64,000 bases of DNA from Candidatus Omnitrophota bacterium. Lineage in GTDB: Bacteria > Omnitrophota > Gorgyraeia > Gygaellales > Profunditerraquicolaceae. Under the pieces are notes generated by a model. That model had not been told where the DNA came from, did no database searches, and saw only the letters and a program-made list of their open reading frames with translations. Positions within the stretch are counted from its first letter, which is position 1. The number at the start of each line of letters is the position of its first letter. A program made the position numbers and the translations under genes. The stretch is taken from contig CAINQO010000035.1 of NCBI GenBank assembly GCA_903852325.1, positions 34,117-98,116 on the forward strand. The letters run 5' to 3'. This document shows, in pieces, positions 1 to 64,000 of this stretch.

Positions 1-308
1 TAAGTAATAATGCCGGCGGGGTGGAAGGTGGAATATCCAACGGACAGGAGATTGTTTTGCGCGCCTGCATGAAACCGATCGCCACGCTGCTTGATCCGCT
101 GGATTCAGTGCACATCCACACTAAAAAACCGGCCAAGGCGGCGGTAGAACGCTCGGACATCTGCGTAGTGGAATCCGCCGGGGTCGTGGCGGAAGCGGCA
201 TGCGCCCTGGTATTGGCGGACGCTTTCCTGGAGAAATTCGGCTCCGACGCTTTAAGGGACATTAAAAATGCCTACGCCGGATATCTGAAACGGATCCGTC
301 ATGCGTAG
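1..308 (+). CDS. aroC: chorismate synthase, C-terminal fragment (5' end outside window)
   Basis: Frame is open to the window edge. GGISNGQEIVLRACMKP...ERSDICVV resembles the conserved AroC C-terminus, and aroK lies downstream. Confidence 0.85.
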   Translation, partial: SNNAGGVEGGISNGQEIVLRACMKPIATLLDPLDSVHIHTKKPAKAAVERSDICVVESAGVVAEAACALVLADAFLEKFGSDALRDIKNAYAGYLKRIRHA

Positions 309-561
309 CCTGATTTACCGGAATGTTAAGATCGAGCGGTATAAAAGCTCCAATCAGCTGCTCTTAAAAGGGGAGATCGCCAATGAGGCCGGGAAATATT
401 ATACGACGGTCGCGGTGCGGGTGATCCTGTTTATCCGGAATATAATCGTGGTCAATGAAGTTTTTTTGATCAATGATCTGCCGAACGGATCGACCAAGGT
501 TTTCGAGCGGCATATTTATGATCTGACTCCGGCCGATTCGATCAATGATCACCCGCTATGA
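301..561 (+). CDS. hypothetical 86-aa protein
   Basis: ATG overlaps the aroC stop (ATGCGTAG), a typical coupled arrangement. No family recognised; possibly a small beta-rich domain. Confidence 0.35.
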   Translation: MRSLIYRNVKIERYKSSNQLLLKGEIANEAGKYYTTVAVRVILFIRNIIVVNEVFLINDLPNGSTKVFERHIYDLTPADSINDHPL

Positions 562-749
562 GGTTTTTACGGAAAACTGCTATTAGCGGCTTTGTTCTTA
601 AATAATCCGGTTAGAAAAAATCATTCCTTTCGTCTATTTAAGTGAAGGCACGACTTAATGTATGGCGCCCGCCACAAAGATTGGCGGGTCTGCCGCGAAT
701 TGCGGCGGAACATAAGTTAAGTGCTTTAAACTTAAGAGAGGAGTGGGCG

Positions 750-1004
750 ATGGATGAAAATACCATCAGCGTCAGCCGCATTTTTAAGCTGGAAACCGAT
801 TCCAAGCTTAAAGCTTTTGCGGATGTTTCTTTTTCCGGAATCGTGATCAAGGGTTTTAGCGTAGTAGACGGAGAAAAAGGATTATTTGTGAGTATGCCGC
901 GCCATCAGGGTAAAGATGGGAAATGGTATAACACGGTAATTCCCGCCACTAAAGAACTGAAACAGCAGTTCTGCGATGTTGTCCTGGAAGCGTATAAAAG
1001 TTAA
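750..1004 (+). CDS. spoVG: SpoVG family protein
   Basis: MDENTISVSRIFKLETDSKLKAFADVSF...GLFVSMP matches SpoVG. The internal ATG at 750 was chosen because AGAGAGGAG lies 6-7 nt upstream; the track ORF starting at 642 adds a non-homologous extension. Confidence 0.85.
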   Translation: MDENTISVSRIFKLETDSKLKAFADVSFSGIVIKGFSVVDGEKGLFVSMPRHQGKDGKWYNTVIPATKELKQQFCDVVLEAYKS

Positions 1005-1016
1005 ATAAAGATGTGC

Positions 1017-1060
1017 CCGGGTAAGGGTGGGAAAGATATCCTATCCTTACCCGGTATTTT
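1017..1060 (+). terminator. rho-independent terminator-like hairpin after spoVG
   Basis: CCGGGTAAGG (1017-1026) pairs with CCTTACCCGG (1045-1054) and is followed by TATTTT. Confidence 0.6.
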
Positions 1061-1069
1061 AACTATGCG

Positions 1070-1573
1070 ATGAATATTTATCTTGTCGGGTTTATGGGTA
1101 CCGGAAAAACTTCTGTCGGCCGGGTGCTGGCGGAACAGAAAAAATGGAATTTTGTCGACCTGGATGAATTGATCGAATTGCAGCAGCAGCGCAGGATCGT
1201 CGACATTTTTGCCAAGTACGGGGAAGCTTATTTCCGCAAGATCGAGAAGAAGGCTTTAAAGCAGGTGGCTACCCAGGATAAATTTGTGGTTGCTTGCGGC
1301 GGCGGGATAGTTTTAGATCCGCAGAACATTAAGCTGATGAAAAAAACCGGGACGGTAGTCTGCCTGTCGGCAAATTGTGAGACGATCTTAAAAAGAGTCT
1401 CCTCCAGCACGCAGCGCCCGATTTTAAATGTGGCCAAGCCCCGGGAGCGTATAGAGCATTTGCTGAAAATGCGCGCCCCTTATTATGCGCAGGCGCACGC
1501 CATTATCGATACTACCGGCGTTTCCGTCAAGCAGGTCGCCGCTAAGATCAGCAGGAAGCTTCTAAAAAAGTAA
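1070..1573 (+). CDS. aroK: shikimate kinase
   Basis: N-terminal P-loop GFMGTGKTSVGR and typical size (167 aa). Confidence 0.9.
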   Translation: MNIYLVGFMGTGKTSVGRVLAEQKKWNFVDLDELIELQQQRRIVDIFAKYGEAYFRKIEKKALKQVATQDKFVVACGGGIVLDPQNIKLMKKTGTVVCLSANCETILKRVSSSTQRPILNVAKPRERIEHLLKMRAPYYAQAHAIIDTTGVSVKQVAAKISRKLLKK

Positions 1574-2655
1574 TGAATGATTTTGAGGCTTTGGTAAGCT
1601 TGAATCTTATCCCGCAGATAGGCAGCGCGCGGCTGGAGCGGCTGCTTGAGCATTTCGGCCAGCCGGAGGCGATCTTCCGGGCCAGCCGGCAATCTTTAAC
1701 GGCGGTAGTGGGCGAACAGCTTGGCCAAAGTATCCTTGATTTTGATACCGGAAAACTAAAAGCGGATTTGGCTTTGGCGCAAAAGTCGGGGATAAAGGTC
1801 CTTACCCTCCTGGATCAGGAGTATCCTGCGGCGCTAAGGCAGATACCCGGGCCGCCGATGGTGCTGTATTGTTTGGGGCAGATAACTCCGGCGGATAATT
1901 TAGCGGTGGGAATCGTCGGTTCACGCCAGGCATCCTTTTACGGATTAAATAACGCCCAAAATTTTGCCGCGCAGTTAGCGGCCCGGGGGATTACCGTAGT
2001 TTCCGGAATGGCCCGCGGAGTGGATACTTTTGCCCACCGCGGCGCTTTAAAAGCAAAGGGGCGCACCCTGGCGGTGATCGGCAGCGGTTTTAAGCATATT
2101 TATCCGCAGGAAAATGCGGATCTGGCAGAAGAAATTGCTGCTTGCGGGGCGGTAATCTCCGAATTTCCCATGGAGGTAAAACCTTTGCCGCAGAATTTTC
2201 CCCGGCGCAACCGCCTGATCAGCGGCTTAAGCCTGGGAGTTTTGATCACCGAGGCAGCCAGGAACAGCGGGGCCCTGATCACCGCGGATTTCGCTTTGGA
2301 GCAGGGAAAAGAAGTTTTTGCTTTACCCGGAAGGATAGATTCAGCCGGTTCCCTGGGGACTAACGCTTTGCTTAAGCAGGGGGCAAAACTGGTCACCTGC
2401 TGCGAAGATATCCTGGAAGAGCTGAACTTGGTGGATGCGGGAGGCAAAGATATAGAACCGCCGCCGGAAAATAAAATCCCCGCGGACCGCCAGGAAAGAG
2501 AGCTTTACGGGCACATCGGAGACCAGCCGGTGGCGATCGACGAATTAGTGCAAAAATCATCCCTGGCCAGCAGCAGGGTATTGAACCTGCTTTTAAAATT
2601 ACAATTTAAAAAGCTAATCCGGATATTGCCGGGTAAACAGTATATGAGGAATTAA
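1573..2655 (+). CDS. dprA: DNA processing protein DprA
   Basis: GIVGSRQASFYG and GMARGVDTFAHRGAL motifs. Start overlaps the aroK stop (TAATG). Confidence 0.9.
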   Translation: MNDFEALVSLNLIPQIGSARLERLLEHFGQPEAIFRASRQSLTAVVGEQLGQSILDFDTGKLKADLALAQKSGIKVLTLLDQEYPAALRQIPGPPMVLYCLGQITPADNLAVGIVGSRQASFYGLNNAQNFAAQLAARGITVVSGMARGVDTFAHRGALKAKGRTLAVIGSGFKHIYPQENADLAEEIAACGAVISEFPMEVKPLPQNFPRRNRLISGLSLGVLITEAARNSGALITADFALEQGKEVFALPGRIDSAGSLGTNALLKQGAKLVTCCEDILEELNLVDAGGKDIEPPPENKIPADRQERELYGHIGDQPVAIDELVQKSSLASSRVLNLLLKLQFKKLIRILPGKQYMRN

Positions 2656-4713
2656 ATGCCTAAAAATTTAGTGATTGTCGAATCGCCGACCAAAGCCAAA
2701 ACCATCAGCAAGATCCTCGGGGATGATTTCAGGGTAGTTTCCTCGATGGGGCACGTCATCGACCTGCCGGCGAAAAAACTCGGGGTCAATGTTGAGGATA
2801 ACTTTACCCCGGATTATGTGGTGATCCCGGGAAAAAAGAAGATCCTGGCCCAATTGAAAAAAGAAGCCAAAGGAAAAGAAAATATTTATATCGCGACTGA
2901 CCCTGACCGGGAGGGGGAAGCGATCGGCTGGCAGATAAAAGAAAAATTATTCAAGGGTAAAGAAGTCAAGCGGGTCAGTTTCCATGAGATCACCCCGCAC
3001 GCGGTGGCGGAATCTTTTAAAAACGCCAGGGAGTTCGACCTGGAAATGATCCAGGCCCAGGTCGGCCGCCGGGTGCTGGACCGGATGGTGGGTTATTTTC
3101 TGAGCCCTTTACTCTGGAAGAAGCTTGCCCGGGGATTAAGCGCCGGCAGGGTGCAGTCTGTGGGATTGAGGCTGATCGTGGAGAGGGAGCGGCAGATCCA
3201 GGTTTTTGTGCCCAGCGAATATTGGCAGATCGGCGCGGAATTATTCAAGCCCCAGGTGTCCGGGGAGAGCGGTTTTTCCGCGGAACTGGAGAAGATCGGC
3301 GGCGAGAAAGCGCAAATCAAAAACGGCGGCCAGGCCAAGGAGATCTGCGAATTTTTGCGGGATAAAGAATTTAAGGTTCAGGGAGTGAAGAAGTCGGAGA
3401 AGAAGCGTTACCCGCCCGCCCCGTTTATTACCAGCACGATGCAACAGGAAGCGTTCAATAAATTAAGGTTCAACGCCTCCAAAACCATGTTGATCGCCCA
3501 GCAGCTTTACGAAGGGATCGATATCGGCGAGGATAACCCGGTGGGTTTAATTACTTATATGCGTACGGATTCTCCGCATGTCGCCGCCGAAGCGATCCAG
3601 GAGGTGCGCGAGCATATCGGCAGAAGTTTCGGCAAGGATTTTGTCCCGGAGAAGCCCAATGTTTTTAAAGCGAAGAAATCCGCGCAGGAGGCGCACGAAG
3701 CGATCCGCCCCAGCTATGTCTCCCGGAGCCCGGAGAGCCTTAAGGATTTTCTCAATCACGACCAGATCCGGCTTTATACGTTGATCTACAACCGTTTTTT
3801 GGCCAGCCAGATGAAACCGGCGGAGTTCTTAGCGACGGCGGTAGACATCCTGGCGGATAAATATTTATTCGCGGCTAACGGCAGCCATTTGCTTTTTGAG
3901 GGTTTTCTCGCCGCTTACAATAAAGAGGAGGAGGGGGAGGAAAAAGACGAGGAAGAGGAAAAAGAAAAAGATAAGAATAAAAATGTAATTCCTCCTCTGG
4001 AGCAGGGTGAGGTGCTGGGCTTAAAGGGGTTGAATCCTTCGCAGCATTTTACCAAGCCTCCGCCCCGGTATTCGGACAGCTCTTTGATCAAGGCGCTGGA
4101 AGAAGAGGGGATCGGCAGGCCTTCAACCTACGCCCCGATCATTTATACGATCATTTTGCGCGATTATGTGCGCCGGATCAAAGGCTACCTTAATCCTTCC
4201 GAGCTGGGTTTTAAGGTCAATGACCTTTTAGTGGAATACTTCCCCAAGATCCTCGACTTGAAATTTACCGCCGCTATCGAGGAGCAGCTGGATGAGGTGG
4301 AGGAAGGTAAATTGAGCCGGATAAAAGTGCTGGAAGATTTTTACCAGCCGTTTAAGGAAAGCCTGGATTTTGCCCAGGCCAACATCGTCAAGGAAGTGAT
4401 CACTACGGACCAGGTATGCGATAAATGCGGCAAGCCCTTGATCGTGAAGTGGGGCAGGCGCGGAAAATTCTTGAGCTGTTCCGCTTTTCCGGAATGCAAG
4501 AACTCCAAATCGATTACCTCCGGGGTCAAATGCCCGCTGGAAAATTGCGGAGGTGAGCTAATCGAGCGGCGCTCAAAGCGCGGATTTTTCTACGGCTGCT
4601 CGAATTTCCCCAAGTGCACGTTTACTTCGCGTAATTTACCGGATGACAAGGATGAGGCGGAGAAAAAACCCGAAGCACAGCCTGAAGCTAAACCAGAGGA
4701 TAAACAAGAATAA
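2656..4713 (+). CDS. topA: DNA topoisomerase I
   Basis: Toprim start LVIVESPTKAKTI, the YMRTDS active-site region, and two C-terminal Cys4 zinc ribbons. Confidence 0.95.
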   Translation: MPKNLVIVESPTKAKTISKILGDDFRVVSSMGHVIDLPAKKLGVNVEDNFTPDYVVIPGKKKILAQLKKEAKGKENIYIATDPDREGEAIGWQIKEKLFKGKEVKRVSFHEITPHAVAESFKNAREFDLEMIQAQVGRRVLDRMVGYFLSPLLWKKLARGLSAGRVQSVGLRLIVERERQIQVFVPSEYWQIGAELFKPQVSGESGFSAELEKIGGEKAQIKNGGQAKEICEFLRDKEFKVQGVKKSEKKRYPPAPFITSTMQQEAFNKLRFNASKTMLIAQQLYEGIDIGEDNPVGLITYMRTDSPHVAAEAIQEVREHIGRSFGKDFVPEKPNVFKAKKSAQEAHEAIRPSYVSRSPESLKDFLNHDQIRLYTLIYNRFLASQMKPAEFLATAVDILADKYLFAANGSHLLFEGFLAAYNKEEEGEEKDEEEEKEKDKNKNVIPPLEQGEVLGLKGLNPSQHFTKPPPRYSDSSLIKALEEEGIGRPSTYAPIIYTIILRDYVRRIKGYLNPSELGFKVNDLLVEYFPKILDLKFTAAIEEQLDEVEEGKLSRIKVLEDFYQPFKESLDFAQANIVKEVITTDQVCDKCGKPLIVKWGRRGKFLSCSAFPECKNSKSITSGVKCPLENCGGELIERRSKRGFFYGCSNFPKCTFTSRNLPDDKDEAEKKPEAQPEAKPEDKQE

Positions 4714-4808
4714 GGATTAGCTGCAGCCAGGTGTCCTTGCGGGGAGTTTGTGATTAAAGGCGAATGACAACGGAGCAATCTTTTAGAGGCGCCTAAAGAC
4801 ACCAAATT

Positions 4809-5678
4809 ATGGATAAATACATCGAAAAATTCGCCCGCTATCTGGAAATCGAGAAGAATTATTCTTTGCATACGATCATAAATTATAAATTGGACCTGCA
4901 GGGGTTCAATAAATTTGTTTCCGGGACCGAGCTGGAAAAGATCGATTACCTGACCTTGAGAAAATATCTGGCGGTCCTGAAAGAAAAAAATTTCGGTAAC
5001 CGCACCGTCGGGCGCAAGCTTTCCACCCTGCGCAGTTTTTTCCGTTTTCTTTGCCGGGAAGGCCATCTGAAGACCAACCCGATCCTGATGCTTTCCAGCC
5101 CCAAACTGGATAAACGCCTGCCTTCTTTTATGACCGAGGATGAGGTTTACCGGTTGATCGAATCAGCTTTCGCTAAAACCGCCCGGGATGATCTGGGACT
5201 GCGTGACCGGGCGATCCTGGAAGTATTTTATTCCAGCGGCCTGCGTATCTCCGAACTGGTCGGTTTAAACCTGGAGGATATCGATTTTATCAGCGGTATC
5301 CTGAAGGTCAGGGGGAAAGGCAAAAAGGAGCGCATCGTCCCCATCGGAGAAACCGCGCTCTCGGCGGTAAGGAAATACCTGGATAAAAGGAAAAAACAAA
5401 CGGAGGCTTTATTCTTAAACAATCATTCCGTCCGGATCACCGCCCGCGGGGTGCGTTTTGTGCTGGCAAAATACCTTAAGTCCACCGGGATGAAGCCTGG
5501 GGTTTGCGCGCATACTTTCCGGCACTCTTTCGCTACGCATCTTTTAAATCGCGGGGCGGATTTGCGCACGGTGCAGGAGCTGCTGGGCCATGCAAACCTT
5601 TCTTCCACGCAGATTTATACGCATTTAACTACAGACAAATTAAAGAGCGTCTACGATAAGGCGCATCCGCACGCCTAG
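4809..5678 (+). CDS. xerC: tyrosine recombinase XerC/XerD family
   Basis: HTFRHSFATHLL...LGHANLSSTQIYTH catalytic region and an N-terminal SAM-like domain. Confidence 0.85.
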   Translation: MDKYIEKFARYLEIEKNYSLHTIINYKLDLQGFNKFVSGTELEKIDYLTLRKYLAVLKEKNFGNRTVGRKLSTLRSFFRFLCREGHLKTNPILMLSSPKLDKRLPSFMTEDEVYRLIESAFAKTARDDLGLRDRAILEVFYSSGLRISELVGLNLEDIDFISGILKVRGKGKKERIVPIGETALSAVRKYLDKRKKQTEALFLNNHSVRITARGVRFVLAKYLKSTGMKPGVCAHTFRHSFATHLLNRGADLRTVQELLGHANLSSTQIYTHLTTDKLKSVYDKAHPHA

Positions 5679-5723
5679 AAGAACAGCAGTTAGCGGGTAG
5701 TGGTCAGCAGAAGAGGAAGGCCG

Positions 5724-6995
5724 ATGTTTATAATTTATGACTTTGTGTTTTTAATCTTCGCGGTCATTTGCCTGCCGGTTTATTTTATGCGCGGGAAATT
5801 AAGCGGCGCATTTTCCAGGCGCTTGGGTGTCCTGCCGGAACATTTGAATTTGGACCGGCCGATCTGGATCCATGCGGTAAGCGTGGGGGAGGTCAATGCG
5901 GTCAAAGGGCTCCTGTTGCAGCTGCGCCAGGCTTATCCCGGGAAAAAATTGGTAATTTCCACGGTCACCGCCACGGGGAATAAAGTCGCCAGAGAGGTAA
6001 TTAAAGAGGGGGATTTTTTGACTTATCTGCCCCTGGATTTTAGTTTTATCGTGCGCGGCGTATTAAAGAAGATCAACCCCTGCATGTTTATTATCGCCGA
6101 GACCGAGATCTGGCCGAACTTGATCAGCTGTCTGGATAAAGCGGGGATCCCGGTGATCACGGTCAACGGAAGGATCTCGGACCGTTCTTATCGCGGATAC
6201 CGCTTGATCAAATTATTTATCCGGCCGATCCTGCGCAAGGTCTCCCAATTCTGCGTGCAAACCCGGGAGGACGGACGGCGGCTGGAAAATTTAGGGGTGG
6301 AGGCAAAAAAGATCCGGGTGACCGGCAATGTAAAATTCGATATTAATCTTGGCGTTTCCGATGGCCTGGAAGCGAAAGTTTACCGGGATAAACTTTTACT
6401 GGGGGCCTCCGGGCGGTTGCTGGTTTGCGGAAGCACGCATCCGGGGGAAGAAGAATTGATCCTGGATGCCTACCGGAAAATTTTGCCGGCTTTTCCGGAT
6501 TTAAAAATCCTTATTGCTCCCCGGCATCCGGAACGCCGTAAAGAGGTTTGCCGGGTAGTGGAGCAAAAGGGATTTATGCCTTTGCTTATCTCCGCGCTGT
6601 CCGGATTCTGTCCTTCCTGCGTAAATAACCCGGTATTTATTTTGGATACGGTGGGAGAACTGTTCAATTATTATCGGGCCGCGGATATTGTTTTTATCGG
6701 CGGAAGCCTGGTAAAAAAAGGGGGGCACAATATCATTGAGCCGGCCAGTTTAAAGAAACCGGTAATTTTCGGCCCCTACATGTTTAATTTCCGGCAGATC
6801 AGCGAGTTGTTCCTGGCCAATCAGGCCGCGCTTGCCGTTTCCGGCAGCGGGGAATTATCCGAGCGGGTCAAGGAACTCCTCCAGGGCAGCCTTTTAGCCA
6901 AAGGGTTGGCGGAGCGAGCCTACGCATTAATTCTTAAAAATCAGGGAGCAACCCGGAAAAACATAGAGATCATTAAAGAAATAACTAAAACTTAA
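5724..6995 (+). CDS. waaA: 3-deoxy-D-manno-octulosonic acid (Kdo) transferase
   Basis: N-terminal membrane anchor followed by IWIHAVSVGE and the typical KdtA layout. ATG at 5724 is preferred over GTG at 5700 (GAGGAAGG upstream). Confidence 0.9.
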   Translation: MFIIYDFVFLIFAVICLPVYFMRGKLSGAFSRRLGVLPEHLNLDRPIWIHAVSVGEVNAVKGLLLQLRQAYPGKKLVISTVTATGNKVAREVIKEGDFLTYLPLDFSFIVRGVLKKINPCMFIIAETEIWPNLISCLDKAGIPVITVNGRISDRSYRGYRLIKLFIRPILRKVSQFCVQTREDGRRLENLGVEAKKIRVTGNVKFDINLGVSDGLEAKVYRDKLLLGASGRLLVCGSTHPGEEELILDAYRKILPAFPDLKILIAPRHPERRKEVCRVVEQKGFMPLLISALSGFCPSCVNNPVFILDTVGELFNYYRAADIVFIGGSLVKKGGHNIIEPASLKKPVIFGPYMFNFRQISELFLANQAALAVSGSGELSERVKELLQGSLLAKGLAERAYALILKNQGATRKNIEIIKEITKT

Positions 6996-7007
6996 GGGAG
7001 ACTACTT

Positions 7008-7478
7008 ATGGCCGCAGACATTTATATGACCCAGGAAGGTTATGAAAAACTGGTAGGTGAACTGGAATATTTAAAAACCGTCAAACGCCGCCAGCTGGCC
7101 AAAGCGATCGGAGAGGCCCGCGCTTACGGGGATATCAGCGAAAATGCGGAGTATGACGCGGCCAAGGACGCGCAAGCCCACAACGAAAAAGAAATTATGG
7201 AATTAGAGGATAAGCTTTCCCGGGTGCGCATCCTGGATAAAAATATTCCCAAAGACCAGGTTTTGATCGGGGCAAAAGTAAAATTATTGGATATGGATAC
7301 ACAGGAAGAGTTGGAGTATACTCTTGTGTCCGACCTGGAAGCGGATTATAACCAGGCCAAGATCTCCGTCAGTTCTCCGGTAGGTTCAGGTTTGCTGGGG
7401 CATAAAGTTAATGAGGTCGCCGAAATTAAAATCCCCGCGGGGATACTAAAGTATAAAATTATCGAAATAACCCGTTAA
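7008..7478 (+). CDS. greA: transcription elongation factor GreA
   Basis: MTQEGYEKL...GDISENAEYDAAK coiled-coil motif; 156 aa. Confidence 0.95.
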   Translation: MAADIYMTQEGYEKLVGELEYLKTVKRRQLAKAIGEARAYGDISENAEYDAAKDAQAHNEKEIMELEDKLSRVRILDKNIPKDQVLIGAKVKLLDMDTQEELEYTLVSDLEADYNQAKISVSSPVGSGLLGHKVNEVAEIKIPAGILKYKIIEITR

Positions 7479-7497
7479 CTAAAAGGCTTGAGGAAAA

Positions 7498-8250
7498 ATG
7501 AAGATTAAAAAAATATTCAGTTGGCAGGTGGTGCTCGGGTTTAGTTTGATCATGCTTTCCGCCGCCGTTTACGGTATCCATTATCTGATTTTCCGGGATG
7601 CCCGGTATATTTTCAGTTATTTGATCAGCGATACCGCTTTTGTTTTCCTGGAAGTATTCCTGGTGACTATGGTCGTGCACAATCTCCTGGCGCAGCGGGA
7701 AAAACAGGCGCTGTTTAAAAAAATGAACATGGTGATCGGCGCTTTTTTCAGTCAGGTGGGCAAGGAGCTGGTTAAGTTTTGCGTGGCCTTCGACGCCCAG
7801 GGAGAAGAGTTGGCCGCTAAATTCATCGTGCGCAACGAATGGACGGCCAAGCAATTTAAAGACCTGCAGAAGGAGATTTCCGGTTTTTCCTGTGCGGTTG
7901 ACTGCCATAAAGGGGACCTGGAAGGCTTGAAACTATTTTTGGTAAAAAACCGGGGTTTTCTCCTGGCACTTTTGGAGAACCAGAACCTCCTGGAGCACGA
8001 GTCCTTTACCGACCTGCTTTGGGCGGTTTTTCATCTTACGGAAGAACTGGAAGGCAGGCAAACCCTGCAGGGGCTTGATCCGGCGGACTATAAACATCTT
8101 AACGGGGACATCCAGCGGGCTTACCGGCAATTGATCCGCCAGTGGCTCCTGTATATGGAGCATCTTAAGGCGGATTATCCGTATTTGTTTTCCCTGGCGA
8201 TGCGGACCAATCCTTTCGACCGTAAGGCGACGATCCAGGTGCGCGCGTAA
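7498..8250 (+). CDS. hypothetical membrane protein (2 TM helices plus cytoplasmic helical domain)
   Basis: Two hydrophobic helices in the first ~70 aa and SD-like GAGGAAAAATG. No family recognised. Confidence 0.6.
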   Translation: MKIKKIFSWQVVLGFSLIMLSAAVYGIHYLIFRDARYIFSYLISDTAFVFLEVFLVTMVVHNLLAQREKQALFKKMNMVIGAFFSQVGKELVKFCVAFDAQGEELAAKFIVRNEWTAKQFKDLQKEISGFSCAVDCHKGDLEGLKLFLVKNRGFLLALLENQNLLEHESFTDLLWAVFHLTEELEGRQTLQGLDPADYKHLNGDIQRAYRQLIRQWLLYMEHLKADYPYLFSLAMRTNPFDRKATIQVRA

Positions 8251-8253
8251 TTA

Positions 8254-8421
8254 ATGGAATATAAGATCGGGCATTTAAAAGTCGAAATTTTTAAGATCAA
8301 AAACCGGGAAGGTTTCGCCGCGGTTTGTTACGATCATCTTACGGAGGGCAAAACCGTCCAGGAAGCTTACCAGCGGATGGAAAAAGCGCTGCGGCGCAGC
8401 AGTAAAAAGGAAAATGTTTAG
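8254..8421 (+). CDS. small 55-aa ORF, weakly HicB/UPF0150-like
   Basis: Translated by hand as MEYKIGHLKVEIFKIKNREGFAAVCYDHLTEGKTVQEAYQRMEKALRRSSKKENV. It fills the 176-nt gap between two + strand genes and is below the ORF-track length cutoff. Confidence 0.3.
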   Translation: MEYKIGHLKVEIFKIKNREGFAAVCYDHLTEGKTVQEAYQRMEKALRRSSKKENV

Positions 8422-8426
8422 TTTAG

Positions 8427-9344
8427 ATGAAAATTAAATACTGGTTTTTGCTTTCCCGGGTCCCGTTTTTAAGCGTCTTGGTCGCTCCGTATATTTTAGG
8501 TTCCCTTCTGGCCGGGCGCGCTTGCGGGATCTTTAATCTTCCGGTTTTTATCTTCGGATTATCCGGGGCAGTCCTGGTGCAGCTGGTCGCCCACTACAGC
8601 GGGGAAGTGCATGACCTGGCGGAGGACCGCCTGAGCGTGGTATTAGAAAAAAATTTCTTCAGCGGCGGGAGCGGGGTGCTGGTTGAGAACCGCCTTGTCC
8701 CTAAAAATGTAATAATTTTAAACCGGAGTTTTTTATTCCTGGCAGTGGCCGTGGGATTGATCCTGCAGGGTTATTTCCGGACGGGAAGCCTGACCTTGTG
8801 GCTGGGGATGACGGGAATATTCTGCGCTTATTTTTATTCCACCCCTCCGCTGCGCTTGGTCAGCCGGGGAATCGGGGAGCTGCTTATTGCTTACGCTTTC
8901 GGCTGGCTTTCGGTAAATGCCGGGTTTTATCTGCAAGCGGGGAGGTTCGCTATGTTGGGCACCTGGATCTCTATCCCGGTTGCCTGCAGCGTCGCCAATA
9001 TAATCCTGATCAATGAATTTCCGGATTATCTGGCGGATAAGCAGTGTTTAAAGAAGAATATGCTGGTGCGTATCGGTAAAGAGAACGGGTCGCGGGTTTA
9101 CGCGGCTTTAGCGGTGACCGGGGCGCTGGCCTTTATTTTTTCTTTGGCTAAAGGCGTGCCGCTTCAGACGGGGATTTTTTATCTTCCGGTTTTGTTTCTT
9201 TCATTAGGCCTGGCCTACCGGATGCTTAAGGGAGGATACCGGGAGCGGGTTGCGCTGGAAAAAATGTGCGGCCTGACTATCCTGGTAAACCTGGGGACGA
9301 CTTTAAGTTATCTGCTGGGATTATTATTCCGGTATAAATTTTAG
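8427..9344 (+). CDS. UbiA-family prenyltransferase (MenA-like)
   Basis: Polytopic membrane protein with the Asp-rich motif HDLAEDR and about 8-9 TM segments. Confidence 0.75.
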   Translation: MKIKYWFLLSRVPFLSVLVAPYILGSLLAGRACGIFNLPVFIFGLSGAVLVQLVAHYSGEVHDLAEDRLSVVLEKNFFSGGSGVLVENRLVPKNVIILNRSFLFLAVAVGLILQGYFRTGSLTLWLGMTGIFCAYFYSTPPLRLVSRGIGELLIAYAFGWLSVNAGFYLQAGRFAMLGTWISIPVACSVANIILINEFPDYLADKQCLKKNMLVRIGKENGSRVYAALAVTGALAFIFSLAKGVPLQTGIFYLPVLFLSLGLAYRMLKGGYRERVALEKMCGLTILVNLGTTLSYLLGLLFRYKF

Positions 9345-9356
9345 GAGGAGATTAAA

Positions 9357-9734
9357 ATGTATCAGGTGGAGATTACCCATGATCAGGAGATGGCGTTTAC
9401 GGCCAGGGCCGGGGAAGCGCAGCTGGTGATCGACGCGCAGGGGAAAGGATTTACTCCGCTGGATGCGCTTTTTGCCGGATTAGGCAGCTGTGTCGGGGTG
9501 TATATTCGAAAATACGCCGTGGGCGCAAAATTAGATTTGAAAAATTTTAAGGTTAATGTTTCCGGGGAGCTTTCCGGATCCCCGCTTACTTTTAAACAGG
9601 TCAACGTGCAGATCGATCTTAACGGCTGTCAATTGGATGAACGCAGGCAAAAAGCGCTGTTGGAGTTTATAAAAAATTGCCCGGCGCATAATACTTTAAA
9701 AGGCAACCCAACAGTGGAGTTTAAAATATGCTAG
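9357..9734 (+). CDS. OsmC family protein
   Basis: 125 aa with the GLGSCVGVY and NCPAHNTL Cys motifs typical of OsmC/Ohr. Confidence 0.8.
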   Translation: MYQVEITHDQEMAFTARAGEAQLVIDAQGKGFTPLDALFAGLGSCVGVYIRKYAVGAKLDLKNFKVNVSGELSGSPLTFKQVNVQIDLNGCQLDERRQKALLEFIKNCPAHNTLKGNPTVEFKIC

Positions 9735-10450
9735 AAATAAAATTAAGGCAATCCGGCAGTTGCATTATTTTGGATTTGTGCGGGCGCATCGACGTGGATT
9801 CGGCAAACCTGGTCGAGGTGGTCGGCCAGTGCGTGCGGGACGGTTACCCGGACCTGCTCTGCAACCTGGAGGAGGTTACCGGGATAGACTATATGGGGAT
9901 ATCGGTGATCGTCATCGCTTATAAAGAAGTAGTGAACCATCACGGGAGGATGAAATTCGTCAATATCCCGGCGCAATTACGCAGCGTATTCGCGGTTTCC
10001 GGAATGGACCGGGTAGTGGAGATTTACGGCAGCGAAGAGCTGGCGCTCAACAGTTTTAAGGAGGATAAAATTATCGAGGAAATCAAGCGGATGCAGCTGC
10101 GCCGCCGGTTCAAGCGCCTGCCGATCGATTTAAAAATAGAATTAAAATCCAAAACCGACTCTTCCGCCGCATGCCAGAAAGCGGACATCCTTAATTTAAG
10201 CGCGGTGGGGGCTTTTATTTTCGGTTGCGGCAAATTCAGGCTGAAGGATGAAGTGGTCATGAAAATGAAGCTCGGGCCCAAGCAGGAGGAGCTTCAGCTT
10301 GACGGGCGGGTGGTATGGGTACCGGATAAAGAGGTGCAGATCCACGAGTATCCGGGGATTGGAGTGGAGTTTTATGATATTTCTTCGGCCAATCAACAAA
10401 GGTTGATCGAGTTTATCGACCGGAACCTTTCCTCGCTGCCTCAGGAATGA
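9728..10450 (+). CDS. STAS (anti-sigma-antagonist-like) domain fused to a PilZ c-di-GMP-binding domain
   Basis: The N-terminal ~110 aa are STAS-like. PilZ motifs RRFKR (RxxxR, nt 10103-10117) and NLSAVG ((D/N)xSxxG, nt 10193-10210) are present. Confidence 0.75.
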   Translation: MLEIKLRQSGSCIILDLCGRIDVDSANLVEVVGQCVRDGYPDLLCNLEEVTGIDYMGISVIVIAYKEVVNHHGRMKFVNIPAQLRSVFAVSGMDRVVEIYGSEELALNSFKEDKIIEEIKRMQLRRRFKRLPIDLKIELKSKTDSSAACQKADILNLSAVGAFIFGCGKFRLKDEVVMKMKLGPKQEELQLDGRVVWVPDKEVQIHEYPGIGVEFYDISSANQQRLIEFIDRNLSSLPQE

Positions 10451-10462
10451 TCCTAAAAAAAG

Positions 10463-11119
10463 ATGAAGAAATTAAAAGTAAGGCCTAAGGCGGTTATCTT
10501 TGACCTGGATGGAGTGATCGTTGATTCGATGCCGTATCACTTCATCGCCTGGTATGAAGCGCTTCGCCCCTGGGGAGTGCGCATCAGTTGTTTTGAGGTT
10601 TACGCGCAGGAGGGGGAACGCTGGCAGGAAACCCTAAAAGGCCTGCTTAAGCGTAACCGGATTAAGCCGGAGCGCAAGGTTTTAGAGGCTATTTTTGCCG
10701 CCCGGCAAAAGATCTTTAAGCGTTATTTTAAACGCTTTATCTTCCGGGGCGCCTACGAGCTGCTCCGGGACCTGAAAAAACAGGGTTTTTTATTGGGGCT
10801 GGTCACCGGCAGCCCGATGGAAGAGGTAAGGAAGATCCTGCCCGCCGGGGTGCTTAAACTTTTTGCCGCCACGGTCGCCGGAAATCAGGTCAAGAAAGGC
10901 AAGCCGCATCCGGAACCATATCTTAAAGCCGCCGCCGGCTTAGGCCTGGCGCCGCGGGACTGCCTGGTGATTGAAAATGCCCCTTTCGGCATTACCTCTG
11001 CCAGGCAGGCAGGAATGCCTTGCATTGCTGTTTCTACCAGCCTTCCCAAAGAATACCTGGCCGGAGCCGATTTTACGATCGAAAACCTGGGCCAGATCCA
11101 AGGATTGATCCCGCTTTAA
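10463..11119 (+). CDS. HAD-superfamily hydrolase (beta-phosphoglucomutase-like)
   Basis: Motif I is IFDLDGVIVDS. The later GKPHPEPY and ENAPFG motifs are also present. Confidence 0.85.
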   Translation: MKKLKVRPKAVIFDLDGVIVDSMPYHFIAWYEALRPWGVRISCFEVYAQEGERWQETLKGLLKRNRIKPERKVLEAIFAARQKIFKRYFKRFIFRGAYELLRDLKKQGFLLGLVTGSPMEEVRKILPAGVLKLFAATVAGNQVKKGKPHPEPYLKAAAGLGLAPRDCLVIENAPFGITSARQAGMPCIAVSTSLPKEYLAGADFTIENLGQIQGLIPL

Positions 11120-11223
11120 TCAAAGGATTTTTTAACTTTTGCCGTCTCTTGAAATAAATACTTCCCAGTGGTTTATTTTTACATATCTCATTGCTAATCT
11201 TAGGTTTTAGTTTTGAAAATCAT

Positions 11224-11252
11224 TTGCCTGGCGAATGGCGGTGTGGTATTAT
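11224..11252 (+). promoter_or_regulatory. sigma70-like promoter candidate for the UPF0016 gene
   Basis: TTGCCT (11224-11229), a 17-nt spacer, then TGG-TATTAT (extended -10, 11247-11252). It sits in an AT-rich intergenic region. Confidence 0.35.
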
Positions 11253-11288
11253 AGATGTTTAAATAAACCGATTTTATAGAGAGGAGCA

Positions 11289-11567
11289 ATGCCGATGGAT
11301 TGGAAAGTGTTTGCGGCTACATTTGCAGCGGTATTTTGCGCAGAATTAGCGGATAAAACTCAAATGGTCGGTATCGGCATGGCGGCTAAAACGGGGAAAC
11401 CTATTTCGGTTTGGGCCGGGTCAGTGGCCGCCTATGTTATCGTCACTGTAATTTCGGTGTTTTTAGGTTCACTGGCGGCCAGATTCATCCGGCCGGAAAT
11501 GATCCGCTATGTCGGCGCTTCATTATTCATTTTGATCGGCGCGCTTATGCTGCTTAAAATACTTTAA
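11289..11567 (+). CDS. UPF0016 / GDT1 (TMEM165) family single-domain membrane protein
   Basis: ELADKTQ signature (E-x-G-D-K-T type), 92 aa, 3 TM helices; SD is GAGAGGAG. Confidence 0.75.
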   Translation: MPMDWKVFAATFAAVFCAELADKTQMVGIGMAAKTGKPISVWAGSVAAYVIVTVISVFLGSLAARFIRPEMIRYVGASLFILIGALMLLKIL

Positions 11568-11573
11568 AAGCCT

Positions 11574-12635
11574 ATGTCCTTAGCCAGGGAGTATCTTTAT
11601 AATCTGGTTACCGGTAAGACCAAGGGTCCCGGAGCCGCATTTTTAAGAGGGATTTTATTTATTCTTTCCCTGATTTACGGTTTTATTGTCATTCTCCTTG
11701 CCGGTTTCTATAAAATAAGGCGCCGGCGCCTTCCGGCCAAGGTGGTCAGTGTCGGCAATATCACCCTGGGCGGGACAGGAAAAACTACTTTAGTCCAATA
11801 TTTATCGGTTAAATTGAGCGCCGCAGGCAATAAAGTGGCTGTCTTGACCCGGGGGTATAAACGTAACGCGCAGCTTGAGGGGACCAGGGGGATGGGGGAT
11901 GAGCCGTTAATGCTCGCGGAAAAACTTCCGCAAATTCCGGTGATCGTGAACAAGGACCGGCTAAAAGCCGCCAGGCAGGCGGTCAGGGATTATGCTTGCG
12001 ATACGCTGATCCTGGATGACGGGATGCAGCAGTGGAAACTGGATAAAGACCTGGAGATCGTGACCATCGACGCGGCAAATCCTTTCGGCAATTTACGCCT
12101 GCTTCCGGCGGGGTTTTTGCGTGAGCCGCTCTCTGCCCTTAAGCGTGCGGATATTTTTGTCATTACCCAAACTTCCTGCGTCCGGGATCCAGGCGCTTTA
12201 GCGGATAAGCTTACGCGGATCAACCCCCGGGCGCTGATCGTCGAATCCAACCACGCGCCAAAAGGGTTAAGTCCCCTGGAGGCCCCGGATAAAGAATTAG
12301 GGTTGCCGGCGCTTAAAGGTAAGACCGCGGCGGTATTTTCCGGGATCGGTAACCCGGAGGGTTTTGAAAAATGCCTGCGCGGGCTGGGCATTAAATATAT
12401 GAAAATTTACCGGTTCCCGGACCATCATGCTTATACCCAAAATGATATCCTGGAAATCCTCCAGGCAGCCCGGAAGGATAAGCTGGAGATGGTGATCACG
12501 ACGCAAAAAGACGCGGTGAAACTCCGCAAAACAGGGATCAAGGATTCCGGGATACTGGTCCTGGAGATAAAACTAGAGATCACTAAAAATGAAGCAGAAT
12601 TTGATCGTCGATTACTGCGCTTACATTCTATTTAG
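11574..12635 (+). CDS. lpxK: tetraacyldisaccharide 4'-kinase
   Basis: N-terminal TM helix plus the GNITLGGTGKTT P-loop. Confidence 0.9.
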   Translation: MSLAREYLYNLVTGKTKGPGAAFLRGILFILSLIYGFIVILLAGFYKIRRRRLPAKVVSVGNITLGGTGKTTLVQYLSVKLSAAGNKVAVLTRGYKRNAQLEGTRGMGDEPLMLAEKLPQIPVIVNKDRLKAARQAVRDYACDTLILDDGMQQWKLDKDLEIVTIDAANPFGNLRLLPAGFLREPLSALKRADIFVITQTSCVRDPGALADKLTRINPRALIVESNHAPKGLSPLEAPDKELGLPALKGKTAAVFSGIGNPEGFEKCLRGLGIKYMKIYRFPDHHAYTQNDILEILQAARKDKLEMVITTQKDAVKLRKTGIKDSGILVLEIKLEITKNEAEFDRRLLRLHSI

Positions 12636-14592
12636 GGTAGTAAGTTTTTTTACTTATTTCCTCCCCTTGAATTTCAGCCTGTTCCTGGGCCGCCGGCTGG
12701 GGGACCTGGTATTTTTTTTAGACCGCAGGCACCGGGCGGTCGCTTACGCCAATATCCGCCGCACCGTCGCGGAAAAATTGGACACCGGGGCATGCGCCAG
12801 GATCGCGCGCAAAAGCTACCAGGCGTTCGGGCAAAATTTAATCGAGATTTCTTTTATTCCGCGCATCAATAAGCGGTATTTGCAGAAATATATCCGGATT
12901 GAAGATAAGGAATACGGCTATCAGGCTTTTGACCGGGGCAAAGGGGTAATTTTTTTGATCGTCCATGAAGGGAATTGGGAGCTTTCCAATATCATCATGG
13001 CAAATTTAGATGTGGCCTTTGTGTTGTTTGTCCGGGACCAGGGGTTACCCCGGTTAAACGCCCTGCTGAATAAATACCGGCTGGCCCATGGAGCTAAGAT
13101 CATGCATAAGGACGCCAGCCTCCGGCAGCTGATCGAAGTGCTTAAGAGTAACCAGTCCGTGGGGATGACCGTGGACCAGGGGGGGAAAATCGGGGTAGGG
13201 GTAAATTTCTTCGGCAAAGATGCCTCGATGTCTACGGGAGCGGTAAAGCTGGCGCTAAAATACGATTGCGCGATCATCCCTATTTTTTATACCCGGGTGA
13301 AAGGCCCCTATTCTAAAGTAATCTTAGACCAGGTTTTTACGGCTACCCGCACCGGGGATGAAGAAAAAGACCTCCGGGATAACCTGCAAAGACTGTTTGT
13401 CATTTATGAAAAATACCTGCGTAAATATCCGCATGAATTGCTCTGGACGTATAAGATTTATAAATACAGCCGGGAGCGGGATGTGCTGATCCTTAGCGAC
13501 GGCAGGACCGGCCACCTGCGCCAATGCGAGGCAATAGCGGAGTTGACCCGCCGGCAATTGGAGGAGCGGGGGATAAAAACGCACCTGGCGGTCCGGGAGA
13601 TAAAATTCCGCTCCAAGCCGCGCGCCTTTTTATTGGGTTTATTGGCGAAGTCCACCGGTAAATATGAATGCGGGGGGATTGGGGCGCGTTATTTACGCCA
13701 TGCCTTGACCCCGGAAAGCTGGGAAAGCCTGATGGGGGTCAACCCGGAGATCGTGATTTCCGCCGGCGGCTCGGCCGCGGCGGTAAATTATCTTTTGAGC
13801 GTTGAAACCCAGTCTAAGTCCATCGTCTTGATGCGGCCGGGCTTGCTGAGTTTGAATAAATTTAACTTAGCGCTTATTCCCCGGCATGACTGGCCAGAGG
13901 GCCGTGGTTTGCCATTTTTTTGGCAAAGCCATCTGGGAGGCGGCAAGCTCCCGGCTAAAAATACCATAATCACCGAAGGGGCGCTTAATTTAATTGATTC
14001 CCGGTACCTGATCCAAAAAGCTAAAAGTTTTTCCGGATCAGGATTATTGCGGGGGCCTTTGCATGACCCCTGTATCGGGGTATTGCTCGGCGGAAACAGC
14101 AGGGATTTTTCTTTAGAGCCGCAGGCTATCCGGGAATTGGCGCAGGAGGTCAAAAAAGCCGCCCGGGAGTTAAACGCGGATATCCTGATCACCACCTCCC
14201 GGCGCACTCCGGAAACCGTAGAGTCGCTGCTCAAGGATGAATTTACCGCAGAGCCGCGCTGCAAGCTGTTGGTGATCGCCCGGGAAAACAGTAATCCGGA
14301 TGTGGTGGGAGCGATATTGGGATCAAGCCGGGTTTTGATCAGCTCTCCGGAAAGTATTTCGATGATCTCTGAATCCGTAGCCGCGGAAAAATACGTGGTC
14401 GTGTTTCAGGCGGGCAAGCTGGGCGCAAAGCACACGCGTTTCCTGAAATATTATCAGGATAAGGGTTATATTTATTTAGAACAGATCCAAGGCGTTTCCC
14501 GGAGGATCAGTCAGTTGCTCAAAGACAGGCCGGCGGTGAATTTTCCGCAGGACAATTTAAAAGTCAGCGAGGGGTTAAAGAGGATATTGTAA
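12589..14592 (+). CDS. fusion of an LpxL/LpxM-like lipid A secondary acyltransferase (N-terminal) and an ELM1/DUF1022-like domain (C-terminal)
   Basis: N-terminal ~295 aa carry VHEGNWE (HX4E acyltransferase motif). The C-terminal ~370 aa begin VLILSDGRTGHLRQCEAIAE, as in ELM1-family proteins. The start overlaps lpxK by 47 nt and is uncertain. Confidence 0.75.
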   Translation: MKQNLIVDYCAYILFRVVSFFTYFLPLNFSLFLGRRLGDLVFFLDRRHRAVAYANIRRTVAEKLDTGACARIARKSYQAFGQNLIEISFIPRINKRYLQKYIRIEDKEYGYQAFDRGKGVIFLIVHEGNWELSNIIMANLDVAFVLFVRDQGLPRLNALLNKYRLAHGAKIMHKDASLRQLIEVLKSNQSVGMTVDQGGKIGVGVNFFGKDASMSTGAVKLALKYDCAIIPIFYTRVKGPYSKVILDQVFTATRTGDEEKDLRDNLQRLFVIYEKYLRKYPHELLWTYKIYKYSRERDVLILSDGRTGHLRQCEAIAELTRRQLEERGIKTHLAVREIKFRSKPRAFLLGLLAKSTGKYECGGIGARYLRHALTPESWESLMGVNPEIVISAGGSAAAVNYLLSVETQSKSIVLMRPGLLSLNKFNLALIPRHDWPEGRGLPFFWQSHLGGGKLPAKNTIITEGALNLIDSRYLIQKAKSFSGSGLLRGPLHDPCIGVLLGGNSRDFSLEPQAIRELAQEVKKAARELNADILITTSRRTPETVESLLKDEFTAEPRCKLLVIARENSNPDVVGAILGSSRVLISSPESISMISESVAAEKYVVVFQAGKLGAKHTRFLKYYQDKGYIYLEQIQGVSRRISQLLKDRPAVNFPQDNLKVSEGLKRIL

Positions 14593-14598
14593 TTAAAA

Positions 14599-14664
14599 AG
14601 GAAGGGCGGATTGAATCCCGCCCTTCCTCAGCGATTTAAGTTAGCAAAGGAAGGGTTGGGATGA
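14599..14664 (+). promoter_or_regulatory. three-arm SD-copy / anti-SD / SD switch with short uORF upstream of the GT4-GT9 gene
   Basis: AGGAAGGGCGG (14599-14609) pairs with CCGCCCTTCCT (14618-14628). The same middle arm can instead pair with AGGAAGGGTTGGGA (14648-14661), which holds the SD and the A of ATG 14661. The uORF runs from TTG 14611 to TGA 14664. Confidence 0.55.
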
Positions 14665-16754
14665 AGATTTTACAAATTTTGCCGGAACTTAATGTCGGAG
14701 GGGTAGAGACCGGGACGGTGGACCTTTCCCGTCATCTGGTGCGCCTGGGGCATAAATCGGTGGTGGTTTCCGCCGGCGGAGCGCTGGTCAAAGAACTGGA
14801 GGAGGCGGGGGCTAAACACTATCAACTGCCGGTAAATAAAAAATCCATCATCTCCATGATCAAGCTGGTTCCGGAGTTAGCCGAAATTATCAAACGGGAA
14901 GGGATCGAGATCGTACATGCCCGCTCAAGGGCGCCGGCCTGGATCGCTTATTTTGCCTGCCGAAGGACCCAGGCGGTATTCGTTACCACTTGCCACGGTT
15001 ATTACCAGAAACATCTTTTTAGCGCGGTAATGGGCTGGGGCAAAAAAGTGATCGTTTTAAGCAACGTGATCGCCCGGCACATGATCGAGGATTTTGCCGT
15101 TCCCCATGAGCGGATCAAGCTGGTGCCGCGCAGCGTGGATCTGGAGAAATTTAAATACCGGGACCCTAAAAACAAAAGGAAAGAAGATTTTAATGTCGGT
15201 ATCATCGGCCGGATCACCCCGCTAAAAGGGCATTTGCATTTTATCAAAGCCATGGCACGCATTTCCCGCTCCGTCCCGCGCCTGAAGATCTGGATCGTCG
15301 GCGATGCTCCGGCTTCCAAGGAAGCTTATAAAGAAGAACTGCAAATTTTAGTGCGCCGCCTGGGTTTATGGCATTGCACGGAATTTCTGGGCACGCAGCG
15401 GGATATTCCGGGAATATTGGAGAACCTGGATCTGGTGGTTTTAGCCACGACTACTCAGGAGGCCTTCGGCAGGGTGGTTGTAGAGGCGCAGGCCTGCGGG
15501 GTACCGGTGGTGGCGACCAGGGTCGGAGGGGTGATCGATATTATCGAGGACGGCAAGAACGGGCTCCTGGTCCCTCCGGCGGATTCCAAAAGCATGTCGG
15601 AGGCGGTGATGCGTATTTTTAAGGACGCGGAATTCGCCCGCATCCTGGCGGAAAATGCCTACGCTAAGGTCAAAGAAAAATATAATGTGGAATTGATGGT
15701 CAAAAATACTTTAGAGGTTTACCGGGAGGCGCTGAATAATTTTAAGATCCTGGTGATCAAGCTCAGTTCTTTAGGGGACGTGATCCTTTCTACGGCGGCC
15801 TTAAGGGCGATCCGGGAAAAATTTCCCCAAAGTAAATACAAGATAAGTTTTCTGGTCGGGGAAGAATCCAAGGACCTGCTTTTGCGCTGCCCGTATATCG
15901 ACGAACTTCTGGTTTGCGACTTAAAAAATAAGGACCGCGGCCCCTTCGGTTTGCTGAGGATGGGTCAGCTTTTACGGAAGAAAAATTTCGACTCGGTGAT
16001 CGATCTGCAAAATAGCCGTTCCAGCCACCTGCTGGCTTATCTGAGCGGTTGCGTCCACCGCTACGGATATGACAATAAAAAGTTTTCCTTTTTGCTCAAC
16101 TACCGGATCCAGGATCAAAAAACCCCGCTGGACCCGGTAACCCACCAGTTCAGGATCCTTAAGCTGCTGGGGATCGACCTGTTGAATAATGCCCTTGAGC
16201 TTTGGCCTTCCGCGGAAGACCGGGAGAAGGTGGAGGAACTTTTTAATTCCCAATGGTTGAGCCAGGTGCAGAAAGTGGTGGGGATCAATATCAGCGCTTC
16301 CTCCAGATGGGAGACAAAACTCTGGCCGCTGGAATACGTGATCACCCTGTGTGAAGAACTGGAAGCCAGGGATATCCGGGTGGTCATTACCGGTAAGCAA
16401 GAGGATCAGCCGCGCGCCAACATGCTCGTCGATTCGCTTAAGAACACCAAGGTGATCAATGCCTGCGGCAAGACCAATATCAACGAATTGGCGGTGTTGA
16501 TCAAAAAATGCAATGTGTTCATCTCCGCCGATTCTTCTCCTTTGCATATCGCTTCCGCGGTGGGCACTCCTTTTGTCGCTTTGTTCGGCCCGACGGATCC
16601 TTTGCGGCACCTTCCCCCCGGGGCTAATTACGCGGTGATCGATAAGAAATTGAATTGCAGCCCTTGTTATAAAAATAGATGCCGCAGTAAGCGCTGCATG
16701 ATCGAGATCGATCCGGCGCAGGTTTTTGAAGCGGTAATGAAGTTATTGAAATAA
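14661..16754 (+). CDS. fusion glycosyltransferase: GT4 (N-terminal) plus GT9 heptosyltransferase-like (C-terminal)
   Basis: The N-terminal half has a GT4 E(x7)E-type region (EAFGRVVVEAQACGVPVV). The C-terminal half starts FKILVIKLSSLGDVILS and ends with GPTDP...CSPC, typical of GT9. Confidence 0.8.
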   Translation: MKILQILPELNVGGVETGTVDLSRHLVRLGHKSVVVSAGGALVKELEEAGAKHYQLPVNKKSIISMIKLVPELAEIIKREGIEIVHARSRAPAWIAYFACRRTQAVFVTTCHGYYQKHLFSAVMGWGKKVIVLSNVIARHMIEDFAVPHERIKLVPRSVDLEKFKYRDPKNKRKEDFNVGIIGRITPLKGHLHFIKAMARISRSVPRLKIWIVGDAPASKEAYKEELQILVRRLGLWHCTEFLGTQRDIPGILENLDLVVLATTTQEAFGRVVVEAQACGVPVVATRVGGVIDIIEDGKNGLLVPPADSKSMSEAVMRIFKDAEFARILAENAYAKVKEKYNVELMVKNTLEVYREALNNFKILVIKLSSLGDVILSTAALRAIREKFPQSKYKISFLVGEESKDLLLRCPYIDELLVCDLKNKDRGPFGLLRMGQLLRKKNFDSVIDLQNSRSSHLLAYLSGCVHRYGYDNKKFSFLLNYRIQDQKTPLDPVTHQFRILKLLGIDLLNNALELWPSAEDREKVEELFNSQWLSQVQKVVGINISASSRWETKLWPLEYVITLCEELEARDIRVVITGKQEDQPRANMLVDSLKNTKVINACGKTNINELAVLIKKCNVFISADSSPLHIASAVGTPFVALFGPTDPLRHLPPGANYAVIDKKLNCSPCYKNRCRSKRCMIEIDPAQVFEAVMKLLK

Positions 16755-16806
16755 GCAATATACCTGGCGCTTAGTGGTATTGCGCCAGTACGCGCCACGT
16801 GGCGCG

Positions 16807-16894
16807 AGGGGCGGGATGACCCCGCACCATCTTCTAATTCACGCTTTAAGTCCTAAGGTTTAATAACAATTAACTATAAGGATGGTGCGGGGTG
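16807..16894 (+). promoter_or_regulatory. anti-SD/SD hairpin module upstream of the GT4 gene (degenerate uORF)
   Basis: CCCCGCACCATCTT (16820-16833) pairs with AAGGATGGTGCGGGG (16879-16892) over 14 bp including one G-U. The GTG start is at 16892. Confidence 0.55.
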
Positions 16895-17992
16895 CGGATT
16901 TTATTTTTAGCCAATCATCTTAATGTCGGGGGGATCTCCAGTTACTTGCTGACCTTGGGTAGCGGATTGAAAGAAAAAGGGCATGAGGTTTATTTGGCCT
17001 CCGGGGGCGGTGAATTAGAGGAAAAATTCCGGCAGGCCGGAATAATCCTGATCAATGTCCCCTTGAAAACAAAAAGCGAGATCAGTCCGAAGATCCTGAT
17101 CAGTTACTGGAAATTAAAAAAGGCCGCTGCCGGTTTGCGGATCGAGCTTATTCATTCGCACAGCCGGACCACCCAGGTTTTGGGATGCTGGCTGGGCCGC
17201 TCCCTGGGCAGGCCGCATATTTTTACCTGCCACGGTTTCTTTAAACCGAAACTGCCGCGCAAGGTTTTCGGCTGCTGGGGCCAAAGGGTAATTGCTATCA
17301 GCTCCCAGGTCAAAGAGCACTTGACCGCGGATTTTAAATTCAGCGAAAATAAGATTAGCGTGATCCATAACGGCATCGACACGCAAAAATTCGGGGATTT
17401 TTCGGGAAGGGACCGCTTGCGCAGCAGTTTAGGGGTCGCCCCGGATGGTTTTTTGATCGGGATCATCGCCCGCCTCTCCGATGTGAAGGGGCATCTTTAC
17501 CTTATCCGGGCGATGCCGGAGATTTTAAAAAAATTCCCCGGGACCAAATTAGCGATAATCGGTCAGGGTAAGACCGAAGGCTCTTTGGTCAAAGAAACAG
17601 GGAATTTAGGGTTAGAGGGCAATATTTTATTTGTCCCGGAAGCAAAAGATACCCGGGAATGGCTTTGCGCCATGGATGTTTTTGCCATGCCTTCGCTGCA
17701 GGAAGGCTTGGGGCTGGCTTTGATGGAAGCGATGGCTCAGGGTTTAGCCGTGGCCGGATCGGCGGTAGGGGGGATCAAAACCCTGGTCCAGGATAAAATT
17801 ACCGGACTGCTGGTCCCGGCGCGGGATGCGGGGGCGCTGGCGCAGGCGATCATCTCTTTGCTTGGGGATCCGGATTTACGCCGTAATTTAGGGGATCAGG
17901 CGCGCGAATTTATCGCCGCTAATTTTTCTAAAAAAGAAATGGTGGAAAAGACCGAAGGCCTTTACCGGCAGGTTTTAAATCCCAATGAGTGA
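16892..17992 (+). CDS. GT4 family glycosyltransferase
   Basis: MRILFLANHLNVGGISSY start and a C-terminal EGLGLALMEAMAQGLAV motif. Confidence 0.85.
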   Translation: MRILFLANHLNVGGISSYLLTLGSGLKEKGHEVYLASGGGELEEKFRQAGIILINVPLKTKSEISPKILISYWKLKKAAAGLRIELIHSHSRTTQVLGCWLGRSLGRPHIFTCHGFFKPKLPRKVFGCWGQRVIAISSQVKEHLTADFKFSENKISVIHNGIDTQKFGDFSGRDRLRSSLGVAPDGFLIGIIARLSDVKGHLYLIRAMPEILKKFPGTKLAIIGQGKTEGSLVKETGNLGLEGNILFVPEAKDTREWLCAMDVFAMPSLQEGLGLALMEAMAQGLAVAGSAVGGIKTLVQDKITGLLVPARDAGALAQAIISLLGDPDLRRNLGDQAREFIAANFSKKEMVEKTEGLYRQVLNPNE

Positions 17993-19037
17993 AAAAACAG
18001 AAAATCCGCGGATTTTGATCTTTAATGTTAACTGGCTGGGGGATGTTTTATTCTCATCCGCCGCCATCAGGAATATCCGCAGGAATTTCCCGAAAAGTTA
18101 CATTGCCTGCGTGATCCCTAGCCGCTGTTACCCGGTGCTCAAGGATAACCCGTATCTGGACGAGGTGATCATTTTCGACGAGCATGACCGGCACAAAGGG
18201 ATACTGGAGAAAATGAATTTTGTCAGTCTCCTGAAGAAAAAGCAGTTCGATAAAGTGTTTTTACTGCACCGCTCCTTCAGCCGGGCGCTCATCTGCCGTC
18301 TGGCCGGGATAAAGCAGCTTATCGGCCACTATACCAAAAAACGGGCCTTCCTTTTGACGCACAAAATTTTTCCTCCGAAAAAAGATTCCCTGCATCGCAT
18401 CGATTATTATCTGGATATTATTGAAAAGTCCGGTTTAAGGGTGGAGGACCGGTACCTGGATTTTTTTGTCAGCCATGAAGACCAGGAGCATGTCGACAGC
18501 TTTTTTAAGAAAAATTCCCTTTCCGATAAGGATCTGGTCATTGCCCTTAATCCCGGAGGCAATTGGGTGCCGAAACGCTGGCCGCCGGAATACTGGGCGG
18601 CCCTGGCGGATAAATTGATCAGCCAAACCGGCGCCAAGGTAATTATTACCGGCAGCATTTCGGATTTGTTGCTGGCCGGCCAGATAAAAGAGAGGATGCG
18701 CGAAACGCCTTTGACCGGCTGCGGGGTTTTTAATTTAAAACAGTTAGGGGCGCTGGCCAAGAAAGTGGACCTGTTCATTACCGCCGATACCGGGCCGCTG
18801 CATATTGCCAATGCGGTAGGGGCAAAAAAAATAATCGCTATTTTCGGCCCTACCGCGCAAAAGGTCACCGGGCCGTTCCCTTCGACCAATGTGGTCATCC
18901 TGCAAAAAGATACCGGCTGCCGGATCCCCTGTTATAAGGTGAACTGCCCGGACAGCCACTGCATGCGGGCGGTTACGCCGGATGATGTCCTGGCTCAGGT
19001 CAAGCAAATATTTAATCCCCGGCGGGAAACCCCGTAG
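17985..19037 (+). CDS. GT9 family glycosyltransferase (heptosyltransferase-like)
   Basis: ILIFNVNWLGDVLFSS start, then DTGPLHIANAVG and FGPT...C..PC motifs. Overlaps the previous gene by 8 nt. Confidence 0.85.
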   Translation: MSEKTENPRILIFNVNWLGDVLFSSAAIRNIRRNFPKSYIACVIPSRCYPVLKDNPYLDEVIIFDEHDRHKGILEKMNFVSLLKKKQFDKVFLLHRSFSRALICRLAGIKQLIGHYTKKRAFLLTHKIFPPKKDSLHRIDYYLDIIEKSGLRVEDRYLDFFVSHEDQEHVDSFFKKNSLSDKDLVIALNPGGNWVPKRWPPEYWAALADKLISQTGAKVIITGSISDLLLAGQIKERMRETPLTGCGVFNLKQLGALAKKVDLFITADTGPLHIANAVGAKKIIAIFGPTAQKVTGPFPSTNVVILQKDTGCRIPCYKVNCPDSHCMRAVTPDDVLAQVKQIFNPRRETP

Positions 19038-19070
19038 GTTTACCTGGGGATAAACGGGGATTTCCTGATG

Positions 19071-19106
19071 GGGAGGAAGCCCCGGACTTTAGTCTAAAGG
19101 GGCTTC
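19071..19106 (+). promoter_or_regulatory. hairpin between a strong SD (GGGAGG) and the ATG of the double-GT9 gene
   Basis: GAAGCCCC (19076-19083) pairs perfectly with GGGGCTTC (19099-19106). The ATG is at 19112. Confidence 0.45.
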
Positions 19107-19111
19107 ACAAA

Positions 19112-21127
19112 ATGAAAATCCTTTTTGTCACCTTAAGCAATATCGGCGATTGCATCCTCACCTTGCCGGTGCTGGATGGGCTGCGGGAAAAATACCCGCA
19201 GGCCAAAATCACCTGCTTAGTCCCTCCGGGGCCCAAAGAAATCTTTACCGCTAACCCTGCCGTGGCCCGGGTGTTTATTTTTGATAAACACGCCAAATTG
19301 CAAGAGAAGGTCAAATTATTTTTTTCCTTAAGCCGGGAGGAGTTTGACCTGGTGATCGATCTGCGGAATAGTTTTTTCGGCGCTTTCTTACCGGCGAAAA
19401 AATGGAACTTGTTCAGCGGCCCCTTGCGCCGGATACCCGGAAAGATCAAGCACATGAAAGACCGGCATTTATACCGGGCATTAGGCCGGGATTATCCTCT
19501 CTTAAGGAAATACCGTTCTTTTAATATTAAGCCGCAGGATGATGATTATATCGAAAAAATATTGGGCCCGGCCGCAGGGAAGAAACTGATCGTGGTTGCC
19601 CCCGGGGCAAAAAGCCGGTCCAAGTGCTGGGCTAAGGAAAATTTCCGCCTGCTCTGCGGCCGGCTGGCGGAAGAGGGGAATCAAATCGTGCTGACCGGGG
19701 ATAAAGCGGATCAGGAGGCCTGTGCTTATATCCGCCGGGAGGGAATAATCGATCTGTGCGGCCGGACCGACCTGGCGCAATTAGGGGCCCTGCTTAAACG
19801 GGCGCGGCTTTTGATCAGCAATGACAGCGCGGCAATGCACCTGGCCAGTTACCTGAACGTGCCGGTGGCGGCGATTTTCGGGCCGACGGATGAAAAAAAA
19901 TACGGCCCCTGGTCGGATAAAAATATCGTGATCAAAAAAGAGGTTTTTTGCCGCCCCTGCGCCAAAGCCCAATGCCGCTCCCTGAGCCTTGATTGCCTGG
20001 AGGCGATCAAGCCGGAGGATGTCCTGCGGCAGATCGAGCCGTTGCTTAAAGAACAAAAGGATGCCGCACTTTCTTTGCAAAATGAAATCCGAAACGGATT
20101 CCGCCGGATCCTGGTGGTGCGCACCGACCGGTTAGGGGACGTGATTTTATCCACCCCGGCGGTAAAAGCCTTAAGGCAGGCGTTTCCGCAAAGCTATATC
20201 GCGATGCTGGTTTCTTCCTACGCTAAAGACGCGGTGGAAGGTAACCCGGATTTAGATGCGGTGCTCGTTTTCGATAAAGAAGCCAAAGATAAGGGCGTGT
20301 TCGGCAGTTTAAAGTTGGCGGGTGAGCTTAAACAAAAGCAGTTTGATCTGGCGGTGATCCTGCATCCCACGGTGCGGGTGCATTTATTGATGTTTATCGC
20401 CGGGATTCCCCGGCGCGTAGGTTATGACCGCAAATTTGATTTTTTACTCACCGACAGGATCCCGCACGTAAAACAAGAAGGGCAAAAACACGAATCCGAA
20501 TATACCCTGGATTTAATCCGCTACCTGGGGGTCGCTCCGCAAAGCCCCGCATTGTTTGTGCCGGTAAAACAGGAGTCGGAAAAGTGGGTGGAAGCTTTAT
20601 TCCGGCAAGAAGGGATCGGCCCCAAAGATAAATTGCTGGTGATCCATCCGGCGGCAAGCTGTATTTCTAAAATTTGGCCGGCAGAAAGGTTTGCCCTGGT
20701 CGCCGACAGGCTGGCGCAACAATACGGTTTTAAAGTCTGCATTATTGCCGGGCCGAAAGATATAAGTAAAGCGGAACTGGTGAGCAGGAGTATGCAGGTT
20801 CCTGCTCTGAACCTGGCGGCAAAAACAACGGTCAGTCAGCTGGCCAGTTTAATCAAAAGGGCGCAGCTATTTATTTCCACGGATTCCGGACCGGTGCATA
20901 TTGCTTCCGCTTTTTCTATCCCCCAGGTTACGATTTTCGGGCGCAGCCAGGCAGGGCTTAGCCCAGTGCGTTGGGGCCCGCAAGGGGAGAGGATCAGGAT
21001 TTTACATAAAGAAGTCGGCTGTACGGCTTGCCTGGCGCATGACTGCCTTCGGGAATTTGCCTGTATTAAATCCATTACGGTTGAGGATGTACTTGAAGCA
21101 GCGGAGGAACTGATTAGTGGATTCTAG
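19112..21127 (+). CDS. tandem double GT9 (two heptosyltransferase-like domains in one polypeptide)
   Basis: Domain 1 starts MKILFVTLSNIGDCILTLP. Domain 2 starts FRRILVVRTDRLGDVILSTP at about aa 330. Each has DS(A/G)..H and FGP...C..C motifs. Confidence 0.8.
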   Translation: MKILFVTLSNIGDCILTLPVLDGLREKYPQAKITCLVPPGPKEIFTANPAVARVFIFDKHAKLQEKVKLFFSLSREEFDLVIDLRNSFFGAFLPAKKWNLFSGPLRRIPGKIKHMKDRHLYRALGRDYPLLRKYRSFNIKPQDDDYIEKILGPAAGKKLIVVAPGAKSRSKCWAKENFRLLCGRLAEEGNQIVLTGDKADQEACAYIRREGIIDLCGRTDLAQLGALLKRARLLISNDSAAMHLASYLNVPVAAIFGPTDEKKYGPWSDKNIVIKKEVFCRPCAKAQCRSLSLDCLEAIKPEDVLRQIEPLLKEQKDAALSLQNEIRNGFRRILVVRTDRLGDVILSTPAVKALRQAFPQSYIAMLVSSYAKDAVEGNPDLDAVLVFDKEAKDKGVFGSLKLAGELKQKQFDLAVILHPTVRVHLLMFIAGIPRRVGYDRKFDFLLTDRIPHVKQEGQKHESEYTLDLIRYLGVAPQSPALFVPVKQESEKWVEALFRQEGIGPKDKLLVIHPAASCISKIWPAERFALVADRLAQQYGFKVCIIAGPKDISKAELVSRSMQVPALNLAAKTTVSQLASLIKRAQLFISTDSGPVHIASAFSIPQVTIFGRSQAGLSPVRWGPQGERIRILHKEVGCTACLAHDCLREFACIKSITVEDVLEAAEELISGF

Positions 21128-21144
21128 GTTGAGGAGTGGGGATT

Positions 21145-21247
21145 GGGTCGAGTAGTGGGATAGGTAGTGCGGGTGAGTTGTGGGGTAGACCAACTACTAA
21201 TCCACACAACCTAACGCACTACTTTACCTAACCCACACTACTCACCC
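21145..21247 (+). repeat. imperfect long hairpin with a GT-rich arm and an AC-rich arm (AGTAGTG / GGGTTAGG motif family)
   Basis: Arm 21145-21188 versus arm 21194-21247 share the blocks GAGTAGTG, TAGGT, AGTGCG, GTTGTG and GTAG. The element is related to 58420-58490. Confidence 0.5.
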
Positions 21248-21276
21248 TATGCTCGATTTTGGCTATCCAGTAATGC

Positions 21277-21304
21277 TTGATTTGTCAGCAAATTGTGTTA
21301 AAAT
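21277..21304 (+). promoter_or_regulatory. sigma70-like promoter candidate immediately upstream of ATG 21316
   Basis: TTGATT (21277-21282), a 16-nt spacer, then TGT-TAAAAT (21299-21304). There is no SD before ATG 21316. Confidence 0.3.
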
Positions 21305-21315
21305 CATTATCTATT

Positions 21316-22245
21316 ATGATCAACTTAAAGAAGGTTAAAAGATATTCGCTTAAAGCCCGTTTAAGCAAGGTAAATAAGGGGGATTTTGCCCTTAAACCGG
21401 CTAAAGGCAGGAGTTTTTCCGTTTTTTTTGACTCCTTACCTAATATTTTAAAAGCCAAAGATTTACGCTCGGTTTCTGCCGATATTATCGCGGCGCGCCG
21501 GAAAAATAAAGGGGTGATTTTAATGGCCGGGGCCCACGTGATCAAGTGCGGGCTTAATCCGGTTTTGATCGAGTTGTTGGAAAAAAAAGTGATTACCTGT
21601 ATCTGCCTTAACGGGGCCGGATTGATCCACGATTTTGAGATCGCCTACCAGGGGAAGACTTCGGAAGATGTGGCCGCCAACCTCAAAGACGGGAAATTCG
21701 GGATGGGGATCGAGACCGCGGATTTTATCAACGCCGCGGTCAAAGAAGGGACTGAGGCGGGCTTTGGATTAGGTTATGCCTTAGCCAATAAAATGGCCGG
21801 GGCAGCTTTACCCAATAAAGATCTAAGCCTGATTTATAATGCCTATAAGCGTAAAATCCCGGTTTGTGTTTTTGCGGCGATCGGTACGGATATAATCCAT
21901 CAGCACCCTTCTTTCGACGCTGCGGCAACCGCCGTGGGCTCATTGCGGGATTTCCATATCCTGGTGGAGAGGATCCGCTCCTTGAATCAGGGGGGAGTGG
22001 TTTTAAATTTCGGCTCCGCGGTGCTTTTGCCTGAAGTATTTTTAAAGGCTTTGAACCTTGCCCGCAACCTGGGCAGCAAAGTGAAAGATTTTACTTCCGC
22101 TAATTTCGATATGATTTACCAGTACCGCGCGGCACAGAATGTAGTGAGCCGTCCCACCGCTTCCGGGGGTAAAGGCTATTATATTATCGGTCACCATGAG
22201 ATCATGCTGCCGCTTTTAGCCCAAAGTATATTGGAAAAAATCTGA
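21316..22245 (+). CDS. deoxyhypusine-synthase-like (DHS-fold) family protein, function unknown
   Basis: MAGAHVIKCGLNPVLIELLEKKVITCICLNGAGLIHDF and IPVCVFAAIGTDIIHQHP resemble DHS-family blocks; this is a by-eye call only. ATG 21316 is preferred over the track's TTG at 21277. Confidence 0.45.
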   Translation: MINLKKVKRYSLKARLSKVNKGDFALKPAKGRSFSVFFDSLPNILKAKDLRSVSADIIAARRKNKGVILMAGAHVIKCGLNPVLIELLEKKVITCICLNGAGLIHDFEIAYQGKTSEDVAANLKDGKFGMGIETADFINAAVKEGTEAGFGLGYALANKMAGAALPNKDLSLIYNAYKRKIPVCVFAAIGTDIIHQHPSFDAAATAVGSLRDFHILVERIRSLNQGGVVLNFGSAVLLPEVFLKALNLARNLGSKVKDFTSANFDMIYQYRAAQNVVSRPTASGGKGYYIIGHHEIMLPLLAQSILEKI

Positions 22246-22317
22246 CCCCGCACCTTCTTCGTATTCGATCTGAAGGTCAGGGGTAAAAAATAGTTAATAA
22301 TAGGAAGGTGCGGGGTG
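22246..22317 (+). promoter_or_regulatory. anti-SD/SD hairpin module between the DHS-like gene stop and the heptose kinase start
   Basis: CCCCGCACCTTCTT (22246-22259) begins directly after the TGA stop (22243-22245). It pairs over 14 bp with AGGAAGGTGCGGGG (22302-22315). The GTG start is at 22315. Confidence 0.6.
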
Positions 22318-23328
22318 AAGAACCTAAAAGAGATTGTCCGCAAATTCAAGCGGGCTAATATTTTGGTCGTCGGAGACCTGATCCTGGATGAATACATCTG
22401 GGGCGCGGTGGAGAGGATCTCTCCGGAGGCTCCCGTGCCGGTGCTTTGGGCCAACAAACGTACTTTTGTTCCCGGGGGCACCGCTAACGTGGCCAATAAC
22501 ATCGGCTCCTTCGGGGCAAAAGTGACTCTTTTGGGGGTCACCGGTTCCGACGCGAACTCCAAGATTTTGCTGGGCGAATTAAAGAAGAGAAAGATCGATA
22601 CGCGGGGTATTTTTGTCGAAAAAAATCGGCACACTACGGTCAAGACGCGGATCCTGGCCGGGCATCAGCAGGTAGTCCGGGTGGATTGGGAACATACCCA
22701 TGATCTGTCTCAAGAGTTAAACGATAAGATTTTAAAATTCATCCAGAAGAATATCGATGATTTCGACGCGATCATTATCGAGGATTACGGCAAAGGGGTA
22801 ATCAATGTCCCGCTCTTGAAAACGCTGATCGCTTTGGCGAAAAACCATAAAAAAATCATTACCGTTGATCCGAAAGAGGAGAACTTTCAGTTTTATCGGT
22901 CGGTAGATTCGATCACTCCTAACCGCAAGGAGCTGGAAAACGCGATAAGGAATTTGAAGATCCAGGACACGACCAACGGTTTCAAGATCAATACGGATAA
23001 ACTCTTTACGGATAAGGATGTGGACCGGGCTGCCCGGGAGATCCTGGAATACCTGCGTCTTGATTCTATTCTGGTTACCCTGGGGGAGCACGGGATGAAA
23101 CTTTTGGAAAAGAACGGCCGCCTTACCCATATTCCCACGGTAGCCCAGGAAGTTTTCGATGTTTCCGGCGCGGGGGATACCGTAATCAGCACCTTTACCC
23201 TGGCTTTAAGCGTGGGCGCTTCCAAATTAGAGGCGGCGCACATCGCCAATTTTGCCGCAGGGATAGTGGTAGGTAAATTGGGCACGGCAGTGACCAACAC
23301 TAAAGAACTATTAGAAAGGATTAAATAA
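22315..23328 (+). CDS. hldA: D-glycero-beta-D-manno-heptose-7-phosphate kinase (RfaE domain I type, stand-alone)
   Basis: ILVVGDLILDEYIWGAVERISPEAPVPV and the PfkB C-terminal motif DVSGAGDTV. No adenylyltransferase domain is present. Confidence 0.85.
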   Translation: MKNLKEIVRKFKRANILVVGDLILDEYIWGAVERISPEAPVPVLWANKRTFVPGGTANVANNIGSFGAKVTLLGVTGSDANSKILLGELKKRKIDTRGIFVEKNRHTTVKTRILAGHQQVVRVDWEHTHDLSQELNDKILKFIQKNIDDFDAIIIEDYGKGVINVPLLKTLIALAKNHKKIITVDPKEENFQFYRSVDSITPNRKELENAIRNLKIQDTTNGFKINTDKLFTDKDVDRAAREILEYLRLDSILVTLGEHGMKLLEKNGRLTHIPTVAQEVFDVSGAGDTVISTFTLALSVGASKLEAAHIANFAAGIVVGKLGTAVTNTKELLERIK

Positions 23329-23329
23329 T

Positions 23330-24082
23330 ATGGACGTAATCGGGGTGATCCCGGCCAGGTATTCATCTACCAGGTTCCAGGGTAAGGTCCTGGCGGACAT
23401 TCTGGGCAAGCCGATGCTCCAGCATGTCTGGGAAAGGGCCAAACAATGCCGTATGCTGGACGATCTGGTCATTGCCTGCGATAACGAGTTGATCCTGAAA
23501 ACCGCCTTAGGGTTCGGAGCCAAGGCGCAAATGACCTCTAAAGAGCATTCCTGCGGCACCGACCGGATCAGTGAAGTAGTTAACCCGCTGGATGTGAAGG
23601 TGATCATCAATATTCAGGCGGATGAACCGCTGATCCACCCGATGATGATCGACAGTGTCGCCCGGGCTTTGCTCGAGGATAAAATGCTGAACATGGCGAC
23701 GTTAATGAAAAAGATCGACGATGTCCTGGAACTTTTGGACCCTAATGTGGTTAAGGTGGTCGTGGATAAAAATAATTTCGCTTTATATTTTTCCCGCGCC
23801 CCGATCCCTTACCTGGCGCCGAATGCCGAAATCGACCAGGTCACTTACTACAAGCACATCGGGCTTTACGGTTACACCAAGGATTTTTTATTTACTTACA
23901 AAAACCTTCCGGTTTCTAACCTGGAAAAAACGGAAAAATTAGAGCAGCTGCGCGTGTTAGCGGAGGGGTTCCGGATCAAAGTGCTCCAGACGCAGTTCGA
24001 CACCGTGGGAGTGGATACGCCTAAAGATTTGGAGAGGGTTTTGTGGCAATTAAAAAAGGGGAAGAACGATGCATCCGGTTAA
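23330..24082 (+). CDS. kdsB: 3-deoxy-manno-octulosonate cytidylyltransferase (CMP-Kdo synthetase)
   Basis: VIPARYSSTRFQGKVLADILGKPM start and the IQADEPL motif. Confidence 0.95.
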   Translation: MDVIGVIPARYSSTRFQGKVLADILGKPMLQHVWERAKQCRMLDDLVIACDNELILKTALGFGAKAQMTSKEHSCGTDRISEVVNPLDVKVIINIQADEPLIHPMMIDSVARALLEDKMLNMATLMKKIDDVLELLDPNVVKVVVDKNNFALYFSRAPIPYLAPNAEIDQVTYYKHIGLYGYTKDFLFTYKNLPVSNLEKTEKLEQLRVLAEGFRIKVLQTQFDTVGVDTPKDLERVLWQLKKGKNDASG

Positions 24083-24881
24083 TGTGGGAAAAATAAAATT
24101 CGGAGACCGCTACCCGCTGGTTTTGATCGCCGGCCCTTGCGCGATCGAATCGGAAAGTTCCTGCCTTGAGGCGGCGGCAAAGCTCAAGGAGATTACCGCC
24201 GGCTTAGGCGTTCCGTTCATCTTCAAGTCCAGCTTTGATAAGGCCAACCGGCTTTCCGTGGGGTCTTACCGCGGTCCGGGGCTAAAAAAAGGGTTGGCTA
24301 TTTTAAAGAAAGTAAAGTCGAAACTGAAACTCCCCATTTTAAGCGATGTGCATTGCGTGCATGATGTCGAGCCGGCCGCGCAGGTCCTGGATATTATCCA
24401 GATCCCGGCGTTTTTGAGCCGCCAAACCGATATTGTTTTAGCCGCCGGGCGCACCGGTAAAGTGGTGAATATTAAAAAAGGCCAGTTCCTGGCCCCCTGG
24501 GATATTTTACCGATTATCAAAAAAGTGGAAAGCACGGGGAATAAACAGATTTTAATCACTGAACGCGGAGCAAGCTTCGGTTACAATAATTTAGTCACGG
24601 ATTTCCGGAGTTTAGCGATCATGCGGGATTTTGGCTATCCGGTAATTTATGACGCTACCCACAGCGTGCAGCTTCCCGGAGGCCAGGGCGGCTGTTCGGG
24701 AGGGCAGACCCAGTTTGTCGCCGGGTTGTCCCGGGCGGCGGTGGCTTTTGGCTGCGACGGTTTATTTTTGGAGGTGCACGCTAACCCCAAAGCCGCTCCC
24801 TGCGACGGGCCGAACATGATCAACTACCGGGAATTGGAAGAGCTTTTAAAGCAAATCAAAAGGATCAGCCAGGTAATATAA
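24069..24881 (+). CDS. kdsA: 2-dehydro-3-deoxyphosphooctonate aldolase (Kdo-8-P synthase)
   Basis: VLIAGPCAIES, FKSSFDKANR and DATHSVQLPGG motifs. Confidence 0.95.
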   Translation: MHPVNVGKIKFGDRYPLVLIAGPCAIESESSCLEAAAKLKEITAGLGVPFIFKSSFDKANRLSVGSYRGPGLKKGLAILKKVKSKLKLPILSDVHCVHDVEPAAQVLDIIQIPAFLSRQTDIVLAAGRTGKVVNIKKGQFLAPWDILPIIKKVESTGNKQILITERGASFGYNNLVTDFRSLAIMRDFGYPVIYDATHSVQLPGGQGGCSGGQTQFVAGLSRAAVAFGCDGLFLEVHANPKAAPCDGPNMINYRELEELLKQIKRISQVI

Positions 24882-24899
24882 ACTTTAATAAGGTGCGGG

Positions 24900-25868
24900 A
24901 TGAGTATTGATTTGATCAAACGGGCAAAAGAAGTTTTGGAAATCGAAGCGCAGGCAGTGCGCCGGTTAAAGGGGTGCCTGGATAAAGGTTTTATTAAAGC
25001 GGTTGAGCTGATCCTGAAGAGCAAGGGCAGGGTAGTGGTTAGCGGAATGGGCAAGACCGGAATTATCGCCCAAAAATTTTCCGCGACTCTTGCTTCGACC
25101 GGGACCCCCAGTTTATTCCTGCATACCGCCGAAGCTATTCACGGGGATTTAGGCAAGGTTACCGCGGATGATGTGGTGATCATCCTTTCTAACAGCGGTT
25201 CGACCGAGGAGATGAAACAGCTTTTGCCGATCCTCAAAAAGATCGGCGCTCCGATCATTTCTTTGACCGGCAACACCAAATCCATTCTGGCCAAATACAG
25301 CGATGTGGTCCTGGATGTCTCCGTGAAAAAAGAGGCCTGTCCGTTAGGTTTGGCCCCCACGGCTTCCACTACCGCGGCTTTGGCGATGGCCGATGCCCTG
25401 GCGGTCTGCCTGCTGGAACGTAAGGGGTTTAAAGAAAAGGATTTTGCATTTTTCCATCCTGGGGGCACTTTAGGCAAGCGCCTGCTTTTGAGCGTCGCGG
25501 ATATCATGCGCCAGGGGCAGTCTAATGCCATTGTCCGCGAGGATAAATTGGTGGCGGAAGTTTTGTTGGCGATTACCCGGGCCCGGGCCGGCAGCGCTAT
25601 TGTGGTGGATAAGCAGGGAAAACTGAAGGGGATATTCACCGACGGAGACCTGCGCCGGCATTTAGCCACCGACAAGTATTTACCGCAGCGGCCGATCAAA
25701 GAAGTAATGACCAAAAACCCCACGGTAGTGAGCAAAGATATGCTGGCGGCAGAGGCGATGCGGATATTACAGGCCAGGAAGATCGATGAAGTCCCGGTGG
25801 TGGATAAATTCAGGCGCCCGGTGGGCTTATTGGATGTCCAGGACCTGCTTAAAGCCGGATTAATTTAA
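24900..25868 (+). CDS. kdsD: arabinose-5-phosphate isomerase (SIS plus tandem CBS)
   Basis: GRVVVSGMGKTGIIAQKF SIS motif and a C-terminal CBS pair. Its initiation string AAGGTGCGGGATG belongs to the recurrent family. Confidence 0.9.
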   Translation: MSIDLIKRAKEVLEIEAQAVRRLKGCLDKGFIKAVELILKSKGRVVVSGMGKTGIIAQKFSATLASTGTPSLFLHTAEAIHGDLGKVTADDVVIILSNSGSTEEMKQLLPILKKIGAPIISLTGNTKSILAKYSDVVLDVSVKKEACPLGLAPTASTTAALAMADALAVCLLERKGFKEKDFAFFHPGGTLGKRLLLSVADIMRQGQSNAIVREDKLVAEVLLAITRARAGSAIVVDKQGKLKGIFTDGDLRRHLATDKYLPQRPIKEVMTKNPTVVSKDMLAAEAMRILQARKIDEVPVVDKFRRPVGLLDVQDLLKAGLI

Positions 25869-25872
25869 TCGA

Positions 25873-25963
25873 GGCGCAGCAATCAATGACTGCGCCGAAG
25901 ATTATCCGCCAACGATCCAGTGGCGGATAAATTTAGAAAGAAACTCCGGGCTTAGCCCGGAGT
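25873..25963 (+). promoter_or_regulatory. three consecutive stem-loops in the kdsD-kdsC spacer
   Basis: Three perfect stems: GGCGCAG/CTGCGCC (25873-25896), TTATCCGCCA/TGGCGGATAA (25902-25930) and ACTCCGGG/CCCGGAGT (25943-25963). Confidence 0.5.
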
Positions 25964-25974
25964 GATCCATTAAA

Positions 25975-26517
25975 ATGCCCTGGGAATCCCTCAATCAAGA
26001 CCTAAAAACACGTTTCAGCAAGATCCGCCTCCTGCTTTTGGATGTGGACGGGGTTTTAACCGACGGCCGGATCGTTTATGATTCCCGGCGCCGCGACTCT
26101 AAATTTTTCGACGTGCATGACGGCCTGGGGGTTTATGTCTTGCATAAATTCGGGATCAATACGATCCTGATTACCGCCAAGAATTCCAAAGCGATCGCCC
26201 CGCGCTCTAAGGATATGCGGGTGGTGGAGGTTTTTGCGGGGATCACCCCTAAAAGCATGGTTTTAGATAGGATCCTCAAGAAATACGGGGTGGAAAAAGA
26301 GGCGGTTTGTTTTATGGGGGATGACCTGGTGGATCTGTCCCTGATGCGCAAGATCGGCCTTCCGGTGGCTCCCGCCAATGCCCGGGAAGAAGTCAAGGAG
26401 GCAGCAGTGTATGTCACCAGCTGTTCCGGCGGCAGGGGAGCGGTCCGGGAAGTGGCGGAGTTGATCCTGAAATCCCAGGATAAATGGAAAGATGTTTTAA
26501 AACTTTATGAAGCATAA
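25975..26517 (+). CDS. kdsC: Kdo-8-phosphate phosphatase
   Basis: IRLLLLDVDGVLTDGRIVY and GDDLVDL HAD motifs; 180 aa. Confidence 0.9.
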   Translation: MPWESLNQDLKTRFSKIRLLLLDVDGVLTDGRIVYDSRRRDSKFFDVHDGLGVYVLHKFGINTILITAKNSKAIAPRSKDMRVVEVFAGITPKSMVLDRILKKYGVEKEAVCFMGDDLVDLSLMRKIGLPVAPANAREEVKEAAVYVTSCSGGRGAVREVAELILKSQDKWKDVLKLYEA

Positions 26518-27403
26518 AGATTTAGTTTTAACTTTTGTATTTTTATTCTTTGCCTGCGGTTCCTTGTTTGCGGCGGTAGAAGTCAAGGATCCCGGTGAAT
26601 CTGCCGGACAGGTGGGGGATTTTTCCCTTGCTGGTTTCGGGGACAAAGGAAAGAAAGCCTGGGACCTGGCGGGTAAATCCGCCAATATTTTCACCGATGT
26701 GGTTAAATTGCAGAAAGTCGTCGGTAATGATTACGCCCTCACCGATACGATCAACCTTACCGCCGATAACGGGGACTTTAACAAGAAAAGCGGCCTGGTG
26801 CATTTGCAGGACAATGTCGTCATCACTACCGCCAGCGGCGCCAAGATGACTACCGATACCCTGGATTGGGACAGGAAGCAGCAGATCGTCAAGACCTTGG
26901 ACAGGGTCAATCTGGCCAAGCAGGATATGAACCTTTCCGGCCAAGGCGCCCAGGGAAAGACGGAATTAAAGCAAATCAAGCTGGAAAAAGATGTGCGCCT
27001 GGATATTCAGACCCTGGATAAGCAGGTGAACAAAAAAGAAAAGATCGTCATTACCTGCGACGGGCCGCTGGACGTCGATTATGAAAAAAATATTGCCATA
27101 TTCAATAATAATGTTAAAGTAGAAAAGCCGGATATGACCATTTACAGCGATAAAATGGAAGTTTTTTTTACCCCTAAAGAGCAGCCGGCGCAGCCTAAAA
27201 CGCCTGCTCCCGGGATGGCGGCGCTCTCCAGTTCCGTGGATCGGATCGTCGCTTCGGGGAATGTGCGCATCGTGCGGGGGGAGAATACTTCTTTCAGCCA
27301 GCAGGCAATTTATACCGCCGCGGATAAAAAAATCACTTTGACCGGAAAGCCGCAAATTATCATTTACCAGACGGAGAACGCGAATGCAGCTTTTGGAAAC
27401 TAA
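26507..27403 (+). CDS. LPS transport periplasmic protein, apparent LptC-LptA (OstA-like) fusion with a lipoprotein-type signal
   Basis: Signal peptide ending FFACG. The first ~170 aa are LptC-like, and the C-terminal ~120 aa are OstA-N-like ([21 protein letters not shown]). The gene lies directly upstream of lptB. Confidence 0.65.
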
Positions 27404-28106
27404 GGGCCTGGCTAAATCCTATGACGGTCGCTGGGTGGTTAAGGGCGTGGATATCACGGTCAAGCGCGGGGAGATCGTCGGGCTTTTAGGCCCCAACGGA
27501 GCCGGCAAGACTACTACTTTTTATATGATCGTCGGGATCGTCCCCCCCAACAAGGGCACGATCGTTTTTGATAACCATGAAATCACCCGGATGGCGATCC
27601 ACGAGCGGGCGCGTTTCGGGATCGGCTATCTTGCCCAGGAACCCTCGATATTCCGGAAACTGACCGTGGAAGAAAATATCAACGCGATCCTGGAGACTTT
27701 GCCTTTGAGCCGCGCGCAGAGAAAAAACCGGCTGGCGTTTTTGCTGGAGGAGTTGAATATCGCGCACCTGGCAAAGCATAAAGCCTACACTTTAAGCGGC
27801 GGAGAGAGAAGGCGCCTGGAGATCACCCGGGCGCTGGTGACCAATCCTTCTTTTATCCTGCTGGATGAACCTTTCAGCGGGATCGACCCGATCGTCGTCA
27901 ATGAAGCGCAGGAGATCATTAAGGAATTAAAGGCCAAAGGCCTGGGTATTCTTTTGACCGACCATAATGTGCGGGAGACCCTGGCGATCACCGACCGGGC
28001 GTATTTAATTTCCGAAGGGGCGATCCTTATTTCCGGATCCGCGGAGGAGCTGATTAATCACCCTCAGGCCCGCCAGGTTTATTTAGGTGAGAAGTTTAGG
28101 ATGTAA
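27384..28106 (+). CDS. lptB: LPS export ABC transporter ATP-binding protein
   Basis: Walker A is GPNGAGKTT, the signature is [11 protein letters not shown] and Walker B is ILLDEP. The C-terminus is YLGEKFRM. Confidence 0.95.
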
Positions 28107-28248
28107 CCCCGCACCTTCTTCTGTATTCGGAAGAAAAACGGATTGATTAAAGGCGCGGGACAATAATAACCATGGTCATTTCTTTAAACATCAAGGTTCA
28201 AAGCTTAGATGCAGGGAATGATATAATTAAGAAAGAAGGTGCGGGGTG
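28107..28248 (+). promoter_or_regulatory. anti-SD/SD hairpin module (109-nt loop) between the lptB stop and the tig start
   Basis: CCCCGCACCTTCTT (28107-28120) begins directly after the TAA stop. It pairs perfectly over 14 bp with AAGAAGGTGCGGGG (28233-28246). The GTG start is at 28246. Confidence 0.6.
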
Positions 28249-29133
28249 AAAACCGAAGTTAAGAAATTAGACGGAACTAAACGTGAAATTAATGTCGCCG
28301 TGACCGGCGACTTGGTCAAAAATAAATTTGAAGAAGTTTTCGCACAGGTCGCCAAAGAAGCCAAGGTCCCGGGTTTTCGCCCGGGAAAAGCGCCCCGGGA
28401 TCTTCTGGAAAAGCATTACGGTTCCAGCGTCCATGAGCAGGTGTTAAAGGAGCTGGTCCCGGATGTGTATAACCAGGCGGTCGCGGCGGAAAAACTCGAT
28501 GTCATTGAGCTGCCCCAGATCACCGATGTGCAGCTGGATCGGGCCAGCCTTTCTTTTAAAGCGGTCGTGGAGGTCAGCCCGGAAATTACGCTGAAGAATT
28601 ATAAAAACCAGGTAATTAATTATAAGCTGCCGGTTGTTTCCGCGGATGAAGTGAAACGCCAGATCGACTCGGTCAAGGAATCGCGTAAGGCCGAAAACCT
28701 GGATGATAAATTCGCCCGCTCCCTGGGTTATCCTGATTTAGGGGAATTGGAAAAAGCGGTGGAAAGACAGATCTTTCTTACCAAGGAGAATCAGGAACGC
28801 CAGCGGATTGAAAATGAATTAATCGAAAATATTACCAAAGGGGTGGAATTTAAGCTGCCGCAAGGATTGGTGGACCGGCAGGTTCAGGATATGCTGCGGC
28901 AGACCAAGATCGATTTGGCGATGAAAGGGCTGCCCCGGGAGAAGATCGACGCGCAGGATAAATTGCTTTTAGAGGGGATCGAACCGGAAGCAAAAAAGCA
29001 GGTCAAGATTTACCTGATCCTGGCGCAGATCGCGAAAAAAGAGAATATCGCCATCGACGACCATATGCCGCGCAAGGTGATGGAGTTTCTGCTGGGTGAA
29101 GCAGAGTGGAAGGCTGCACAAGAGAATAAATAG
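28246..29133 (+). CDS. tig: trigger factor-like chaperone lacking the PPIase domain
   Basis: The N-terminal ribosome-binding signature GFRPGKAP is present. The C-terminal arm domain follows directly, giving 295 aa versus about 430 for canonical TF. Confidence 0.8.
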   Translation: MKTEVKKLDGTKREINVAVTGDLVKNKFEEVFAQVAKEAKVPGFRPGKAPRDLLEKHYGSSVHEQVLKELVPDVYNQAVAAEKLDVIELPQITDVQLDRASLSFKAVVEVSPEITLKNYKNQVINYKLPVVSADEVKRQIDSVKESRKAENLDDKFARSLGYPDLGELEKAVERQIFLTKENQERQRIENELIENITKGVEFKLPQGLVDRQVQDMLRQTKIDLAMKGLPREKIDAQDKLLLEGIEPEAKKQVKIYLILAQIAKKENIAIDDHMPRKVMEFLLGEAEWKAAQENK

Positions 29134-29266
29134 CGGTATTCATGTTGATTAGCTCCGCGCCTAAGCCTTGGATGTTACGCTTAGCATATATTCGAATATT
29201 GTAACGCGCGGAGTAAATTAAAAATTACCACTTATTATAAATAATTTTAAATTTAAGGAGGCAAAA
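29131..29266 (+). promoter_or_regulatory. structured leader/repeat upstream of clpP (copy 1 of 2)
   Basis: About 90 nt are shared with 55531-55645. The 8-bp stem CTCCGCGC/GCGCGGAG (29153-29160/29206-29213) encloses hairpin CTAAGC/GCTTAG and the palindrome ATATTCGAATAT. Confidence 0.55.
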
Positions 29267-29881
29267 ATGGATATTAAGAACCAAATATTGGTCCCGATGG
29301 TTATTGAGCAGAACCCGCGCGGTTTTGAACGCGCATACGATATTTACTCGCGCCTGCTTAAGGACCGGATCCTGTTCATCGGCACCCCCATCGACGATTA
29401 TGTCGCTAATTTAGTGATCGCCCAGCTTCTTTTCCTGCAAATGGAGGACAAAGATAAAGATATTAATATCTATATCAATTCTCCCGGGGGTTCGGTAACC
29501 GCGGGCCTGGCAATTTATGACACGATGCAATTTATCAAATGCGATGTGGCCACCTATTGCGTGGGCCAGGCAGCCAGCATGGGGGCGGTATTACTGGCGG
29601 CGGGAAGAAAAGGAAAACGTTTCGTGCTCCCCAATTCCCGGGTAATGATCCATCAGCCCTGGGGAGGGGTGCAGGGAGCGGCCTCGGATATTTCCATCCA
29701 GGCCAAAGAGATCTTAAAGCTGCGCGATCGGCTCAATGAAATCCTGGCGCACCATACCGGCCAGCCGCTGGAAAAAATACAAAAGGACACGGACAGGGAT
29801 TATTTTATGTCCGCTCAGGAATCCAAAGATTACGGTTTGGTCGATGAAGTGATCTTGCCGGAAACACCGAAAAAGAATTAA
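29267..29881 (+). CDS. clpP: ATP-dependent Clp protease proteolytic subunit
   Basis: The active-site context GQAASMGA and the MIHQP motif are present; 204 aa. Confidence 0.95.
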
Positions 29882-29936
29882 AATATAACTAAAAGAAGCG
29901 ACAATTGTCGACGATCATTATCAGGAGAGATATAAA

Positions 29937-31076
29937 ATGAAGAAAGAGTACTTATTGACCCCGGGTCCTACCCCTTTACCGCCGCAGGTCAGCCTGGCCA
30001 TGGCCAAACCGATCATTCATCATCGCACTCCGCAGTTCCAGGAGATCCTGAAGGAGGCCAGCGCCGGATTAAAATGGGCTTTCCAGACGGCTAACGACGT
30101 TTTTATTATTTCTGCATCGGGTACCGGAGCGATGGAAGCGGCGGTGGTCAATCTGCTTTCCTGCGGGGATGCCGCGTTAGTAGTCCAGGGCGGTAAATTC
30201 GGCGAAAGATGGACGGAGCTTTGCAAGGCTTACGGGATCAAGGCTGAGGTTGTTGACGTGGAATGGGGCAAAGCGGTCAGCCCGGAGGAGATTGCTAAAA
30301 GATTGAAAGCCAATCCGCAGATCAAGGCGGTATTTGCCACTTTATGCGAAACTTCCACCGGCGTGGACAATGATATCCAGGCGATTGCCGCCGTGGTCAA
30401 GCAGACTCCGGCAGTTTTAGCGGTGGACGCGATCAGCGGCCTGGGAGCGGTCGATCTTAAAACCGATGCCTGGGGGGTGGATGTGGTAGTGGCCGGTTCG
30501 CAGAAAGGCCTGATGCTTCCTCCGGGGCTAGGGTTTATTTCTTTAAGCGCCAAGGCCTGGAAATTGGTCGAGGAGTCCAAAACCGGCCGGTATTACCTTG
30601 ATTTGAGAAAAGCGAAAAAAGCCCTGGATAAAAATGATACGCCGTTTACTTCCGGGATCACCTTGATCATCGCTTTAAATGAAGCTTTAAAATTAATGCA
30701 GGCCGACGGCCTGGAAAACATATTTAAGCGCCACCGGGTAATGGCGGATGCCACCCGCGCCGCGGTTAAGGCTTTGGGGATGGAGCTGTTTGCCCCCACC
30801 GCTGCTTCTGACGGGGTTACCGCGGCTAAGGTGCCTGCCGGCCTTGACGGGGAAAAATTGGTCAAGACTATGCGGGATACTTACGGGGTAACCATTGCCG
30901 GCGGACAGGAAGAGCTTAAGGGCAAAGTCATCCGCATCGCGCATATGGGTTATATCGCCGAATCTGATATTATTTTAGGGATAACCTGCCTGGAAAAAGT
31001 CCTGGCCCAGATGGGCTATAAATTCAACTTAGGGGCAGGGGTCAAGGCAGCGGAAGAGGTATTTTTGAAGGGCTAA
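29937..31076 (+). CDS. class V aminotransferase (serine-pyruvate / alanine-glyoxylate / phosphoserine aminotransferase type)
   Basis: SGTGAMEAAVVN and the PLP-lysine context SQKGLM. It is adjacent to serA. Confidence 0.8.
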   Translation: MKKEYLLTPGPTPLPPQVSLAMAKPIIHHRTPQFQEILKEASAGLKWAFQTANDVFIISASGTGAMEAAVVNLLSCGDAALVVQGGKFGERWTELCKAYGIKAEVVDVEWGKAVSPEEIAKRLKANPQIKAVFATLCETSTGVDNDIQAIAAVVKQTPAVLAVDAISGLGAVDLKTDAWGVDVVVAGSQKGLMLPPGLGFISLSAKAWKLVEESKTGRYYLDLRKAKKALDKNDTPFTSGITLIIALNEALKLMQADGLENIFKRHRVMADATRAAVKALGMELFAPTAASDGVTAAKVPAGLDGEKLVKTMRDTYGVTIAGGQEELKGKVIRIAHMGYIAESDIILGITCLEKVLAQMGYKFNLGAGVKAAEEVFLKG

Positions 31077-31090
31077 ATTTAGAGAAAGAG

Positions 31091-31220
31091 CAAATCCTAG
31101 GCACTAAATCCTAAACTCTAAACAAACTCAAAAAATTTAAACTCAAAACCCGAAACATGGGTTTGGAGTTTTGGATTTTGGATTTGTTTAGGATTTAGAG
31201 TTTAGTGTTTAGAGTTTAGA
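31091..31220 (+). repeat. inverted pair of heptamer tandem arrays forming a long imperfect hairpin
   Basis: The left arm is built of CTAAAYY-type 7-mers (31091-31151). The apex is AAAACCC-gaaacat-GGGTTT. The right arm is built of TTTAGRR/TTTGGAK 7-mers (31159-31220). Confidence 0.5.
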
Positions 31221-31240
31221 ATAATAATGAGGGGTGAGAG

Positions 31241-32827
31241 ATGATCAAAGTTTTAGTCAGTGATGCGTTAAGCCAGGAAGGGCTCAAAATATTCAATGAT
31301 TGCAAAGAGCTTACCGTAGATGTCAAGACGGATTTAAAACCCGATGCGCTCAAAGAAATCATCAAGGATTATGACGCTTTGGTGGTCCGCAGTGCGACCA
31401 AGGTGACCAAGGAAATAATCCAGGCCGCCGAAAAACTAAAAGTGATCGGCCGGGCCGGAGTAGGTTTGGATAATGTGGATCTGGAAGCGGCGACCGCCAA
31501 AGGGATCATCGTTATGAACACCCCGGCGGGAAACACGATCTCTACCGCCGAACATACCTTCAGCATGATCCTGACCTTATCCCGGAATATCGCCCAGGCA
31601 AACGCCTCGATGAAGAAGGGGGAATGGAAACGTTCCAAATTCATGGGGGTGGAATTATACAATAAGGTTTTGGGGATCGTTGGGTTCGGCCGGATCGGTT
31701 CGGAGGTGGCTAAGCGCGCGCTTTCATTCGGAATGAAGGTGTTGGCGTATGACCCGTTTTTATCTGCCCAGGTTGCCGAGAGCATCGGGGTGGAGATTGC
31801 CGAATTGAAGAAGGTACTGCAGGAATCCGACTATATTACCGTGCACACTCCTTTAACCGAAGAAACCAGGCACATGATTTCGGATAAAGAATTCGCTTTA
31901 ATGAAAAAGAATGTGCGCATCGTCAATTGCGCCCGCGGCGGGATCATCGACGAACTGGCTTTAGTCAAAGCGGTTAAAGAAGGTAAGGTTTCCGGAGCGG
32001 CGATGGATGTTTTTGAAAATGAACCGCTGGCCGCCGACAGTGAACTTTTGAAGCTGGATAACGTGATTACTACTCCGCATCTAGGGGCTTCTACCGAAGA
32101 GGCGCAGATCAATGTCGCCATCGAAGTGGCGGAGATCGTGCGCGACGCGCTCCTGGGCCGGGGGATCCGTAACGCCGCCAATTATCCCTGCTTAGAAGCG
32201 GAGGTGTGCAAGATCCTTAATCCCTACATTAACCTGGCGGAAAAACTGGGGATGTTCAGCGCCCAGCTGGTTGAGGGCCGGTTCCAGGAATTAGTGATCA
32301 ACTATAGCGGACAGATCACTAAGTATGATTTAAGTTCGGTAACCATGGCCCTGGCCAAAGGACTGCTTACCCCGATATTAAAAGAGACGGTTAATTTCGT
32401 TAACGGCATCTCTTTGCTCAAAGAAAGAGGGATAAAGCTGCGCGAATCGAAATCCGCGGAAGAAGGAGAGTTCGTTAATCTTATTCAGTTGGAAATTAAG
32501 ACCGACAAAGAAAGCAAATCGGTTTGCGGGACCCTTTCCAGCAATAAGCAGCCCCGTATCGTAAAAATCGACGATTATTACCTGGAATTATACCCGATCG
32601 GAGAAATGGTGTTTATCCGGAATTGGGATAAGCCGGGACTGATCGGAAGCCTGGGGACATTCATGGGTAAGAACGGGATCAATATCGCCGCAATGACCTT
32701 CGGCCGGGATAAACCGGGCGGAAAGGCGATCAGCGTGTTGAACGTGGATAGCCTGGTCAGCCAGGAGATCCTGGACAAGATCAGGGAATTGGAAAATATC
32801 CTCACTGCTAAAATAATCCGGACGTGA
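31241..32827 (+). CDS. serA: D-3-phosphoglycerate dehydrogenase (long form with ASB and ACT domains)
   Basis: GIVGFGRIGSEVA NAD-binding motif; 528 aa with a C-terminal ACT-like region. Confidence 0.95.
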   Translation: MIKVLVSDALSQEGLKIFNDCKELTVDVKTDLKPDALKEIIKDYDALVVRSATKVTKEIIQAAEKLKVIGRAGVGLDNVDLEAATAKGIIVMNTPAGNTISTAEHTFSMILTLSRNIAQANASMKKGEWKRSKFMGVELYNKVLGIVGFGRIGSEVAKRALSFGMKVLAYDPFLSAQVAESIGVEIAELKKVLQESDYITVHTPLTEETRHMISDKEFALMKKNVRIVNCARGGIIDELALVKAVKEGKVSGAAMDVFENEPLAADSELLKLDNVITTPHLGASTEEAQINVAIEVAEIVRDALLGRGIRNAANYPCLEAEVCKILNPYINLAEKLGMFSAQLVEGRFQELVINYSGQITKYDLSSVTMALAKGLLTPILKETVNFVNGISLLKERGIKLRESKSAEEGEFVNLIQLEIKTDKESKSVCGTLSSNKQPRIVKIDDYYLELYPIGEMVFIRNWDKPGLIGSLGTFMGKNGINIAAMTFGRDKPGGKAISVLNVDSLVSQEILDKIRELENILTAKIIRT

Positions 32828-34569
32828 AAAGTCTTAAGTACTTATTCTTGATTTTCGGCTTTCTGGCTTCCTGCGCCGGCAGCTTGCACGCTAAGGAGAT
32901 CACCGTAGTTTACAGCGGCCAGACGCATGCCGCCCTTTACCCTTGCAGCTGCCCGATCCGCCAGGACGGGGGGTTGACCCGCCGGGGGACGTTGATCAAA
33001 GAATTAAAGAAGCAGTATCCGGGGATGCTGCTTTTGGATTCCGGAAATTTTACCGCCGGCGGAAGGATGGACGAATATACCTTGAACACCCGCCTGGATA
33101 TGCAGCGCTCCGAGGTCAATTATAAAGCCATGGAGCTGATGGGTTACGACGCGGTGGGGGTGGGTCCGGAAGAATTTAATTTCGGGAAAGAGTTTTTTTT
33201 AAAAAACGTCAAGAAAAATAATCCCGTTTACTTGAGCGCTAATTTATCGCTCCAGACCGTTGTTCCTTATCTCATTAAGGAGGTCGGGGGGGTGAAGGTG
33301 GCGGTCCTGGGGTTGACCGGCTTATCCGCCAAGCAAAAGGCGGAAGGGATAAAGATCGATCTTCCGGAGATCAGCGGATTGATCGATGACTTAAGGCTTA
33401 AACAGGGGGCGCAGGTCTTGATCATCCTGAGTACCCAGGGGGAACGCGAAGATTTAAAACTGGTTTCTAAAACCAAAGGCATCGATATCATTATTATCGG
33501 CGACCAGCCGCTGAAAGAAGACCCTTTGACTAAGGTTGATTCGACCTTCATGTTCCGTCCGGCCTGGCAGGGCCGCCAGCTGGGAAGGATAGCCATATCG
33601 GTAGAAAACGGGAAACTGGCCGGTTGCCGCCTGGAAGAATTGCCTTTGATCCCGGGAATAAGCGATGATCCGGAAATCGGCGCGATCGTGCCGGCCTGTT
33701 ATGCCGATGCTAACTGTAAAAATAAGGAGCAGGTGGGGATTTGCCAGAATGCCGGTGCGCCCAACGCCTCCTGCAGGTTCGACAAACCCAATAAAGTAAA
33801 TTTAACGCTCATCACCAGGAAAGATTGCCGCATCTGCAACACCGGGCCGGAGGTTTTACGGTTAAAGAATAAATTTCCCGGGCTTTCCGTGGAAAGCCTT
33901 GAGCTGACGGATAAAAAAGCGCGCTCCCTGGTTAAAGAATTAGAGATCACTACTTTGCCGGCTTTTATCCTGGAGAAAAAGATCGAAGAGGAGAATAATT
34001 TCGAGAGCGTTAAGGATGATCTGCTGCTTAAAGGTGATTTTTATCTATTAAAGCCGCAAGCCAGCGGGATCTCCAACTTTATCGACCAGGAAACAAAGCC
34101 GGGAAAATTCGATTTATTTTTCAGCCTGTTCGATAAAGACGCGCCGTTATTATTAGCTACCGTAAAAGAGTTTAACCCGGCGCTGCATTTTCTGGCCGAA
34201 GAAATAAAAGAGGGTTTTACCGCCGGACAGGGGACCGCTGAGGTGGAAGAGGATTTGCGCGCGGTATGCGTGCAGAAGATCTATCCGGAGAAATTCTGGG
34301 ATTATCTGGCTTGCCGGGCTAAAAATATCCAGAGCACTTACTGGCAGGATTGCCTGGGCGCGCAGGAAAGCCAAAATATTTCCGGATGCGCCAGGGGCCC
34401 GCAGGGGGCGCAGCTGCTTAGGGAAAATACCGGCCTGAATAAAAAATTACAGGTTTCCTTCGGGCCAAGCTATCTCGTGGACAACCAGGAGATTTTTTCC
34501 TCCCGGGGCGTTCCGTCAAAAGAGAGGTTAAAAGAAATATTACAAAAGAAGCAGGGGGATAAAAAATGA
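32824..34569 (+). CDS. hypothetical lipoprotein: degenerate metallophosphoesterase/5'-nucleotidase-like N-domain plus thioredoxin-like C-terminal region
   Basis: Lipobox FLASC. The N-domain resembles calcineurin-like phosphoesterases but lacks an obvious DxH motif. CRIC (CxxC) sits in a thioredoxin-like context. The GTG start overlaps the serA stop (GTGA). Confidence 0.55.
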   Translation: MKSLKYLFLIFGFLASCAGSLHAKEITVVYSGQTHAALYPCSCPIRQDGGLTRRGTLIKELKKQYPGMLLLDSGNFTAGGRMDEYTLNTRLDMQRSEVNYKAMELMGYDAVGVGPEEFNFGKEFFLKNVKKNNPVYLSANLSLQTVVPYLIKEVGGVKVAVLGLTGLSAKQKAEGIKIDLPEISGLIDDLRLKQGAQVLIILSTQGEREDLKLVSKTKGIDIIIIGDQPLKEDPLTKVDSTFMFRPAWQGRQLGRIAISVENGKLAGCRLEELPLIPGISDDPEIGAIVPACYADANCKNKEQVGICQNAGAPNASCRFDKPNKVNLTLITRKDCRICNTGPEVLRLKNKFPGLSVESLELTDKKARSLVKELEITTLPAFILEKKIEEENNFESVKDDLLLKGDFYLLKPQASGISNFIDQETKPGKFDLFFSLFDKDAPLLLATVKEFNPALHFLAEEIKEGFTAGQGTAEVEEDLRAVCVQKIYPEKFWDYLACRAKNIQSTYWQDCLGAQESQNISGCARGPQGAQLLRENTGLNKKLQVSFGPSYLVDNQEIFSSRGVPSKERLKEILQKKQGDKK

Positions 34570-35804
34570 CACATAAGCCGAAAATTTATCTTTTAGATGT
34601 GACTAATCGCGACGGGGTGCAGACCTCGCGCATTTGCCTTTCCAAGCTGCAAAAAACCATGATCAACTGGTACCTTGACCAGATGGGCGTATATCAATCG
34701 GAATTCGGATTTCCGCTTACCCGCCATGAGACAAATTATCTTAACGCTAACCTGGAACTGGTCAAATTAGGGGGGTTTTCCCGGATCCGCTTGAGCGGCT
34801 GGCTGCGGGCGACAAAAGAGGATGTCAAGGGGGCTTTGAAGCTTGTCCCGCATTTAAAATATCTGAACCTTTCTATCTCCACCAGCGACCAGATGATCGT
34901 GCATAAATTTAAAGGCAAGCTTGACCATCAGTCGGTGATCGCAGAGATGCAGGAAGCGGTGGCTGCGGCTAAGGAAGCCGGGGCGGAATGCATCGGGGTA
35001 AATGCCGAGGATGCCTCGCGGACTAACCTGGATTACCTGGTGGAGTTTTCCCTTAAAGCCAAAGAAGCGGGGGCCGACCGTATCCGCTACTGCGACACTC
35101 TGGGGTGCGATACGCCTTTTAGCATCTATGACCGGATCAAGTTCCTGGCGGAAAATGTTGGCCTGCCCATCGAAGTGCACTGCCACAATGATTTAGGACT
35201 GGTGGTGGCTAACTCCATCGCCGGGGCAAGGGCGGCGGCGGATGCCGGGCAGGATTCTTACATCAATACTTGCGTGAACGGGATGGGGGAGCGCGCCGGT
35301 AACGCCGATCTGGTTTCCGTGATCCTGGCGATTAAATACGGCCAGGGGATGAATGGTTATACCCTGGATGAAAAAGTGGATTTAAAGATGGCCTGGAAGA
35401 TCTGCAAATACGCTTCTTATGCTTTCGGGGTTCCTATCCCGATCAACCAGCCGGGAGTGGGGGCCAATGCCTTCGCCCATGAATCCGGGATCCATGCCGA
35501 CGGGGCTTTAAAGGACAGGCGCAATTACGAACTTTACGATTATGAGGAGCTGGGCCGCGGGGAACCGGAGATAATCGAAACCGGGCGCAAGATCACCGCC
35601 GGAGAATATTCGGGGATCAAGGGGTTCCGCAATGTTTATGAAAAACTGGAAGTGGCTTTCAAGGACGACGCAGAAGCAACGCGCATTTTGGAGCTGGTCC
35701 GCTACGCCAATGTGCATAACCAGAAACCGCTGGTCGACGATGAATTGAATTTTATCGCTAAATATCCGGATATCGCGCATAAGATATTTACGATGACCCC
35801 GTAA
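34566..35804 (+). CDS. homocitrate / 2-isopropylmalate / citramalate synthase family (HMGL-like) enzyme without a LeuA regulatory domain
   Basis: LLDVTNRDGVQ and HCHNDLGLVVANSIAG motifs; 412 aa. Confidence 0.75.
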   Translation: MTHKPKIYLLDVTNRDGVQTSRICLSKLQKTMINWYLDQMGVYQSEFGFPLTRHETNYLNANLELVKLGGFSRIRLSGWLRATKEDVKGALKLVPHLKYLNLSISTSDQMIVHKFKGKLDHQSVIAEMQEAVAAAKEAGAECIGVNAEDASRTNLDYLVEFSLKAKEAGADRIRYCDTLGCDTPFSIYDRIKFLAENVGLPIEVHCHNDLGLVVANSIAGARAAADAGQDSYINTCVNGMGERAGNADLVSVILAIKYGQGMNGYTLDEKVDLKMAWKICKYASYAFGVPIPINQPGVGANAFAHESGIHADGALKDRRNYELYDYEELGRGEPEIIETGRKITAGEYSGIKGFRNVYEKLEVAFKDDAEATRILELVRYANVHNQKPLVDDELNFIAKYPDIAHKIFTMTP

Positions 35805-35852
35805 ATATCGAACGAGAGAGTAGTTAGCAGGCTGAATGCGGGTTAGTTAACA

Positions 35853-37198
<1,346 letters not shown>

Positions 37199-37217
37199 GT
37201 GGTTGAGGATAAAACAC

Positions 37218-37246
37218 TTGACTAGTAAATTTGGTTATGGTATATT
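37218..37246 (+). promoter_or_regulatory. sigma70-like promoter candidate for the OmpA-family gene
   Basis: TTGACT (37218-37223), a 17-nt spacer, then TGG-TATATT (37241-37246). SD GGAGG precedes ATG 37292. Confidence 0.45.
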
Positions 37247-37291
37247 TAAACTTCAACAAAAAAATAAATCAATTTACGCATTGGAGGAAAA

Positions 37292-37942
37292 ATGAGGAAT
37301 AAATTTCTTAAATCAATATTCGTATTTTTTATCACTTTAAGTTTGGCCGGATGTACCTTTATTTTCCAGGCCGGTAAGCGCAGCGACGCGCAGAAAATCG
37401 AAGAATTAAGCGCGCAATTGGATGAACTGGCGCGCTCCAAGGGGCTTCTGGAACAGAAACTCGGCCAGGAAATCAATGATAAGCAGATCAAGCTCCAGAT
37501 GATGGAAAAGGGGCTGGTGATTACCGTGGTCGGGGACCTGATCTTTGATTCCGGTAAAGCCAAGATCCGCCCTGAAGCCTATTCTTTGCTGACCAAGGTT
37601 TCGGATGTATTAAAAGATAATATGGCCCAGTTCAATATCGGCATTGAAGGGCATACGGATAACGTTCCGATCAAACAAAGCGGCTGGAAATCTAATTGGG
37701 AACTTTCTACGGCCAGGGCTTTAAGCGTCCTGCATTATCTGGCCAAAGATCAGGGTATACAGCCGGAACGCTTGTCAGCGATCGGCTATGGCGAGTACCG
37801 CCCGGTAGCTTCCAACGAAACCAAGGACGGCCGCAAGCAGAACCGCCGGGTGGAGATAGTTATTTTACCCAACGTTACCAAGGTTAAGGGTGGCTCATCC
37901 GGCGCCGCGGAAGCGAAAGAACCGCAGGAAAACCTTAAATAA
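37292..37942 (+). CDS. OmpA-family (MotB/Pal-like) peptidoglycan-binding lipoprotein
   Basis: Lipobox SLAGC, a coiled-coil linker, and the OmpA-C motif GHTDNVPI...NWELSTARA...NRRVEIV. Confidence 0.85.
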   Translation: MRNKFLKSIFVFFITLSLAGCTFIFQAGKRSDAQKIEELSAQLDELARSKGLLEQKLGQEINDKQIKLQMMEKGLVITVVGDLIFDSGKAKIRPEAYSLLTKVSDVLKDNMAQFNIGIEGHTDNVPIKQSGWKSNWELSTARALSVLHYLAKDQGIQPERLSAIGYGEYRPVASNETKDGRKQNRRVEIVILPNVTKVKGGSSGAAEAKEPQENLK

Positions 37943-37944
37943 AA

Positions 37945-38328
37945 ATGGATGAAGCTTTAAAAGACCGTATTTTAATAACTTTATCGGTATTAACGGCAAT
38001 CTTTTTTTTCAGCACCTTGAGCTCCTGCAATAGCGCGATGCGCCAGCGGTCGGCGCGCGATAAAGAGATGGCCGCCCGGTTAGCCTTGGAAGAGAAATCC
38101 GGCAAGTATTCGCAGGAAAAATCCGCCTTAGAAGAAAAGGCCAAGGCCAAAGAGAATGAAGTTGTCGAGTTAAAAGCCACCCTGGATGCAACCAAGAAAG
38201 CCTTACTTCAGGACCAGCTGGTCAGTCAAAGCTTGAAAGACGAGCTGCAAAAAGTTACCAAGCTGAAAGAAAATCTGGAAGAACAATTGCAGCAGGCTGT
38301 GTCAGACGGGAAGAAACCTAAAAAATGA
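37945..38328 (+). CDS. hypothetical membrane-anchored coiled-coil protein
   Basis: One N-terminal TM helix followed by a heptad-rich, K/E-rich sequence. The gene starts 3 nt after the previous stop. Confidence 0.55.
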   Translation: MDEALKDRILITLSVLTAIFFFSTLSSCNSAMRQRSARDKEMAARLALEEKSGKYSQEKSALEEKAKAKENEVVELKATLDATKKALLQDQLVSQSLKDELQKVTKLKENLEEQLQQAVSDGKKPKK

Positions 38329-38374
38329 AATAAAGGGGGAAAATAGGGGTGAGGTCGGTAAGATTTTAAGTTTC

Positions 38375-38396
38375 AGGGGAGAGAATCCCCTTTTTT
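38375..38396 (+). terminator. rho-independent terminator
   Basis: GGGGA-gagaa-TCCCC followed by TTTTTT (38391-38396). Confidence 0.65.
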
Positions 38397-38417
38397 ATTG
38401 GAAGGAGGCAGGCGGCA

Positions 38418-39401
38418 ATGAGAAAAATATTAAAGAAATCCAAAGAGGCCTTGATCAAAACTATTTCTAAGGCTAAATCCAAATTGCGGGCGGGTTTGAA
38501 AAGGAAGCCGGCAGCGGCTAAAGTTTCCGCAAGGCAGGCAGCCAAAACCGCCGTGGGTCTTGATGAGACCATCATTGCCAATACCAAATTTTACCAGGCC
38601 CCGCAGGCGCCTTTTATTCCGGTGCGCCCGCAGGAACTGCCGGCGTTTTACGACCAGGACAGGATCATCCTGCAGGTGCGCGATCCGCATTGGCTGCACA
38701 CTTATTGGGAGGTCAGGCAGAAGACGCTCGAAGATCTCCGGCATCGGCTGGGAGATGATTTTTCCCGCGCCAAAAAAGTTTTAAGGGTTTATGATGTTAC
38801 CAATATTATGTTTAACGGTTCCAACGCTAACCGCTTTTTCGATATCCAGATCAATGATTTTGCCAGCAGCTGGTATGTGGACACCGCCGGACCCGGCCGG
38901 GCCTGGTGCATTGATTTAGGTTTAATGCTGCCCGACGGGCGCTTTATTACCATTTTGCGTTCCAATGTTGTGCAAACCCCCCTGGACGGGCCATCCTGGG
39001 TCACCGATGAAGAGTGGATGATCCCCGATGAAATGTTTGCCCGGCTTTACGGGATGGGGTTTGGTTTGGGTAAAAGTTCCCCGGTGGGCGGTGCCTGGCA
39101 GCAGAGGATCAAAGAGGGATTGTTCAGTTCCGGGCTGTCCAGCGGAAGCCCGGTAAAAAAACAGGTCAAAGAAAGAAGCTTCTGGTTAAAAGTTGACTGC
39201 GAATTGATCGTTTACGGGGCCACCGAGCCCGACGCCAAAGTTACCGTTCAGGGAGCGCCGATCAAACTAAGGCCGGACGGCACCTTTACTTTGCGTTATT
39301 ATCTTCCCGATGGAAAACAGGTGATTCCGGTCAAAGCCGTTGCTGCGGATAAGCTGGAAGAACGCACCATCACTCCGATCGTAACCCGGGAAACCAAATA
39401 A
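38418..39401 (+). CDS. DUF4912-like protein (usual partner of GH57 branching enzymes)
   Basis: The RIILQVRDPHWLHTYWEV motif and its position directly upstream of the GH57 gene. Confidence 0.7.
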   Translation: MRKILKKSKEALIKTISKAKSKLRAGLKRKPAAAKVSARQAAKTAVGLDETIIANTKFYQAPQAPFIPVRPQELPAFYDQDRIILQVRDPHWLHTYWEVRQKTLEDLRHRLGDDFSRAKKVLRVYDVTNIMFNGSNANRFFDIQINDFASSWYVDTAGPGRAWCIDLGLMLPDGRFITILRSNVVQTPLDGPSWVTDEEWMIPDEMFARLYGMGFGLGKSSPVGGAWQQRIKEGLFSSGLSSGSPVKKQVKERSFWLKVDCELIVYGATEPDAKVTVQGAPIKLRPDGTFTLRYYLPDGKQVIPVKAVAADKLEERTITPIVTRETK

Positions 39402-39406
39402 AAAAT

Positions 39407-40987
39407 ATGCCTAAAGGATACCTTTGTTTAGTCTTGCATGGCCACCTGCCTTTCGTGCGCCATCCGGAACATGAAAATTTTTTAGAGGAAGATTGGCTGT
39501 ATGAAGCGATCACCGAAACTTATGTGCCGTTGCTTTCCGTTTTTCAGGGGCTGGTCAATGAGGGGGTCGATTTCAGGATCACCATGACCCTTAGCCCTAC
39601 GCTGATTTCCATGCTCAGCGACCCGCTTTTGCAGGGCCGTTACCTAAAGCATATCAATAAGCTTATCGAGCTGACCCAAAAAGAGATCGAGCGGACAAAA
39701 TGGCAGCCGGAGTTCCGGGATCTGGCGCAGATGTATTTCGATAGATTTTCCCACGCCCGCAACATGTTCCAGCAGTATGATTCCAACCTGGTTACCGCTT
39801 TTAAAAAATTCCAGGACCTGGGAAAGCTGGAAATAATTACCTGCGGGGCGACGCACGGATTTTTCCCGCTGATGGATGTTTCCCGGGCTTCGGTGCGCGC
39901 TCAGGTAAAAGTGGCGGCGGACCATTACGAGCGGACCTTTGGCCGGCGGCCGCGGGGGATCTGGCTGCCGGAATGCGGGTATGCTCCGGGCCAGGATGAG
40001 ATACTTAAAGAAGCGGGGATCCGTTATTTTTTCACCGATTCCCACGGATTGCTGCACGGGACTCCCCGGCCCAAATACGGGGTATTTGCCCCGGTTTATT
40101 GCAAGGGCAGCGGCGTCGCGGCTTTCGGCCGGGACCTGGAGTCTTCTAAGCAGGTGTGGAGTTCCATCGAAGGTTATCCCGGCGATTATAATTACCGGGA
40201 ATTTTACCGGGATATCGGTTTTGACCTGGAGTTCGATTACATCAAGCCTTATATCCATCCGGATGGAGTGCGGATCAATACCGGGATAAAATATTACCGG
40301 ATTACCGGCACGACCAACCATAAAGAGCCTTATGTGGCGCAGTGGGCCAGAGACAGGGCGGCCGATCACGCCGGAAATTTTATGTTCAACCGCCAGAAAC
40401 AGGTTAGCTACCTTAATGACCTGATGGGTAAGGCCCCGATCCTGGTTTCCCCTTATGACGCCGAGCTTTTCGGGCATTGGTGGTATGAGGGGCCGATGTG
40501 GCTGGATTTTCTGTTCCGCAAGATCGCTTTTGACCAGAATGAGATCAGCCTGATCACTCCTTCAGAATACCTGGAGCAAAATCCGCGCAATCAGGTAGTC
40601 ACCCCGTCTTTTTCCAGCTGGGGATATAAAGGTTATTCGGAAATGTGGCTGCAGGGAAGCAATGACTGGATTTACCGCCACCTGCATGTCGCCTCCGAAC
40701 GGATGACCGAGCTGGCCAGGAACCATCCCTCATCCGACGGGCTTATGCGCCGGGCATTAAATCAGGCTTTACGCGAATTACTGCTGGCGCAAAGTTCCGA
40801 TTGGGGGTTTATCCTGGGCACCGGCACGCACACCAGTTACGCCATACGCCGCACCAAGGACCATCTTTTGAGGTTTACCAGGATTTATGAAGATATTAAA
40901 TCCAACAATCTCGATGGAAATTGGCTTGCTGATATAGAATATAAAGATAATATCTTCCCGGATATAAATTACCAGGTCCATCAGTAG
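39407..40987 (+). CDS. GH57-family 1,4-alpha-glucan branching enzyme (DUF1957 type)
   Basis: GYLCLVLHGHLPFVRHPE start and the WLPECGY and ELFGHWW motifs. Confidence 0.85.
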   Translation: MPKGYLCLVLHGHLPFVRHPEHENFLEEDWLYEAITETYVPLLSVFQGLVNEGVDFRITMTLSPTLISMLSDPLLQGRYLKHINKLIELTQKEIERTKWQPEFRDLAQMYFDRFSHARNMFQQYDSNLVTAFKKFQDLGKLEIITCGATHGFFPLMDVSRASVRAQVKVAADHYERTFGRRPRGIWLPECGYAPGQDEILKEAGIRYFFTDSHGLLHGTPRPKYGVFAPVYCKGSGVAAFGRDLESSKQVWSSIEGYPGDYNYREFYRDIGFDLEFDYIKPYIHPDGVRINTGIKYYRITGTTNHKEPYVAQWARDRAADHAGNFMFNRQKQVSYLNDLMGKAPILVSPYDAELFGHWWYEGPMWLDFLFRKIAFDQNEISLITPSEYLEQNPRNQVVTPSFSSWGYKGYSEMWLQGSNDWIYRHLHVASERMTELARNHPSSDGLMRRALNQALRELLLAQSSDWGFILGTGTHTSYAIRRTKDHLLRFTRIYEDIKSNNLDGNWLADIEYKDNIFPDINYQVHQ

Positions 40988-40988
40988 G

Positions 40989-41711
40989 ATGCAGGAAAAT
41001 CCCGACAGAATTCCCAAGCATGTCGCTTTTATCATGGACGGCAACGGGCGCTGGGCGAAAAATAAAGGTTTGGCGCGCACCGCCGGGCACCGCCGGGGAG
41101 TGCAGCGGGTAAAAGAGATCATCCGCGGCGCCGCCGGACTGGGCATTGAAGCGGTGACCTTTTTTGCTTTTTCGACGGAAAACTGGAGCCGCCCCAAGGC
41201 CGAGGTCGCCGTGCTGATGCGTTATCTGGATAATTTTCTCGATAAAGAGATCGAGGCCTTGCATAAAAGTAATGTGCGTTTTACGGTGATCGGGCGGGCT
41301 GATCCGCTCCCCAAATATCTCCAGGCCAAGATCGCTAAGTGCGAAGAAAAGACCCGGAAAAATTCCGGGCTCAGGGTAATCCTGGCTTTAAATTACGGCG
41401 GCAGGCAGGAGATCGTGGATGCCGCCGAAAAATTTGCCCGGGAGGTACTGGAGAAGCGGGCGGATTTAGGGGGTTTGGATGAAGAAGGATTCAGCCGGTA
41501 TTTATATACCTCCGGGATCCCCGATCCGGACCTGTTGATCCGCACGAGCAATGAGATGCGGATCAGTAATTTTTTACTCTGGCAATTGTCTTACACGGAG
41601 TTTTACTTCCCGCATAAATTCTGGCCGGATTTCGGGATCGAAGATCTTAAGGAAGCGATAAAAGAATATCAAAAAAGGAATAGGAGATTCGGGGGATTAG
41701 ATGCTCATTAA
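40989..41711 (+). CDS. uppS: undecaprenyl-diphosphate synthase (isoprenyl transferase)
   Basis: HVAFIMDGNGRWA and FSTENWSRP motifs. Confidence 0.95.
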   Translation: MQENPDRIPKHVAFIMDGNGRWAKNKGLARTAGHRRGVQRVKEIIRGAAGLGIEAVTFFAFSTENWSRPKAEVAVLMRYLDNFLDKEIEALHKSNVRFTVIGRADPLPKYLQAKIAKCEEKTRKNSGLRVILALNYGGRQEIVDAAEKFAREVLEKRADLGGLDEEGFSRYLYTSGIPDPDLLIRTSNEMRISNFLLWQLSYTEFYFPHKFWPDFGIEDLKEAIKEYQKRNRRFGGLDAH

Positions 41712-42489
41712 AAGGATATTTACTTCCGCCGCATTGATCGCCATCATTACCGGAGTGATTTTTTCCGAATGGCTCTGCAGCCTGACGATCATCGCCTTTA
41801 TTGTCCTGGGGCTGTATGAATATTTCGCGATGTTGGAGAAAAAAGGGATCTGTATTTATAAATATTTCGGCATCGGGGTTGGGGCGATCATTCCTTTATC
41901 GATCATGTTCCGGTTTGAGCCGACCAAGAGCTGGGAGCTGCTTTTTATCGTCCTGGCTTTGATCTTTCTTATTTTGATGCAATTTAAACGCCGGGACAAC
42001 TCCGGGGTGATCGTGGACATCTCCACCACTCTTTTCGGTATCCTTTATGTTTCCTGGTTCTTCAGTTTTATGATCAAGATCCGCTATCTTCCCGGCGGGT
42101 TGGGATTTTTAGTCGCCCTGCTCTCCATCACCAAATTGGGGGATATCGGAGCATATTTAGTGGGGAGCAAGTGGGGAAAGAAACTTTTAATGCCCCGGAT
42201 CAGTCCGAAGAAAACCGTGGAGGGTTCATTGGGGGGGTTGATTTTCAGCATCGCCGGAGGCTTGGTTTGCAAGCCGCTTTTGCCTTTTAATTTCGGCCAG
42301 CTTTTTTTTGTTTCCGCCTGCCTGGGTATCCTGGGGCAGCTTGGGGATTTGTCGGAATCTTTGCTCAAACGGGACTGCCAGGTTAAAGATTCCGGAAATA
42401 TTTTCCCGGGAATGGGGGGAGCCTTGGATGAAATTGACAGCTTATTGTTTACCGCTCCGGTTTTTTATTTTATCTTAGCGCGGTTATAA
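41701..42489 (+). CDS. cdsA: phosphatidate cytidylyltransferase
   Basis: Polytopic membrane protein with the C-terminal signature SLLKRDCQVKDSGNIFPGMGGALD. Confidence 0.9.
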   Translation: MLIKRIFTSAALIAIITGVIFSEWLCSLTIIAFIVLGLYEYFAMLEKKGICIYKYFGIGVGAIIPLSIMFRFEPTKSWELLFIVLALIFLILMQFKRRDNSGVIVDISTTLFGILYVSWFFSFMIKIRYLPGGLGFLVALLSITKLGDIGAYLVGSKWGKKLLMPRISPKKTVEGSLGGLIFSIAGGLVCKPLLPFNFGQLFFVSACLGILGQLGDLSESLLKRDCQVKDSGNIFPGMGGALDEIDSLLFTAPVFYFILARL

Positions 42490-42492
42490 AAA

Positions 42493-43674
42493 ATGAATCC
42501 TGCTCCAAAAAATATTGCGGTTTTAGGTTCCAGCGGCTCTATCGGTCAAAGTACTTTGGAAGTGGTCAGGGGCCTGCCGCGTGAATTTAAAATTGTCGCC
42601 CTAAGCGTTAATTCCGATATTGTCCGGTTAGAACAACAGATCAGGGAATTTAGGCCGAAATTAGTCTGTGTCGGGGATCCCCGGCAAGCGGTAAAATTAA
42701 GCGCCCGGACCGGTCCAGGGGTAAAAGTTCTTTGCGGAAAATCCGGCCTGGAAGAATTGGCGCAGCATAAAGATATTCAACAGGTGATGGTGGCGATTAC
42801 CGGCGCAAATGCTTTAGCTCCGTTAATCAGCGCGATCAAAAGCGGCAAAGAAGTGGCTTTGGCTAACAAAGAAGCGCTGGTGATGGCCGGCTCGCTGGTG
42901 ATGCGTTTAGCCAGCCGGCATAAAGTTTTGATCCGTCCGGTAGATAGCGAACAGTCGGCGATCTGGCAGAGCCTGGGCGATAGCGGGGCGGAAAATATCA
43001 GGAAGATATACCTGACCGCTTCCGGCGGGCCGCTTCGGACCTGGCCGGCAAGTAAGTTTAAGCGGGTGTCGGTGGAAGAAGTATTGCGCCATCCGCGTTG
43101 GAAAATGGGCAGGAAGATCACGGTAGACTCGGCAACCTTGATGAATAAAGGGCTGGAGCTGCTGGAAGCGATGTTCCTGTTCGGCCTGGGGGAGGATAAA
43201 ATAAAAGTATTGGTCCACCCGGAAGCGTTGATCCATTCCATGGTCGAATTTAAGGATGGGGTGACCATGGCGCAGCTTTCCGTCACGGATATGCGCGTGC
43301 CTATCCAGTACGCCTTGACCTATCCCCGGCGCCTGCCGAATACGATCAGGGGAATAGATTTTTACCGTTTGCATAAACTGCATTTTGCCAAACCTGATCT
43401 ACAAAAGTTTCCCTGCCTGGCGCTGGCTTACCAGGCTGCCCGGCAGTTAGGCACCGTGCCGGCGGTTTTAAATGCCGCCAATGAAGCCTGCGTAGAGATG
43501 TTCCTTGAGCGCAAGATCGGTTTCTTAAGTATCGCCGGGATCGTGGAGAAAGTGATGCGCCGCCATACCAGGATTTCTTCTCCGGGATTGCGGGAAATAA
43601 TGGATGCCGATAGCTGGGCCAGGGAGGAAGTTTTGCGCATCGCCGCCGGCTCAAAAACTATGAGGGTTTTATAA
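42493..43674 (+). CDS. dxr: 1-deoxy-D-xylulose-5-phosphate reductoisomerase
   Basis: IAVLGSSGSIGQSTL, LANKEALV and HPRWKMG motifs. Confidence 0.95.
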   Translation: MNPAPKNIAVLGSSGSIGQSTLEVVRGLPREFKIVALSVNSDIVRLEQQIREFRPKLVCVGDPRQAVKLSARTGPGVKVLCGKSGLEELAQHKDIQQVMVAITGANALAPLISAIKSGKEVALANKEALVMAGSLVMRLASRHKVLIRPVDSEQSAIWQSLGDSGAENIRKIYLTASGGPLRTWPASKFKRVSVEEVLRHPRWKMGRKITVDSATLMNKGLELLEAMFLFGLGEDKIKVLVHPEALIHSMVEFKDGVTMAQLSVTDMRVPIQYALTYPRRLPNTIRGIDFYRLHKLHFAKPDLQKFPCLALAYQAARQLGTVPAVLNAANEACVEMFLERKIGFLSIAGIVEKVMRRHTRISSPGLREIMDADSWAREEVLRIAAGSKTMRVL

Positions 43675-43677
43675 ATC

Positions 43678-44760
43678 ATGATTACTGTCCTGATTTTTAT
43701 TTTTATCTTGAGCCTGTTGATTATAGTGCATGAGTTCGGCCATTTTATCTGTGCCAGAGCCAACGGGGTGCGGGTGGAGCAATTTTCCCTGGGGTTCGGG
43801 CCGCTCATCTTTAAAAGAAAAAAAGGGGATACCGAGTATAGCCTGAATTTGATCCCTCTGGGCGGTTACGTCAAGATGGCCGGGGACACCCAGTCGGAAT
43901 ATAAAGGGAAAGGCGATGAGTATTTCGCCAAGCCGGCGGGAAAAAGATTTCAGATTATTTTTTGCGGGCCGCTCCTGAATTATTTCCTGGGATTTTTATT
44001 TTTCTGGCTGATCCTTTTTATCGGCTATCCCGGTTTGACCGCTAAAGTCGGCGGTCTGGTTGAAGGTTACGGCGCCCAAGCCGCGGGTTTGGCCGTCGGG
44101 GACAATATCCTTTCAGTGGATGGCAAGAAAGTTTTGCTTTGGGAGGAGCTGCAGCAGGCGGTACGGGAAAGAAAAAACCCCGGCAGCGTCGCTTTGCAGG
44201 TTTTACGCGGGGATAAGGAATTCAGTGTCAATGTTCCGATCAAATCTAAGGTGCTTGATGACCAATTGGGCGAGAAGCGCGCTTTGGGGATCATCGGTAT
44301 TTCTCCTTTTGATGAAGTAATCGAAGTCAGGCACGGCTTTTTAGAGTCGGCGGGGCTGGGATTTAAAAAAACCCTGGAACTGACGGCGATGACCTATACC
44401 GGTTTATGGAGACTGGTTACCGGAAAAATGTCGATGCGCGATTCGATGACCGGTCCGCTGGGGATATTTTTTATCACCTCCCAGGCGGCAAAATTAGGGT
44501 TGGTCGCCTTACTGCACCTGGTGGCCGTGTTAAGCGTGAGCCTGGCGATCTTTAATCTTTTGCCGTTGCCGATCTTAGACGGCGGCCACATTTTTTTGCT
44601 GGGGCTGGAAAAATTAAGGAAAAAAGCGCTGGGGGTAAAGGCGGAAGAAATTATCAATAATGTCGGGCTTTCCCTGATGATCACCCTGGCCTTATTTGTT
44701 ACTTATAACGATATCCTCAGGCTTTACGGGGAAAAGTTCAGCAAGCTGGCGGGTAAATAA
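43678..44760 (+). CDS. rseP: RIP metalloprotease RseP (site-2 protease, M50)
   Basis: HEFGH zinc motif in TM1, a PDZ domain, and the NLLPLPILDGG motif. Confidence 0.9.
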   Translation: MITVLIFIFILSLLIIVHEFGHFICARANGVRVEQFSLGFGPLIFKRKKGDTEYSLNLIPLGGYVKMAGDTQSEYKGKGDEYFAKPAGKRFQIIFCGPLLNYFLGFLFFWLILFIGYPGLTAKVGGLVEGYGAQAAGLAVGDNILSVDGKKVLLWEELQQAVRERKNPGSVALQVLRGDKEFSVNVPIKSKVLDDQLGEKRALGIIGISPFDEVIEVRHGFLESAGLGFKKTLELTAMTYTGLWRLVTGKMSMRDSMTGPLGIFFITSQAAKLGLVALLHLVAVLSVSLAIFNLLPLPILDGGHIFLLGLEKLRKKALGVKAEEIINNVGLSLMITLALFVTYNDILRLYGEKFSKLAGK

Positions 44761-44762
44761 GC

Positions 44763-45839
44763 ATGGAAATAAAAAGAAGGAAATCCCGGGTAATTAAAAT
44801 CGGGAATTGCGCGATCGGAGGCAGGAATCCGGTAGCGATCCAATCGATGGCCAAGACTAAAACCGCCGACATTGATAATACTGTGGCCCAGATCCGGCAA
44901 TTGGAACTGGCCGGCTGCCAGATTGTCCGTTTGGCGGTTAAGGATGAGGATGACGCCAGGGCGATAAAGGCAATAAAGGCGCAGGCTAAAATCCCCCTGG
45001 TTGCGGACATCCATTTTTCCTACCGCCTTGCCTTGGCTGCGATTGAAAGCGGGGCGGATAAGATCAGGCTTAACCCGGGAAACATCGATAAGCCGCAGGA
45101 AATTAAAACGGTGGTCAGCGCCTTAAAATCCGCCGGGATACCTTTACGCATCGGATTAAACAGCGGTTCGGTAAAGGATGGGACGCGCAGGAATGCTTCG
45201 ATGACCGCTAAATTGGTCGCCGCGTGCCTGGATTATGTTAAAACGATCGAGAAATTAAAATATAACCGCCTGGTTATCTCACTCAAGGCCAATAATGTCC
45301 TGGATACGGTGGAAGCTTACCGTAAGGTGGCCAAGCTTTGCGACTACCCTTTGCACCTGGGTGTCACCGCTACCGGCAGCCCCTATAACGGGATAATCAA
45401 ATCCAGCATTGCTTTAGGGGCTTTGCTCCTGGAGGGGATTGGTGATACAATAAGGGTGTCCCTTACCGATAATCCCGTAGAAGAGATCAGGGCGGCCAAG
45501 GGTATTTTAGAGTCACTGGGGTTACGCCAGATTAAGGGGGTCCAGGTAATCAGCTGTCCGACCTGCGGGCGCTGCGAATTGGACCTGATCAATATCGTTA
45601 AAGAGCTGGAAACTAAATTAGCGCAGGAAAAATACCCGTCCTCCTTTAAAGGCTTAAAGGTTGCGGTGATGGGGTGCGTGGTTAACGGCCCGGGAGAGGC
45701 AAAAGAAGCCGATCTGGGAGTGGCCTTTGGCAGGGATACCGGGCTTTTGTTTGCGCGGGGTAAACCGGTTAAAAAAATATCCGCGAAAGATTGCGTGCGC
45801 ACTTTATTAAAAGAGATCGATTTAAGAAAAGCGCAATAG
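44763..45839 (+). CDS. ispG: 4-hydroxy-3-methylbut-2-en-1-yl diphosphate synthase
   Basis: RKSRVIKIGN, IRLNPGN and SCPTCGRC cluster motifs. Confidence 0.95.
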   Translation: MEIKRRKSRVIKIGNCAIGGRNPVAIQSMAKTKTADIDNTVAQIRQLELAGCQIVRLAVKDEDDARAIKAIKAQAKIPLVADIHFSYRLALAAIESGADKIRLNPGNIDKPQEIKTVVSALKSAGIPLRIGLNSGSVKDGTRRNASMTAKLVAACLDYVKTIEKLKYNRLVISLKANNVLDTVEAYRKVAKLCDYPLHLGVTATGSPYNGIIKSSIALGALLLEGIGDTIRVSLTDNPVEEIRAAKGILESLGLRQIKGVQVISCPTCGRCELDLINIVKELETKLAQEKYPSSFKGLKVAVMGCVVNGPGEAKEADLGVAFGRDTGLLFARGKPVKKISAKDCVRTLLKEIDLRKAQ

Positions 45840-45882
45840 TTTAATAACCGTATTTTTAGCTAACTGTCTAAGAGGAGAGAAT

Positions 45883-47145
45883 ATGGCTCAGCAGACATTA
45901 AAAGGCAGGGTCCGCGAAGATTTTCTGGCTAAATACAGCAGCGTTCTATTCAAAAGCGCCGGCAATAAGGGCGAGGTGGCCAACGTCGTGCGCAATATCC
46001 TGGAAGGGATCTTGAGCCAGCCGCGCAGTCCGCTTAAAGAAATTGAGCGGGACGCGATCATTAATGAACTGGTCGATGAATTCGCCGGACTGGGTCCGAT
46101 CGAACAATTAATGATGGATCCGGATGTTACGGAAATTATGATCAACGGGACGCATAATGTCTATGTGGAAAAGTTCGGCAAGAAAGTGCTCACCGGGATG
46201 CGTTTTGACAGCGATCAGCAATTAATGTATGTCATCCAGAAGATACTTTCGCCGACCAGAAGAAGGGTCGACGAATCGGTGCCCTATACGGACATCTGCC
46301 TTCCCGACGGCTCCCGCGTGAATATTATTATTCCGCCTTTGGCTTTAGACGGCCCGACGATCACCATCCGTAAGTTCCTGAAAAAGATCACTACCGCCGA
46401 AAACCTGATTGAATTAGGGACGCTGGACCGCAGGATGGCGGATTTTTTGATCGCCTGCATTAAGGCCAAGGCCAATATTATCTTTGCCGGCGCTACCGGA
46501 AGCGGTAAAACGACTACGGTGGGGGTGCTCTCCGGCTATATCGGTAATGACGAGCGGACGATTACGATTGAAGATACGGCAGAATTACATTTGGCGCAGG
46601 ACCATGTGGTCAGATTGGAAACCAAGCCGCCGAATATCGAAGGCAAGGGTGAAATTACCATCCGCGACCTTTTCCGCAATACCCTGCGTATGCGTCCGCA
46701 GAGAATAATCTTAGGAGAGATCAGAAGCGCCGAGGCGCTGGATATGCTTCAAGCAATGTGTTCGGGGCACAGCGGAGCGCTTTCGGTTATTCACGCTGAT
46801 ACACCGCAGGATGTTTTGCACCGGTTAGAGACGATGATCCTGATGTCCGGGATCCCGATCAGTTTGGAGGCAATCCACCGGCAGATCGTTTCGGCGCTGC
46901 ATTTGGTCATTCAGCAGGACCAGTTGGTTGACGGCGGCCGTAAGATCACCCGGATCAGTCAGGTTAACGGTTTAAAGGACGGCTGGGTAAATCTGGAAGA
47001 CCTTTTTTATTATGAAATTGAAAGCGTGGATAAGGAGGGCAGGGTCCACGGCCGTTTCCGGGCTACGGGTGTTGTCCCGGTATTCTACCCTATTTTTGCC
47101 AAAAGAGGGGTAGTGTTGAACAAGGATGTTTTTAATAAGGACTAA
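45883..47145 (+). CDS. CpaF/TadA-like type II/IV secretion ATPase (orphan)
   Basis: Walker A is GATGSGKTT, followed by RIILGEIR and the His box GHSGALSVIHA. No tadB/C or pilin genes are nearby. Confidence 0.85.
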   Translation: MAQQTLKGRVREDFLAKYSSVLFKSAGNKGEVANVVRNILEGILSQPRSPLKEIERDAIINELVDEFAGLGPIEQLMMDPDVTEIMINGTHNVYVEKFGKKVLTGMRFDSDQQLMYVIQKILSPTRRRVDESVPYTDICLPDGSRVNIIIPPLALDGPTITIRKFLKKITTAENLIELGTLDRRMADFLIACIKAKANIIFAGATGSGKTTTVGVLSGYIGNDERTITIEDTAELHLAQDHVVRLETKPPNIEGKGEITIRDLFRNTLRMRPQRIILGEIRSAEALDMLQAMCSGHSGALSVIHADTPQDVLHRLETMILMSGIPISLEAIHRQIVSALHLVIQQDQLVDGGRKITRISQVNGLKDGWVNLEDLFYYEIESVDKEGRVHGRFRATGVVPVFYPIFAKRGVVLNKDVFNKD

Positions 47146-47152
47146 AATAAAA

Positions 47153-48403
47153 ATGAATTGGAGTAAAGTATTTATTCCCACGCTGAAAGAAACCCCTAAA
47201 GAAGCCGAGTCTACCGGCCACCAGTTGTTGCTGCGCGCCGGGTTTGTGCGGATGCTTATGGCCGGGGCCTACACTTATTTGCCGATGGGTTTAAGAGTGC
47301 TGGAGAATATTCAGGGGATCATCCGCCAGGAAATGAATGCCACAGGGGCAAGCGAGCTGCTCCTGCCGGCGCTGCATCCTTTAGAGCTTTGGCAGAAAAC
47401 CGGCAGGGATAAGGACCTGGGGGAAGTGATGTTTAAATTTAAGGACCGCCGGGGCAGGGAGCTGTCTTTGGGGCCGACGCATGAAGAAATAATCACCGAT
47501 CTGGTGAAAAATAATCTTTCCAGTTACCGGCAGCTTCCGCTGGTTTTATACCAGATCCAAACCAAATTTCGCGATGAGATCCGGCCGCGGTTCGGCCTGA
47601 TCCGCTGCTGCGAATTCATTATGAAGGATGCCTATAGTTTCGACGAGGATGAGGCGGGGTTGGATAAAAATTACCAGTTGATGTTTGAGGCGTATAAAAG
47701 GATATTCGCCCGGTGCGGATTAAAGGTGTTGATCACCGAAGCCGATTCCGGGGTGATGGGGGGCAAGGTCTCCCATGAATTTATGGTTGAGGCGCCTTTA
47801 GGGGAAGATGTGGTTTGTTTCTGCCCGCAGTGTAAGACCGCTAAAGCCGCCAAGGGCGGTTCCAGCCTTTGTTTTACCTGTAATACGGAAATGCGGCAGG
47901 TGAATACCATCGAGATCGGCCACATCTTTAAATTAGGCACTAAATACAGCCAGGCGCTGGAGGCGGTTTTTCCCGATAAGAGCGGCCAGTTGAAGCCTTT
48001 GATCATGGGTTGTTACGGTATCGGGGTATCCCGCCTTGTCTCGGCGATCATTGAACAGAACAATGACGCTGACGGGATCCTTTGGCCCAAAGAAGTCGCT
48101 CCTTTTCAAATTATTCTTTTGCCTTTGGACGTAACCAATCCGGAGATTATGGAGGCGGCCAACAGCCTGTACCGCCAACTGGCAGAAAACGGAATAGAGG
48201 TGTTGTTTGACGACCGTAATGAACGGGCGGGGGTAAAATTCAAGGATGCCGATTTGATTGGGGTCCCCTTAAGTATCGTCATCGGCAAAAAAAGCATCGA
48301 AGAAAAAAGTATTGAATTAAGGGTGCGCAAGGATAAAAGCTCCCAGCTGGTCCCGCAGGCGCAGGCCTTAAACATGGTAAAGAATTTATTGGCTAATCTT
48401 TAA
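47153..48403 (+). CDS. proS: prolyl-tRNA synthetase, bacterial type without the INS editing domain
   Basis: Class II motifs FRDEIRPRFGLIRCCEF and GCYGIGVSR. A CxxC...CxxC insert lies at about 47810-47895. ATG 47153 is preferred over the track start at 47126. Confidence 0.9.
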   Translation: MNWSKVFIPTLKETPKEAESTGHQLLLRAGFVRMLMAGAYTYLPMGLRVLENIQGIIRQEMNATGASELLLPALHPLELWQKTGRDKDLGEVMFKFKDRRGRELSLGPTHEEIITDLVKNNLSSYRQLPLVLYQIQTKFRDEIRPRFGLIRCCEFIMKDAYSFDEDEAGLDKNYQLMFEAYKRIFARCGLKVLITEADSGVMGGKVSHEFMVEAPLGEDVVCFCPQCKTAKAAKGGSSLCFTCNTEMRQVNTIEIGHIFKLGTKYSQALEAVFPDKSGQLKPLIMGCYGIGVSRLVSAIIEQNNDADGILWPKEVAPFQIILLPLDVTNPEIMEAANSLYRQLAENGIEVLFDDRNERAGVKFKDADLIGVPLSIVIGKKSIEEKSIELRVRKDKSSQLVPQAQALNMVKNLLANL

Positions 48404-48417
48404 AAAGCGGAGCGGTT

Positions 48418-48876
48418 TTGGCCAACGAAGGATTAATTGAACAGTTAAATGATTTATTTTCCGGCTTTTTGGAGAACAAGGGGCTGGAGCTTGTGGAATT
48501 ACTCCACCAGTACGGCGGCCCGAAATTGATCCTGACCGTTTTAGCGGACAGGCCGCAGGGAGGGATAACCCTTGCCGAGTGCGCCCGGGTTTGCAAGGGA
48601 TTAAAAGAACTTTTGGAGGAAAAAAACCTGATTCCCGGCGACTATATCCTGGAGGTGGCTTCTCCGGGGCTGGACCGGCCGCTGAAAAGCGACAAAGATT
48701 TTAGCCGCGCGGTAAATAAAGAAGCGGTATTTTTCCTGAATGATCCGGTAAACGGCAAAATCCAGTGGCAGGGGATAATTCAGCAGGCCGATGAAAATTC
48801 CGTATCCATCCAGGTTGCAGGAGAAGCGATTGGGATCCCATTGATAAAAATAAATAAAGCAAGATTAGTAATTTAA
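48418..48876 (+). CDS. rimP: ribosome maturation factor RimP
   Basis: LEVASPGLDRPL motif and position upstream of nusA. The start is TTG with GGAG 5 nt upstream. Confidence 0.85.
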   Translation: MANEGLIEQLNDLFSGFLENKGLELVELLHQYGGPKLILTVLADRPQGGITLAECARVCKGLKELLEEKNLIPGDYILEVASPGLDRPLKSDKDFSRAVNKEAVFFLNDPVNGKIQWQGIIQQADENSVSIQVAGEAIGIPLIKINKARLVI

Positions 48877-48891
48877 TCGGAGAAATAAAAA

Positions 48892-50184
48892 ATGAGTCAG
48901 GAACTTTTGGCAATTATCGAACAGATTGAACGCGAAAAAGGAATTAAAAAAGAGATCATGCTTGAAGCCGTGGAAAGCGCGATGCTTTCCGCCGCAAAAA
49001 GGGTGATCGATTTAAAGCCGGATGAGGAATTTAAGGTGCAGATCGACCGGGTTACCGGAGAGATCCGCGCTTTCCGGAATAATGAGCCGGTGACCAATAT
49101 TGATTTCGGCAGGATCGCCGCTTCTACCGCGCGCCAGGTGATCATCCAGAAAATGCGGGAAGCGGAAAAGGATGTGGTTTTTATGGAATTTCAGGCCCGG
49201 GTCGGTGAAATTGTCAGCGGCACGGTGTACCGATTTGAAAAAGGGAATGTGATCGTGGATTTATTGGGCAAGGCTGAAGGGGTCCTTTTAAAACGGGAAC
49301 AATCCCCGAAGGAAGAATTTAAGCAGGGGCAGCGTATCCGCGCTTATGTGGTCGAAGTAAAAAAAGACACTAAGGGGCCGCAGATTATCCTCTCCCGGGC
49401 GCACCCAAATTTGGTTAAAGAGTTGTTCGAGCTGGAGGTTCCCGAGATCTATGAAGGGATCGTGGAGATTCGGGGGATTTCCCGTCAGGCCGGAGAGCGC
49501 ACCAAGATCTCCGTTTATTCCAAGAACGATAAGGTCGACGCGGTAGGGGCATGCGTGGGGATGCGCGGAAACCGGGTGCGCAATATCGTCAATGAATTGC
49601 AGGGAGAAAAGATCGATATCGTGCGTTTCAATGAAGATGTGCGTGAATATATCAAGGCGGCATTATCGCCGGCCAAGGTTTCGGAAATCAAGCTGGACCG
49701 GGATAAAATGAAGGCCGAAGTCGTCGTGGATGATGACCAGCTTTCTTTGAGCATCGGAAAACACGGCCAGAATGTTCGCCTGGCATCGCGCCTGGTCGGT
49801 TGGGAACTGGATATCCGCACCAAGAGTATGATCGCCGCGGAAGCGCTGGGCGGCACTGCGCCCGCTGCCGAAGCTGTTGCGGAAACAGGAGCGCCGGCCG
49901 GGGAAGAAGAAGCTAAGCCCAAGAAAGCAAAAAAAGCGGCTAAAAAATCCGCCAAGCCAGAGTCAAAAAAAGAAAGTAAAAAAGAAGCGAAAAAAGAAGA
50001 GGGCAAGGAAGCCTCTTTGGGGGAATCTCTGGGGGTAAGTGAAAAGATCGCCGAGAGCCTCAAAGCCTCCGGGGTTAAAAACGCCGCGGACGTGATTAAA
50101 TTGGGAGTGGAAGGGCTTACCCAAATCAAAGGGATCGGTGAAAAGAAGGCGGAAAAAATCATTGCGGAAGCAAAAAAATTGTAA
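48892..50184 (+). CDS. nusA: transcription termination/antitermination factor NusA
   Basis: S1 plus two KH domains (GACVGMRGNRV) and a Lys-rich linker with a C-terminal HhH. Confidence 0.95.
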   Translation: MSQELLAIIEQIEREKGIKKEIMLEAVESAMLSAAKRVIDLKPDEEFKVQIDRVTGEIRAFRNNEPVTNIDFGRIAASTARQVIIQKMREAEKDVVFMEFQARVGEIVSGTVYRFEKGNVIVDLLGKAEGVLLKREQSPKEEFKQGQRIRAYVVEVKKDTKGPQIILSRAHPNLVKELFELEVPEIYEGIVEIRGISRQAGERTKISVYSKNDKVDAVGACVGMRGNRVRNIVNELQGEKIDIVRFNEDVREYIKAALSPAKVSEIKLDRDKMKAEVVVDDDQLSLSIGKHGQNVRLASRLVGWELDIRTKSMIAAEALGGTAPAAEAVAETGAPAGEEEAKPKKAKKAAKKSAKPESKKESKKEAKKEEGKEASLGESLGVSEKIAESLKASGVKNAADVIKLGVEGLTQIKGIGEKKAEKIIAEAKKL

Positions 50185-50239
50185 TCGCTTTTATATAAAA
50201 TAAAGCTGCACTTTAAAGAGCGCAGAGAAAAGAGAAAAA

Positions 50240-52546
50240 ATGCCCAAAACAAAAAAAGAAAAACCCCCGGTAGAAAAAACAGCTAAACCTAAAAAAACCG
50301 CGGCCAAGGAAGCAGCTAAGCCTAAGGCGGTCAAAGCGGCCAAGCCTAAACCTTCCGCAGTAAGGGCGGTCAAGGAAAGTAAGCCAAGCCCGAAGCCGGT
50401 ATTTAAATCCATGCTTAAACCGGGGCCAAAGCCTGATTTTAGGCCCCTGGTTAAAACTCAGATTAAGCCGGTGGTAAAACCTGAAATCAAGCCGGAAATA
50501 AAGCACGAGGTTAAGCCGGCAATAAAACCCGAACTCAAACCCGAGCATAAGCCTGAAGTTAAGCATGAAATTAAGCATGAGGTAAAGCACGAAGCAAAGC
50601 ACGAAGCAAAGCACGAGGTGAAGCCTGAAATTAAACATGAGGTAAAACCGGAAACGAAATCTGATATAAAACCTGAGGTTAAAGTTGCGCATAAGCCGGA
50701 AGTTAAGGCTGAGCATAAGCCGGAAGTTAAGGTTAAAGTTTCGGCCCCGGTTCCGGTTGTTCCTGTCGAAGTTAAGGCTCCGGCGGCCCCAGAAAAAGAG
50801 ATTGAGCTGGAATTGCCGATTACCGTTAAAGATTTGGCCGTAAAATTGCAGGAAAAATCTTCAATCCTCATCAAGCACCTTATGGGGATGGGGATAATGG
50901 TGGGGATCAATCAGCCCCTGGACGAAGTTTCTTTAAATAAATTATGTTTAAAATATAATTTCAAAGTAAAAAAAGCGCTTAATGCCGAAGAGATAGTTTT
51001 GCAGGCGCACAGTAAAATAGACAAACCCCAGGATAAAAAGACCCGCGCTCCGATCGTCACCTTTATGGGGCATGTTGATCACGGTAAAACTTCTCTTTTG
51101 GATGCGATCCGTAATACTAAAGTAGCGGATAAAGAGCACGGAGGGATCACCCAGCATATCGGCGCCTACCGGGTGCAACTTCCCCAGGGGGAGATCACTT
51201 TCCTGGATACGCCGGGCCATGAAGCGTTTACCGCGATGCGCGCCCGCGGCGCCAGGATCACCGATATCGTGGTTTTAGTCGTCGCTGCGGATGACGGGAT
51301 TATGCCCCAGACGCAGGAAGCGATCGATCATGCCAAAGCCGCGCAGGTCGCGATCATTGTGGCGGTCAATAAAATCGATAAGGCGCAGGCAAATTTGGAT
51401 ATGGTCAAAAAACAGCTGGCCGCGGCCGGTTTAACTCCCGAGGATTGGGGAGGTAAAACCATTACCGTGCCGGTTTCGGCAAAGACCGGAGCGGGGATCG
51501 ATACCCTGCTGGAAATGATCCTGCTGCAGGCGGAAATGATGGAATTAAAGGCCAATCCTGACCGGTTGGCCAACGGAGTGGTAGTGGAAGCCAGGATGGC
51601 CAAAGGCCGGGGCCCGGTCGCCACCCTGCTTATCCAGAACGGAACTTTGCATCTTAATCAAAATATAATCGTCGGCAATCTTTACGGAAAGATCCGGGCG
51701 ATGCTTAATGACCGGGGGCAGGGAGTGACCGCGGTAGGGCCGGGAACTCCGGTAGAAATTTTAGGCATCAGCGGGATTCCTCAGGTAGGGGAGCAATTTT
51801 TCGCGATCGAAGATGAAAAGCAGGCCAAAGAATTGATCCAGGCGCGCCAGGAAAAAGAAAGGATCGCCCAGGTCAAGGAAGTAAAAAGGGTTAATCTGGA
51901 AGAGCTGCATGCCCAGATTGCCGCCGGTGAGATCAAGGAATTAAATTTGATTATCAAGGCCGATGTTCAGGGATCCCTGGAGGCGATTAAAGATACCCTG
52001 GAGAAATTGAATGTCTCTGAGATAAAGATCAATATCCTCCACATGGCTGCCGGCAACATCAATGCCTCCGACGTGATTTTAGCGGTAGCTTCCGATGCCC
52101 TGCTGGTGGGGTTCAACGTTTTATCCGATGAGCCGGCCAAGGAGCTGATCGCCAAAGAAAAGATCGAGGTAAAGATATACAACATTATTTATGAGCTGGC
52201 CAACGATATAAAAGCGGCGGTGGAAGGAATGCTTGACCCGAGGTTAAAGAAAATATTTTTGGGCCGGGCGGAAGTCAGGAAAATGTTCAAGCTTTCCCAT
52301 TCCGGAATTATCGCCGGCTGCATGATTACCAAGGGCAAGATCAACCGCCACTGCCAGGTTACCGTAATGCGTAACGGGGATGCGATTTTTGAAGGCAAAA
52401 TTTCCAGCCTCAAACGGTTTAAGGATGATGTCCGCGAGGTAGGGGAGGGTTTTGAATGCGGTATCGCCATCGGCGGTTTCGACCAATTAGCCGAAGGGGA
52501 TATCATTGAAGCCTACGATATCGAGAAAATAGCCAGGAAGCTGTAA
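50240..52546 (+). CDS. infB: translation initiation factor IF-2 with a repetitive K-(P/H)-E-x N-terminal region
   Basis: The G-domain motifs are [17 protein letters not shown] and NKID. The N-terminal 12-nt-period repeats span about 50430-50745. Confidence 0.95.
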
Positions 52547-52566
52547 TTAAGCTGCGCAGAATAAAT

Positions 52567-53550
52567 ATGAATAAGAAGCGGATATTAAGCGGAATGCGTC
52601 CGACGGGCAAGCTGCACCTTGGGCACCTGGTGGGGGCGCTTTCCAACTGGATCAAGCTGCAGGATGAATACGACTGTTTTTTTATGGTGGCGGATTGGCA
52701 CGCGCTGATGTCGGAGTACGAAAATCCGGCTGAGCTTAAGGCGAACATGCTGGATAATGTGCTGGATTGGCTGGCCTGCGGGATTGACCCGGGAAAATCG
52801 GTGATTTTTATCCAGTCGCAGATCCCGGAGCATCTTGAGCTATATTTTATCCTTTCCCTGATCACCCCCCTGGGGCTGCTTGAGCGCTGCCCTACTTATA
52901 AGGAACAACTGCGCCAGGTAACCAACCGGGATTTAAGCACCTACGCTTTTTTAGGTTATCCGGTATTGCAGGCCGCCGACATCCTGCTTTATAAAGCCGA
53001 TAGCGTACCGGTTGGAGAGGATCAATTGCCGCATTTAGAGCTGACCCGCCAGATCGCGCGTAAGTTCAACCATATTTATAAAACAGATTGTTTTTCCGAT
53101 CCCAAGGCCTTGCTTACCCAGACTACCCGGCTTTTGGGTTTAGACGGCCGCAAGATGAGCAAGAGTTATAATAATTACATCGCTATTTCCGAGGCGCCGG
53201 AAGTGATCCGTAAAAAAGTGCAGGGGATGTTTACCGACCCGGCGCGCATCCGGGTCACCGACCGGGGGCATCCGGAAAAATGTAATGTTTATTATTATTA
53301 TGAAGCTTTTTTCCCCGAGATAAAAGACAAGGTCCATGACCGTTGTGTTAATGCCCAGATCGGCTGCACGGAATGCAAAAAAGAACTGGCGGACCGGTTG
53401 ATCGGATTATTGGCGCCTATTCAGGAAAAAAGGAAGGCTTTGGAAAAAGATAAAAAGTATATTCAAGAAATTTTATCCGTTGGACGGGAAAAGGCCGACC
53501 TTTCAGCCAAAAAAACCATCGCCCAGGTCAAAGGGCTTTTAAAGATATAA
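52567..53550 (+). CDS. trpS: tryptophanyl-tRNA synthetase
   Basis: SGMRPTGKLHLGH (HIGH-type motif) and KMSKS are both present. Confidence 0.95.
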   Translation: MNKKRILSGMRPTGKLHLGHLVGALSNWIKLQDEYDCFFMVADWHALMSEYENPAELKANMLDNVLDWLACGIDPGKSVIFIQSQIPEHLELYFILSLITPLGLLERCPTYKEQLRQVTNRDLSTYAFLGYPVLQAADILLYKADSVPVGEDQLPHLELTRQIARKFNHIYKTDCFSDPKALLTQTTRLLGLDGRKMSKSYNNYIAISEAPEVIRKKVQGMFTDPARIRVTDRGHPEKCNVYYYYEAFFPEIKDKVHDRCVNAQIGCTECKKELADRLIGLLAPIQEKRKALEKDKKYIQEILSVGREKADLSAKKTIAQVKGLLKI

Positions 53551-53719
53551 AGGAAGGGCGGGATGAACCCTGCATTTTCTTGTTATTCAATATTAAAGTC
53601 TTAGGAATTTGATGATTAAACAGAAGGAAGGTGCGGGGGTGAATCCCGCTCCTTCTAATTGTTCAATGCTAAAACCCATACGTTTTAAAGAATTCAATAA
53701 GAAAGAAGGAGCGGGATGA
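53551..53719 (+). promoter_or_regulatory. tandem (about 2.5 copies) anti-SD/SD hairpin modules with two uORFs between trpS and scpA
   Basis: The arms lie at 53551-53562, 53568-53582, 53621-53639, 53644-53656 and 53704-53716. The last pair is a perfect 13-bp helix covering the SD GAAGGAG and the A of ATG 53716. Confidence 0.6.
53639..53719 (+). CDS. candidate 26-aa leader peptide (uORF2); its stop overlaps the scpA ATG
   Basis: The frame GTG 53639 to TGA 53717-53719 encodes (V/M)NPAPSNCSMLKPIRFKEFNKKEGAG. It is preceded by an SD copy GAAGGTG and is homologous to the uORF at 35853-35933. Confidence 0.35.
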   Translation: MNPAPSNCSMLKPIRFKEFNKKEGAG

Positions 53720-54489
53720 ATTATAAAATCCGCTTAGAGATGTTTGAGGGGCCCTTAGACCTGCTGCTTTACCTGGTCAAGAAAGACCACCTGAATATCT
53801 ACGATATCCCCATCGCCAAGGTCACCCAGCAATACCTGGAATATATCAACCTGATGCAGCTTTTGGATTTGAATGTGGTCGGGGAGTTTTTGGTGATGGC
53901 GGCGACCCTGATGCAGATAAAATCCAAGATGCTTCTTCCGGCGGAGGAGTTGGCCGCGCAGGAGGAGGAAGAGGATCCGCGCGCTGAGCTGGTCAAGCGG
54001 CTTTTGGAATATGAAAAATTCAAACAGATCGCCGAAAATTTAAAACAGCGGGAAGCCAGCCAGCAGGAAGTTTTTAAACGCCCCAAGACCGAGACCCCGC
54101 AGGAGCTGCAGGTGCAGGATAAGGAAGAGGAAAAGTATTTTGAAGCCAGCATTTTTGACCTGATCGATGCCTTTTCCCGGGCGATCAAAGACATCCCCCG
54201 GGAAGTTTTTTACGAAGTGATTAAGGATCAGTTTACGGTCGAGCAGAAGGTGCATGATATTCTGCATTTATTGCTGGTAGAAACAAAAATCAAGCTTTCG
54301 GATCTTTTCTCCAAGAGCAAGGGCAAGCTAGAGATCATCGCCATATTTTTGGCGATCCTTGAGCTGGCGAAAATGAAGGAGATCCTTGCCCGCCAGGACG
54401 CCGATTTTGCCGACATTATCATTATCCGCAACAAGGAAAACATAATCCCTTATGAACGAAGAGACCAGACACCCGCTGCTGAAGGCTAA
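53716..54489 (+). CDS. scpA: segregation and condensation protein A
   Basis: FEGPLDLLLYLVKKDHLNIYDIPIAKVTQQYLEYI N-terminus. Confidence 0.9.
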   Translation: MNYKIRLEMFEGPLDLLLYLVKKDHLNIYDIPIAKVTQQYLEYINLMQLLDLNVVGEFLVMAATLMQIKSKMLLPAEELAAQEEEEDPRAELVKRLLEYEKFKQIAENLKQREASQQEVFKRPKTETPQELQVQDKEEEKYFEASIFDLIDAFSRAIKDIPREVFYEVIKDQFTVEQKVHDILHLLLVETKIKLSDLFSKSKGKLEIIAIFLAILELAKMKEILARQDADFADIIIIRNKENIIPYERRDQTPAAEG

Positions 54490-55504
54490 TTCCGTTATCA
54501 CCGACGTAAAAGAATCCGAAGAGGATATTGTTTTAAATATATCCCTGCGGCCAAATAAATTTACGGATTTTGTCGGGCATAAGGATATCGTGGATAACCT
54601 TAAAATTTCCATCCAGGCCGCCAAGCAAAGGAGCGAGCCCCTGGAGCATGTGCTTTTAAGCGGGCCTCCGGGTTTAGGCAAAACTTCCCTGTCGCATATT
54701 ATCGCTCACGAAATGGGGGCAAAGATCACCGCCACCAGCGGCCCGGCGATCGAGCGGGCCGGGGACCTGATCGGGATCCTTACCAACCTGGAAAGAGGGG
54801 ATATCCTGTTTATCGACGAGATCCACCGGATGTCTAAAGTCGTGGAAGAATTCCTGTATCCGGCGATGGAAAGTTTCCAGATCGATTTTATAATCGATAA
54901 AGGCCCTTACGCTAAAACGATTAAATTCAACCTCAAGCCTTTTACCCTGATCGGCGCCACCACCCGCACCGGGCTTCTGGCCGCTCCGCTCAGGGGGCGC
55001 TTCGGTTTGTTCTACAGCCTGGATTTTTATAAAGAGGAGGAGCTGGCCAGAATAATCAAAAATTCAAGCCAGCTGTTGACGATAAAGATCGATGACGCGG
55101 CGGCACTGGAGATCGCCAAGCGTTCCCGGGGGACTCCCCGGATCGCCAACCGCCTCCTGCGCCGGGTAAGGGATTACGCTCAGGTGTTGAAAATGGATAA
55201 AGTCGAACGGGCCTCGGCCTCCAAGATCCTGGATGACCTGGGTATCGACCAGGCCGGGTTTGATGACCTGGACCGTAAAGTTTTGAGATTAATTTTGGAA
55301 TCATTCGGCGGAGGGCCGGTGGGGATAGAATCTTTGGCCGCCAGCCTCAATGAAGAAGTGGATACGATCGAAGATGCGGTGGAACCCTATCTGTTGATGG
55401 CCGGATATTTAAAGCGCACTTCCCGGGGGCGCCTGGCCACCCGTAAAGCTTATGAACATTTCGGTTTAAAATTCAACCGGGAACAGCAGGAAGAGATTTT
55501 CTAA
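54452..55504 (+). CDS. ruvB: Holliday junction branch migration helicase RuvB
   Basis: LRPNKFTDFVGH, GPPGLGKTSL, IDEIHR and RGTPRIANRLLRRVRD motifs. Confidence 0.95.
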   Translation: MNEETRHPLLKANSVITDVKESEEDIVLNISLRPNKFTDFVGHKDIVDNLKISIQAAKQRSEPLEHVLLSGPPGLGKTSLSHIIAHEMGAKITATSGPAIERAGDLIGILTNLERGDILFIDEIHRMSKVVEEFLYPAMESFQIDFIIDKGPYAKTIKFNLKPFTLIGATTRTGLLAAPLRGRFGLFYSLDFYKEEELARIIKNSSQLLTIKIDDAAALEIAKRSRGTPRIANRLLRRVRDYAQVLKMDKVERASASKILDDLGIDQAGFDDLDRKVLRLILESFGGGPVGIESLAASLNEEVDTIEDAVEPYLLMAGYLKRTSRGRLATRKAYEHFGLKFNREQQEEIF

Positions 55505-55645
55505 ATTAACAATTGCCACTGATTATAATAGGTAGTGGTTGAAAGCGTCGAACTAAGCCTATAGGTTACGGTTTATATATATTCGAATATTGAAACGTTC
55601 GACGTAAATTAAAAATTACCACTGATTATAAACAATTTTTAATTT
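55505..55645 (+). promoter_or_regulatory. structured leader/repeat upstream of queH (copy 2 of 2)
   Basis: The 8-bp stem CGTCGAAC/GTTCGACG (55546-55553/55597-55604) compensates for the copy-1 stem. It carries the same ATATTCGAATAT palindrome and the AAATTAAAAATTACCACT tail. It is flanked by direct repeats AATT(G/A)CCACTGATTATAA (55511-55528 and 55614-55631). Confidence 0.55.
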
Positions 55646-56203
55646 ATGGATATTCTGTTGCACATCTGCTGCGGGCCTTGTTTGATTTATCCTTTCGGCA
55701 AATTAAAAGAAAAAGGATTTAATATCCGGGGTTATTACTATAATCCCAATCTCTATCCGCAGGATGAATATCTTCGCCGCGTTGAGGCGCTGCAGCTCTT
55801 ATGCCGGGAATTTTCGCTGGAGGTCGCCTATCCCGGGCACAACCCTGAGGATTTTTCCCGGACAGTTAAATCCCTGGAAGATCCTTTGGCAAAACAGCGC
55901 TGCGTTTTATGCTGGTCATTGCGTTTGCGTAAGACCGCCCAGGCGGCCAGGGAAGCCGGCGTAAAAACGTTCAGCACTACTTTATTGGTCAGCCCGTACC
56001 AGGATCATGACGCGTTGCGCCGTTTAGGCACTCAGATCGCCCGGGAAACCGGCGTAGATTTTTATTATGAAGATTTCCGCCCCGGGTTTAAATGGGCGCA
56101 GCAGGAAGCGAAAGATAAAGGTATTTACCGGCAAAAATATTGCGGCTGCGAATATTCCATGGTGAAAACAAAACCGGCCGCACCGGTCCAGGCAAAAAAA
56201 TGA
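55646..56203 (+). CDS. queH: epoxyqueuosine reductase QueH (DUF208)
   Basis: LLHICCGPC start and the later CxxC and CGCEYS motifs. It lies in a locus with queA and tgt. Confidence 0.85.
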   Translation: MDILLHICCGPCLIYPFGKLKEKGFNIRGYYYNPNLYPQDEYLRRVEALQLLCREFSLEVAYPGHNPEDFSRTVKSLEDPLAKQRCVLCWSLRLRKTAQAAREAGVKTFSTTLLVSPYQDHDALRRLGTQIARETGVDFYYEDFRPGFKWAQQEAKDKGIYRQKYCGCEYSMVKTKPAAPVQAKK

Positions 56204-57378
56204 AAGCTAAAATATTACTCTTAATTTTATTTTGCGTTTTAGGCGGGAGGCCCGGGGCTGGGGCTCAGGATGATGCGCTTGGCGTTAAAACGCAGGAACC
56301 GCGGGGGGTCTGGGTATCGGTTTTTTCCGGGAAGAAAATACTTTATTCCGAGCAGGGGGTTTATGACCTGATCGCCCAGTGCAAGAAGGCCAGGATCAAT
56401 GAAATTTACCTGCAAATCTTCCAATCCGGCAACGCTTATTATGATTCCCGGATCGGCGATAAAACAAAATACAGCCAGATGGTCGCTTCTGCCGGCTTAG
56501 ATACCCTGGATTTATTGCTGCGGGAGGCTAGCCAGAGCAATATCAAAGTTTTTGCCTGGGTGAATGTCCTGGGGCTGGGAAGGAATGACAAGGCGGATAT
56601 CCTGAAAAAATACGGTAATTCCATTCTTACCCGCGACCAATACCTGAGGCCGTCGAAGATCTCCACTACTACCGAGCTGGATAAATATTATCAAAGAGAG
56701 GATATGATATTCCTGGAGCCCGGAGACCCTAAAGTGGAAGCTTACGCGCTGACGATCATCAATGAAATCATTAACCGTTATCCGTTGTTCAGCGGAATAC
56801 ACCTGGATTATATCCGTTATCCTTCTCCGGTCCCGTTCCCTCCCGGTTCACGCTTTAATAAGTTCGGTTTAACCTACGGATACGGCCCGGCCAATATCGA
56901 AAGGTTCCGAGAAAAGACCGGGATCAATGTTTTAGATACCCTCAATAACGAGGATGAATATCTGGCTTGGGATAACTGGAAGCGCCAGCAGGTCACGGAT
57001 CTGGTGCGTAAAATTTCCAGCCTGGTTAGAGTCAAGTCTCTGGCTTTAACTGTTTCCTGCGCGGTGGTCCCGGTGGTTGAGCGCGCTTACGCTAATGCGT
57101 TCCAGGACTGGTCGGAGTGGCTGGATGAGGGGATCGTCGATTATGTGGTATTGATGTCCTATACTAAAGACAACCAGTTTGCTAAAGAAGTGGTCAAAAG
57201 CGCCCTGGGCCACCGCGGCAAAGGTAAGATTTATGCCGGGATCGGGGTATTTTTGATGAAAAACAATCCGGATCTGTTTTTTAACCAGTTACACGCGGTT
57301 ACCGCGCTGGCTCCCGACGGCATAGTTTTCTATTCTATCGATGACCTGAACGATCAGATCATCGGCTACCTGGATTAA
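56200..57378 (+). CDS. secreted GHL10 / DUF187 (YngK-like) glycoside-hydrolase-like protein
   Basis: Signal peptide, then RGVWVSVF and a TIM-barrel-like pattern. ATG 56200 overlaps the queH stop (ATGA); the track start at 56140 was rejected. Confidence 0.6.
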   Translation: MKAKILLLILFCVLGGRPGAGAQDDALGVKTQEPRGVWVSVFSGKKILYSEQGVYDLIAQCKKARINEIYLQIFQSGNAYYDSRIGDKTKYSQMVASAGLDTLDLLLREASQSNIKVFAWVNVLGLGRNDKADILKKYGNSILTRDQYLRPSKISTTTELDKYYQREDMIFLEPGDPKVEAYALTIINEIINRYPLFSGIHLDYIRYPSPVPFPPGSRFNKFGLTYGYGPANIERFREKTGINVLDTLNNEDEYLAWDNWKRQQVTDLVRKISSLVRVKSLALTVSCAVVPVVERAYANAFQDWSEWLDEGIVDYVVLMSYTKDNQFAKEVVKSALGHRGKGKIYAGIGVFLMKNNPDLFFNQLHAVTALAPDGIVFYSIDDLNDQIIGYLD

Positions 57379-57415
57379 ACCCAAAGCCACATTTAAATAA
57401 AATAAGACTATCGCA

Positions 57416-58408
57416 ATGTTAAAGCTTGCTGAATTTGACTATCTTCTTTCCAAGGAGCTGATCGCCCAATACCCTTTAGAAAAAAGGGAGGCGGCCAGGC
57501 TTTTAACGGTTAACCGCAAAGACGGCCGGATCAGCCATACGGTGTTCAGCCAGCTCGGGAGTTTTTTGGAAAAAAATGATTTACTGGTGCTTAACGATAC
57601 CAAGGTGCTGCATTGCCGTTTGATCGGGAAGAAGATCACCGGAGGTAAAGTGGAAATTTTGCTTACCCGCCGCTTAAACGGCACCGCTTTTTCCTGCCTG
57701 GTCCAGCCCAGCCGGACCAAGGTGGGGGAAAAGATCCTTTTTGCCGCGGGGGCGATCACCGGAATTTTAAGCGGACGGGGGCAGATCAGTTTTAAACAGG
57801 CGGATGCGGATGCGATTTACGGTTATGGAGTGGTTCCTCTTCCTCCCTATATCAAGCGGGAGCCGGAAGAGCTGGACACCCGGTATTATCAGACGGTTTA
57901 TGCCAGGAACGAAGGGGCGCTGGCCAGCCCCACTGCCGGTTTGCATTTTACGCCGGAAGGCTTAAAACAGCTTCAGGGCGCGGGGGTTAACCTGGCCTAT
58001 GTCACTTTACATGTGGGGTTAGGGACTTTTCGTCCGGTAAAATGTGAAAATATAACCGAGCATAAAATGGAGCCGGAAAGTTTCCTGGTTCCCGACGCGA
58101 CCATTGAGGCGCTGGCGACAGTAAAAGAGCATAAGGGCAGGGTGATTGCCGTGGGTACCACCAGCTTGCGGGCGCTGGAGACTTATGCCTCCGGCAGCAG
58201 GCAGGGGAATACCGATTTATTCATTTACCCGGGATATAAATTCAAATTAGTGGACGCTTTGTTGACCAATTTTCATCTGCCGATGACCACTCTTTTTATG
58301 CTGGTTTGCGCTTTTGCCGGAAAAGAGTTAATGCTTAAGGCGTATCAGGAAGCGGTGGAGCAAAAGTATCGTTTTTACAGCTACGGCGACGCAATGTTAA
58401 TAGTGTAA
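57416..58408 (+). CDS. queA: S-adenosylmethionine:tRNA ribosyltransferase-isomerase
   Basis: FDYLLSKELIAQYP, LPPYIKR and GTTSLRALE motifs. Confidence 0.95.
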   Translation: MLKLAEFDYLLSKELIAQYPLEKREAARLLTVNRKDGRISHTVFSQLGSFLEKNDLLVLNDTKVLHCRLIGKKITGGKVEILLTRRLNGTAFSCLVQPSRTKVGEKILFAAGAITGILSGRGQISFKQADADAIYGYGVVPLPPYIKREPEELDTRYYQTVYARNEGALASPTAGLHFTPEGLKQLQGAGVNLAYVTLHVGLGTFRPVKCENITEHKMEPESFLVPDATIEALATVKEHKGRVIAVGTTSLRALETYASGSRQGNTDLFIYPGYKFKLVDALLTNFHLPMTTLFMLVCAFAGKELMLKAYQEAVEQKYRFYSYGDAMLIV

Positions 58409-58419
58409 ATAATTTTGGT

Positions 58420-58490
58420 TTAGTAGTGAGGGTTAGGCTAGGCAGTGTGTTAAGTAGTGGGGTTGGGTAGTGGGTAATACTCACTACTAA
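58420..58490 (+). repeat. GT-rich stem-loop of the AGTAGTG / GGGTTAGG motif family
   Basis: A perfect 11-bp stem TTAGTAGTGAG/CTCACTACTAA (58420-58430/58480-58490) encloses a 49-nt G/T-rich loop. Positions 58421-58454 match the reverse complement of 21210-21247 at about 27 of 34 positions. Confidence 0.5.
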
Positions 58491-58517
58491 TACATTTCTG
58501 AATTTTAGGGTTAATAA

Positions 58518-60307
<1,790 letters not shown>

Positions 60308-60314
60308 GGAAAAG

Positions 60315-60432
60315 TTTCGCCTCAGATTCTGCGTCAAAATTCTCTGGAATTTTGACGCATTCGGCGAAATAAATTCGCAGACGGCCTGGCGGCCTACGAC
60401 TTACGTCGCTGCCGCTTCCGTAAGTCGTCTGC
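60315..60432 (+). promoter_or_regulatory. structured trmD-rplS spacer (candidate L19 leader / attenuator)
   Basis: Hairpin I has outer stem TTTCGCC/GGCGAAA and a perfect 13-bp inner stem TGCGTCAAAATTC/GAATTTTGACGCA (60330-60359). Hairpin II is GCAGA+CGACTTACG / CGTAAGTCG+TCTGC (60377-60432) with an inserted GGCC-tggc-GGCC mini-hairpin. Confidence 0.5.
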
Positions 60433-60461
60433 TCATTTAAGAAAGGGAAGGAGTAATAAGC

Positions 60462-60818
60462 ATGGACATTAAATCAATTGAGGCAGGTTTTACGAGAAAA
60501 GAGATGCCGGCGATCAATGTCGGGGATACGGTGAAGGTAATGACCAGGATCCCCGAAGGGCCGGATAAGTTCCGCTTGCACCCGTTTGAGGGAGTGGTGA
60601 TCGCTAAAAGCGGTTCGGGCACCAAGCTTAATTTTACGGTGAGAAAAGTTTCTTCCGGCGAGGGGGTCGAAAGGGTGTTCCCGCTGTATTCGCCGGTAAT
60701 CGACCGGATCGAGATCATCCGTTTAGGTAAGGTTAAACGCGCCAAGCTCTACTACCTAAGAGAGAAAATCGGCAAGCATGCCACTAAGATCGAAGTCAAA
60801 GAAGAAAAAGTCCAGTAG
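60462..60818 (+). CDS. rplS: 50S ribosomal protein L19
   Basis: The GDTVKV...RLHPFEGVVIAK...FTVRK pattern; SD is GGGAAGGAG. Confidence 0.95.
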   Translation: MDIKSIEAGFTRKEMPAINVGDTVKVMTRIPEGPDKFRLHPFEGVVIAKSGSGTKLNFTVRKVSSGEGVERVFPLYSPVIDRIEIIRLGKVKRAKLYYLREKIGKHATKIEVKEEKVQ

Positions 60819-61434
60819 CCCCATATCCTACGAAAAAAAACTTAAGCACCAGGGCTATGATTTAATTATCGGCTTGGATGAGGTAGGGCGCGGTTCTTTA
60901 GCCGGCCCTGTAGCCGCGGCTGCGGTCTGGTTGAAAGATTTTAAATTCAAGCACCGGGTAGATGATTCCAAAAAATTGACCCCGGAAAGAAGAGCGCGCG
61001 CTTTTTCCGAAATAAAAAGCAAATCTTTATACGCCATTGCCCTGATCAACCACCGCAAGATCGACCAGGTCAACATCCATCAGGCGACCATTTTAGCCAT
61101 GCAAAAAGCGGTGGCGCAGCTGTCCCGGCAATTAAGCGCTGAAGAATTAAAACGCGCTTTTGTGCTTATCGACGGCAACTTGCGGATCGAATTAGAGCTG
61201 CCTTACCGCAGCATCGTCGGGGGGGATGCCAAATCGCGCAGTATCTCCGCGGCGAGCATCCTGGCTAAGGTGTACCGGGACCAAATTATGGGTATCTTTG
61301 ACGGGCTTTACCCGGAATACGGATTTATCAGGCACAAAGGTTACGGGACTGCCCTGCATTTAAGGGCGATCAGGGAAAAAGGCCCGGCAGCCATCCATCG
61401 CAAAAGTTTTATCGAGTGGGCAGGGAAAACTTAG
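60778..61434 (+). CDS. rnhB: ribonuclease HII
   Basis: IGLDEVGRGSLAGPV and the DSKKLT motif. The start overlaps rplS by 41 nt and is uncertain. Confidence 0.88.
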   Translation: MPLRSKSKKKKSSSPISYEKKLKHQGYDLIIGLDEVGRGSLAGPVAAAAVWLKDFKFKHRVDDSKKLTPERRARAFSEIKSKSLYAIALINHRKIDQVNIHQATILAMQKAVAQLSRQLSAEELKRAFVLIDGNLRIELELPYRSIVGGDAKSRSISAASILAKVYRDQIMGIFDGLYPEYGFIRHKGYGTALHLRAIREKGPAAIHRKSFIEWAGKT

Positions 61435-61796
61435 ATTTCGCAAAAACCGCGGAAGACGCGGCCGCCGGATTTATAAAGGCTAAAGGATATAAGATCCTTG
61501 AGCGTAATTATAGAAATAAATTCGGGGAGATCGATATTATCGCCCGGGAGAAGGGGGTGATCTGTTTCCTGGAGGTTAAGGCCAGGCGCAGCCGGCAATG
61601 CGGGGCGCCGGAAGAAGCGGTTGGCGCCATGAAACAAAAGCAGATCTGCCGGGTGGCGGTCAGTTATTTAAAATCCAAAAACTCCCTTGCGCTTCCGGCG
61701 CGTTTTGATGTCGTAGCGCTTTTATATTCCGGGAATCTCCCGGAGATAGCGTTGATCAAAAACGCTTTTGAATTAAACCCGGATTTTACCATTTAA
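61416..61796 (+). CDS. yraN: YraN family (UPF0102) endonuclease-like protein
   Basis: GEIDIIAREKGVICFLEVKAR motif; the exact start is uncertain. Confidence 0.8.
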   Translation: MGRENLDFAKTAEDAAAGFIKAKGYKILERNYRNKFGEIDIIAREKGVICFLEVKARRSRQCGAPEEAVGAMKQKQICRVAVSYLKSKNSLALPARFDVVALLYSGNLPEIALIKNAFELNPDFTI

Positions 61797-61799
61797 ATT

Positions 61800-62363
61800 A
61801 TGAAATATAAAACCCAGAGCCTGACTCAGTACTTAAAAGACCTTTCCGCCAAGCTTCCCGCTCCGGGAGGCGGATCCGCGGCGGCATTTACCGCCGCGAT
61901 GGGGTCAGCGTTGCTGAGCATGGTGGTGAATTTTACTTTAGGCAAACCTAAGTACGCGCGTTTTGAGAAAGAATTAACTCTGATCCTGTCTAAGACAGAG
62001 GCTTTCCGGAAAGAATTCCTGGAATTGGTGGATGCGGATGTCGCCGCCTACCGCAGTAAGAATATCAGAAAAGCTTTGGCCGTGCCCCTGAAAGTGGCGC
62101 GGCTTTGTATCCGGGCGCTGGATTTGTGCCTGCCGCTGGCAAAAAAAGGAAATGTTAATTTGGTCAGTGATGTGGCGGTAGCGGCTGATCTTCTGGAGTC
62201 CGCTTTTTCCGCCGCCGCTTTTAATGTTAGAATTAACCTGAAAAATTTAGGGGACCAGAAGCTTACGCAAAAGACGCGCCAGGAACTTGAGCGGATGCAT
62301 AAGATCGCGCGTGAGATCCGCAAGGATACGGAGGAGAGGGTTGGCAAAGTTATTAGAGGGTAA
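61800..62363 (+). CDS. cyclodeaminase/cyclohydrolase family protein (FTCD C-terminal-like, methenyl-THF cyclohydrolase candidate)
   Basis: LSAKLPAPGGGSAAAFTAAMGSALLSMV motif; directly upstream of folD. Confidence 0.75.
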   Translation: MKYKTQSLTQYLKDLSAKLPAPGGGSAAAFTAAMGSALLSMVVNFTLGKPKYARFEKELTLILSKTEAFRKEFLELVDADVAAYRSKNIRKALAVPLKVARLCIRALDLCLPLAKKGNVNLVSDVAVAADLLESAFSAAAFNVRINLKNLGDQKLTQKTRQELERMHKIAREIRKDTEERVGKVIRG

Positions 62364-63186
62364 GGAAGTCGCGGATAAGATCAAACAGGAGCTTAAAGCC
62401 AGCGTCCCGGGCTTAAAAAATCCTCCGGTATTGGCCAGCATTTTAGTGGGAGATAATCCCAGCGCGGTAGCTTATGTAAAGACCCAGGCTAAAACCGCTG
62501 CCAGCCTGGGGATTGTTTATAAACTGCATCAGTTTCCTACGATCAGCGAGGAACAATTAATCGATTTTGTGCTTAAGCTTAATGATGACCCCTCGGTTAA
62601 CGGGATCATTCTTCAGGTTCCGCTGCCTAAAGAGATCGACTATATGACCGTTTGCGAATTTATCCTTCCCCATAAAGATATTGAAGGGATGCATCCGACC
62701 AATATCGGTAAAGTGCTTTTTGGCCGGGCCAGGATCGCTGCCTGCACCGCTAACGCCGTAATTGAGCTTTTGAATTCTACCGGAGTGGATTTATACGGGA
62801 AAGAAGTAGTGGTCGTTGGCCACAGCGAGATCGTCGGCAAACCTTTAGCGATGCTCCTTTTGGAAAAGTTTGCCACGGTCACTATCTGCCATATCGCTAC
62901 CAGTCAGGCCGGTAAATTAAAAGAGCACGTGCAAAGGGCGGAAATCCTGATCGTGGCGGTGGGCCATCCGGGTTTAATCAAGGGGGAATGGGTAAGGCCG
63001 GGCGCGATTGTCGTGGATGTGGGCATGAATCATGTGGAGAATGATAGGATCGTCGGGGACGTGGAGTTTGATGCGGCCAAGGAACGCGCTGCCTACATTA
63101 CCCCGGTGCCTGGCGGAGTGGGCCCGATCACTGTCGCGATTTTAATGCGTAACCTTGTGGAAGCAGCCAAAGAGCAGCAGTCCTAA
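62341..63186 (+). CDS. folD: bifunctional methylene-THF dehydrogenase / methenyl-THF cyclohydrolase
   Basis: LLEGKEVADKIK start and the VGHSEIVGKPLAMLL and PVPGGVGP motifs. TTG 62341 with GGAGGAG upstream is preferred over the track ATG at 62287. Confidence 0.9.
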   Translation: MAKLLEGKEVADKIKQELKASVPGLKNPPVLASILVGDNPSAVAYVKTQAKTAASLGIVYKLHQFPTISEEQLIDFVLKLNDDPSVNGIILQVPLPKEIDYMTVCEFILPHKDIEGMHPTNIGKVLFGRARIAACTANAVIELLNSTGVDLYGKEVVVVGHSEIVGKPLAMLLLEKFATVTICHIATSQAGKLKEHVQRAEILIVAVGHPGLIKGEWVRPGAIVVDVGMNHVENDRIVGDVEFDAAKERAAYITPVPGGVGPITVAILMRNLVEAAKEQQS

Positions 63187-63221
63187 GGGAACATCTCCTT
63201 AAATCACCCAAAATTAAGCCA

Positions 63222-64000
63222 ATGACCTTTAAAGAAAAAATCCAGGCGGGTAAATTTTTACTTACTTCCGAGGTGGGGCCGGAAAAAGGGATTCACGCAG
63301 ACAGGTTATTAAAAGACGCCGAGCTGATCCGCAATAAAGTCGACGCGATTAACGTTACGGACTTGCAGAGCTCGGTAATGCGCCTGGGCTCATTGACCGT
63401 AAGTTTCCTGCTCAAACAAAAAGGTTTTGAACCGATTTATCAGCTGACCTGCCGGGACCGCAACCGCCTGGCGCTGCAATCCGACCTGCTTTCGGCCGGC
63501 GCTTTGGGGATCCAGAATATCCTTATTGCTACCGGAGACCATCCCAGTTTAGGTGACCATCCCCAGGCAAAACCGGTGTTTGACCTGGATTCGGTGCAAT
63601 TGATCCAGGTGGCTAAAAAACTGGAATCAGGTTTCGATATGCAGGGGCATAAGTTAGACGGAGAGCCTCCGGAATTCTGCGTGGGGGCGGTGGTTAATCC
63701 CGGCTCCGACCCTTTGGAGCCGCAAATAATGAAAATGGAGAAAAAATTTGCCGCCGGCGCGGAATTTTTCCAGACCCAGGGGGTTTTTGACCTGGCTGCT
63801 TTCGAAAACTTTATCTCTCGGACCAGGCATATCAAGGCCCCGGTGGTGGCCGGAATAATTTTACTCAAGTCGGCGGCGATGGCCCGTTATATGAACAAGC
63901 ACGTTGCCGGAATCAGCGTTCCGGATAATTTGATCCAGGAAATGCAGGAAAGTAAGGACAAAACGGCAACTTCTATCCAAATTGCCAGCCGACTGATCAA
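63222..64000 (+). CDS. metF: 5,10-methylenetetrahydrofolate reductase, N-terminal ~259 codons (3' end outside window)
   Basis: Hand translation gives MTFKEKIQAGKFLLTSEVGPEKG...LTCRDRNRLALQSDLL...AEFFQTQ, which stays open to the window edge. It is absent from the ORF track because it has no stop. Confidence 0.85.
   Translation, partial: MTFKEKIQAGKFLLTSEVGPEKGIHADRLLKDAELIRNKVDAINVTDLQSSVMRLGSLTVSFLLKQKGFEPIYQLTCRDRNRLALQSDLLSAGALGIQNILIATGDHPSLGDHPQAKPVFDLDSVQLIQVAKKLESGFDMQGHKLDGEPPEFCVGAVVNPGSDPLEPQIMKMEKKFAAGAEFFQTQGVFDLAAFENFISRTRHIKAPVVAGIILLKSAAMARYMNKHVAGISVPDNLIQEMQESKDKTATSIQIASRLI

Follow-up and report, generated by a model that had tools for sequence, protein, structure and literature searches.

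Bacterial MITEs are elements of <200 bp that carry terminal inverted repeats and flanking direct repeats, occur in many copies without a transposase, give rise to a stable RNA hairpin and leave filled and empty sites (PMC3184786, PMC10969869). The element analysed here is like known MITEs (Correia/NEMIS of Neisseria, Nezha of cyanobacteria and RUP of pneumococcus) in its size, its terminal and flanking repeats, its many copies, its RNA hairpin, its lack of a transposase and its filled and empty sites, but differs from them in that its target is the overlap between the stop of one cistron and the start of the next, its right repeat serves as an SD and completes a new start codon, a relay ORF begins at the former start, and 83/83 copies have one orientation relative to genes. 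The two reviews (PMC3184786, PMC10969869) mention neither an overlap target nor an SD/start repeat, a relay ORF or a single orientation. Neisseria REP2 and Borrelia IR-A/IR-B are likewise repeats scattered through intergenic DNA, located just ahead of genes to which they contribute an RBS and an ATG (PMC3184786). REP2, however, carries a promoter and no terminal inverted repeats, whereas no promoter-like site is present in our element, which also differs from REP2 and IR-A/IR-B in being sited within operons, at the junction of a stop and a start, with terminal inverted repeats, a duplicated flank and a uORF that overlaps both neighbours. REP/REPIN sequences, in turn, are palindromes of about 20–40 nt found in both orientations or as inverted doublets and without target duplication, whereas here the arms are ~50 nt apart, 83/83 copies share one orientation and the flanks are duplicated. 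The arms resemble the IS5 terminal repeat, which we take to be GGAAGGTGCG, but with the opposite polarity (GGAAGG is outermost in IS5, CCCCGC here), and kinship to IS5 was not used as evidence.

The second body of relevant work concerns translational coupling, for which RNA-unfolding and reinitiation models are both established (PMC12548453). Gaps of about 20 nt almost abolish termination-reinitiation coupling (PMC10666635), and a relay would therefore be needed across the ~73 nt at issue here. As in rpmI-rplT, MS2 coat-lysis and f1 VII-IX, where the RBS is masked by a traversed upstream pairing and cistrons meet in 4-nt ATGA/GTGA overlaps (PMC12548453, PMC10666635, PMC6728339), the RBS would be masked in our element; unlike in those systems, mask and RBS arrive on an inserted repeat, a short intermediate ORF that overlaps its neighbour at each end links two full-length genes, and the cassette, known here from sequence, recurs at unrelated junctions. 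The leader attenuators of ermC and cat also combine a short leader ORF with alternative helices, one of which masks an SD, but they use a regulated stall and their leader ends before the masked SD, whereas the uORF of the element reads through the SD to the start codon, shows no evident stall signal and is accompanied by an extra arm that is not conserved. In the synthetic bicistronic designs of Mutalik et al. 2013 and Mendez-Perez et al. 2012, a leader cistron reportedly holds the SD, with its stop overlapping the gene start, and the helicase activity of the ribosome is said to clear local structure. Those cassettes are engineered and sit behind promoters, whereas the element is natural, mobile and located between genes, so that the likeness is one of possible working, not of ancestry. 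Literature on Omnitrophota SD sequences, RNA motifs or inverted repeats, and on MITEs associated with coupling or a stop codon, yielded no description of the element.

Three arms and a 17-codon ORF at the GT4-GT9 junction

The locus lies at 14599-14664 of the window, by which we mean the whole 64-kb stretch of DNA that was analysed and in which all genes are on the + strand. Its parts and immediate neighbours are as follows.

12589..14592, + strand: upstream gene, an LpxL-type acyltransferase fused to an ELM1-like domain (ORF list; Pfam PF03279 and PF06258)
14599-14609, + strand: arm 1, AGGAAGGGCGG, an additional right inverted repeat of the element (subfamily AGGAAGGGCGG)
14611..14664, + strand: uORF of 17 codons, TTG to TGA (translation; family uORFs)
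14614..14628, + strand: arm 2, the left terminal inverted repeat, AUCCCGCCCUUCCU (fold and constrained energies)
14629..14647, + strand: truncated spacer (length distribution; alignment A1; covariance-model alignment with a large deletion)
14648..14662, + strand: arm 3, the right terminal inverted repeat, comprising the SD (GGAAGG) and the first two start-codon bases (helix)
14661..16754, + strand: downstream gene for a 697-aa glycosyltransferase, a GT4-GT9 fusion (ORF; domains; 80 orthologous loci)

As read from the sequence, the LpxL-ELM1 gene stops at the TAA of 14590-14592, and arm 1 starts 7 nt past it, where it is SD-like for the uORF start at 14611. Sequence and translation confirmed the three arms and the 17-codon uORF at the positions given in an earlier note on this DNA, including the way in which the uORF ends on the next gene: it reads (M/L)NPALPQRFKLAKEGLG*, begins at TTG 14611 rather than at an ATG, and its stop, TGA 14664, overlaps ATG 14661 as ATGA. 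The core of arm 2, CCGCCCTTCCT at 14618-14628, is a perfect 11-bp complement of arm 1 across an 8-nt loop, and arm 2 as a whole is an anti-SD whose partner can be either arm 1 or arm 3 (AGGAAGGGTTGGGA at 14648-14661, one change, C to TT, from the subfamily consensus). Constrained folding bore out that the two helices are mutually exclusive, at -22.7 kcal/mol for arm1:arm2 and -25.8 kcal/mol for arm2:arm3, which makes the two structures nearly isoenergetic (within ~3 kcal/mol). The arm2:arm3 pairing is real but larger than first described: RNAfold gives 14 bp instead of 13, joining 14614-14628 to 14648-14662 with one G-U and one bulged U, and the helix takes in the A and U of the AUG, not the A alone. 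Which fold dominates switches with the length of the flanks (P(arm2:arm3) of 0.78, 0.99 or 0.13), and the 106-nt region is more stably folded than shuffled versions of it (z = -3.2; 0/200 shuffles as good).

The first hairpin had been called terminator-like, and its perfect 11-bp G+C-rich stem just past a stop codon, which a terminator scanner lists as such, would suit a plain intrinsic terminator of the upstream gene formed by arms 1 and 2, with the GT4-GT9 gene served by its own promoter. The scanner made its call on the minus strand only, however, where the T run lies but no gene does; on the + strand the stem is preceded by AAAAA and followed by CAGCGAUUUAAG, that is, by no U tract, so that the label holds for the minus strand alone. 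There is, furthermore, no promoter-like site in 14630-14661, all genes of the 64 kb face the same way, and in relatives the LpxL-ELM1 and GT4-GT9 genes overlap by 4 nt and are hence co-translated there. We consider a terminator of this kind highly improbable.

Neither did the locus resemble a known structured RNA. An Rfam scan of the whole window at the gathering score returned no matches, and a permissive scan of 14500-14760 reached at best 20 bits against thresholds of 59-79, its candidates (RsaE, L20 leader, Xist and RsmZ) being on the wrong strand or far under the cut-off; no tRNA or tmRNA was found near the locus. An altered anti-SD in the host 16S rRNA, prompted by the resemblance of the arm GCACCUUCU to the 16S 3' end, was unnecessary and was dropped because other genes in the window use canonical GGAGG.

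The same arms invite a more elaborate reading, put forward in the earlier note, according to which this is a dedicated three-arm translational switch: ribosomes ending the LpxL-ELM1 gene would melt arm 1 and free arm 2 to mask the GT4-GT9 SD (or the reverse), and upstream translation would thereby tune the downstream gene. Consistent with it are the two exclusive helices of similar energy, whose preferred fold varies with context, and the start of arm 1 within reach of a ribosome terminating 7 nt upstream. Yet either helix would still allow the GT4-GT9 gene to be translated, directly if arm 3 is free and via the uORF if it is masked, which leaves no clear off state.

Copies of the element in the window and in other genomes

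The segment 14599-14664 is a truncated member of a dispersed inverted-repeat element of ~75 nt that is common in Candidatus Omnitrophota. The kinship with copies bearing 26-aa uORFs, already suspected in the earlier note, held up in a covariance model built from 83 canonical copies with this one left out, which aligned to 14609-14666 (+) with 25.6 bits (E~7e-4), compared to 8.9 bits for the reverse strand. The element is MITE-like, has no transposase gene and, across the 83 aligned copies, is bounded by terminal inverted repeats of 12-14 bp, (A)CCCCGCNCCTTCT on the left and AGAAGGNGCGGG(G/A) on the right. The copy under study belongs to the GGAAGGGCGGG arm subfamily and is flanked by TTGAA and ATGAA. 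At least 7 copies occur in the window. Each is intergenic, runs in the direction of the genes and has its arm 3 joined to a start codon; those beyond our locus are listed here.

16813..16897, + strand: next family copy, upstream of a GT4 gene (GTG 16892); covariance model 51.2 bits, outside the training set
22239..22320, + strand: canonical two-arm copy, arm 3 fused to GTG 22315 (PfkB-family kinase); 62 bits
24889..24902, + strand: solo right arm TAAGGTGCGGGATG, SD and start for gene 24900, no left arm (sequence)
28104..28251, + strand: long-spacer copy with 116 nt between the arms, arm 3 fused to GTG 28246 (trigger factor)
35851..35935, + strand: canonical copy with a complete 26-aa uORF, fused to GTG 35930 (purA); 78 bits
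53551..53721, + strand: tandem array, last unit fused to ATG 53716 (scpA); covariance model 27.4 and 73.3 bits

In the copy at 16813..16897, the arms are a compensated variant (CCCCGCACCATC / GATGGTGCGGGG), and an arm-1-like GGGGCGGGATGA precedes them. In the copy at 22239..22320, arm 2 directly follows the upstream TGA; it is flush with a TAA stop in the long-spacer copy, part of which the covariance model covers. The junction orthologous to the solo right arm holds a full element in contig L079 (copy at 2963, followed by a 322-codon ORF), and the array consists of a solo right arm directly after the stop, a degenerate unit (53561-53636) and a canonical unit (53637-53721). The 11-mer of arm 1 is found again at 53551, right behind a different stop codon and in front of a different copy. 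Four of the 8 GTG starts in the window are made by the element, and the genes that carry it are functionally unrelated (purA, tig, scpA, LPS glycosyltransferases, a kinase).

In Candidatus Omnitrophota MAGs, we found >100 copies. The two-arm pattern matched >114 stretches in reference genomes, nearly all of them Omnitrophota MAGs, compared to a chance expectation of ~9 by our own estimate. In 96 non-redundant copies arm 3 leads into RTG and a reading frame of ≥60 codons, with RTGA in 89/96. Non-orthologous copies within one genome can be as much as 84-94% identical, and such paralogous copies can exceed orthologous ones in likeness.

The arms hardly vary between genomes or loci, a constancy beyond what pairing alone needs, and the element always sits on the gene strand, fused to start codons. 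Both properties would also be expected if it were a vertically inherited, non-mobile leader of a regulon, in which a protein or RNA acting in trans binds the arms and controls many Omnitrophota genes. The unrelated functions of the carrier genes argue against this, as does a sister family that shares the architecture although its arms (CCCCGTTAGAA/TTCTAACGGGG) are very different. So do the orthologous junctions, which hold different subfamilies or nothing while paralogues in one genome are sometimes more alike, and the precise filled and empty sites described below. We therefore regard a regulon leader as improbable, even more so than the three-arm switch.

Compared to the rest of the family, our locus is atypical in several respects. 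The left arm normally follows the stop directly, with the TGA inside the ATGA, whereas here arm 2 starts 22 nt past the TAA with arm 1 in between, an arrangement shared by a minority of copies (L009, L119, L130 and the window copy at 53551). The spacer measures 19 nt vs 46-52 nt in canonical copies, and the inner competitor arm and the AAUAAGAAA tract are absent from it (14629-14647), which is consistent with an internal deletion. The 17-codon uORF is a short version of the relay ORF typical of the family (MNPAPS...KEGAG) and keeps only fragments of its peptide consensus. Contigs L001-L003, which encode the identical protein, are identical across the element and hence uninformative on strain variation.

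These comparisons weigh on the three-arm switch. In its favour, an inner competitor for arm 2 is present in 63/83 family copies, making competing helices common. Arm 1 itself, however, is not conserved: segments resembling it are confined to copies with the upstream stop ≥14 nt distant, and most copies have none. All arms at the locus are close to the subfamily consensus, as expected of recent copies rather than of a maintained sensor. By analogy with 53551-53721, arm 1 is probably the leftover right end of a second, tandem copy. Alternative helices arise automatically from tandem inverted repeats and do not by themselves imply a switch; the pairing seen here would follow from a tandem or remnant copy, and an evolved sensor need not be invoked.

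Filled and empty junctions

The GT4-GT9 junction is empty in 42/75 orthologous metagenomic loci, where only a 4-nt ATGA is found and the upstream gene's TGA stop overlaps the ATG of the next gene. About 12 loci hold a family element flush with the TGA, two of them (L186 and L194) with the same arm 2 subfamily, and where relatives do have an arm 1 it is degenerate (L119, L130). The next junction, with the copy at 16813..16897, is empty (ATGA/GTGA) in 35/79 relatives. These counts come from a generic complementarity test; an earlier regex classifier had undercounted degenerate copies. With the element missing from 42/75 relatives, and most filled ones having arm 2 flush with the stop and no arm 1, a regulated switch at the GT4-GT9 gene is weakly supported: the three arms and mini-ORF are probably not purpose-built for regulation, and we consider the dedicated three-arm switch unlikely.

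Pairs of filled and empty loci resolve the event to the nucleotide. In L173/L156 and L181/L158 (90% identical flanks), as well as in L133/L131 (83% flank identity), the difference is exactly the element plus TGA, such that empty sites have one TGA(A) and filled sites two. The dinucleotide after TG, moreover, agrees between left and right flanks (TGAG/TGAG, TGGA/TGGA; Fisher p = 9e-5). Terminal inverted repeats, a target-site duplication and filled as well as empty orthologous sites are all as in MITEs. The aligned loci show how the element enters: precisely in the TGA(A) of an ATGA overlap between co-directional genes, with duplication of the TGA(A). The upstream gene thereby retains its TGA stop, while the old ATG opens a short ORF through the element. 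The right repeat, for its part, brings an SD (GAAGG), its last base and the duplicated TG making a new GTG or ATG start, and the short ORF usually ends in a TGA overlapping that start. An arm2...arm3 pair 400-4000 nt apart, as might mark an autonomous parent with a transposase, had no candidate in the 1.42 Mb of genome portions searched.

A predicted helix into the start codon and a proposed relay ORF

Across the family, RNAalifold recovered a 14-bp consensus helix, which extends over the start codon and contains covarying positions. The nucleotide preceding arm 2, which the search pattern left free, changes in step with the start codon's first base (CG 53, UA 17, other 13; p = 2e-8). The modal distance puts the upstream TGA inside the uORF's ATGA, and the spacer has a length in the uORF frame class in 55/96 copies, or 50/83 of those aligned (p = 5e-7). 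The uORF frame is stop-free in 33/83 copies vs 1 and 4 for the other two frames, and the spacer is oriented with the gene in 83/83. Taken together, the frame bias, stop avoidance, uniform orientation and covariation into the start codon suggest that the uORF relays ribosomes through an SD-masking helix. Against this, the absolute orientation bias could stem from a strand-specific insertion mechanism and not from selection on the uORF, and the covariation and open frame could partly reflect recent copying from few master copies. The relay cannot be obligatory, because only about a third of copies (33/96) retain a complete in-frame uORF; in many, the uORF stops 18-59 nt short of the start.

The open frame and a peptide consensus recognisable across genomes (MNPAPS...KEGAG) could also mean that the uORF encodes a functional micropeptide, the RNA features being secondary. 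Conservation analysis gave no sign of peptide-level constraint, however: the 49-nt class has no codon-position periodicity (entropy of 1.06 at position 1, 0.95 at position 2 and 0.96 at position 3), the inverted repeats by themselves fix the conserved ends of the peptide, frameshifts or truncations affect many copies, and the one at 14611 retains only pieces of the consensus. A functional micropeptide is, in our judgement, very doubtful.

We favour the explanation, with a probability of about 0.8, that 14599-14664 is a decayed copy of the MITE-like element, with a duplicated TGA(A), a rebuilt start and a relay uORF. In the mRNA, the two repeats would pair as a ~14-bp helix hiding the SD and the first two start-codon bases. 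Ribosomes ending the upstream gene would restart on the short ORF, opening the helix during its translation, then terminate on the RTGA and restart on the downstream gene, and translational coupling would in this way survive a 70-nt insertion. At this locus, most of the spacer seems to have been lost, and an extra right repeat (arm 1), probably from a tandem copy, lies ahead; arm 1 would provide an SD for the uORF and incidentally compete with arm 3 for arm 2. The proposal that upstream translation unmasks the SD is therefore retained in part. As a reading of the family it accounts best for the comparative data, because of the stop/start overlaps at both uORF ends, the frame bias, the stop-codon avoidance and the helix that includes the start codon; as a dedicated switch at this locus it is not supported.

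More tentatively, and extrapolating from the density of copies in the window, such a translationally 'transparent' mobile element could occupy a hundred or more operon junctions per Omnitrophota genome, rebuilding each ATGA as two overlaps by way of a relay mini-ORF and bringing an SD, a start codon and an SD-masking helix of its own. It might then parallel in nature the engineered bicistronic design, perhaps co-opted to restrict the translation of downstream genes to ribosomes handed on from the upstream gene, with the three-arm copy as a variant in which the relay ORF has acquired an SD.

The element accounts for the near-identical SD/start motif ahead of unrelated Omnitrophota genes and for intergenic gaps of ~70 nt where relatives have 4-nt overlaps, and gene finders may either annotate or overlook its short conserved 'genes' (MNPAPS...). 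Sites at which it is present or absent could serve as strain and lineage markers in metagenomes, and the element offers a natural test bed for RNA unfolding vs reinitiation in coupling. If the relay works, this would be a mobile element that spares its host by keeping coupling, not by avoiding genes, which would explain how it came to fill operon interiors in very compact genomes.

The three-arm locus and its family

All the sequence features that an earlier note had listed between the LpxL-ELM1 and GT4-GT9 genes are found at their coordinates.

Features of the three-arm locus
14590-14592, + strand: stop codon TAA of the LpxL-ELM1 gene, from the sequence
14599-14609, + strand: arm 1, AGGAAGGGCGG, from the sequence
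14618-14628, + strand: arm 2, CCGCCCTTCCT, perfect complement of arm 1
14648-14661, + strand: arm 3, AGGAAGGGTTGGGA, from the sequence
TTG 14611 to TGA 14662-14664 (the TGA lying within ATGA), + strand: uORF (M)NPALPQRFKLAKEGLG, by translation
Start ATG 14661, + strand: GT4-GT9 glycosyltransferase, 697 aa, from its ORF and domains

Folding confirmed that the helices arm1:arm2 and arm2:arm3 are mutually exclusive and placed them close in energy (-22.7 versus -25.8 kcal/mol); which of them dominates varies with the length of flank supplied. The region folds more stably than its shuffles (z = -3.2). Arm 3 had been described as the SD plus the A of the ATG; that A is indeed paired, and so is the U, the 14-bp arm2:arm3 helix taking in the AU of AUG. 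The description of the arm1:arm2 hairpin as terminator-like does not apply to the strand that is transcribed: its run of Ts falls on the minus-strand side, and no gene lies there. Both flanking genes are LPS-cluster fusions, one joining a lipid A acyltransferase to an ELM1-like domain (12589-14592) and the other a GT4 to a GT9 heptosyltransferase-like domain (14661-16754), and the pair is conserved in ~80 metagenomic relatives.

Searching the window with the arm motifs gave a common design: upstream stands an anti-SD arm, CCCGCNCCTTC, and the complementary arm, GAAGGNGCGGG, runs directly into the RTG of the gene start. Such copies front unrelated genes (a second glycosyltransferase, a PfkB-family kinase, trigger factor, purA and scpA), their spacers are homologous too (repeat families D1 and D3), and units stand in tandem at 53548-53721. 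Rfam holds no family corresponding to the element. In a reference scan of one genome per species, the two-arm pattern occurred in more than 114 stretches among the matches listed, against ~9 expected by chance on our own estimate; nearly all of the matches listed were Candidatus Omnitrophota MAGs, with a few MAGs labelled Planctomycetes, plus unrelated taxa scattered at roughly chance level. Arm 3 leads into GTG (66), ATG (29) or TTG (1) in 96 non-redundant copies, each opening an ORF 60 codons or longer, and 89 of the 96 read RTGA. A covariance model trained on 83 canonical copies, with the three-arm copy left out, gave that copy 25.6 bits (E ~ 7e-4) on the gene strand, compared with 8.9 bits on the opposite one. 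The remark that its uORF is a shortened relative of the 26-aa uORFs was thus correct.

Decay of elements down to a lone SD plus start codon is suggested by a solo right arm, TAAGGTGCGGGATG, that serves as both in an 18-nt gap at 24879-24905; the orthologous junction of metagenomic locus L079 has a full element. At locus L181, the 281-nt intergenic gap upstream of the GT4-GT9 orthologue holds a family element whose spacer has grown to ~250 nt through extra repeat-like sequence (GATTACACAGATTAAAA words), apparently a second insertion nested inside the first.

The ATGA overlap as insertion site

Judged from its sequence, the element is an insertion in the ATGA overlap of adjacent genes and carries standard MITE signatures (features compared with PMC3184786 and PMC10969869), namely filled and empty sites, flank duplication, identity among copies within a genome, varying subfamilies and a sister family. 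We compared 80 metagenomic loci with GT4-GT9 orthologues (64-86% identity), 75 of them usable. The junction is empty in 42 of the 75, LpxL-ELM1 and GT4-GT9 overlapping by 4 nt (...TATGAAAATA...); in ~12, a family element runs from directly behind the TGA onto the start codon, and the remaining loci have short gaps or unrelated palindromic repeats. The next junction, between GT4-GT9 and GT4, shows a like pattern (35/79 empty). Where flanks are 90% identical, filled sites exceed empty ones by precisely the element and a single additional TGA: the empty L156 junction reads ..GAAGATATT ATGA ATATCCTTC.. and the filled L173 junction ..GAAGATATTA TGA (ACCCCCGCACC...GCGGGGG TGA) ATATCCTTC.., and the pairs L181/L158 and L133/L131 behave likewise. 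The two bases after TG, when not AA, match between left and right flanks (TGAG/TGAG, TGGA/TGGA; Fisher p = 9e-5), which is predicted by target-site duplication and not by RNA pairing. Non-orthologous copies in one genome reach 84-94% identity, and orthologous junctions across genomes hold differing subfamilies or no element. The sister family has unrelated arms and the same architecture, tgaA(CCCCGTTAGAA ... TTCTAACGGGG)tga, at the same junctions, flush with the upstream TGA and fused to the downstream GTG or ATG (L149 and L170 at the GT4-GT9 junction, L170 also at the next). These tests place the element among the MITEs, with a single gap: the 1.42 Mb of sequence searched yielded no autonomous parent.

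The filled/empty comparison also reveals the effect on the junction. The upstream gene keeps its TGA stop, and the former start ATG persists at the left edge, where it opens a short ORF (ATG AAC CCC GCA CCT TCT...) with the left repeat as its first codons. The right repeat brings GAAGG at SD distance, and its last base together with the duplicated TG forms the new start codon; hence the frequent GTG starts of genes behind the element (element-derived GTG starts, 4/8 in the window).

Other repeats lie between genes as well. The L149 sister element carries a separate AAGAGGAGG SD inside. Further intergenic families consist of short tandem words laid out as long imperfect palindromes (21125-21282, 31074-31246 and 58406-58526), for example with GTGGGG/TAGTGG mirrored by CCCACA/CACTAC, and also TTTAGAG/TTTGGATTT; they recur at the GT4-GT9 and next junctions in L155, L171, L162, L191, L179 and L193. 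As different lineages carry one or another of these families at the same operon junctions, such sites look like hot spots for several palindromic elements. Upstream of the next element copy, 16752-16812 contains a distinct palindrome rich in G+C, CCTGGCGCTTAGTGGTATTGCGCCAGTACGCGCCACGTGGCGCG; at that junction, L126 holds a comparable insert rich in GGCGC. An 86-nt direct repeat (85% identity; 29174-29259 and 55565-55650, also 55502-55528; D2, D6 and D9), containing TAAATTAAAAATTACCAC and an A/T-rich tail ending AAGGA, lies just upstream of two unrelated genes starting at 29267 and 55646, and could represent a promoter or leader common to both, or else a further family of repeats.

The uORF, the helix and a putative relay

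The most economical reading of the element's function would be a relay, in which ribosomes leaving the upstream gene would restart on the uORF, open the helix while translating it, terminate on the RTGA and restart on the downstream gene. Among the recognised mechanisms of coupling is masking of a downstream RBS that upstream translation relieves (PMC12548453), and termination-reinitiation coupling is nearly gone at a gap of ~20 nt (PMC10666635). Within the family, the upstream TGA most commonly lies inside the uORF's ATGA (23 copies), and the upstream stop is at most 14 nt away in ~38 further copies. The spacer-length class that places the uORF's TGA on the new start comprises 55 of 96 copies (50/83 aligned, p = 5e-7). 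Shared ancestry of the copies inflates two further signals: the uORF frame is stop-free in 33 of 83 copies, versus 1 and 4 for the other two frames (spacer 72% A+T), and the outermost variable pair of the 14-bp consensus helix, joining the base before arm 2 to the start codon's first base, covaries (C-G 53, U-A 17, other 13; p = 2e-8) at a position left free by the search pattern. The full uORF is kept by only about a third of the copies, and its conservation shows no codon-position periodicity, so selection, if any, would act on its translation rather than on the peptide.

Relative to the gene, the spacer has the same orientation in 83/83 copies, though the terminal repeats are symmetric; a strand-specific insertion mechanism could account for this. 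All ~62 plausible genes across window positions 1-64000 lie on the + strand, an extreme bias that bears on whether element orientation follows genes or replication.

Arm 1 and the proposed single-gene switch

The earlier note took the alternative helices for a switch, read out by ribosomes terminating on the upstream gene. This is physically possible, and a ribosome terminating at the TAA would extend as far as the base of arm 1, favouring the arm2:arm3/uORF path; conservation, however, gives the mechanism no backing, and the switch reading is largely accounted for by the element family. Of the 83 copies, 63 contain a further, degenerate SD arm inside, able to pair with arm 2 (mean -13.4 versus -7.5 kcal/mol for shuffled spacers), which makes competing helices a family trait. 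The arms of the three-arm copy belong to the subfamily CCCGCCCTTCC/GGAAGGGCGGG, found flush with the TGA at the GT4-GT9 junction in L186 and L194; arm 2 is the subfamily consensus, arm 3 departs from it by one change (C to TT), and the spacer is 19 nt versus the usual ~49, which would fit an internal deletion.

Arm 1 is a further right repeat, followed by TTGAA in place of GTGAA. The order stop, right repeat, RTGAA, left repeat is also seen at 53551 and, in degenerate form, at the GT4-GT9 junction in L009, L119 and L130. Segments resembling arm 1 are confined to copies in which 14 nt or more separate the upstream stop from arm 2; there the uORF has no overlap to restart from and needs an SD of its own. 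From this recurring arrangement and restriction, we infer that arm 1 is the remnant of a tandem copy, now the uORF's SD, and its hairpin with arm 2 would then be an automatic by-product. With arm1:arm2 paired, arm 3 would be free for GT4-GT9 translation; with arm2:arm3 paired, arm 1 would be free, the uORF translated and the mask unwound, so that both folds would allow GT4-GT9 translation.

Neisseria REP2 and the Borrelia IR repeats likewise supply an RBS and start codon, but the Omnitrophota element differs in having terminal inverted repeats, in lacking a promoter and in lying within operons. Its putative action functionally resembles natural coupling by RNA unfolding and reinitiation, and also the engineered bicistronic design. 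In the part of the literature covered, we found no account of any repeat that has stop/start overlaps as its target and reconstructs them through a relay ORF, and no report of the family in Omnitrophota. The interest lies in the element family behind the locus, rather than in a single-gene switch.

Follow-up and report, generated by a model that had tools for sequence, protein, structure and literature searches.

REP sequences lie near stop codons in E. coli, and a REP/REPIN unit is an imperfect palindrome of 20-40 nt with a conserved GTAG-type head, doublets of which form a hairpin. Correia elements have terminal inverted repeats (TIRs) of 26 bp, duplicate a TA and occur in either orientation. 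They share several traits with the Omnitrophota element described here, being small and non-autonomous with inverted-repeat ends and a target duplication, with many gene-adjacent, co-transcribed copies that form an mRNA hairpin and with presence/absence differences (PMC2649163, PMC2229807); unlike it, they create promoters and bind IHF and RNase III (PMC2649163), and they supply neither a Shine-Dalgarno (SD) sequence nor a start codon. Rickettsia palindromic elements are also translation-compatible palindromes, which insert within ORFs and add peptide segments (PMC10969869); the Omnitrophota family has left a 12-nt remnant inside dxr, but is otherwise placed at the start codon, and its own ORF is usually broken. 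The nearest precedent is Neisseria REP2, which, like Borrelia IR-A/IR-B, is a dispersed repeat lying immediately upstream of ORFs, with internal stem-loops, and fuses a ribosome-binding site (RBS) and an initiation codon to unrelated genes (PMC3184786), all of which applies to the Omnitrophota element as well. REP2 is 120-150 bp long, carries a promoter and has no TIRs (PMC3184786), whereas the Omnitrophota element has terminal arms, an SD and start codon paired with an anti-SD, and no conserved promoter-like site according to a crude scan; it is also intercistronic, abuts the upstream stop and is flanked by a target duplication. Our literature search found no paper on Omnitrophota repeats or on MITEs carrying an SD and a start codon.

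The other relevant precedent is translational coupling, for which RNA unfolding is an established model (PMC12548453). [quoted passage not shown] The known unfolding cases are individual and locus-specific, whereas the Omnitrophota element is a stereotyped, portable module. Overlaps of the ATGA type give tight coupling (PMC6728339), and ATGA/TGATG overlaps (PMC6728339, PMC10666635) are the probable ancestral state of the junctions studied here. With the element between them the genes are 60-140 nt apart, reportedly too far for coupling by reinitiation (PMC6728339, PMC10666635), and intact copies of the element recreate a GTGA or ATGA overlap between the stop of a short upstream ORF (uORF) and the gene start. 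A stable structure just after a stop codon has been reported to insulate against re-initiation, not to promote it (bioRxiv 10.1101/2020.02.10.941153); this insulator, the ribosome termination structure (RTS), lacks a downstream SD inside the structure, unlike the element, and were the element to behave in the same way, it would uncouple genes instead of coupling them. The element thus joins small palindromic repeats and SD-masking coupling structures, two well-studied things not reported together, in a phylum with almost no genetics.

Results and Discussion

The copy in front of the GT4 gene

Positions 16755-16894 of the window (the whole 64-kb stretch of DNA that was analysed) are one copy of a hairpin repeat of about 85 bases found at gene starts in Omnitrophota, together with the sequence just upstream of it. 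The features of this junction are:

16752..16754, + strand: TAA stop of the upstream GT4-GT9 fusion gene (14661..16754), from the ORF list and Pfam domains on an identical contig
16764..16788, + strand: GC hairpin 1, CTGGCGC TTAGTGGTATT GCGCCAG, arms 16764-16770/16782-16788, 7 bp, perfect
16791..16806, + strand: perfect 16-nt palindrome CGCGCCACGTGGCGCG (CGCGCCAC/GTGGCGCG), unique in the window
16806..16818, + strand: relic ribosome-binding box GAGGGGCGGG (16806-16815) and ATG 16816, from comparison with loci L131 and L122
16816..16863, + strand: 15-codon uORF, MTPHHLLIHALSPKV plus TAA (16861-16863), from translation of the sequence
16819..16833, + strand: 5' (anti-SD) arm ACCCCGCACCATCTT, from the fold and a compensatory A/T change relative to the family consensus
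16834..16878, + strand: AT-rich loop of subtype TATTCA..TTAAAG..GGTTTAAT..AATAAG, from copy and model alignments
16879..16893, + strand: 3' arm AAGGATGGTGCGGGGT, with the Shine-Dalgarno AAGGA and the first two bases of GTG, from the fold
16892..17992, + strand: GT4 glycosyltransferase gene, with its SD and start inside the stem, from the ORF list and homologues

A preceding sequence-only reading had noted the hairpin, the palindrome and the pairing between an anti-SD arm and the region of the GT4 start, and all three were found again. The two arms are fully complementary over 13 nt (16819-16831/16881-16893) and extend to 15 bp (16819-16833/16879-16893) with one G-U pair; the element hairpin has a folding energy of -29.7 kcal/mol (z = -2.4), and a covariance model built from the other copies scores this one at 58 bits (E = 6e-12). 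The GTG at 16892 was confirmed as the GT4 start, the N-terminus MRILFLANHLNVGG agreeing with the orthologue consensus MNILFIANHLNVGG, and a 156-nt region with this copy is identical in three other, independent assemblies. Translation from ATG 16816 gives the same unrelated 15-aa peptide that had been reported; the uORF continues across the 5' arm to a stop in the loop, 15 nt short of the SD, and another frame of the copy reads DDPAPSSNSRFKS.

The box GAGGGGCGGG and the ATG that follows it had been described as a degenerate SD copy of the repeat. Both are present, but they do not appear to be a decayed part of it. In L131 a similar GC-hairpin leader is followed by GAAAGGTGTGGA ATGAATATACTT, an SD box and ATG directly at the GT4 start, so that GAGGGGCGGG and ATG 16816 are most likely the old RBS and start of GT4. 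By its sequence L131 looks like the GT4 junction before insertion. The corresponding junction in L122, also without the element, reads TGA GCAGGAAGGTGCGGGA GTGAACATACTT, and GT4 overlaps the preceding gene by -4 or -1 in 31 of 52 orthologues, including those most distant from the GT4 of the window.

The repeat family and its placement

The unit can be written as a stop or start codon, TGA(A), followed by Y + CCCGCACCTTCT, an AT-rich loop, AGAAGGTGCGGG + R and TG(AA). It measures about 70-90 nt, with inverted terminal arms of 13-14 nt (Y-CCCGCACCTTCT / AGAAGGTGCGGG-R), and its 3' arm serves a real downstream gene as Shine-Dalgarno site and start codon. The window has 6-7 copies, so that the element precedes about 10% of its genes; elsewhere there are about 12 per 630 kb, and Omnitrophota loci contain at least 63. 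Besides the copy before GT4, the window contains:

14609..14666, + strand: short diverged copy CCCGCCCTTCCT / AGGAAGGGTTGGG before the GT4-GT9 gene (ATG 14661), model match of 24.8 bits, fold of -27.7 kcal/mol, preceded by a relic box GGAAGGGCGGATTGAA
22239..22320, + strand: copy before an hldE-like gene (start GTG 22315), from model match and fold; upstream stop TGA 22243-22245, 1 nt from the stem
24889..24902, + strand: solo SD box TAAGGTGCGGG and ATG without a 5' arm, before gene 24900, from an arm scan
28102..28251, + strand: composite long-loop copy before the trigger factor gene (start GTG 28246), from model match; upstream stop TAA 28104-28106 abuts the 5' arm
35851..35935, + strand: intact copy before purA (start GTG 35930), from model match and fold; the TGA of its 26-aa uORF overlaps GTG 35930
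42496..42507, + strand: in-frame 12-nt 5'-arm remnant AATCCTGCTCCA (NPAP) at the N-terminus of dxr, missing from the L127 and L129 orthologues
53561..53721, + strand: two tandem copies before scpA (ATG 53716), from model match, preceded by a relic box GGAAGGGCGGG ATGAA

An exact-pattern scan of GTDB species genomes returned at least 118 loci; among the matches listed, 45 have Omnitrophota or Omnitrophica in their titles, and several of these share a MAG. The homologues of GT4 and purA place the host of the window in Omnitrophota. High-GC matches in Streptomyces, Azospirillum and others were set aside as unrelated palindromes with GC-rich loops and no start-codon flanks. At 68 of the 87 sites where the pattern matches both strands, exactly one orientation has the SD arm immediately ahead of a start codon with an ORF of 35 codons or more, and at none of the 87 do both, so that an RBS and start for unrelated ORFs are supplied as in REP2. 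All 12 copies found in 630 kb that had been chosen without regard to the element also score higher on the gene strand. No shared function links the downstream genes (GT4, hldE, tig, purA, scpA and probably rpmJ, as 37-codon ORFs). While solo 5' arms are rare, solo SD boxes persist: there are 29 unpaired 3'-arm matches, seven of which are perfect boxes directly before a gene, and since such boxes are common the box may be an RBS module in its own right. An Rfam search of the whole window at the gathering threshold gave no match, and one of two copy regions at E values up to 10 gave nothing relevant; the window holds no tRNA or tmRNA.

Probable insertion at stop/start overlaps and start codons

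Three junctions with empty orthologous sites show TGA(A) on both sides of the element. Empty and filled sites read, respectively, ..ATATGAAAAAT and ..TC TGA [C..G] TGAAGAAC at hldE, ACTATGAGAATACTG and ACTATGAA[T..G]TGAAGATACTG at the GT4-GT9 gene, and ATGAATATAG and ATGAA[C..G]TGAATATAG at purA; the empty sites in related genomes are either ATGA stop/start overlaps or plain ATGAA starts. Where the flanks depart from the consensus they are matching direct repeats in 4 of 7 cases (TGAG/TGAG and TGGA/TGGA). The length of the duplication is ambiguous, between 3 and 5 nt, and the trigger-factor junction is not clean.

The junction before GT4 is, as the sequence-only reading had pointed out, one nucleotide shorter than others (ATGA-CCCCGC versus ATGAA-CCCCGC at 35853 and GTGAA-TCCCGC at 53638). 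This is not an isolated decay. A stop triplet plus a single base occupies the ATGA-Y position in 12 of 63 copies, in 7 of which it ends a long upstream ORF 1 nt before CCCGC, and the same one-base difference separates probably orthologous copies (L013 versus L004_370; L131 versus the window and L063 at hldE); ATGA-Y is therefore a common variant.

From their sequences, the elements seem to behave as small non-autonomous MITE/REP-like insertions. They are small, non-coding and present in many copies, with terminal inverted repeats, target duplication and empty sites; near-identical copies, which would point to recent transposition, are not the rule here, the loops being about 60% identical on average. 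They differ from REP/REPIN units in that the arms are not themselves palindromic and carry no GTAG-type head. Loop identities of 60-80% between copies, with one 93% pair in L009, are too low for a recent transposition burst, and the four rpmJ copies have very different loops; the hldE copies of the window and L063 keep perfect arms with loops that are 78% identical. Decayed copies were found in L125, L189 and L131, and tandem copies, nested copies and solo ends also occur. No autonomous parent with the same ends (arm pairs 0.3-4 kb apart) was found in about 1.5 Mb of loci.

Conservation and covariation of the stem

Full-length single copies form a 14-15-bp stem of -29.7 to -32.7 kcal/mol. The proposal that the RNA arms are maintained where the peptide frame is not was borne out, both in the copy before GT4, with a double compensatory change from CCTTC/GAAGG to CCATC/GATGG, and across the family, where compensatory changes affect 14 of 16 stem pairs; none of 500 shuffles reached the observed values, and slid controls were far lower. 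When arms were chosen by their similarity to the consensus and not by pairing, 11 complementary double changes were counted, against about 0.6 double changes expected. Examples are found in L150 (CCCGTTACATCTC/GAGATGTAACGGG), L143, L042, L044 and L153. The base just 5' of CCCGC and the start codon's first base change together (CG 28, UA 14), and on the sense strand G-U pairs outnumber C-A/A-C mismatches by 38 to 19. These patterns indicate that selection acts on the stem. Palindromes can also gain apparent compensatory changes by intrastrand template switching, without selection at the RNA level. An extended inner stem was considered and discarded: pairings of the TATTCAA/TTGAATA type occur in single copies, and RNAalifold keeps only the outer 14 bp across copies.

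The arms are near-invariant (738 of 770 positions), with loops only about 60% identical, and the 5' arm is conserved as strongly as the 3' arm. Arm sequence is conserved beyond pairing, and pure selection on structure does not explain it; this hints at a sequence-specific partner (a transposase, an RNase or an RNA-binding protein) or at homogenisation between copies. Pairing with 16S rRNA over a longer stretch is an unlikely cause, given that the genes of the window that lack the element use canonical GGAGG-type SDs.

A proposed model of structure-gated coupling

We propose, with a probability of about 0.6, that the element is a MITE/REP-like insertion that rebuilds the translation signals it interrupts, and that initiation at the downstream gene then depends on an upstream ribosome opening the stem, the functional part being inferred. 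The element would insert at TGA(A), within either an ATGA stop/start overlap or an ATGAA start, and duplicate it. Its right end, AAGAAAGAAGGTGCGGG + R, would bring the Shine-Dalgarno and the initial base of the new start codon (R + TG), and the left target copy would either preserve the upstream stop or leave the old start as the beginning of a short uORF. In the mRNA, the left arm Y + CCCGCACCTTCT is predicted to form a 14-15-bp stem (about -30 kcal/mol) with the SD, the spacer and the start codon, so that downstream initiation would need a ribosome on or through the 5' arm. Such a ribosome could come from the upstream gene, terminating 1-14 nt before the stem, or from the relic uORF, and RNA-unfolding coupling would in this way replace the lost ATGA termination-reinitiation coupling. 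Before GT4 the element would have entered the start codon, with the old RBS GAGGGGCGGG and ATG 16816 now starting the 15-codon uORF; this crosses the 5' arm out of the family-consensus frame, and the frame would be irrelevant to the opening of the stem.

The arrangement of the copies is consistent with this model. The SD and start lie in a predicted stable structure whose complementary strand is reached by an upstream ORF: of 46 copies, 19 have the upstream stop 1-2 nt ahead of CCCGC and 32 have it no more than 14 nt away, and wherever a start codon is present at the uORF position (44 copies) the uORF crosses the 5' arm. Coupling cannot be the whole story, given the distant stops (at least 17 nt away in 14 of 46 copies) and uORF starts without an SD, which by eye make up about half of them.

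A more ambitious version is possible, if doubtful. The element might be a mobile "translational coupling cassette" that targets overlaps and starts, with the anti-SD arm making coupling structure-gated and the near-invariant arms being read by a lineage-specific trans factor. Such a cassette would keep the stop, bring an SD and rebuild the start, its consensus form being open from the old ATG to the new GTGA overlap, and through the trans factor the cell, or the element, would gain a shared point of access to around a tenth of the genes.

Alternative explanations

A purely selfish or neutral MITE, with arms that serve only for mobilisation and a hairpin without a role for the host, tolerated because stop, SD and start are rebuilt, would account for the presence/absence polymorphism with duplicated TGA(A), the lineage-specific abundance (6-7 copies per 64 kb here versus about 12 per 630 kb elsewhere), the decayed copies in L125, L189 and L131, and the tandem or nested copies and solo ends. 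We consider it unlikely, as probable orthologues keep perfect arms despite loop divergence (78% loop identity at hldE between the window and L063; the rpmJ copies), the 5' arm, which alone is of no use as an SD, is conserved like the 3' arm, solo 5' arms are rare when solo SD boxes persist, and the compensatory changes and sense-strand G-U bias point to pairing in the transcript. Recognition by a protein would also fit arms that are conserved in their sequence, and a perfect, GC-rich, 14-15-bp stem that lies between cistrons and is transcribed only in the sense direction might be an RNase III substrate, cut to unmask the SD, or a protection of mRNA ends. Typical RNase III substrates span roughly two helical turns; the continuous stem is shorter than this, and the consensus fold has no conserved extension. 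Correia elements do bind RNase III, being cleaved or protected (PMC2649163), but cleavage would leave unexplained the stops placed 1-2 nt from the foot of the stem, and a role in RNA processing or stability seems rather improbable to us.

A site acting at the DNA level, for protein binding or recombination, or a terminator or attenuator between genes, would fit a palindromic repeat in intergenic DNA, and short local hairpins followed by a T-rich run were flagged in the tandem copy. Yet the stem contains the SD and the start codon; it is followed not by a T tract but by RTGAA and coding sequence, no terminator was predicted at four copies, and a strict gene orientation with a sense-strand G-U bias is not expected of a symmetric site. 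No T-tract terminator or sigma-70-like promoter was found on the + strand at 16600-17000, nor any such promoter at 22200-22340 or 53540-53740, and the purA copy gave only one weak match (35847-35876), in a crude scan whose consensus may not be that of Omnitrophota. This explanation is very improbable, and even more so is the one in which the conserved entity is a peptide of 26-28 aa (MNPAPS..K.EGAG), a small protein or leader peptide of which the copy before GT4 would be a pseudogene. Among the 44 copies (of 63) that have a start codon at the uORF position, a full-length frame with its TGA overlapping the downstream start is found in 14, against 3.5 +/- 1.7 in loop shuffles, 24 belong to the frame-keeping length class, which is enriched, and there is some similarity in the middle of the peptide (..YS.IK...FN.LNK). 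Nevertheless, 30% of all copies have no start codon and 73% no full frame, loop variability shows no codon periodicity (0.94/0.85/0.97 by codon position), both conserved ends (NPAPS and KEGAG) are translated arms, 1-nt indels separate probably orthologous copies, and the downstream genes are functionally unrelated; the family does not have the conserved frame under purifying selection that would mark a leader peptide or small protein. The sequence-only reading had proposed that mostly broken frames would make the uORF incidental. With the full uORF kept in only 17 of 63 copies the result goes against the peptide, which appears to be mostly a by-product of the repeat, but the uORF cannot be called wholly incidental: there is an excess of open frames, a weak signal since a second frame is also often open (10 of the 44). 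This excess is confounded by conserved motifs in the loop.

Implications and the upstream GC hairpins

One stereotyped module before many unrelated essential genes amounts to a naturally replicated experiment on the passage of ribosomes between cistrons, by unfolding or by scanning, and illustrates how tightly packed operons tolerate insertion. For annotation, it allows start codons (mostly GTG/ATG + AA) to be placed exactly, the short "uORFs" should not be called genes, and in dxr a 12-nt remnant has entered the coding sequence. Should gating operate in the way proposed, the 85-nt unit would offer synthetic operons a portable coupling part.

The GC hairpins that precede the copy before GT4 had been listed together with it; they lie outside the SD-masking family. 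Both are probably part of an older leader, a related one being present in L131. A sigma-54 promoter at hairpin 1 was dismissed, as the TGGCGC..TTGC spacing, judged by eye, is wrong. Hairpin 1 is unique within the window and has relatives at other Omnitrophota loci: it is a member of a second, rarer hairpin family, whose motif GGCGCTWANNNGNATTGCGCC is also found in L136 (twice) and L073, with a close variant at the orthologous junction in L131.

Distribution and anatomy of the hairpin repeat

Copies of the SD-masking hairpin repeat precede six to seven unrelated gene starts in the window. All lie on the + strand, which also carries nearly every window gene:

14661, +, GT4-GT9 fusion; short, diverged copy
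16892, +, GT4
22315, +, hldE-like
28246, +, trigger factor; long composite loop
35930, +, purA
53716, +, scpA; two copies in tandem

In consensus, the repeat reads xTGAA-Y-CCCGCACCTTCT / AT-rich loop / AGAAGGTGCGGG-R-TGAA, with a loop mostly of 45-55 nt; the 5' arm is the anti-SD strand of the stem and the 3' arm carries the SD and the start of the downstream gene. Full-length single window copies fold at -29.7 to -32.7 kcal/mol (z -2.4 to -4.9), and structural conservation is confined to the outer 14 bp of the stem. When one genome per GTDB species was scanned for the exact pattern, at least 118 loci matched. Among the matches listed, 45 were titled Candidatus Omnitrophota or Omnitrophica, often with several per MAG, a few were labelled Planctomycetota and one MAG was labelled Moraniibacteriota; the 57 high-GC matches among those listed were rejected as unrelated, since their loops are GC-rich and start-codon flanks are absent. 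The host phylum was confirmed by GT4 and purA homologues. An Rfam search yielded no family matching the repeat, and no description of it was found in a literature search.

Orientation follows the genes. At 68 of 87 sites matching on both strands, a start codon and an ORF of 35 codons or more follow the SD arm directly in just one orientation; at none is this so in both. The 630 kb of Omnitrophota LPS-cluster and purA-region DNA that were obtained via GT4 and purA homologues, without regard to the element, held 12 copies. Each of these scored better on the gene strand, and each directly precedes a long ORF, except the first of a tandem pair.

In the MAG labelled Moraniibacteriota, the same arms (CCCGCACCTTCC / GGAAGGTGCGGG) enclose another loop and have flanks ATAAAT/ATAAAA (L007 1559-1621, L014 1243-1305, L046 94-159; L-numbers denote comparison loci from other genomes). 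An open frame of 150-363 codons runs on directly after ATA; possible readings are initiation at ATA, initiation farther downstream and a mislabelled bin.

Stem versus peptide

An arms-only alignment of 78 copies revealed compensatory changes at 14 of 16 pairs, with values reached by none of 500 shuffles and far lower in slid controls. A second test, in which 5' arms were chosen by consensus similarity and which is thus biased against compensation, gave 11 complementary double changes, one non-complementary and 17 one-sided breaks over 770 positions, about 0.6 double changes being expected by chance. Fully compensated variants occur in L150 (CCCGTTACATCTC/GAGATGTAACGGG), L143, L042, L044, L153 and L129, among others, and the base 5' of CCCGC changes in step with the initial base of the start codon (C with GTG, T with ATG). 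One rival explanation is a DNA-level site; on the sense strand, G-U outnumbers C-A/A-C two to one (38 vs 19), which speaks for pairing in the transcript rather than in DNA. The other rival bearing on these data is a functional peptide, encoded by the uORF that starts 5' of the stem. A start codon (ATG, GTG or TTG) lies six bases before CCCGC in 44 of 63 copies; the full uORF, to a TGA overlapping the downstream start, is found in only 17 (14 of the 44). Loop variability per codon position (0.94/0.85/0.97) indicates no codon periodicity, and the conserved peptide ends, NPAPS and KEGAG, are the translated arms. Full frames exceed those in loop shuffles about fourfold (14 vs 3.5 +/- 1.7), but 10 of the 44 start-bearing copies have a second frame open, and the excess is therefore read as a property, perhaps weakly maintained, of the consensus element rather than as evidence of a functional peptide. 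Judged by these sequence comparisons, the stem is the selected entity and the peptide largely a by-product. This bears out the earlier suggestion that the RNA arms are kept while the peptide frame decays, and the frame counts, which had been proposed as a test of the peptide, go against the peptide.

The copy in front of GT4

The sequence-only reading had described this copy as degenerate and frameshifted. Each feature it listed (hairpin, palindrome, box and ATG, arms, shifted frame, ATGA junction) was reproduced:

16764-16770 with 16782-16788, 7-bp hairpin CTGGCGC/GCGCCAG (inverted-repeat scan and reading of 16500-17100)
16791-16806, perfect palindrome of 16 nt (inverted-repeat scan)
directly 5' of the element, GAGGGGCGGG, then ATG 16816 (sequence reading)
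16819-16831 and 16881-16893, element arms, 100% complementary (inverted-repeat scan)

Pairing of the arms extends to 15 bp, one G-U included, with a compensated change (CCATC/GATGG replacing CCTTC/GAAGG). AAGGA and GTG 16892, the start of the GT4 glycosyltransferase, lie inside the 3' arm, and the N-terminus from this GTG agrees with 29 orthologues. The frame of ATG 16816 translates as MTPHHLLIHALSPKV, then stop; the junction is ATGA-C, compared with ATGAA-C and GTGAA-T in two other window copies. An assembly error is excluded here, as the identical 156 nt occur in three independent assemblies.

What had been taken for a decayed repeat upstream is better explained otherwise. In L131, whose GT4 is 71% identical, the upstream stop is followed by a related GC hairpin, CCCGGCGCTTAATGGATTTACGCCGG, which lies within a CTGGCGC..GCGCCAG stem, and then by GAAAGGTGTGGA ATGAATATACTT, the GT4 start itself; L122 reads TGA GCAGGAAGGTGCGGGA GTGAACATACTT at this junction. 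From these leader states, the window looks like an L131-type leader with the element inserted into its start codon, GAGGGGCGGG and ATG 16816 being probably the former GT4 RBS and start. L009 is arranged likewise, with ATGAAT. A single-base deletion is plausible, but commonplace rather than singular: a stop triplet plus one base recurs at that position in 12 of 63 copies, in seven of which it is the stop of a long upstream ORF, 1 nt from CCCGC, and probably orthologous copies differ by just this base (L013 vs L004_370; at hldE, L131 vs the window and L063). The observation was correct and its interpretation partly so: the stem and not the peptide is conserved, and the upstream "degenerate" part is most likely the former start site of the gene.

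Hairpin 16764-16788 is, by its sequence, a member of a second, rarer family, GGCGCTWANNNGNATTGCGCC (YGGCGC-TTAnnnGWATT-GCGCCR), with one compensatory stem position (T-A vs C-G):

window 16764-16788
L136 7592-7612 and 7640-7660
L073 6594-6614, - strand
L131 ~6436-6462, variant

This family is GC-rich, REP-like and intergenic in several Omnitrophota genomes, and tandem in L136.

Insertion-like behaviour at stop/start junctions

At syntenic loci the same junction occurs empty and filled:

hldE, empty: ..ATATGAAAAAT (ATGA overlap; L123, L125)
hldE, filled: ..TC TGA [C CCCGC..GCGGG G] TGAAGAAC (window, L063)
GT4-GT9, empty: ACTATGAGAATACTG (L123)
GT4-GT9, filled: ACTATGAA[T..G]TGAAGATACTG (L153)
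purA, empty: ATGAATATAG (L126-L128)
purA, filled: ATGAA[C..G]TGAATATAG (window)

Non-TGAA flanks match as direct repeats in four of seven copies (TGAG/TGAG twice, TGGA/TGGA twice), an agreement that hairpin pairing cannot produce. The upstream stop lies 1-2 nt before CCCGC in 19 of 46 copies (in 12 of the 19 it is the TGA inside ATGAAY) and within 14 nt in 32. Among 52 GT4 orthologues the junction is a -4 overlap in 28, -1 in three, a gap of 1-10 nt in seven and a long gap in 14; as those less than 61% identical to the window GT4 show the short state in all but two cases, the ATGA-type overlap is probably ancestral. By its sequence context, the element acts like an insertion into stop/start junctions. 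Some copies are decayed, some are tandem or nested, and solo SD boxes occur as well.

In tandem/nested arrangements (window 53627-53655 and 53555-53575) a relic SD box could also pair locally with the 5' arm that follows it, giving a short hairpin whose loop holds the start codon. The minimum-energy fold, however, favours the long-range stems over this alternative.

Possible function and known systems

A GC-rich stem of 14-15 bp that covers SD and start should keep 30S subunits from binding freely and, as the downstream genes are housekeeping genes, something must open it. The geometry suggests an upstream ribosome, which would terminate 1-14 nt before the stem or translate the relic uORF through the 5' arm and, by holding this arm, free the SD and start; the RNA-unfolding model of translational coupling provides a framework (PMC12548453). 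Such stem-gated coupling would replace the termination-reinitiation of the lost ATGA overlap (PMC6728339, PMC10666635). At GT4 this task would fall to the 15-codon uORF, translated from the relic RBS, and its frame would be irrelevant for opening. Against coupling stand the reported insulating effect of structures just 3' of stop codons (bioRxiv 10.1101/2020.02.10.941153), the distant upstream stops in 14 of 46 copies and the many uORF starts that appear without SD. Also against it, the arms are nearly invariant in sequence, with loops about 60% identical; this is not explained by pairing alone and suggests that some further partner is involved. An RNase III site and a purely selfish MITE are further rivals to coupling. 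Copies of the repeat are old, judged by loop identities, and no autonomous parent element was seen in the ~1.5 Mb of compared loci.

Nearest among known systems are Neisseria REP2 and Borrelia IR repeats, both with RBS and ATG (PMC3184786), Correia elements (PMC2649163) and classical structure-mediated coupling. None of them combines terminal inverted arms masking SD and start, stop/start placement with target duplication, and strict gene orientation.

Remnants and neighbouring repeats

The dxr start (window 42493-42510) reads ATG AAT CCT GCT CCA AAA (MNPAPK), compared with ATG AAA AAT (MKN) in the L127 and L129 orthologues; from this alignment the extra 12 nt look like a 5'-arm remnant kept in frame in coding sequence. 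Solo SD boxes, GAAGGTGCGGG plus start codon, perfect or near-perfect and without 5' arm, could be element remnants or an independent RBS module, and are much commoner than solo 5' arms:

window 24889-24902
L062 1170
L088 2514
L107 3348
L122 9989
L124 7768, 9990 and 18240

At two junctions of the same cluster (L124 ~7700-7770 and ~9900-9990), another long perfect palindrome, GGGGACGGTTCTATAAAAGTGACAGTCAC..GTGACAGTCACTTTTAGAACCGTCCCC, lies just 5' of a solo SD box and appears to be a different repeat in the same niche. Unrelated to the hairpin family is an 86-nt AT-rich direct repeat (29174-29259 and 55565-55650, 85% identical), 5' of a Clp protease gene (29267) and of the gene at 55646. Across the whole window GC skew is positive. 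Many window genes have A-rich leaders with a weak SD or none, in contrast to the strong SD of the hairpin repeat.

Follow-up and report, generated by a model that had tools for sequence, protein, structure and literature searches.

In the 64,000-nt stretch of Candidatus Omnitrophota DNA analysed here (the window), the gene for a 322-aa deoxyhypusine-synthase-like protein (the Pfam match to deoxyhypusine synthase is weak) ends with the TGA at 22243-22245 of the + strand. The next gene on this strand starts with the GTG at 22315-22317 and encodes a 337-aa PfkB protein (Pfam E 9e-39), whose nearest database relatives are annotated as D-glycero-beta-D-manno-heptose-7-phosphate kinase. The kinase gene belongs to a conserved LPS-core operon (GT9 genes, the kinase, kdsB, kdsA and kpsF) and is presumably cotranscribed with the gene upstream. 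The intergenic gap between the upstream stop and the kinase GTG is 69 nt, and this gap together with the G of the GTG constitutes one whole inserted MITE-like element (22246-22315, +; copy C in what follows). It is a member of a decoy-bearing subfamily, is scored at 64.5 bits (E 2.7e-14) by the covariance model R1, and is missing from 55 of 74 orthologous junctions.

The element opens on the nucleotide after the TGA with its left terminal inverted repeat, CCCCGCACCTTCTT (22246-22259, +), which is the anti-SD arm, and closes with its right terminal inverted repeat, AGGAAGGTGCGGGG (22302-22315, +). The right arm contains an SD-like AGGTG (22306-22310) with a spacing of 4 nt to the start codon. 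The two arms are complementary over 14 bp (13 Watson-Crick and one G-U). Between them lies a decoy, GAAGGTCAGGGG (22272-22283, +), which is a weaker inner copy of the right arm. The arms, their pairing and the decoy had been described in an initial annotation of the DNA, whose coordinates and sequences (stop-abutting arm, decoy, both arms, GTG at 22315) are exact, and whose 14-bp pairing with one G-U, ending on the first base of the GTG, is reproduced.

The reading frame from 22244, GAC CCC GCA CCT TCT TCG TAT TCG ATC TGA (DPAPSSYSI and a stop; 22244-22273, +), is a remnant of the small upstream open reading frame (uORF) of the element family. It fits the family consensus MNPAPS.YS.I, which bears out its earlier designation as a decayed uORF homologue and places copy C within the family. 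A uORF of the termination-reinitiation type is not present in copy C: the sequence ATCTGAC contains no start codon, and an in-frame TGA follows at 22271. Alignment with three orthologous insertions (L076, L141 and L119) indicates that the uORF ATG was destroyed by an ATA>ATC change, which is synonymous (Ile) in the upstream gene, and by a 1-nt deletion. In those three insertions the uORF start would be the ATG of an old ATGA overlap between the two genes.

No promoter-like or terminator-like site is found within 22246-22317, and the stem of copy C is followed by GUGAAGAAC; a leader-peptide transcription attenuator, which would need an intrinsic terminator with a U-run among its alternative hairpins, and an internal promoter are rejected. 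Rfam 15 gives no indication of a known RNA family: the whole window has no match at the gathering threshold, and copies C and E have none even when the limit is relaxed to E<=1.

Copies of the element in the window

The 12-mer arm is overrepresented in the window (19 matches at two mismatches or fewer, against 8.55 +/- 2.76 expected), and repeat finding ties the region of copy C to positions 16856, 28217, 35854 and 53640. By the covariance model, the window contains exactly seven copies. Each lies on the + strand and finishes at a start codon. The genes that they precede have no relation to one another; they are those for two glycosyltransferases, for the kinase and for trigger factor, together with purA and scpA. 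All seven also share the predicted long-range stem, which is formed by the left arm and the SD-like right arm and extends as far as the start codon's first base (z scores of -2.4 to -4.9).

Copy A (14611-14664, +) has variant arms, TCCCGCCCTTCC / GGAAGGGTTGGGA, and a uORF running from TTG to TGA, MNPALPQRFKLAKEGLG, whose TGA shares bases with the ATG (14661) that starts a GT4+GT9 glycosyltransferase gene on the + strand. The arms of copy B (16816-16894, +) differ by a compensatory change (CCATC/GATGG), and it leads to the GTG at 16892 of a GT4 glycosyltransferase gene; an older right-arm remnant, GGGGCGGGATGA, lies directly upstream. Copy D (28107-28248, +; 140 nt) abuts the TAA of an ABC ATPase gene with its left arm and leads to the GTG at 28246 of the trigger factor gene. 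Copy E (35853-35933, +) retains every part of the putative relay discussed below, its uORF encoding 26 residues and ending in a TGA that overlaps the GTG at 35930 of purA. Copies F1 and F2 are arranged in tandem (53563-53719, +). The F1 uORF encodes MNPAFSCYSILKS; the F2 uORF, on the + strand from the GTG at 53639, encodes MNPAPSNCSMLKPIRFKEFNKKEGAG and ends in a TGA overlapping the ATG at 53716 of scpA, and the F2 arms have two compensatory changes (TCCCGCTCC/GGAGCGGGA). A feature common to copies A, E and F2 is an MNPA... uORF that opens a short way ahead of the left arm, crosses the element and closes with a TGA lying across the main start. There is also a deletion remnant of 18 nt ahead of a kpsF-like gene (24882-24902, +), consisting of ACTTTAATAAGGTGCGGG followed by ATG; since the right arm alone remains, the SD of this gene should be unmasked.

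Element-borne starts account for 7 of the 60 genes in the window and for half of all its GTG starts. An SD core of 5 nt or more is found in 18 of the 60 genes, and 7 of those 18 are element-borne. Because strong SDs are lacking from most of the remaining genes in the window, the arm motif is not a general initiation signal. An organism-wide initiation motif or an extended anti-SD is likewise rejected, GGTGCGGGRTG being present at 7 of the 60 starts only and absent from orthologs.

The family and its distribution

A genome collection with one genome per species was scanned with the pattern CCCGCNCCTTCTN{35,65}GAAGGNGCGGG, and at least 114 loci were found. Among the matches listed, most are in metagenome-assembled genomes (MAGs) of Candidatus Omnitrophota, some are in MAGs labelled Planctomycetes-like or Bacteroidetes, and a minority are GC-rich and chance-like. 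The family consensus is ATGAAC-CCCGCACCTTCT-(AT-rich loop)-AATAAGAAA-GAAGGTGCGGG-GTGAA. Copies are 60-140 nt long and have no transposase gene, their sole ORF being the uORF of at most 26 codons. They are bounded by terminal inverted repeats of 13-14 nt, YCCCGCACCTTCT / AGAAGGTGCGGGR, whose outermost bases change together (C-G in 69 copies, T-A in 25). The palindromic family is classified as MITE-like and apparently non-autonomous, and it is abundant in Candidatus Omnitrophota.

Carriage by phages is ruled out, as there are no matches among 2.9 M viral contigs. An autonomous parent insertion sequence (IS) was sought in 1.26 Mb of fetched loci, which contain no pairs of arms 200-4000 nt apart enclosing an ORF.

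Insertion into the start codon

Eighty loci with orthologs of the kinase gene (72-89% protein identity) were fetched from metagenomes, and 74 of them are usable. At 55 of the 74 the upstream gene and the kinase gene meet in a plain ATGA stop/start overlap, and this is the empty site. The ancestral junction is ATATGAAG; at the left flank, relatives that share this insertion have ATATGA(A)-CCCCGC where empty sites have ..GAAAAGATATGAAGAAT.., and the TGA at 22243-22245 is, in addition to being the stop of the upstream gene, the left copy of a target site duplication (TSD). The fourth base (A) of this left copy is missing in the lineage of the window. The right copy, TGAA, is complete (22316-22319, +). 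The kinase GTG is thus composite: its G closes the element and its TG is duplicated target. That this is how the new start arises generally follows from the comparison of sites, all empty sites having ATG and filled ones GTG (or ATG in the variants with T...A ends).

The kinase junction is filled in some lineages only, and at least three unrelated arm versions are found there: CCCCGCACCTTC in the window and in L076, L141 and L119, and CCCGCCCTTCC and CCCCGTTAGAAAC in others. This argues for repeated independent invasion of the same junction and disfavours a single ancestral element followed by precise losses. The kdsA/kpsF junction presents the same picture: of its 48 loci, 25 have the ATGA overlap, and several lineages have the element in full. 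Its flanks are TGAA...TGAA or TGAG...TGAG, tracking the ancestral second codon, AAx or AGA. The junctions of kpsF, tig (trigger factor) and a glycosyltransferase gene are polymorphic as well; empty sites of the latter two are provided by L098 (trigger factor, ATGAAAACC) and L091 (the glycosyltransferase gene that starts at 14661 in the window). The family thus combines multiple copies (seven in the 64 kb) with presence/absence polymorphism at orthologous sites.

The flanks of 110 oriented copies bear on the nature of the target. Sixty-six of them have the pair TGAA/TGAA, four TGAG/TGAG and three TGGA/TGGA. The left flank covaries with the right (hypergeometric test: TGAG, p = 3e-4; TGGA, p = 9e-5); identity is imperfect, in that five copies have mixed TGAG/TGAA flanks. 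The empty sites ATGAAG and ATGAGA agree with the flanks of filled sites. The same operon supplies a control: junctions at which the gene starts with ATGAA or ATGAG hold the hairpin element in 18 of 123 cases, those with ATGGA (kdsB) or ATGCA/ATGCG (kdsA) in 0 of 138 (Fisher p = 6e-7). The element inserts at a TGAR that overlaps the start codon (R-TG-AR) and duplicates the TGAR, and the upstream gene retains its TGA stop after insertion. Since insertion regenerates a TGAR by a start codon on both sides, tandem stacks such as F1-F2 and those at L154 and L178 find a ready explanation.

The contact between arm and stop codon is not supported as an evolved arrangement; it is a by-product of insertion into the ATGA overlap. 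Most orthologous junctions manage without the element, and the orthologous copies grade from intact (L076) to structurally dead (L119). As to whether other copies are also placed at stop codons, a check that the initial annotation had suggested, 24 of 110 (about one in five) abut the stop of a long upstream ORF.

Folding of copy C and access to the start codon

The right arm brings with it the SD-like AGGTG, and the complementary left arm is predicted to mask this SD and the start codon in the 14-bp stem. The minimum free energy of 22236-22330 is -32.3 kcal/mol (z = -4.9; none of 200 shuffled sequences is equally stable), the predicted probability of pairing between the two arms is ~1.0, and that of the SD being unpaired is 0.05. 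The SD and start of copy C are thus paired in a stable predicted structure, as had been proposed. With the SD 95% paired, unaided initiation on copy C should be poor.

The decoy can form an alternative pairing with the left arm, consisting of 4 + 6 bp flanking a 2x2 internal loop, at -17.0 kcal/mol. The geometry is exactly that of the initial annotation, which had gone on to suggest that the decoy frees the genuine SD. The pairing is possible, but in its sequence context the decoy fold (-28.3 kcal/mol) is inferior to the long stem (-33.1 kcal/mol) by ~5 kcal/mol, and its equilibrium probability is essentially zero. Given this deficit, and given that the decoy is made before the right arm during transcription, it could act only kinetically: in copy C it would hold the left arm transiently, while transcription is in progress. 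Across the family, 53 of 103 copies have a stretch of loop able to pair with the left arm (threshold, -14 kcal/mol or below); when the loops are shuffled, the number drops to 4 of 103. Within the window this decoy pairing is restricted to copy C (-16.9 kcal/mol by this measure), and a segment homologous to the decoy is also found in L076, L141 and L119. The unrelated CCCCGTTAGAAAC arm variant has a decoy of its own. The decoy is accordingly a trait of a subfamily and not a local accident.

What might open the stem is a ribosome on the upstream stop codon. The masking left arm begins 1 nt past this stop, and a ribosome with a stop codon in its A site (judged by footprints and by the position of the mRNA helicase) extends ~6-10 nt into an arm so placed. 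In line with the earlier proposal that such a ribosome covers the 5' arm, it would melt most of the left arm and could largely free the SD. The outcome depends on the extent of cover: in the model, cover to +15 frees the SD of copy C, and with cover to +11 or +13 CUUCU stays paired with AGGAA (4-5 bp).

The uORF and possible translation through the element

An ORF of 100 codons or more lies behind the element in 89 of 110 copies. The loop has the same orientation relative to this gene in 96 copies and the opposite in 11 (purine-asymmetry test), although the terminal repeats are symmetric. Of 109 copies, 44 have a uORF frame free of stops, whereas the two remaining sense frames are open in 5 and 6. 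For 60 of the 110 copies the spacing between the start of the uORF and the main start is 2 mod 3 (p = 6e-6, a value inflated by shared ancestry), with peaks at 74, 77, 80, 83 and 86 nt that reveal a three-base periodicity. Frame statistics of this kind are all inflated by the common descent of the copies. Of 110 copies, 36 have a complete uORF whose stop overlaps the main start, among them A, E and F2 of the window. Since about half of the uORFs end early, the relay is a tendency and not a rule. A functional micropeptide is rejected as the product: conservation is missing from the middle of the uORF, and its conserved ends are set at the nucleotide level by the arms.

In intact copies the native ATG, displaced by the insertion, opens the uORF (MNPAPS...KEGAG), which passes through both arms to the TGA on the new start. 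Such copies may work as follows. Ribosomes translating the uORF would unfold the stem on their way and, having terminated, start again at the codon that overlaps the uORF stop; such a relay would render the insertion nearly harmless.

Copy C has lost the uORF ATG, and translation of its kinase most likely relies on termination upstream. Ribosomes terminating at 22243-22245 would transiently melt 6-10 of the 14 bp by way of the left arm, exposing the SD. Re-initiation by the same ribosome is nearly abolished beyond ~20 nt (PMC10666635). On the other hand, ribosome-assisted unfolding, an established mode of coupling, can drive new initiation (PMC4538824), and at copy C initiation would be de novo, by this route, not by one ribosome scanning 69 nt. 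Termination-dependent unmasking, as suggested in the initial annotation, is the most plausible surviving route for copy C. The kinase is probably still translatable, because the element rebuilds a ribosome-binding site and a start codon.

Alternative readings

Copy C is an ordinary, decaying member of its family, and it is the family that is the interesting object. The explanation as a whole (a decayed copy of a MITE-like element, inserted at TGAR, with a regenerated start, a uORF relay in intact copies and dependence on upstream termination in copy C) has, in our estimation, about three chances in four of being right.

The strongest of its competitors, an unlikely one all the same, dispenses with coupling: a selfish insertion is merely tolerated, its hairpin lowers translation of the kinase, and residual initiation draws on breathing of the stem or on a cotranscriptional fold of left arm and decoy. 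The absence of a uORF start from copy C fits this account, as do orthologs with frameshifted or short uORFs and decaying stems, and the weakening of the start from ATG to GTG. Stability falls from L076, where the stem is intact (-30.9 kcal/mol, z = -5.6), through L141 (z = -2.0) to L119, which no longer has the stem (z = -0.3), and this argues against strong maintenance of the hairpin at the kinase locus. Nor do mismatches in the stems of the family convey a signal of selection specific to RNA: G-U (37) and A-C (26) mismatches occur without RNA-specific bias, and selection at the RNA level cannot be read from mismatch type over selection at the DNA level. Compensatory changes in the arms could for this reason stem from correction of the palindrome in DNA. 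What speaks against this account is that an SD accessible with a probability of 0.05 at equilibrium serves a gene of a conserved LPS-core operon, and that the strong bias of the family in orientation and its bias in open frame point to selection acting through translation.

That the host evolved the stop-abutting arm, decoy and SD arm as a riboregulatory switch, selected for coupling to upstream termination, is improbable. The three-part layout does recur in half of the family, and again in the unrelated arm variant CCCCGTTAGAAAC / TTTCTAATGGGG / GTTTCTAACGGGG, and in the model the SD is masked and then unmasked by a ribosome at the stop. But the identical cassette stands before unrelated genes, abutment is automatic upon insertion at TGA, 55 of 74 orthologous junctions have the plain ATGA overlap in place of the element, orthologous copies are decaying, and the decoy fold is ~5 kcal/mol short of the long stem at equilibrium.

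Derivation from a REP/REPIN or IS200/IS605 palindrome, with a Y1 transposase (RAYT/TnpA) placing it 3' of a fixed tetranucleotide and leaving the target unduplicated, would account for two inverted arms with a spacer, for high copy number, for fixed orientation relative to a non-palindromic target and for the five copies with mixed TGAG/TGAA flanks. We consider it still less probable. The right flank retains the ancestral second codon (ATGAGA becomes TGAG...TGAG, and TGGA is paired with TGGA), which indicates a true 4-bp duplication; moreover, the arms are not themselves palindromes and have no GTAG-type head, and the elements are located at gene starts, not at 3' ends. With duplication present and the GTAG head absent, the element falls outside the REP/REPIN-RAYT definition.

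Equally doubtful is a stem that acts mainly on mRNA or DNA and not on initiation (as a barrier to 3'-exonucleases, an RNase site or a protein-binding palindrome), roles for which REP and Correia elements are known and which a stable GC-rich 14-bp stem directly after a stop codon could fill, since they require neither a right arm ending on the first base of the start with a correctly spaced SD-like core nor a preferentially open uORF frame.

Implications

At the kinase locus, a history of insertion takes the place of a bespoke regulatory story. Beyond it, one can picture a class of MITEs of Omnitrophota specialized for start sites, which integrate at TGAR, rebuild start and SD, regenerate their own target and bring a built-in relay. 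Hundreds of genes per genome would then be translated only by way of element-borne coupling, with the decoy subfamily adding a kinetic or alternative-fold layer. We offer this larger proposal tentatively, as one whose prospects fall slightly short of even. If it is true, a mobile element neutralizes, and possibly regulates, its own insertions at the level of translation.

If the relay works, a transposable element survives in a compact, operon-dense genome by landing on a start codon and handing translation on, so bypassing the alternatives of avoiding genes or of self-splicing. A sizeable share of Omnitrophota genes would then be initiated through a mobile, hairpin-masked SD, in a genome in which most genes have no strong SD. 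Start codons and uORFs in Omnitrophota MAGs need to be re-examined for gene calling, and filled, empty and decayed junctions constitute a natural series for the range and the route of translational coupling.

Relation to known systems

The Omnitrophota element resembles the prokaryotic MITEs (Correia/NEMIS of Neisseria, ERIC, RUP; PMC10969869) in its short length, its lack of a transposase gene and its inverted repeats, as well as in its short TSD, many copies, presence or absence at orthologous sites and cotranscribed hairpin. Being short, bounded by inverted repeats, flanked by a TSD, multi-copy and polymorphic in its sites, it conforms to the structural definition of a MITE, the parent IS excepted. 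It is unlike them in its target, the TGAR of a start codon, in regenerating start and SD, in its uORF ending on the new start, and in its near-constant orientation relative to the gene. The 2024 review of MITEs contains none of the terms 'start codon', 'ribosome binding' or 'Shine-Dalgarno' (PMC10969869). The literature consulted, whose coverage is incomplete and constitutes no proof of novelty, holds no MITE that supplies start codons or SDs, and none such in Omnitrophota.

Rickettsia palindromic elements (RPE) are also translation-compatible palindromic repeats that encode a recognizable peptide (PMC10969869). RPE lie in frame within coding sequences and join the protein, whereas the Omnitrophota element has a separate uORF ahead of the gene, with a stop/start overlap. 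REP/REPIN sequences with RAYT are likewise abundant extragenic palindromes of two inverted arms and a spacer; the Omnitrophota element is set apart from them by its 4-bp duplication, its location at gene starts instead of 3' ends, and arms that are not self-palindromic.

As to mechanism, the proposed opening of a masked SD and start by an upstream ribosome is akin to ribosome-assisted unfolding (Tian & Salis 2015, PMC4538824), and the RTGA stop/start overlap of the uORF to ATGA termination-reinitiation (Huber et al. 2019/2023, PMC6728339, PMC10666635), with the qualification that the gap of copy C, 69 nt, far exceeds the ~20 nt at which re-initiation fails. In contrast to these coupling systems, the Omnitrophota device is mobile and has been copied to many unrelated genes. 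A different solution to the problem of inserting without harm is represented by IStrons, which are IS200/IS605 elements fused to a group I intron and which neutralize their own insertion by RNA splicing. No sequence or mechanistic relationship to IStrons was found; what is shared is the concept of a self-neutralizing insertion, for which the Omnitrophota element would use a translational relay instead.

Start codons and residual element sequence

The window has 60 gene-like ORFs, eight of which start with GTG. Four of these GTG starts (16892, 22315, 28246 and 35930) were created by insertion of the element, the 70-140 nt palindromic repeat that enters at start codons. Because half of the window's GTG starts were made in this way, GTG usage in this genome is in part a transposon footprint.

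Only the last 18 nt of the element, AATAAGGTGCGGG, followed by ATG, lie ahead of the kpsF-like gene (24882-24902). The same junction in relatives has either the ATGA stop/start overlap of the empty site or a complete element, and the window remnant appears to be a deletion derivative in which the SD has been left unmasked.

Arms, loop and short reading frame

At the kinase junction, it is the architecture of the element that is conserved, and not the sequence of its arms. Six loci fetched from metagenomes (L159, L160, L162, L178, L179 and L188) carry a variant at that same ATGA overlap, ~60 nt ahead of the kinase start codon. Its arms (CCCCGTTAGAAAC / GTTTCTAACGGGG) are completely unlike those of the window copies, and it has its own decoy (the loop segment that pairs with the left arm), TTTCTAATGGGG, together with a canonical AAGGAGG.

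One clear copy (L014:7575-7660, minus strand) has its loop reversed relative to the gene, with the element-borne uORF still in frame and open (MNPAPSFHSIFFKSLFRYIEYLEGAG). The reverse strand of 46 of 109 element copies has a PAPS...EGAG frame free of stops. The dxr gene of the window starts (42493) with ATGAATCCTGCTC (MNPA...), like the start of the element uORF. The resemblance may be due to chance, or dxr may carry a fused remnant of the element.

Taxonomic spread

Genuine-looking copies are present in L012, L014, L016, L017, L024, L028, L049, L055, L057, L059 and L072, whose MAG labels are Phycisphaerae, Planctomycetia or Planctomycetales, with one Bacteroidetes. Either Omnitrophota are not the only hosts of the element, or the labels on these bins are wrong.

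Other intergenic repeats

A second intergenic repeat, of 86 nt, occurs at 29174-29259, just ahead of clpP (29267), and at 55565-55650, just ahead of queH (55646); its two copies are 85% identical, and the genes that follow them are unrelated. The repeat includes a palindrome, ATATTCGAATAT, as well as a 27-nt sub-repeat, TAAATTAAAAATTACCACTNATTATAA, which is also found at 55502-55528. The two genes may share the 86-nt repeat as a promoter or operator; alternatively, it may be a further mobile repeat.

The 164-nt gap ahead of the serA-like gene (31241) is occupied by an inverted repeat of TTTAGAG/CTCTAAA-like units (31094-31222), with 29-nt arms that are 79% complementary; the spacer of a fetched locus, L180, is similarly rich in simple repeats.

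Follow-up and report, generated by a model that had tools for sequence, protein, structure and literature searches.

[quoted passage not shown] This segment lies within the 64,000-nt stretch of Candidatus Omnitrophota DNA that we analyzed as a whole (hereafter the window). Comparison across genomes indicates that the element is spread through Omnitrophota genomes and is not specific to tig.

Architecture of the lptB-tig junction

The lptB gene, whose product is an ABC ATPase of 240 aa, ends in AGG ATG TAA, as in its orthologues, and its stop codon (28104-28106, plus strand, as are all features below) directly abuts the left terminal inverted repeat, CCCCGCACCTTCTT (28107-28120). This 5' arm is anti-SD-like. 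The right terminal inverted repeat, or 3' arm, is AAGAAGGTGCGGGG (28233-28246), and it contains an SD, GAAGG, at a distance of 6 nt from the start codon of tig as well as that codon's first base; the tig product matches TIGR00115 and Pfam Trigger_N and Trigger_C. The first-pass annotation of this DNA had described a perfect 14-bp pairing between the two arms that covers the tig SD and the first GTG base, and its coordinates are exact, with 14/14 positions complementary; a fifteenth pair joins A28106 with T28247. The GTG itself occupies 28246-28248, and TGAA at 28247-28250 represents the right copy of the target duplication that is usual for the family.

Several additional features are found between the arms. 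A local hairpin, TTCTTC (28116-28121) with GAAGAA (28130-28135), spans 28116-28135 and carries TATTCG (28124-28129) in its loop, and it is followed by a decoy sequence, AAGGCGCGGG (28150-28159), that is complementary to the 5' arm at 9/10 positions; both had been noted in the first-pass annotation and lie precisely where it placed them. An inner hairpin, GGTCATTTCTT/AGGGAATGAT (28174-28222), is predicted in closed and open conformers alike, and TGATATAAT (28219-28227) is an extended -10-like sequence without a matching -35.

In terms of statistical support, the 14-mer of the repeat occurs 11 times in the window at up to 2 mismatches, versus 0.98 occurrences expected, and 0/100 shuffles reached 11. 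The minimum-energy fold of 28095-28260 (166 nt, -50 kcal/mol) includes the long-range stem, with z = -4.86 and 0/200 shuffles as good. The stem covers 28233-28247 and its left arm begins 0 nt past the lptB stop, which is the geometry of coupling by unfolding. The predicted cost of opening the tig RBS is 14.7 kcal/mol. More broadly, opening the RBS (-14 to +5) is predicted to require 12-15 kcal/mol at the five window genes with a full element, as compared to 5.2 +/- 3.0 kcal/mol at 36 other genes, and free 30S binding should therefore be poor at these starts. Forcing the tig RBS open gives a predicted fold in which the 5' arm forms a helix with the decoy around the TTCTTC/GAAGAA hairpin, 14.7 kcal/mol above the closed ensemble.

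A dispersed family with a conserved outer stem

That the segment is one copy of a repeat family, as the first-pass annotation proposed, was borne out both by a family covariance model and by a genome scan. The latter employed the pattern CCCGCNCCTTC-N41-71-GAAGGNGCGGGRTG with one genome per species and returned at least 113 loci, with about 110 real elements among the matches listed. Among these same matches, the real elements derive from at least 40 MAGs, 30 of them labelled Omnitrophota and 10 labelled Planctomycetota. Matches in Streptomyces, Azospirillum, Pirellulales, Bacteroidales and Patescibacteria were excluded as unrelated GC-rich palindromes or chance hits. An ORF of at least 60 codons lies downstream of 102/113 elements among the matches listed, in a sample that is biased toward start codons because the pattern demanded RTG after the right arm; one copy among these matches (L103, flanks TTAA/TTAA) is located away from starts.

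The family consensus reads ATGAAC-CCCGCACCTTCT-AAATATTCA...TGAATAAGAA-AGAAGGTGCGGG-GTGAA. Units measure 67-96 nt between arm ends (about 70-95), as compared to 140 nt for the tig copy, and the sole ORF within them is a mini-ORF of about 26-33 codons, leaving no room for a transposase gene. Alignment and consensus folding of all copies, the check suggested at the first pass, yielded a single 14-bp stem in RNAalifold, present in every aligned copy, that takes in the first two start-codon bases. The same alignment places TATTCR 3-4 nt past the first arm, in agreement with the earlier view that the conserved parts are the arms and a TATTCG-type motif. A column-pair scan of a 79-sequence alignment revealed no co-variation inside the loop above 0.18 over expectation. 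The outer 14-bp stem alone is thus supported in the family, and single copies often extend it via ATTCA/TGAAT. A search of 1.2 Mb of loci for arm pairs 150-4000 nt apart that enclose a candidate gene, as anticipated for a transposase or an autonomous element, returned none.

Co-variation of the arms is considerable, with changes on both sides at 10/15 pairs among 66 distinct arm pairs. Moreover, 92% of arm cells are paired, versus 46-53% after sliding the partner by 1-3 columns; most arm rows were retrieved with a pattern that fixes the arms, however, and the unchanged pairs are therefore uninformative. Compensatory arms are found at L027 (CCAGCCCCTCCT/AGGAGGGGCTGG), at L028 (CACGC/GCGTG), and at window positions 16820 (CCATC/GATGG) and 53644 (TCCCGCTCC/GGAGCGGGA). 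Mismatches within the arms are G.U in 29 cases and A.C in 17 (p = 0.10), and as this wobble asymmetry is not significant, the co-variation could reflect a transposase that recognizes both DNA ends and not selection on an RNA hairpin. The decoy also proved to be a family-wide feature, in the form of a purine-rich loop segment complementary to the left arm. Specifically, the duplex of 5' arm and loop has a mean energy of -12.7 kcal/mol, versus -6.5 kcal/mol with shuffled loops, and reaches -12 kcal/mol or better in 67/110 units.

Searches against Rfam 15 were negative, both at gathering thresholds across the entire window and, with the cutoff relaxed to E <= 1, for 28050-28300 and for a second element-bearing segment, 35800-35980.

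Copies in the window

The window was not chosen for its element content. Within it, the family covariance model identified 8 units, each located at a gene start and each with its better score on the gene strand. The genes downstream of the window copies are unrelated, namely two glycosyltransferases, hldE, kdsD, tig, purA and scpA, and all 62 ORFs of the window run in the same direction with short gaps. A short member with the variant arms CCCGCCCTTCCT/AGGAAGGGTTGGG is located at a glycosyltransferase gene start (14610-14667, start at 14661), and the member with the compensatory change CCATC/GATGG lies at the GTG (16892) of the other glycosyltransferase gene (16814-16898), with orthologous copies in L010, L052 and L107. 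The member at the GTG (22315) of an hldE-type kinase gene (22240-22321) has orthologous sites that are filled in L037 and L077 and empty in L052. At the start of kdsD the window retains a solo 3' arm (AATAAGGTGCGGG plus ATG, 24887-24902), the corresponding site holding a full element in L077 and L099 and being empty in L037. A canonical member with an intact mini-ORF, at 35853-35932, is found at the purA GTG (35852-35936, GTG at 35930). Finally, a tandem pair occupies 53562-53722 at the scpA ATG (53716), in which a decayed unit (53562-53637) is followed by one at 53638-53722 that has compensatory changes at two arm positions and retains its mini-ORF (53640-53718) intact. Orthologues of the elements at the glycosyltransferase start at 16892 and at hldE have been kept across 61-89% protein identity; other copies have decayed.

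History of the tig copy

The copy at tig departs from the family in several respects. Its flanks differ, with GTAA on the left and TGAA on the right in place of a target duplication, and its left flank is simply the lptB stop (ATG TAA), without a native leader or ATGAA. The first-pass annotation had recognized an NPA-frame remnant here (T/AAC CCC GCA..., 13 codons and then a stop), which is exact and represents a relic of the mini-ORF found across the family; in the tig copy this frame is without a start codon. Given the lack of a matching duplication and of the native leader, the history of this copy needs an extra deletion step, and we conjecture that a small deletion after insertion would yield the present junction of lptB and element.

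With respect to the length of the tig copy, the earlier description of its loop as longer than those of other copies is correct, but the accompanying picture of one unit with an enlarged loop is not favored. The covariance model splits the copy (28101-28252) into two units, at 28101-28163 (11.4 bits) and 28164-28252 (20.2 bits). In this split, the decoy takes the place of the right arm in the first unit, and is possibly its decayed 3' arm, and AACCATGGTCATTTCTT (28168-28184) takes that of the left arm in the second, as a weak match in the 20.2-bit unit. By this reading, a tandem pair with one decayed arm in each unit, similar to that at 53562-53722, probably accounts for the long loop, with the low unit scores rendering the assignment tentative. 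We also considered an origin of the decoy and of CAATAATAA from the native tig leader, AAGAAAGGGAACAAATGAA, and found the similarity too weak to prefer over tandem units.

Mobility and target-site duplication

Evidence for mobility comes from 80 orthologous tig loci taken by protein homology (58-86% protein identity), 75 of which were usable; having been picked in this manner, the sample is not selected for the element. About 70 of these 75 loci are empty and read lptB stop, AAGAAAGGG..., ATGAAAAC, often with only 11-20 nt between the stop and the AAGAAAGGGnnAA that precedes ATGAAAAC. In 354 kb of tig loci the covariance model produced 3 matches (L136, L195 and L190), all exactly on the tig start; the filled sites are these three together with the window and L077. 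On a neighbour-joining Tig tree, the window, L136, L190 and L195 are scattered, each with empty-site sisters, and the filled elements vary in arm subtype and length. Scattered loci that differ in this way argue for separate gains at the same nucleotide, with at least 4 separate insertions at the tig start codon. Judged by this distribution, the lptB-tig element is not a conserved control device, as it is absent from most tig loci and was gained several times independently. Three other contigs that encode an identical Tig protein are 100% identical to the window over 2-11 kb, with no polymorphism at the tig copy.

The nature of the insertion site is clearest in L136 and L195, which retain the native SD and ATGAA directly to the left of the element, the layout being ...TTAAGAAAGGGAAAA-ATGAA-[C CCCGCACCTTCT...AGAAGGTGCGGG G]-TGAA-GACTGAG. 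Pairs of filled and empty sites at tig and at least six other genes likewise read A-TGAA-[element]-TGAA. For six of the latter, the filled sites L011, L023, L026, L037, L046 and L114 have as their respective empty counterparts L065, L055, the window gene at 1070, L052, L004 and L034. The flanking 4-mers are identical on the left and right in 82/114 elements, and rare flank variants co-vary (TGAG/TGAG in four cases and TGGA/TGGA in four), the TGGA cases being genes whose native start reads ATGGAT. Since the right 4-mer follows the native gene, it represents a true target-site duplication and not an end carried by the element, and this also ruled out an insertion of the IS200/IS605 type, with a left-only target and an element-borne right end. 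Based on these junctions, the insertion target is A/TGRR, usually ATGAA, which is duplicated as a 4-bp direct repeat.

Rebuilding of the start codon and the mini-ORF

The terminal inverted repeats of the family are 13-14 nt long, the left one, YCCCGCACCTTCT, being anti-SD-like and the right one, AGAAGGTGCGGGR, bringing a new SD, GAAGG, 6 nt before the start. The last base of the right arm, either G (69) or A (26 plus 9), joins the duplicated TG to give a new GTG or ATG. The outer pair, between the first base of the left arm and the last base of the right arm, is C-G in 69 elements, T-A in 26, T-G in 8 and C-A in 9. The native SD and ATG are stranded upstream of the element, where they now head the mini-ORF. 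This frame begins ATG AAC CCC GCA CCT TCT (MNPAPS) and, when the length of the element fits the frame, ends GAA GGT GCG GGG TGA (EGAG and stop), such that the TGA overlaps the new start.

Several observations bear on whether the mini-ORF is read. SD-like sequence is enriched before its ATG, reaching -7 kcal/mol or better in 28% of cases versus 6% of coding controls, and a start codon is present at -6 in 84/110 elements. The NPAPS frame contains 117 stop codons, versus 295 and 279 in the other two frames, and 44/110 units are free of stops, versus 16.7 +/- 3.7 in shuffles. Element lengths have modes at 71, 74 and 77 nt. By these counts, neither ancestry nor chance accounts for how often this frame is open. 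The mini-ORF is fully intact in 36/110 copies, and as it is broken or out of frame in two thirds of them, read-through to the junction seems to be favored and not obligatory.

Proposed mechanism

[quoted passage not shown] Melting could be followed either by reinitiation at the overlapping start or by binding of new 30S subunits. A ribosome on the mini-ORF would cross the left arm and end on the UGA of GUGA, in a -4 geometry with ample precedent for termination-reinitiation coupling (PMC12548453), and a model based on RNA unfolding would serve those copies in which the mini-ORF stops within the loop. Such coupling would keep the gene translated and the insertion would thereby be tolerated, and we infer that the element is a selfish insertion that persists for this reason.

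At tig, the folding model suggests that translation is most likely coupled to termination at lptB, and a control of tig by lptB is plausible in that it fits both the geometry and the predicted folding energies. The ribosome footprint and helicase geometry are well established, and they imply that a ribosome with UAA in its A site would hold roughly the first 7-9 nt of the 5' arm in the mRNA channel. A 5' arm held in this manner would free GGUGCGGGG, which is the SD core plus the start codon. The conformer in which the 5' arm pairs with the decoy would then represent a weaker, open alternative at this locus.

A more ambitious proposal, which we hold to be possible although doubtful, is that the element homes to start sites by reading SD and ATG, that it has been co-opted as a genome-wide translation gate, or both. 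In the case of homing, the anti-SD-like arm may pair with the target SD on single-stranded DNA, or the element may use a transposase with an ATGRR target. As a gate, the element would place about a tenth of genes under strict dependence on translation upstream of them and would switch these genes to GTG starts. These options are left open by the presence of the same terminal repeats in about 40 species, by the occurrence of at least four hits at tig, and by the near absence of off-start insertions among the matches listed.

Alternative explanations

As far as tig is concerned, the repeat might be a DNA relic, if a promoter in the loop near TGATATAAT gave rise to a tig mRNA that lacks the 5' arm and therefore the stem; the element would still be a mobile insertion, but one without effect on tig translation. 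The motif does fit an extended -10 (TGnTATAAT) about 7-10 nt before the 3' arm, the loop of the tig copy is AT-rich, and the 139-nt spacer is roomy enough for a promoter. A sigma-70 scan of 27900-28400, using a consensus that may not be that of Omnitrophota, nonetheless found no -35/-10 pair, the AT-rich loop end of the family (consensus AATGAATTAAATAAGAAAG) normally varies enough to include TGATATAAT, and the 62 same-direction ORFs with short gaps suggest long co-transcribed units, all of which renders a loop promoter unlikely. We regard as decidedly improbable a dedicated riboregulator of tig, evolved by the host, in which three helices (5' arm with 3' arm, 5' arm with decoy, and the local hairpin) act as a switch that responds to temperature, a ligand or a protein. 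The competing helices are real in the thermodynamic model and the decoy is family-wide, and tig and clpP are stress-related genes, which would suit such a role. Against it stand the roughly 70 of 75 orthologous tig loci without an element, the repeated gains, the presence of the same element before unrelated glycosyltransferases, hldE, purA and scpA, and the lack of an Rfam match (even at E <= 1) and of co-variation within the loop. In addition, the closed form is favored by about 15 kcal/mol, which is far too stable for a thermometer.

The position of a stable GC-rich stem immediately after a stop codon also recalls REP elements, which, in work by Liang, Rudd and Deutscher from 2015, reportedly affect the upstream gene when near stop codons. 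It is very improbable, however, that the tig repeat is a REP/REPIN-type palindrome or terminator-like element that would protect mRNA 3' ends, direct processing or stop transcription in the gap between the two genes, since no T-run follows the stem and a terminator scan did not call it. Moreover, the 4-bp duplications and 13-14-nt terminal repeats fit a cut- or copy-and-paste element and not REP/RAYT, no RAYT gene was seen in 1.2 Mb of loci, and the exact fusion of right arm and start codon would be left unexplained. The proposal that the element is a gene for a small protein (MNPAPS...KKEGAG), with the peptide as its functional product, can draw on the scarcity of stops in the frame, on lengths that favor multiples of three, and on several arm changes that are synonymous in the NPAPS frame, third codon positions pairing with third. 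We find it scarcely credible, as the ORF is intact in only 36/110 copies and the tig copy has no start codon in this frame. The inverted repeats dictate the constant ends of the peptide, its middle shows no conservation and differs among copies that number roughly 125 per Mb, and L028 has a Pro-to-His change and a displaced stop with the base pair kept. Our preferred reading remains that of a start-codon MITE tolerated through coupling.

Relation to known systems

With respect to classification, the size, terminal repeats, target duplication, copy number, and presence or absence at orthologous sites together qualify the element as a MITE. Known examples, such as Correia/NEMIS, ERIC, RUP and the Rickettsia palindromic elements (RPEs), are likewise small and numerous, with terminal repeats, target duplications, co-transcription and presence/absence differences, and in the RPEs an ORF becomes joined in frame to host genes (PMC10969869). 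The text of this 2024 review of prokaryotic MITEs does not contain the terms 'start codon', 'Shine-Dalgarno' or 'ribosome binding' (PMC10969869). What sets the Omnitrophota element apart from these MITEs is that its repeats double as SD and anti-SD, that it inserts at the start codon, and that it is kept across about 40 species-level genomes. It also differs from REP/REPIN sequences, which are 20-40-nt imperfect palindromes with a conserved 5' tetranucleotide, without target duplication and associated with RAYT, in having 70-95 nt, an AT-rich core and target duplications.

[quoted passage not shown] 1997, as described in a review), which insert at start codons such that the ORF inside them is coupled at -4, 'with minimal impact on expression' (PMC12548453). 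The two kinds of element share a short length, a dispersed distribution and apparent mobility, follow the orientation of the gene and can be arranged in tandem, in addition to inserting at start codons (PMC12548453). The Omnitrophota element belongs to another phylum and has another sequence, and its 13-14-nt repeats form a 14-bp stem over the RBS. The terminal-repeat stem, the 4-bp duplication, a strong SD of its own and mostly GTG starts are all absent from the review's description of MIRUs (PMC12548453). Given the different phylum and the terminal inverted repeats, we treat the element as an analogue and not a member of the MIRUs, from a comparison made by description only.

In terms of the proposed coupling, opening of a downstream RBS by RNA unfolding is known for f1 genes VII-IX, MS2 coat-lysis and E. 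coli rpmI-rplT (PMC12548453). In these cases, too, a stem containing the downstream RBS is opened by ribosomes just upstream, and at tig no nucleotide separates the lptB stop from the left arm. The known stems, however, are single, locus-specific and evolved in place, whereas that of the Omnitrophota element comes ready-made on a mobile element and is found at many genes. A related arrangement occurs in leader-peptide translational attenuation of the cat, cmlA and erm type, where one strand of a hairpin, the left arm, lies in the coding sequence of a short leader ORF and the other contains the RBS of the gene under control. The mini-ORF of the element similarly supplies the left arm and its right arm the RBS, the difference being that its leader ORF is an orphaned host-gene start and that the tig copy is without a start codon.

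Searches of the literature matched the arm sequences only incidentally (porcine circovirus, human RPA2, HSF2), returned nothing for MNPAPS, and found NPAPS as an unrelated acronym. Among the matches listed, there was nothing on Omnitrophota together with repeats or MITEs, nor on a MITE together with a start codon and SD. The combination of SD/anti-SD terminal repeats, start-codon rebuilding and phylum-wide conservation therefore appears to be undescribed; the concept itself has precedent.

A general caution is that a striking SD-sequestering hairpin seen at a single locus need not be a locus-specific regulator. If our interpretation is correct, gene callers applied to these genomes would misplace starts, predict spurious proteins of 26 aa and count too many GTG starts, and the presence or absence of elements would provide markers for distinguishing strains of an uncultured phylum at a fine scale. 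Copies that are intact, frame-shifted, in tandem or reduced to a solo arm form a natural test set for distinguishing termination-reinitiation from RNA unfolding. The ends of the Omnitrophota element would serve simultaneously as transposon termini, as a ribosome-binding site and as the mask of that site. The element would then constitute a second, independent answer, after the MIRUs, to the problem of how to insert at the nucleotide where a gene is most vulnerable and yet leave it functional, with the structural twist that the new RBS would be hidden until upstream translation opens the stem.

Genomic context of tig

The gene-strand bias of the window is extreme, with the + strand carrying 62 of the 62 long ORFs across its 64 kb (1-64000), and the gaps between these ORFs are mostly very short or overlapping. 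The trigger factor encoded here (28246-29133) is only 295 amino acids long and matches both Trigger_N and Trigger_C, and the PPIase (FKBP) domain is absent between these two matches. The trigger factor orthologues in 80 related loci, fetched by protein homology, share this length.

Inserts of several kinds, the hairpin element being one, seem to accumulate in the lptB–tig spacer as at a hotspot. In many relatives without the hairpin element, a distinct insertion of ~300 nt lies between lptB and tig, as exemplified by locus L099 (3685-3995) and also present upstream of tig in L120, L121, L127, L132, L155, L156, L169 and L171. Within this insertion is an inverted repeat, ACAACTTATG...CATAAGTTGT, and the insertion's end falls just 5′ of the native tig SD. 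In L077 (6313-7192), from the related MAG LacPavin_0419_WC90_MAG_41_16, lptB and tig are separated by an inserted Xre/ParS-type antitoxin and RES-domain toxin pair; after this pair come nested hairpin-element copies, some complete and some partial, and then the tig GTG.

Other repeat families

A second repeat family in the window consists of an 86-nt AT-rich segment whose copies are 85% identical. These lie just upstream of clpP (29174-29259; gene start at 29267) and of a QueH gene (55565-55650; gene start at 55646), with a partial third copy at 55502-55528. The repeat has an internal palindrome, GTTACG..TATATTCGAATATT..GTAACG. Since the downstream clpP and QueH genes both start with ATGGATATT, the 86-nt repeat may represent another start-proximal element, either mobile or promoter-bearing.

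Between serA and the aminotransferase gene, the spacer (31092-31222) contains a heptamer-like unit (CTAAATCCTAAAC... / GTTTAGGATTTAGAGTTTAG...) arrayed in both orientations, which forms a 29-nt inverted repeat that is 79% complementary and unrelated to the hairpin element. The arm-based search pattern was also matched, on both strands, by GC-rich palindromes (CCCGCCCCTTCCCG...CGGGAAGGGGCGGGGTG) in Streptomyces genomes (loci L013, L021, L032, L047, L054, L064, L069, L095, L105 and L116). These were rejected as hairpin-element copies and belong to a separate repeat family, the core being common by chance.

Element-derived gene starts

The RBS and start of kdsD (24887-24902) consist of a solo right arm, AATAAGGTGCGGG+ATG, with no accompanying left arm. 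This solo arm is a decayed hairpin element, and the kdsD RBS is thus element-derived and unmasked, its opening cost being only 5.6 kcal/mol. Family-wide, GTG starts ~70% of element-bearing genes and TTG a few. The high proportion of GTG arises from the outermost base pair of the inverted repeat, which in most copies is C-G, so that element load partly determines which start codons these genomes use.
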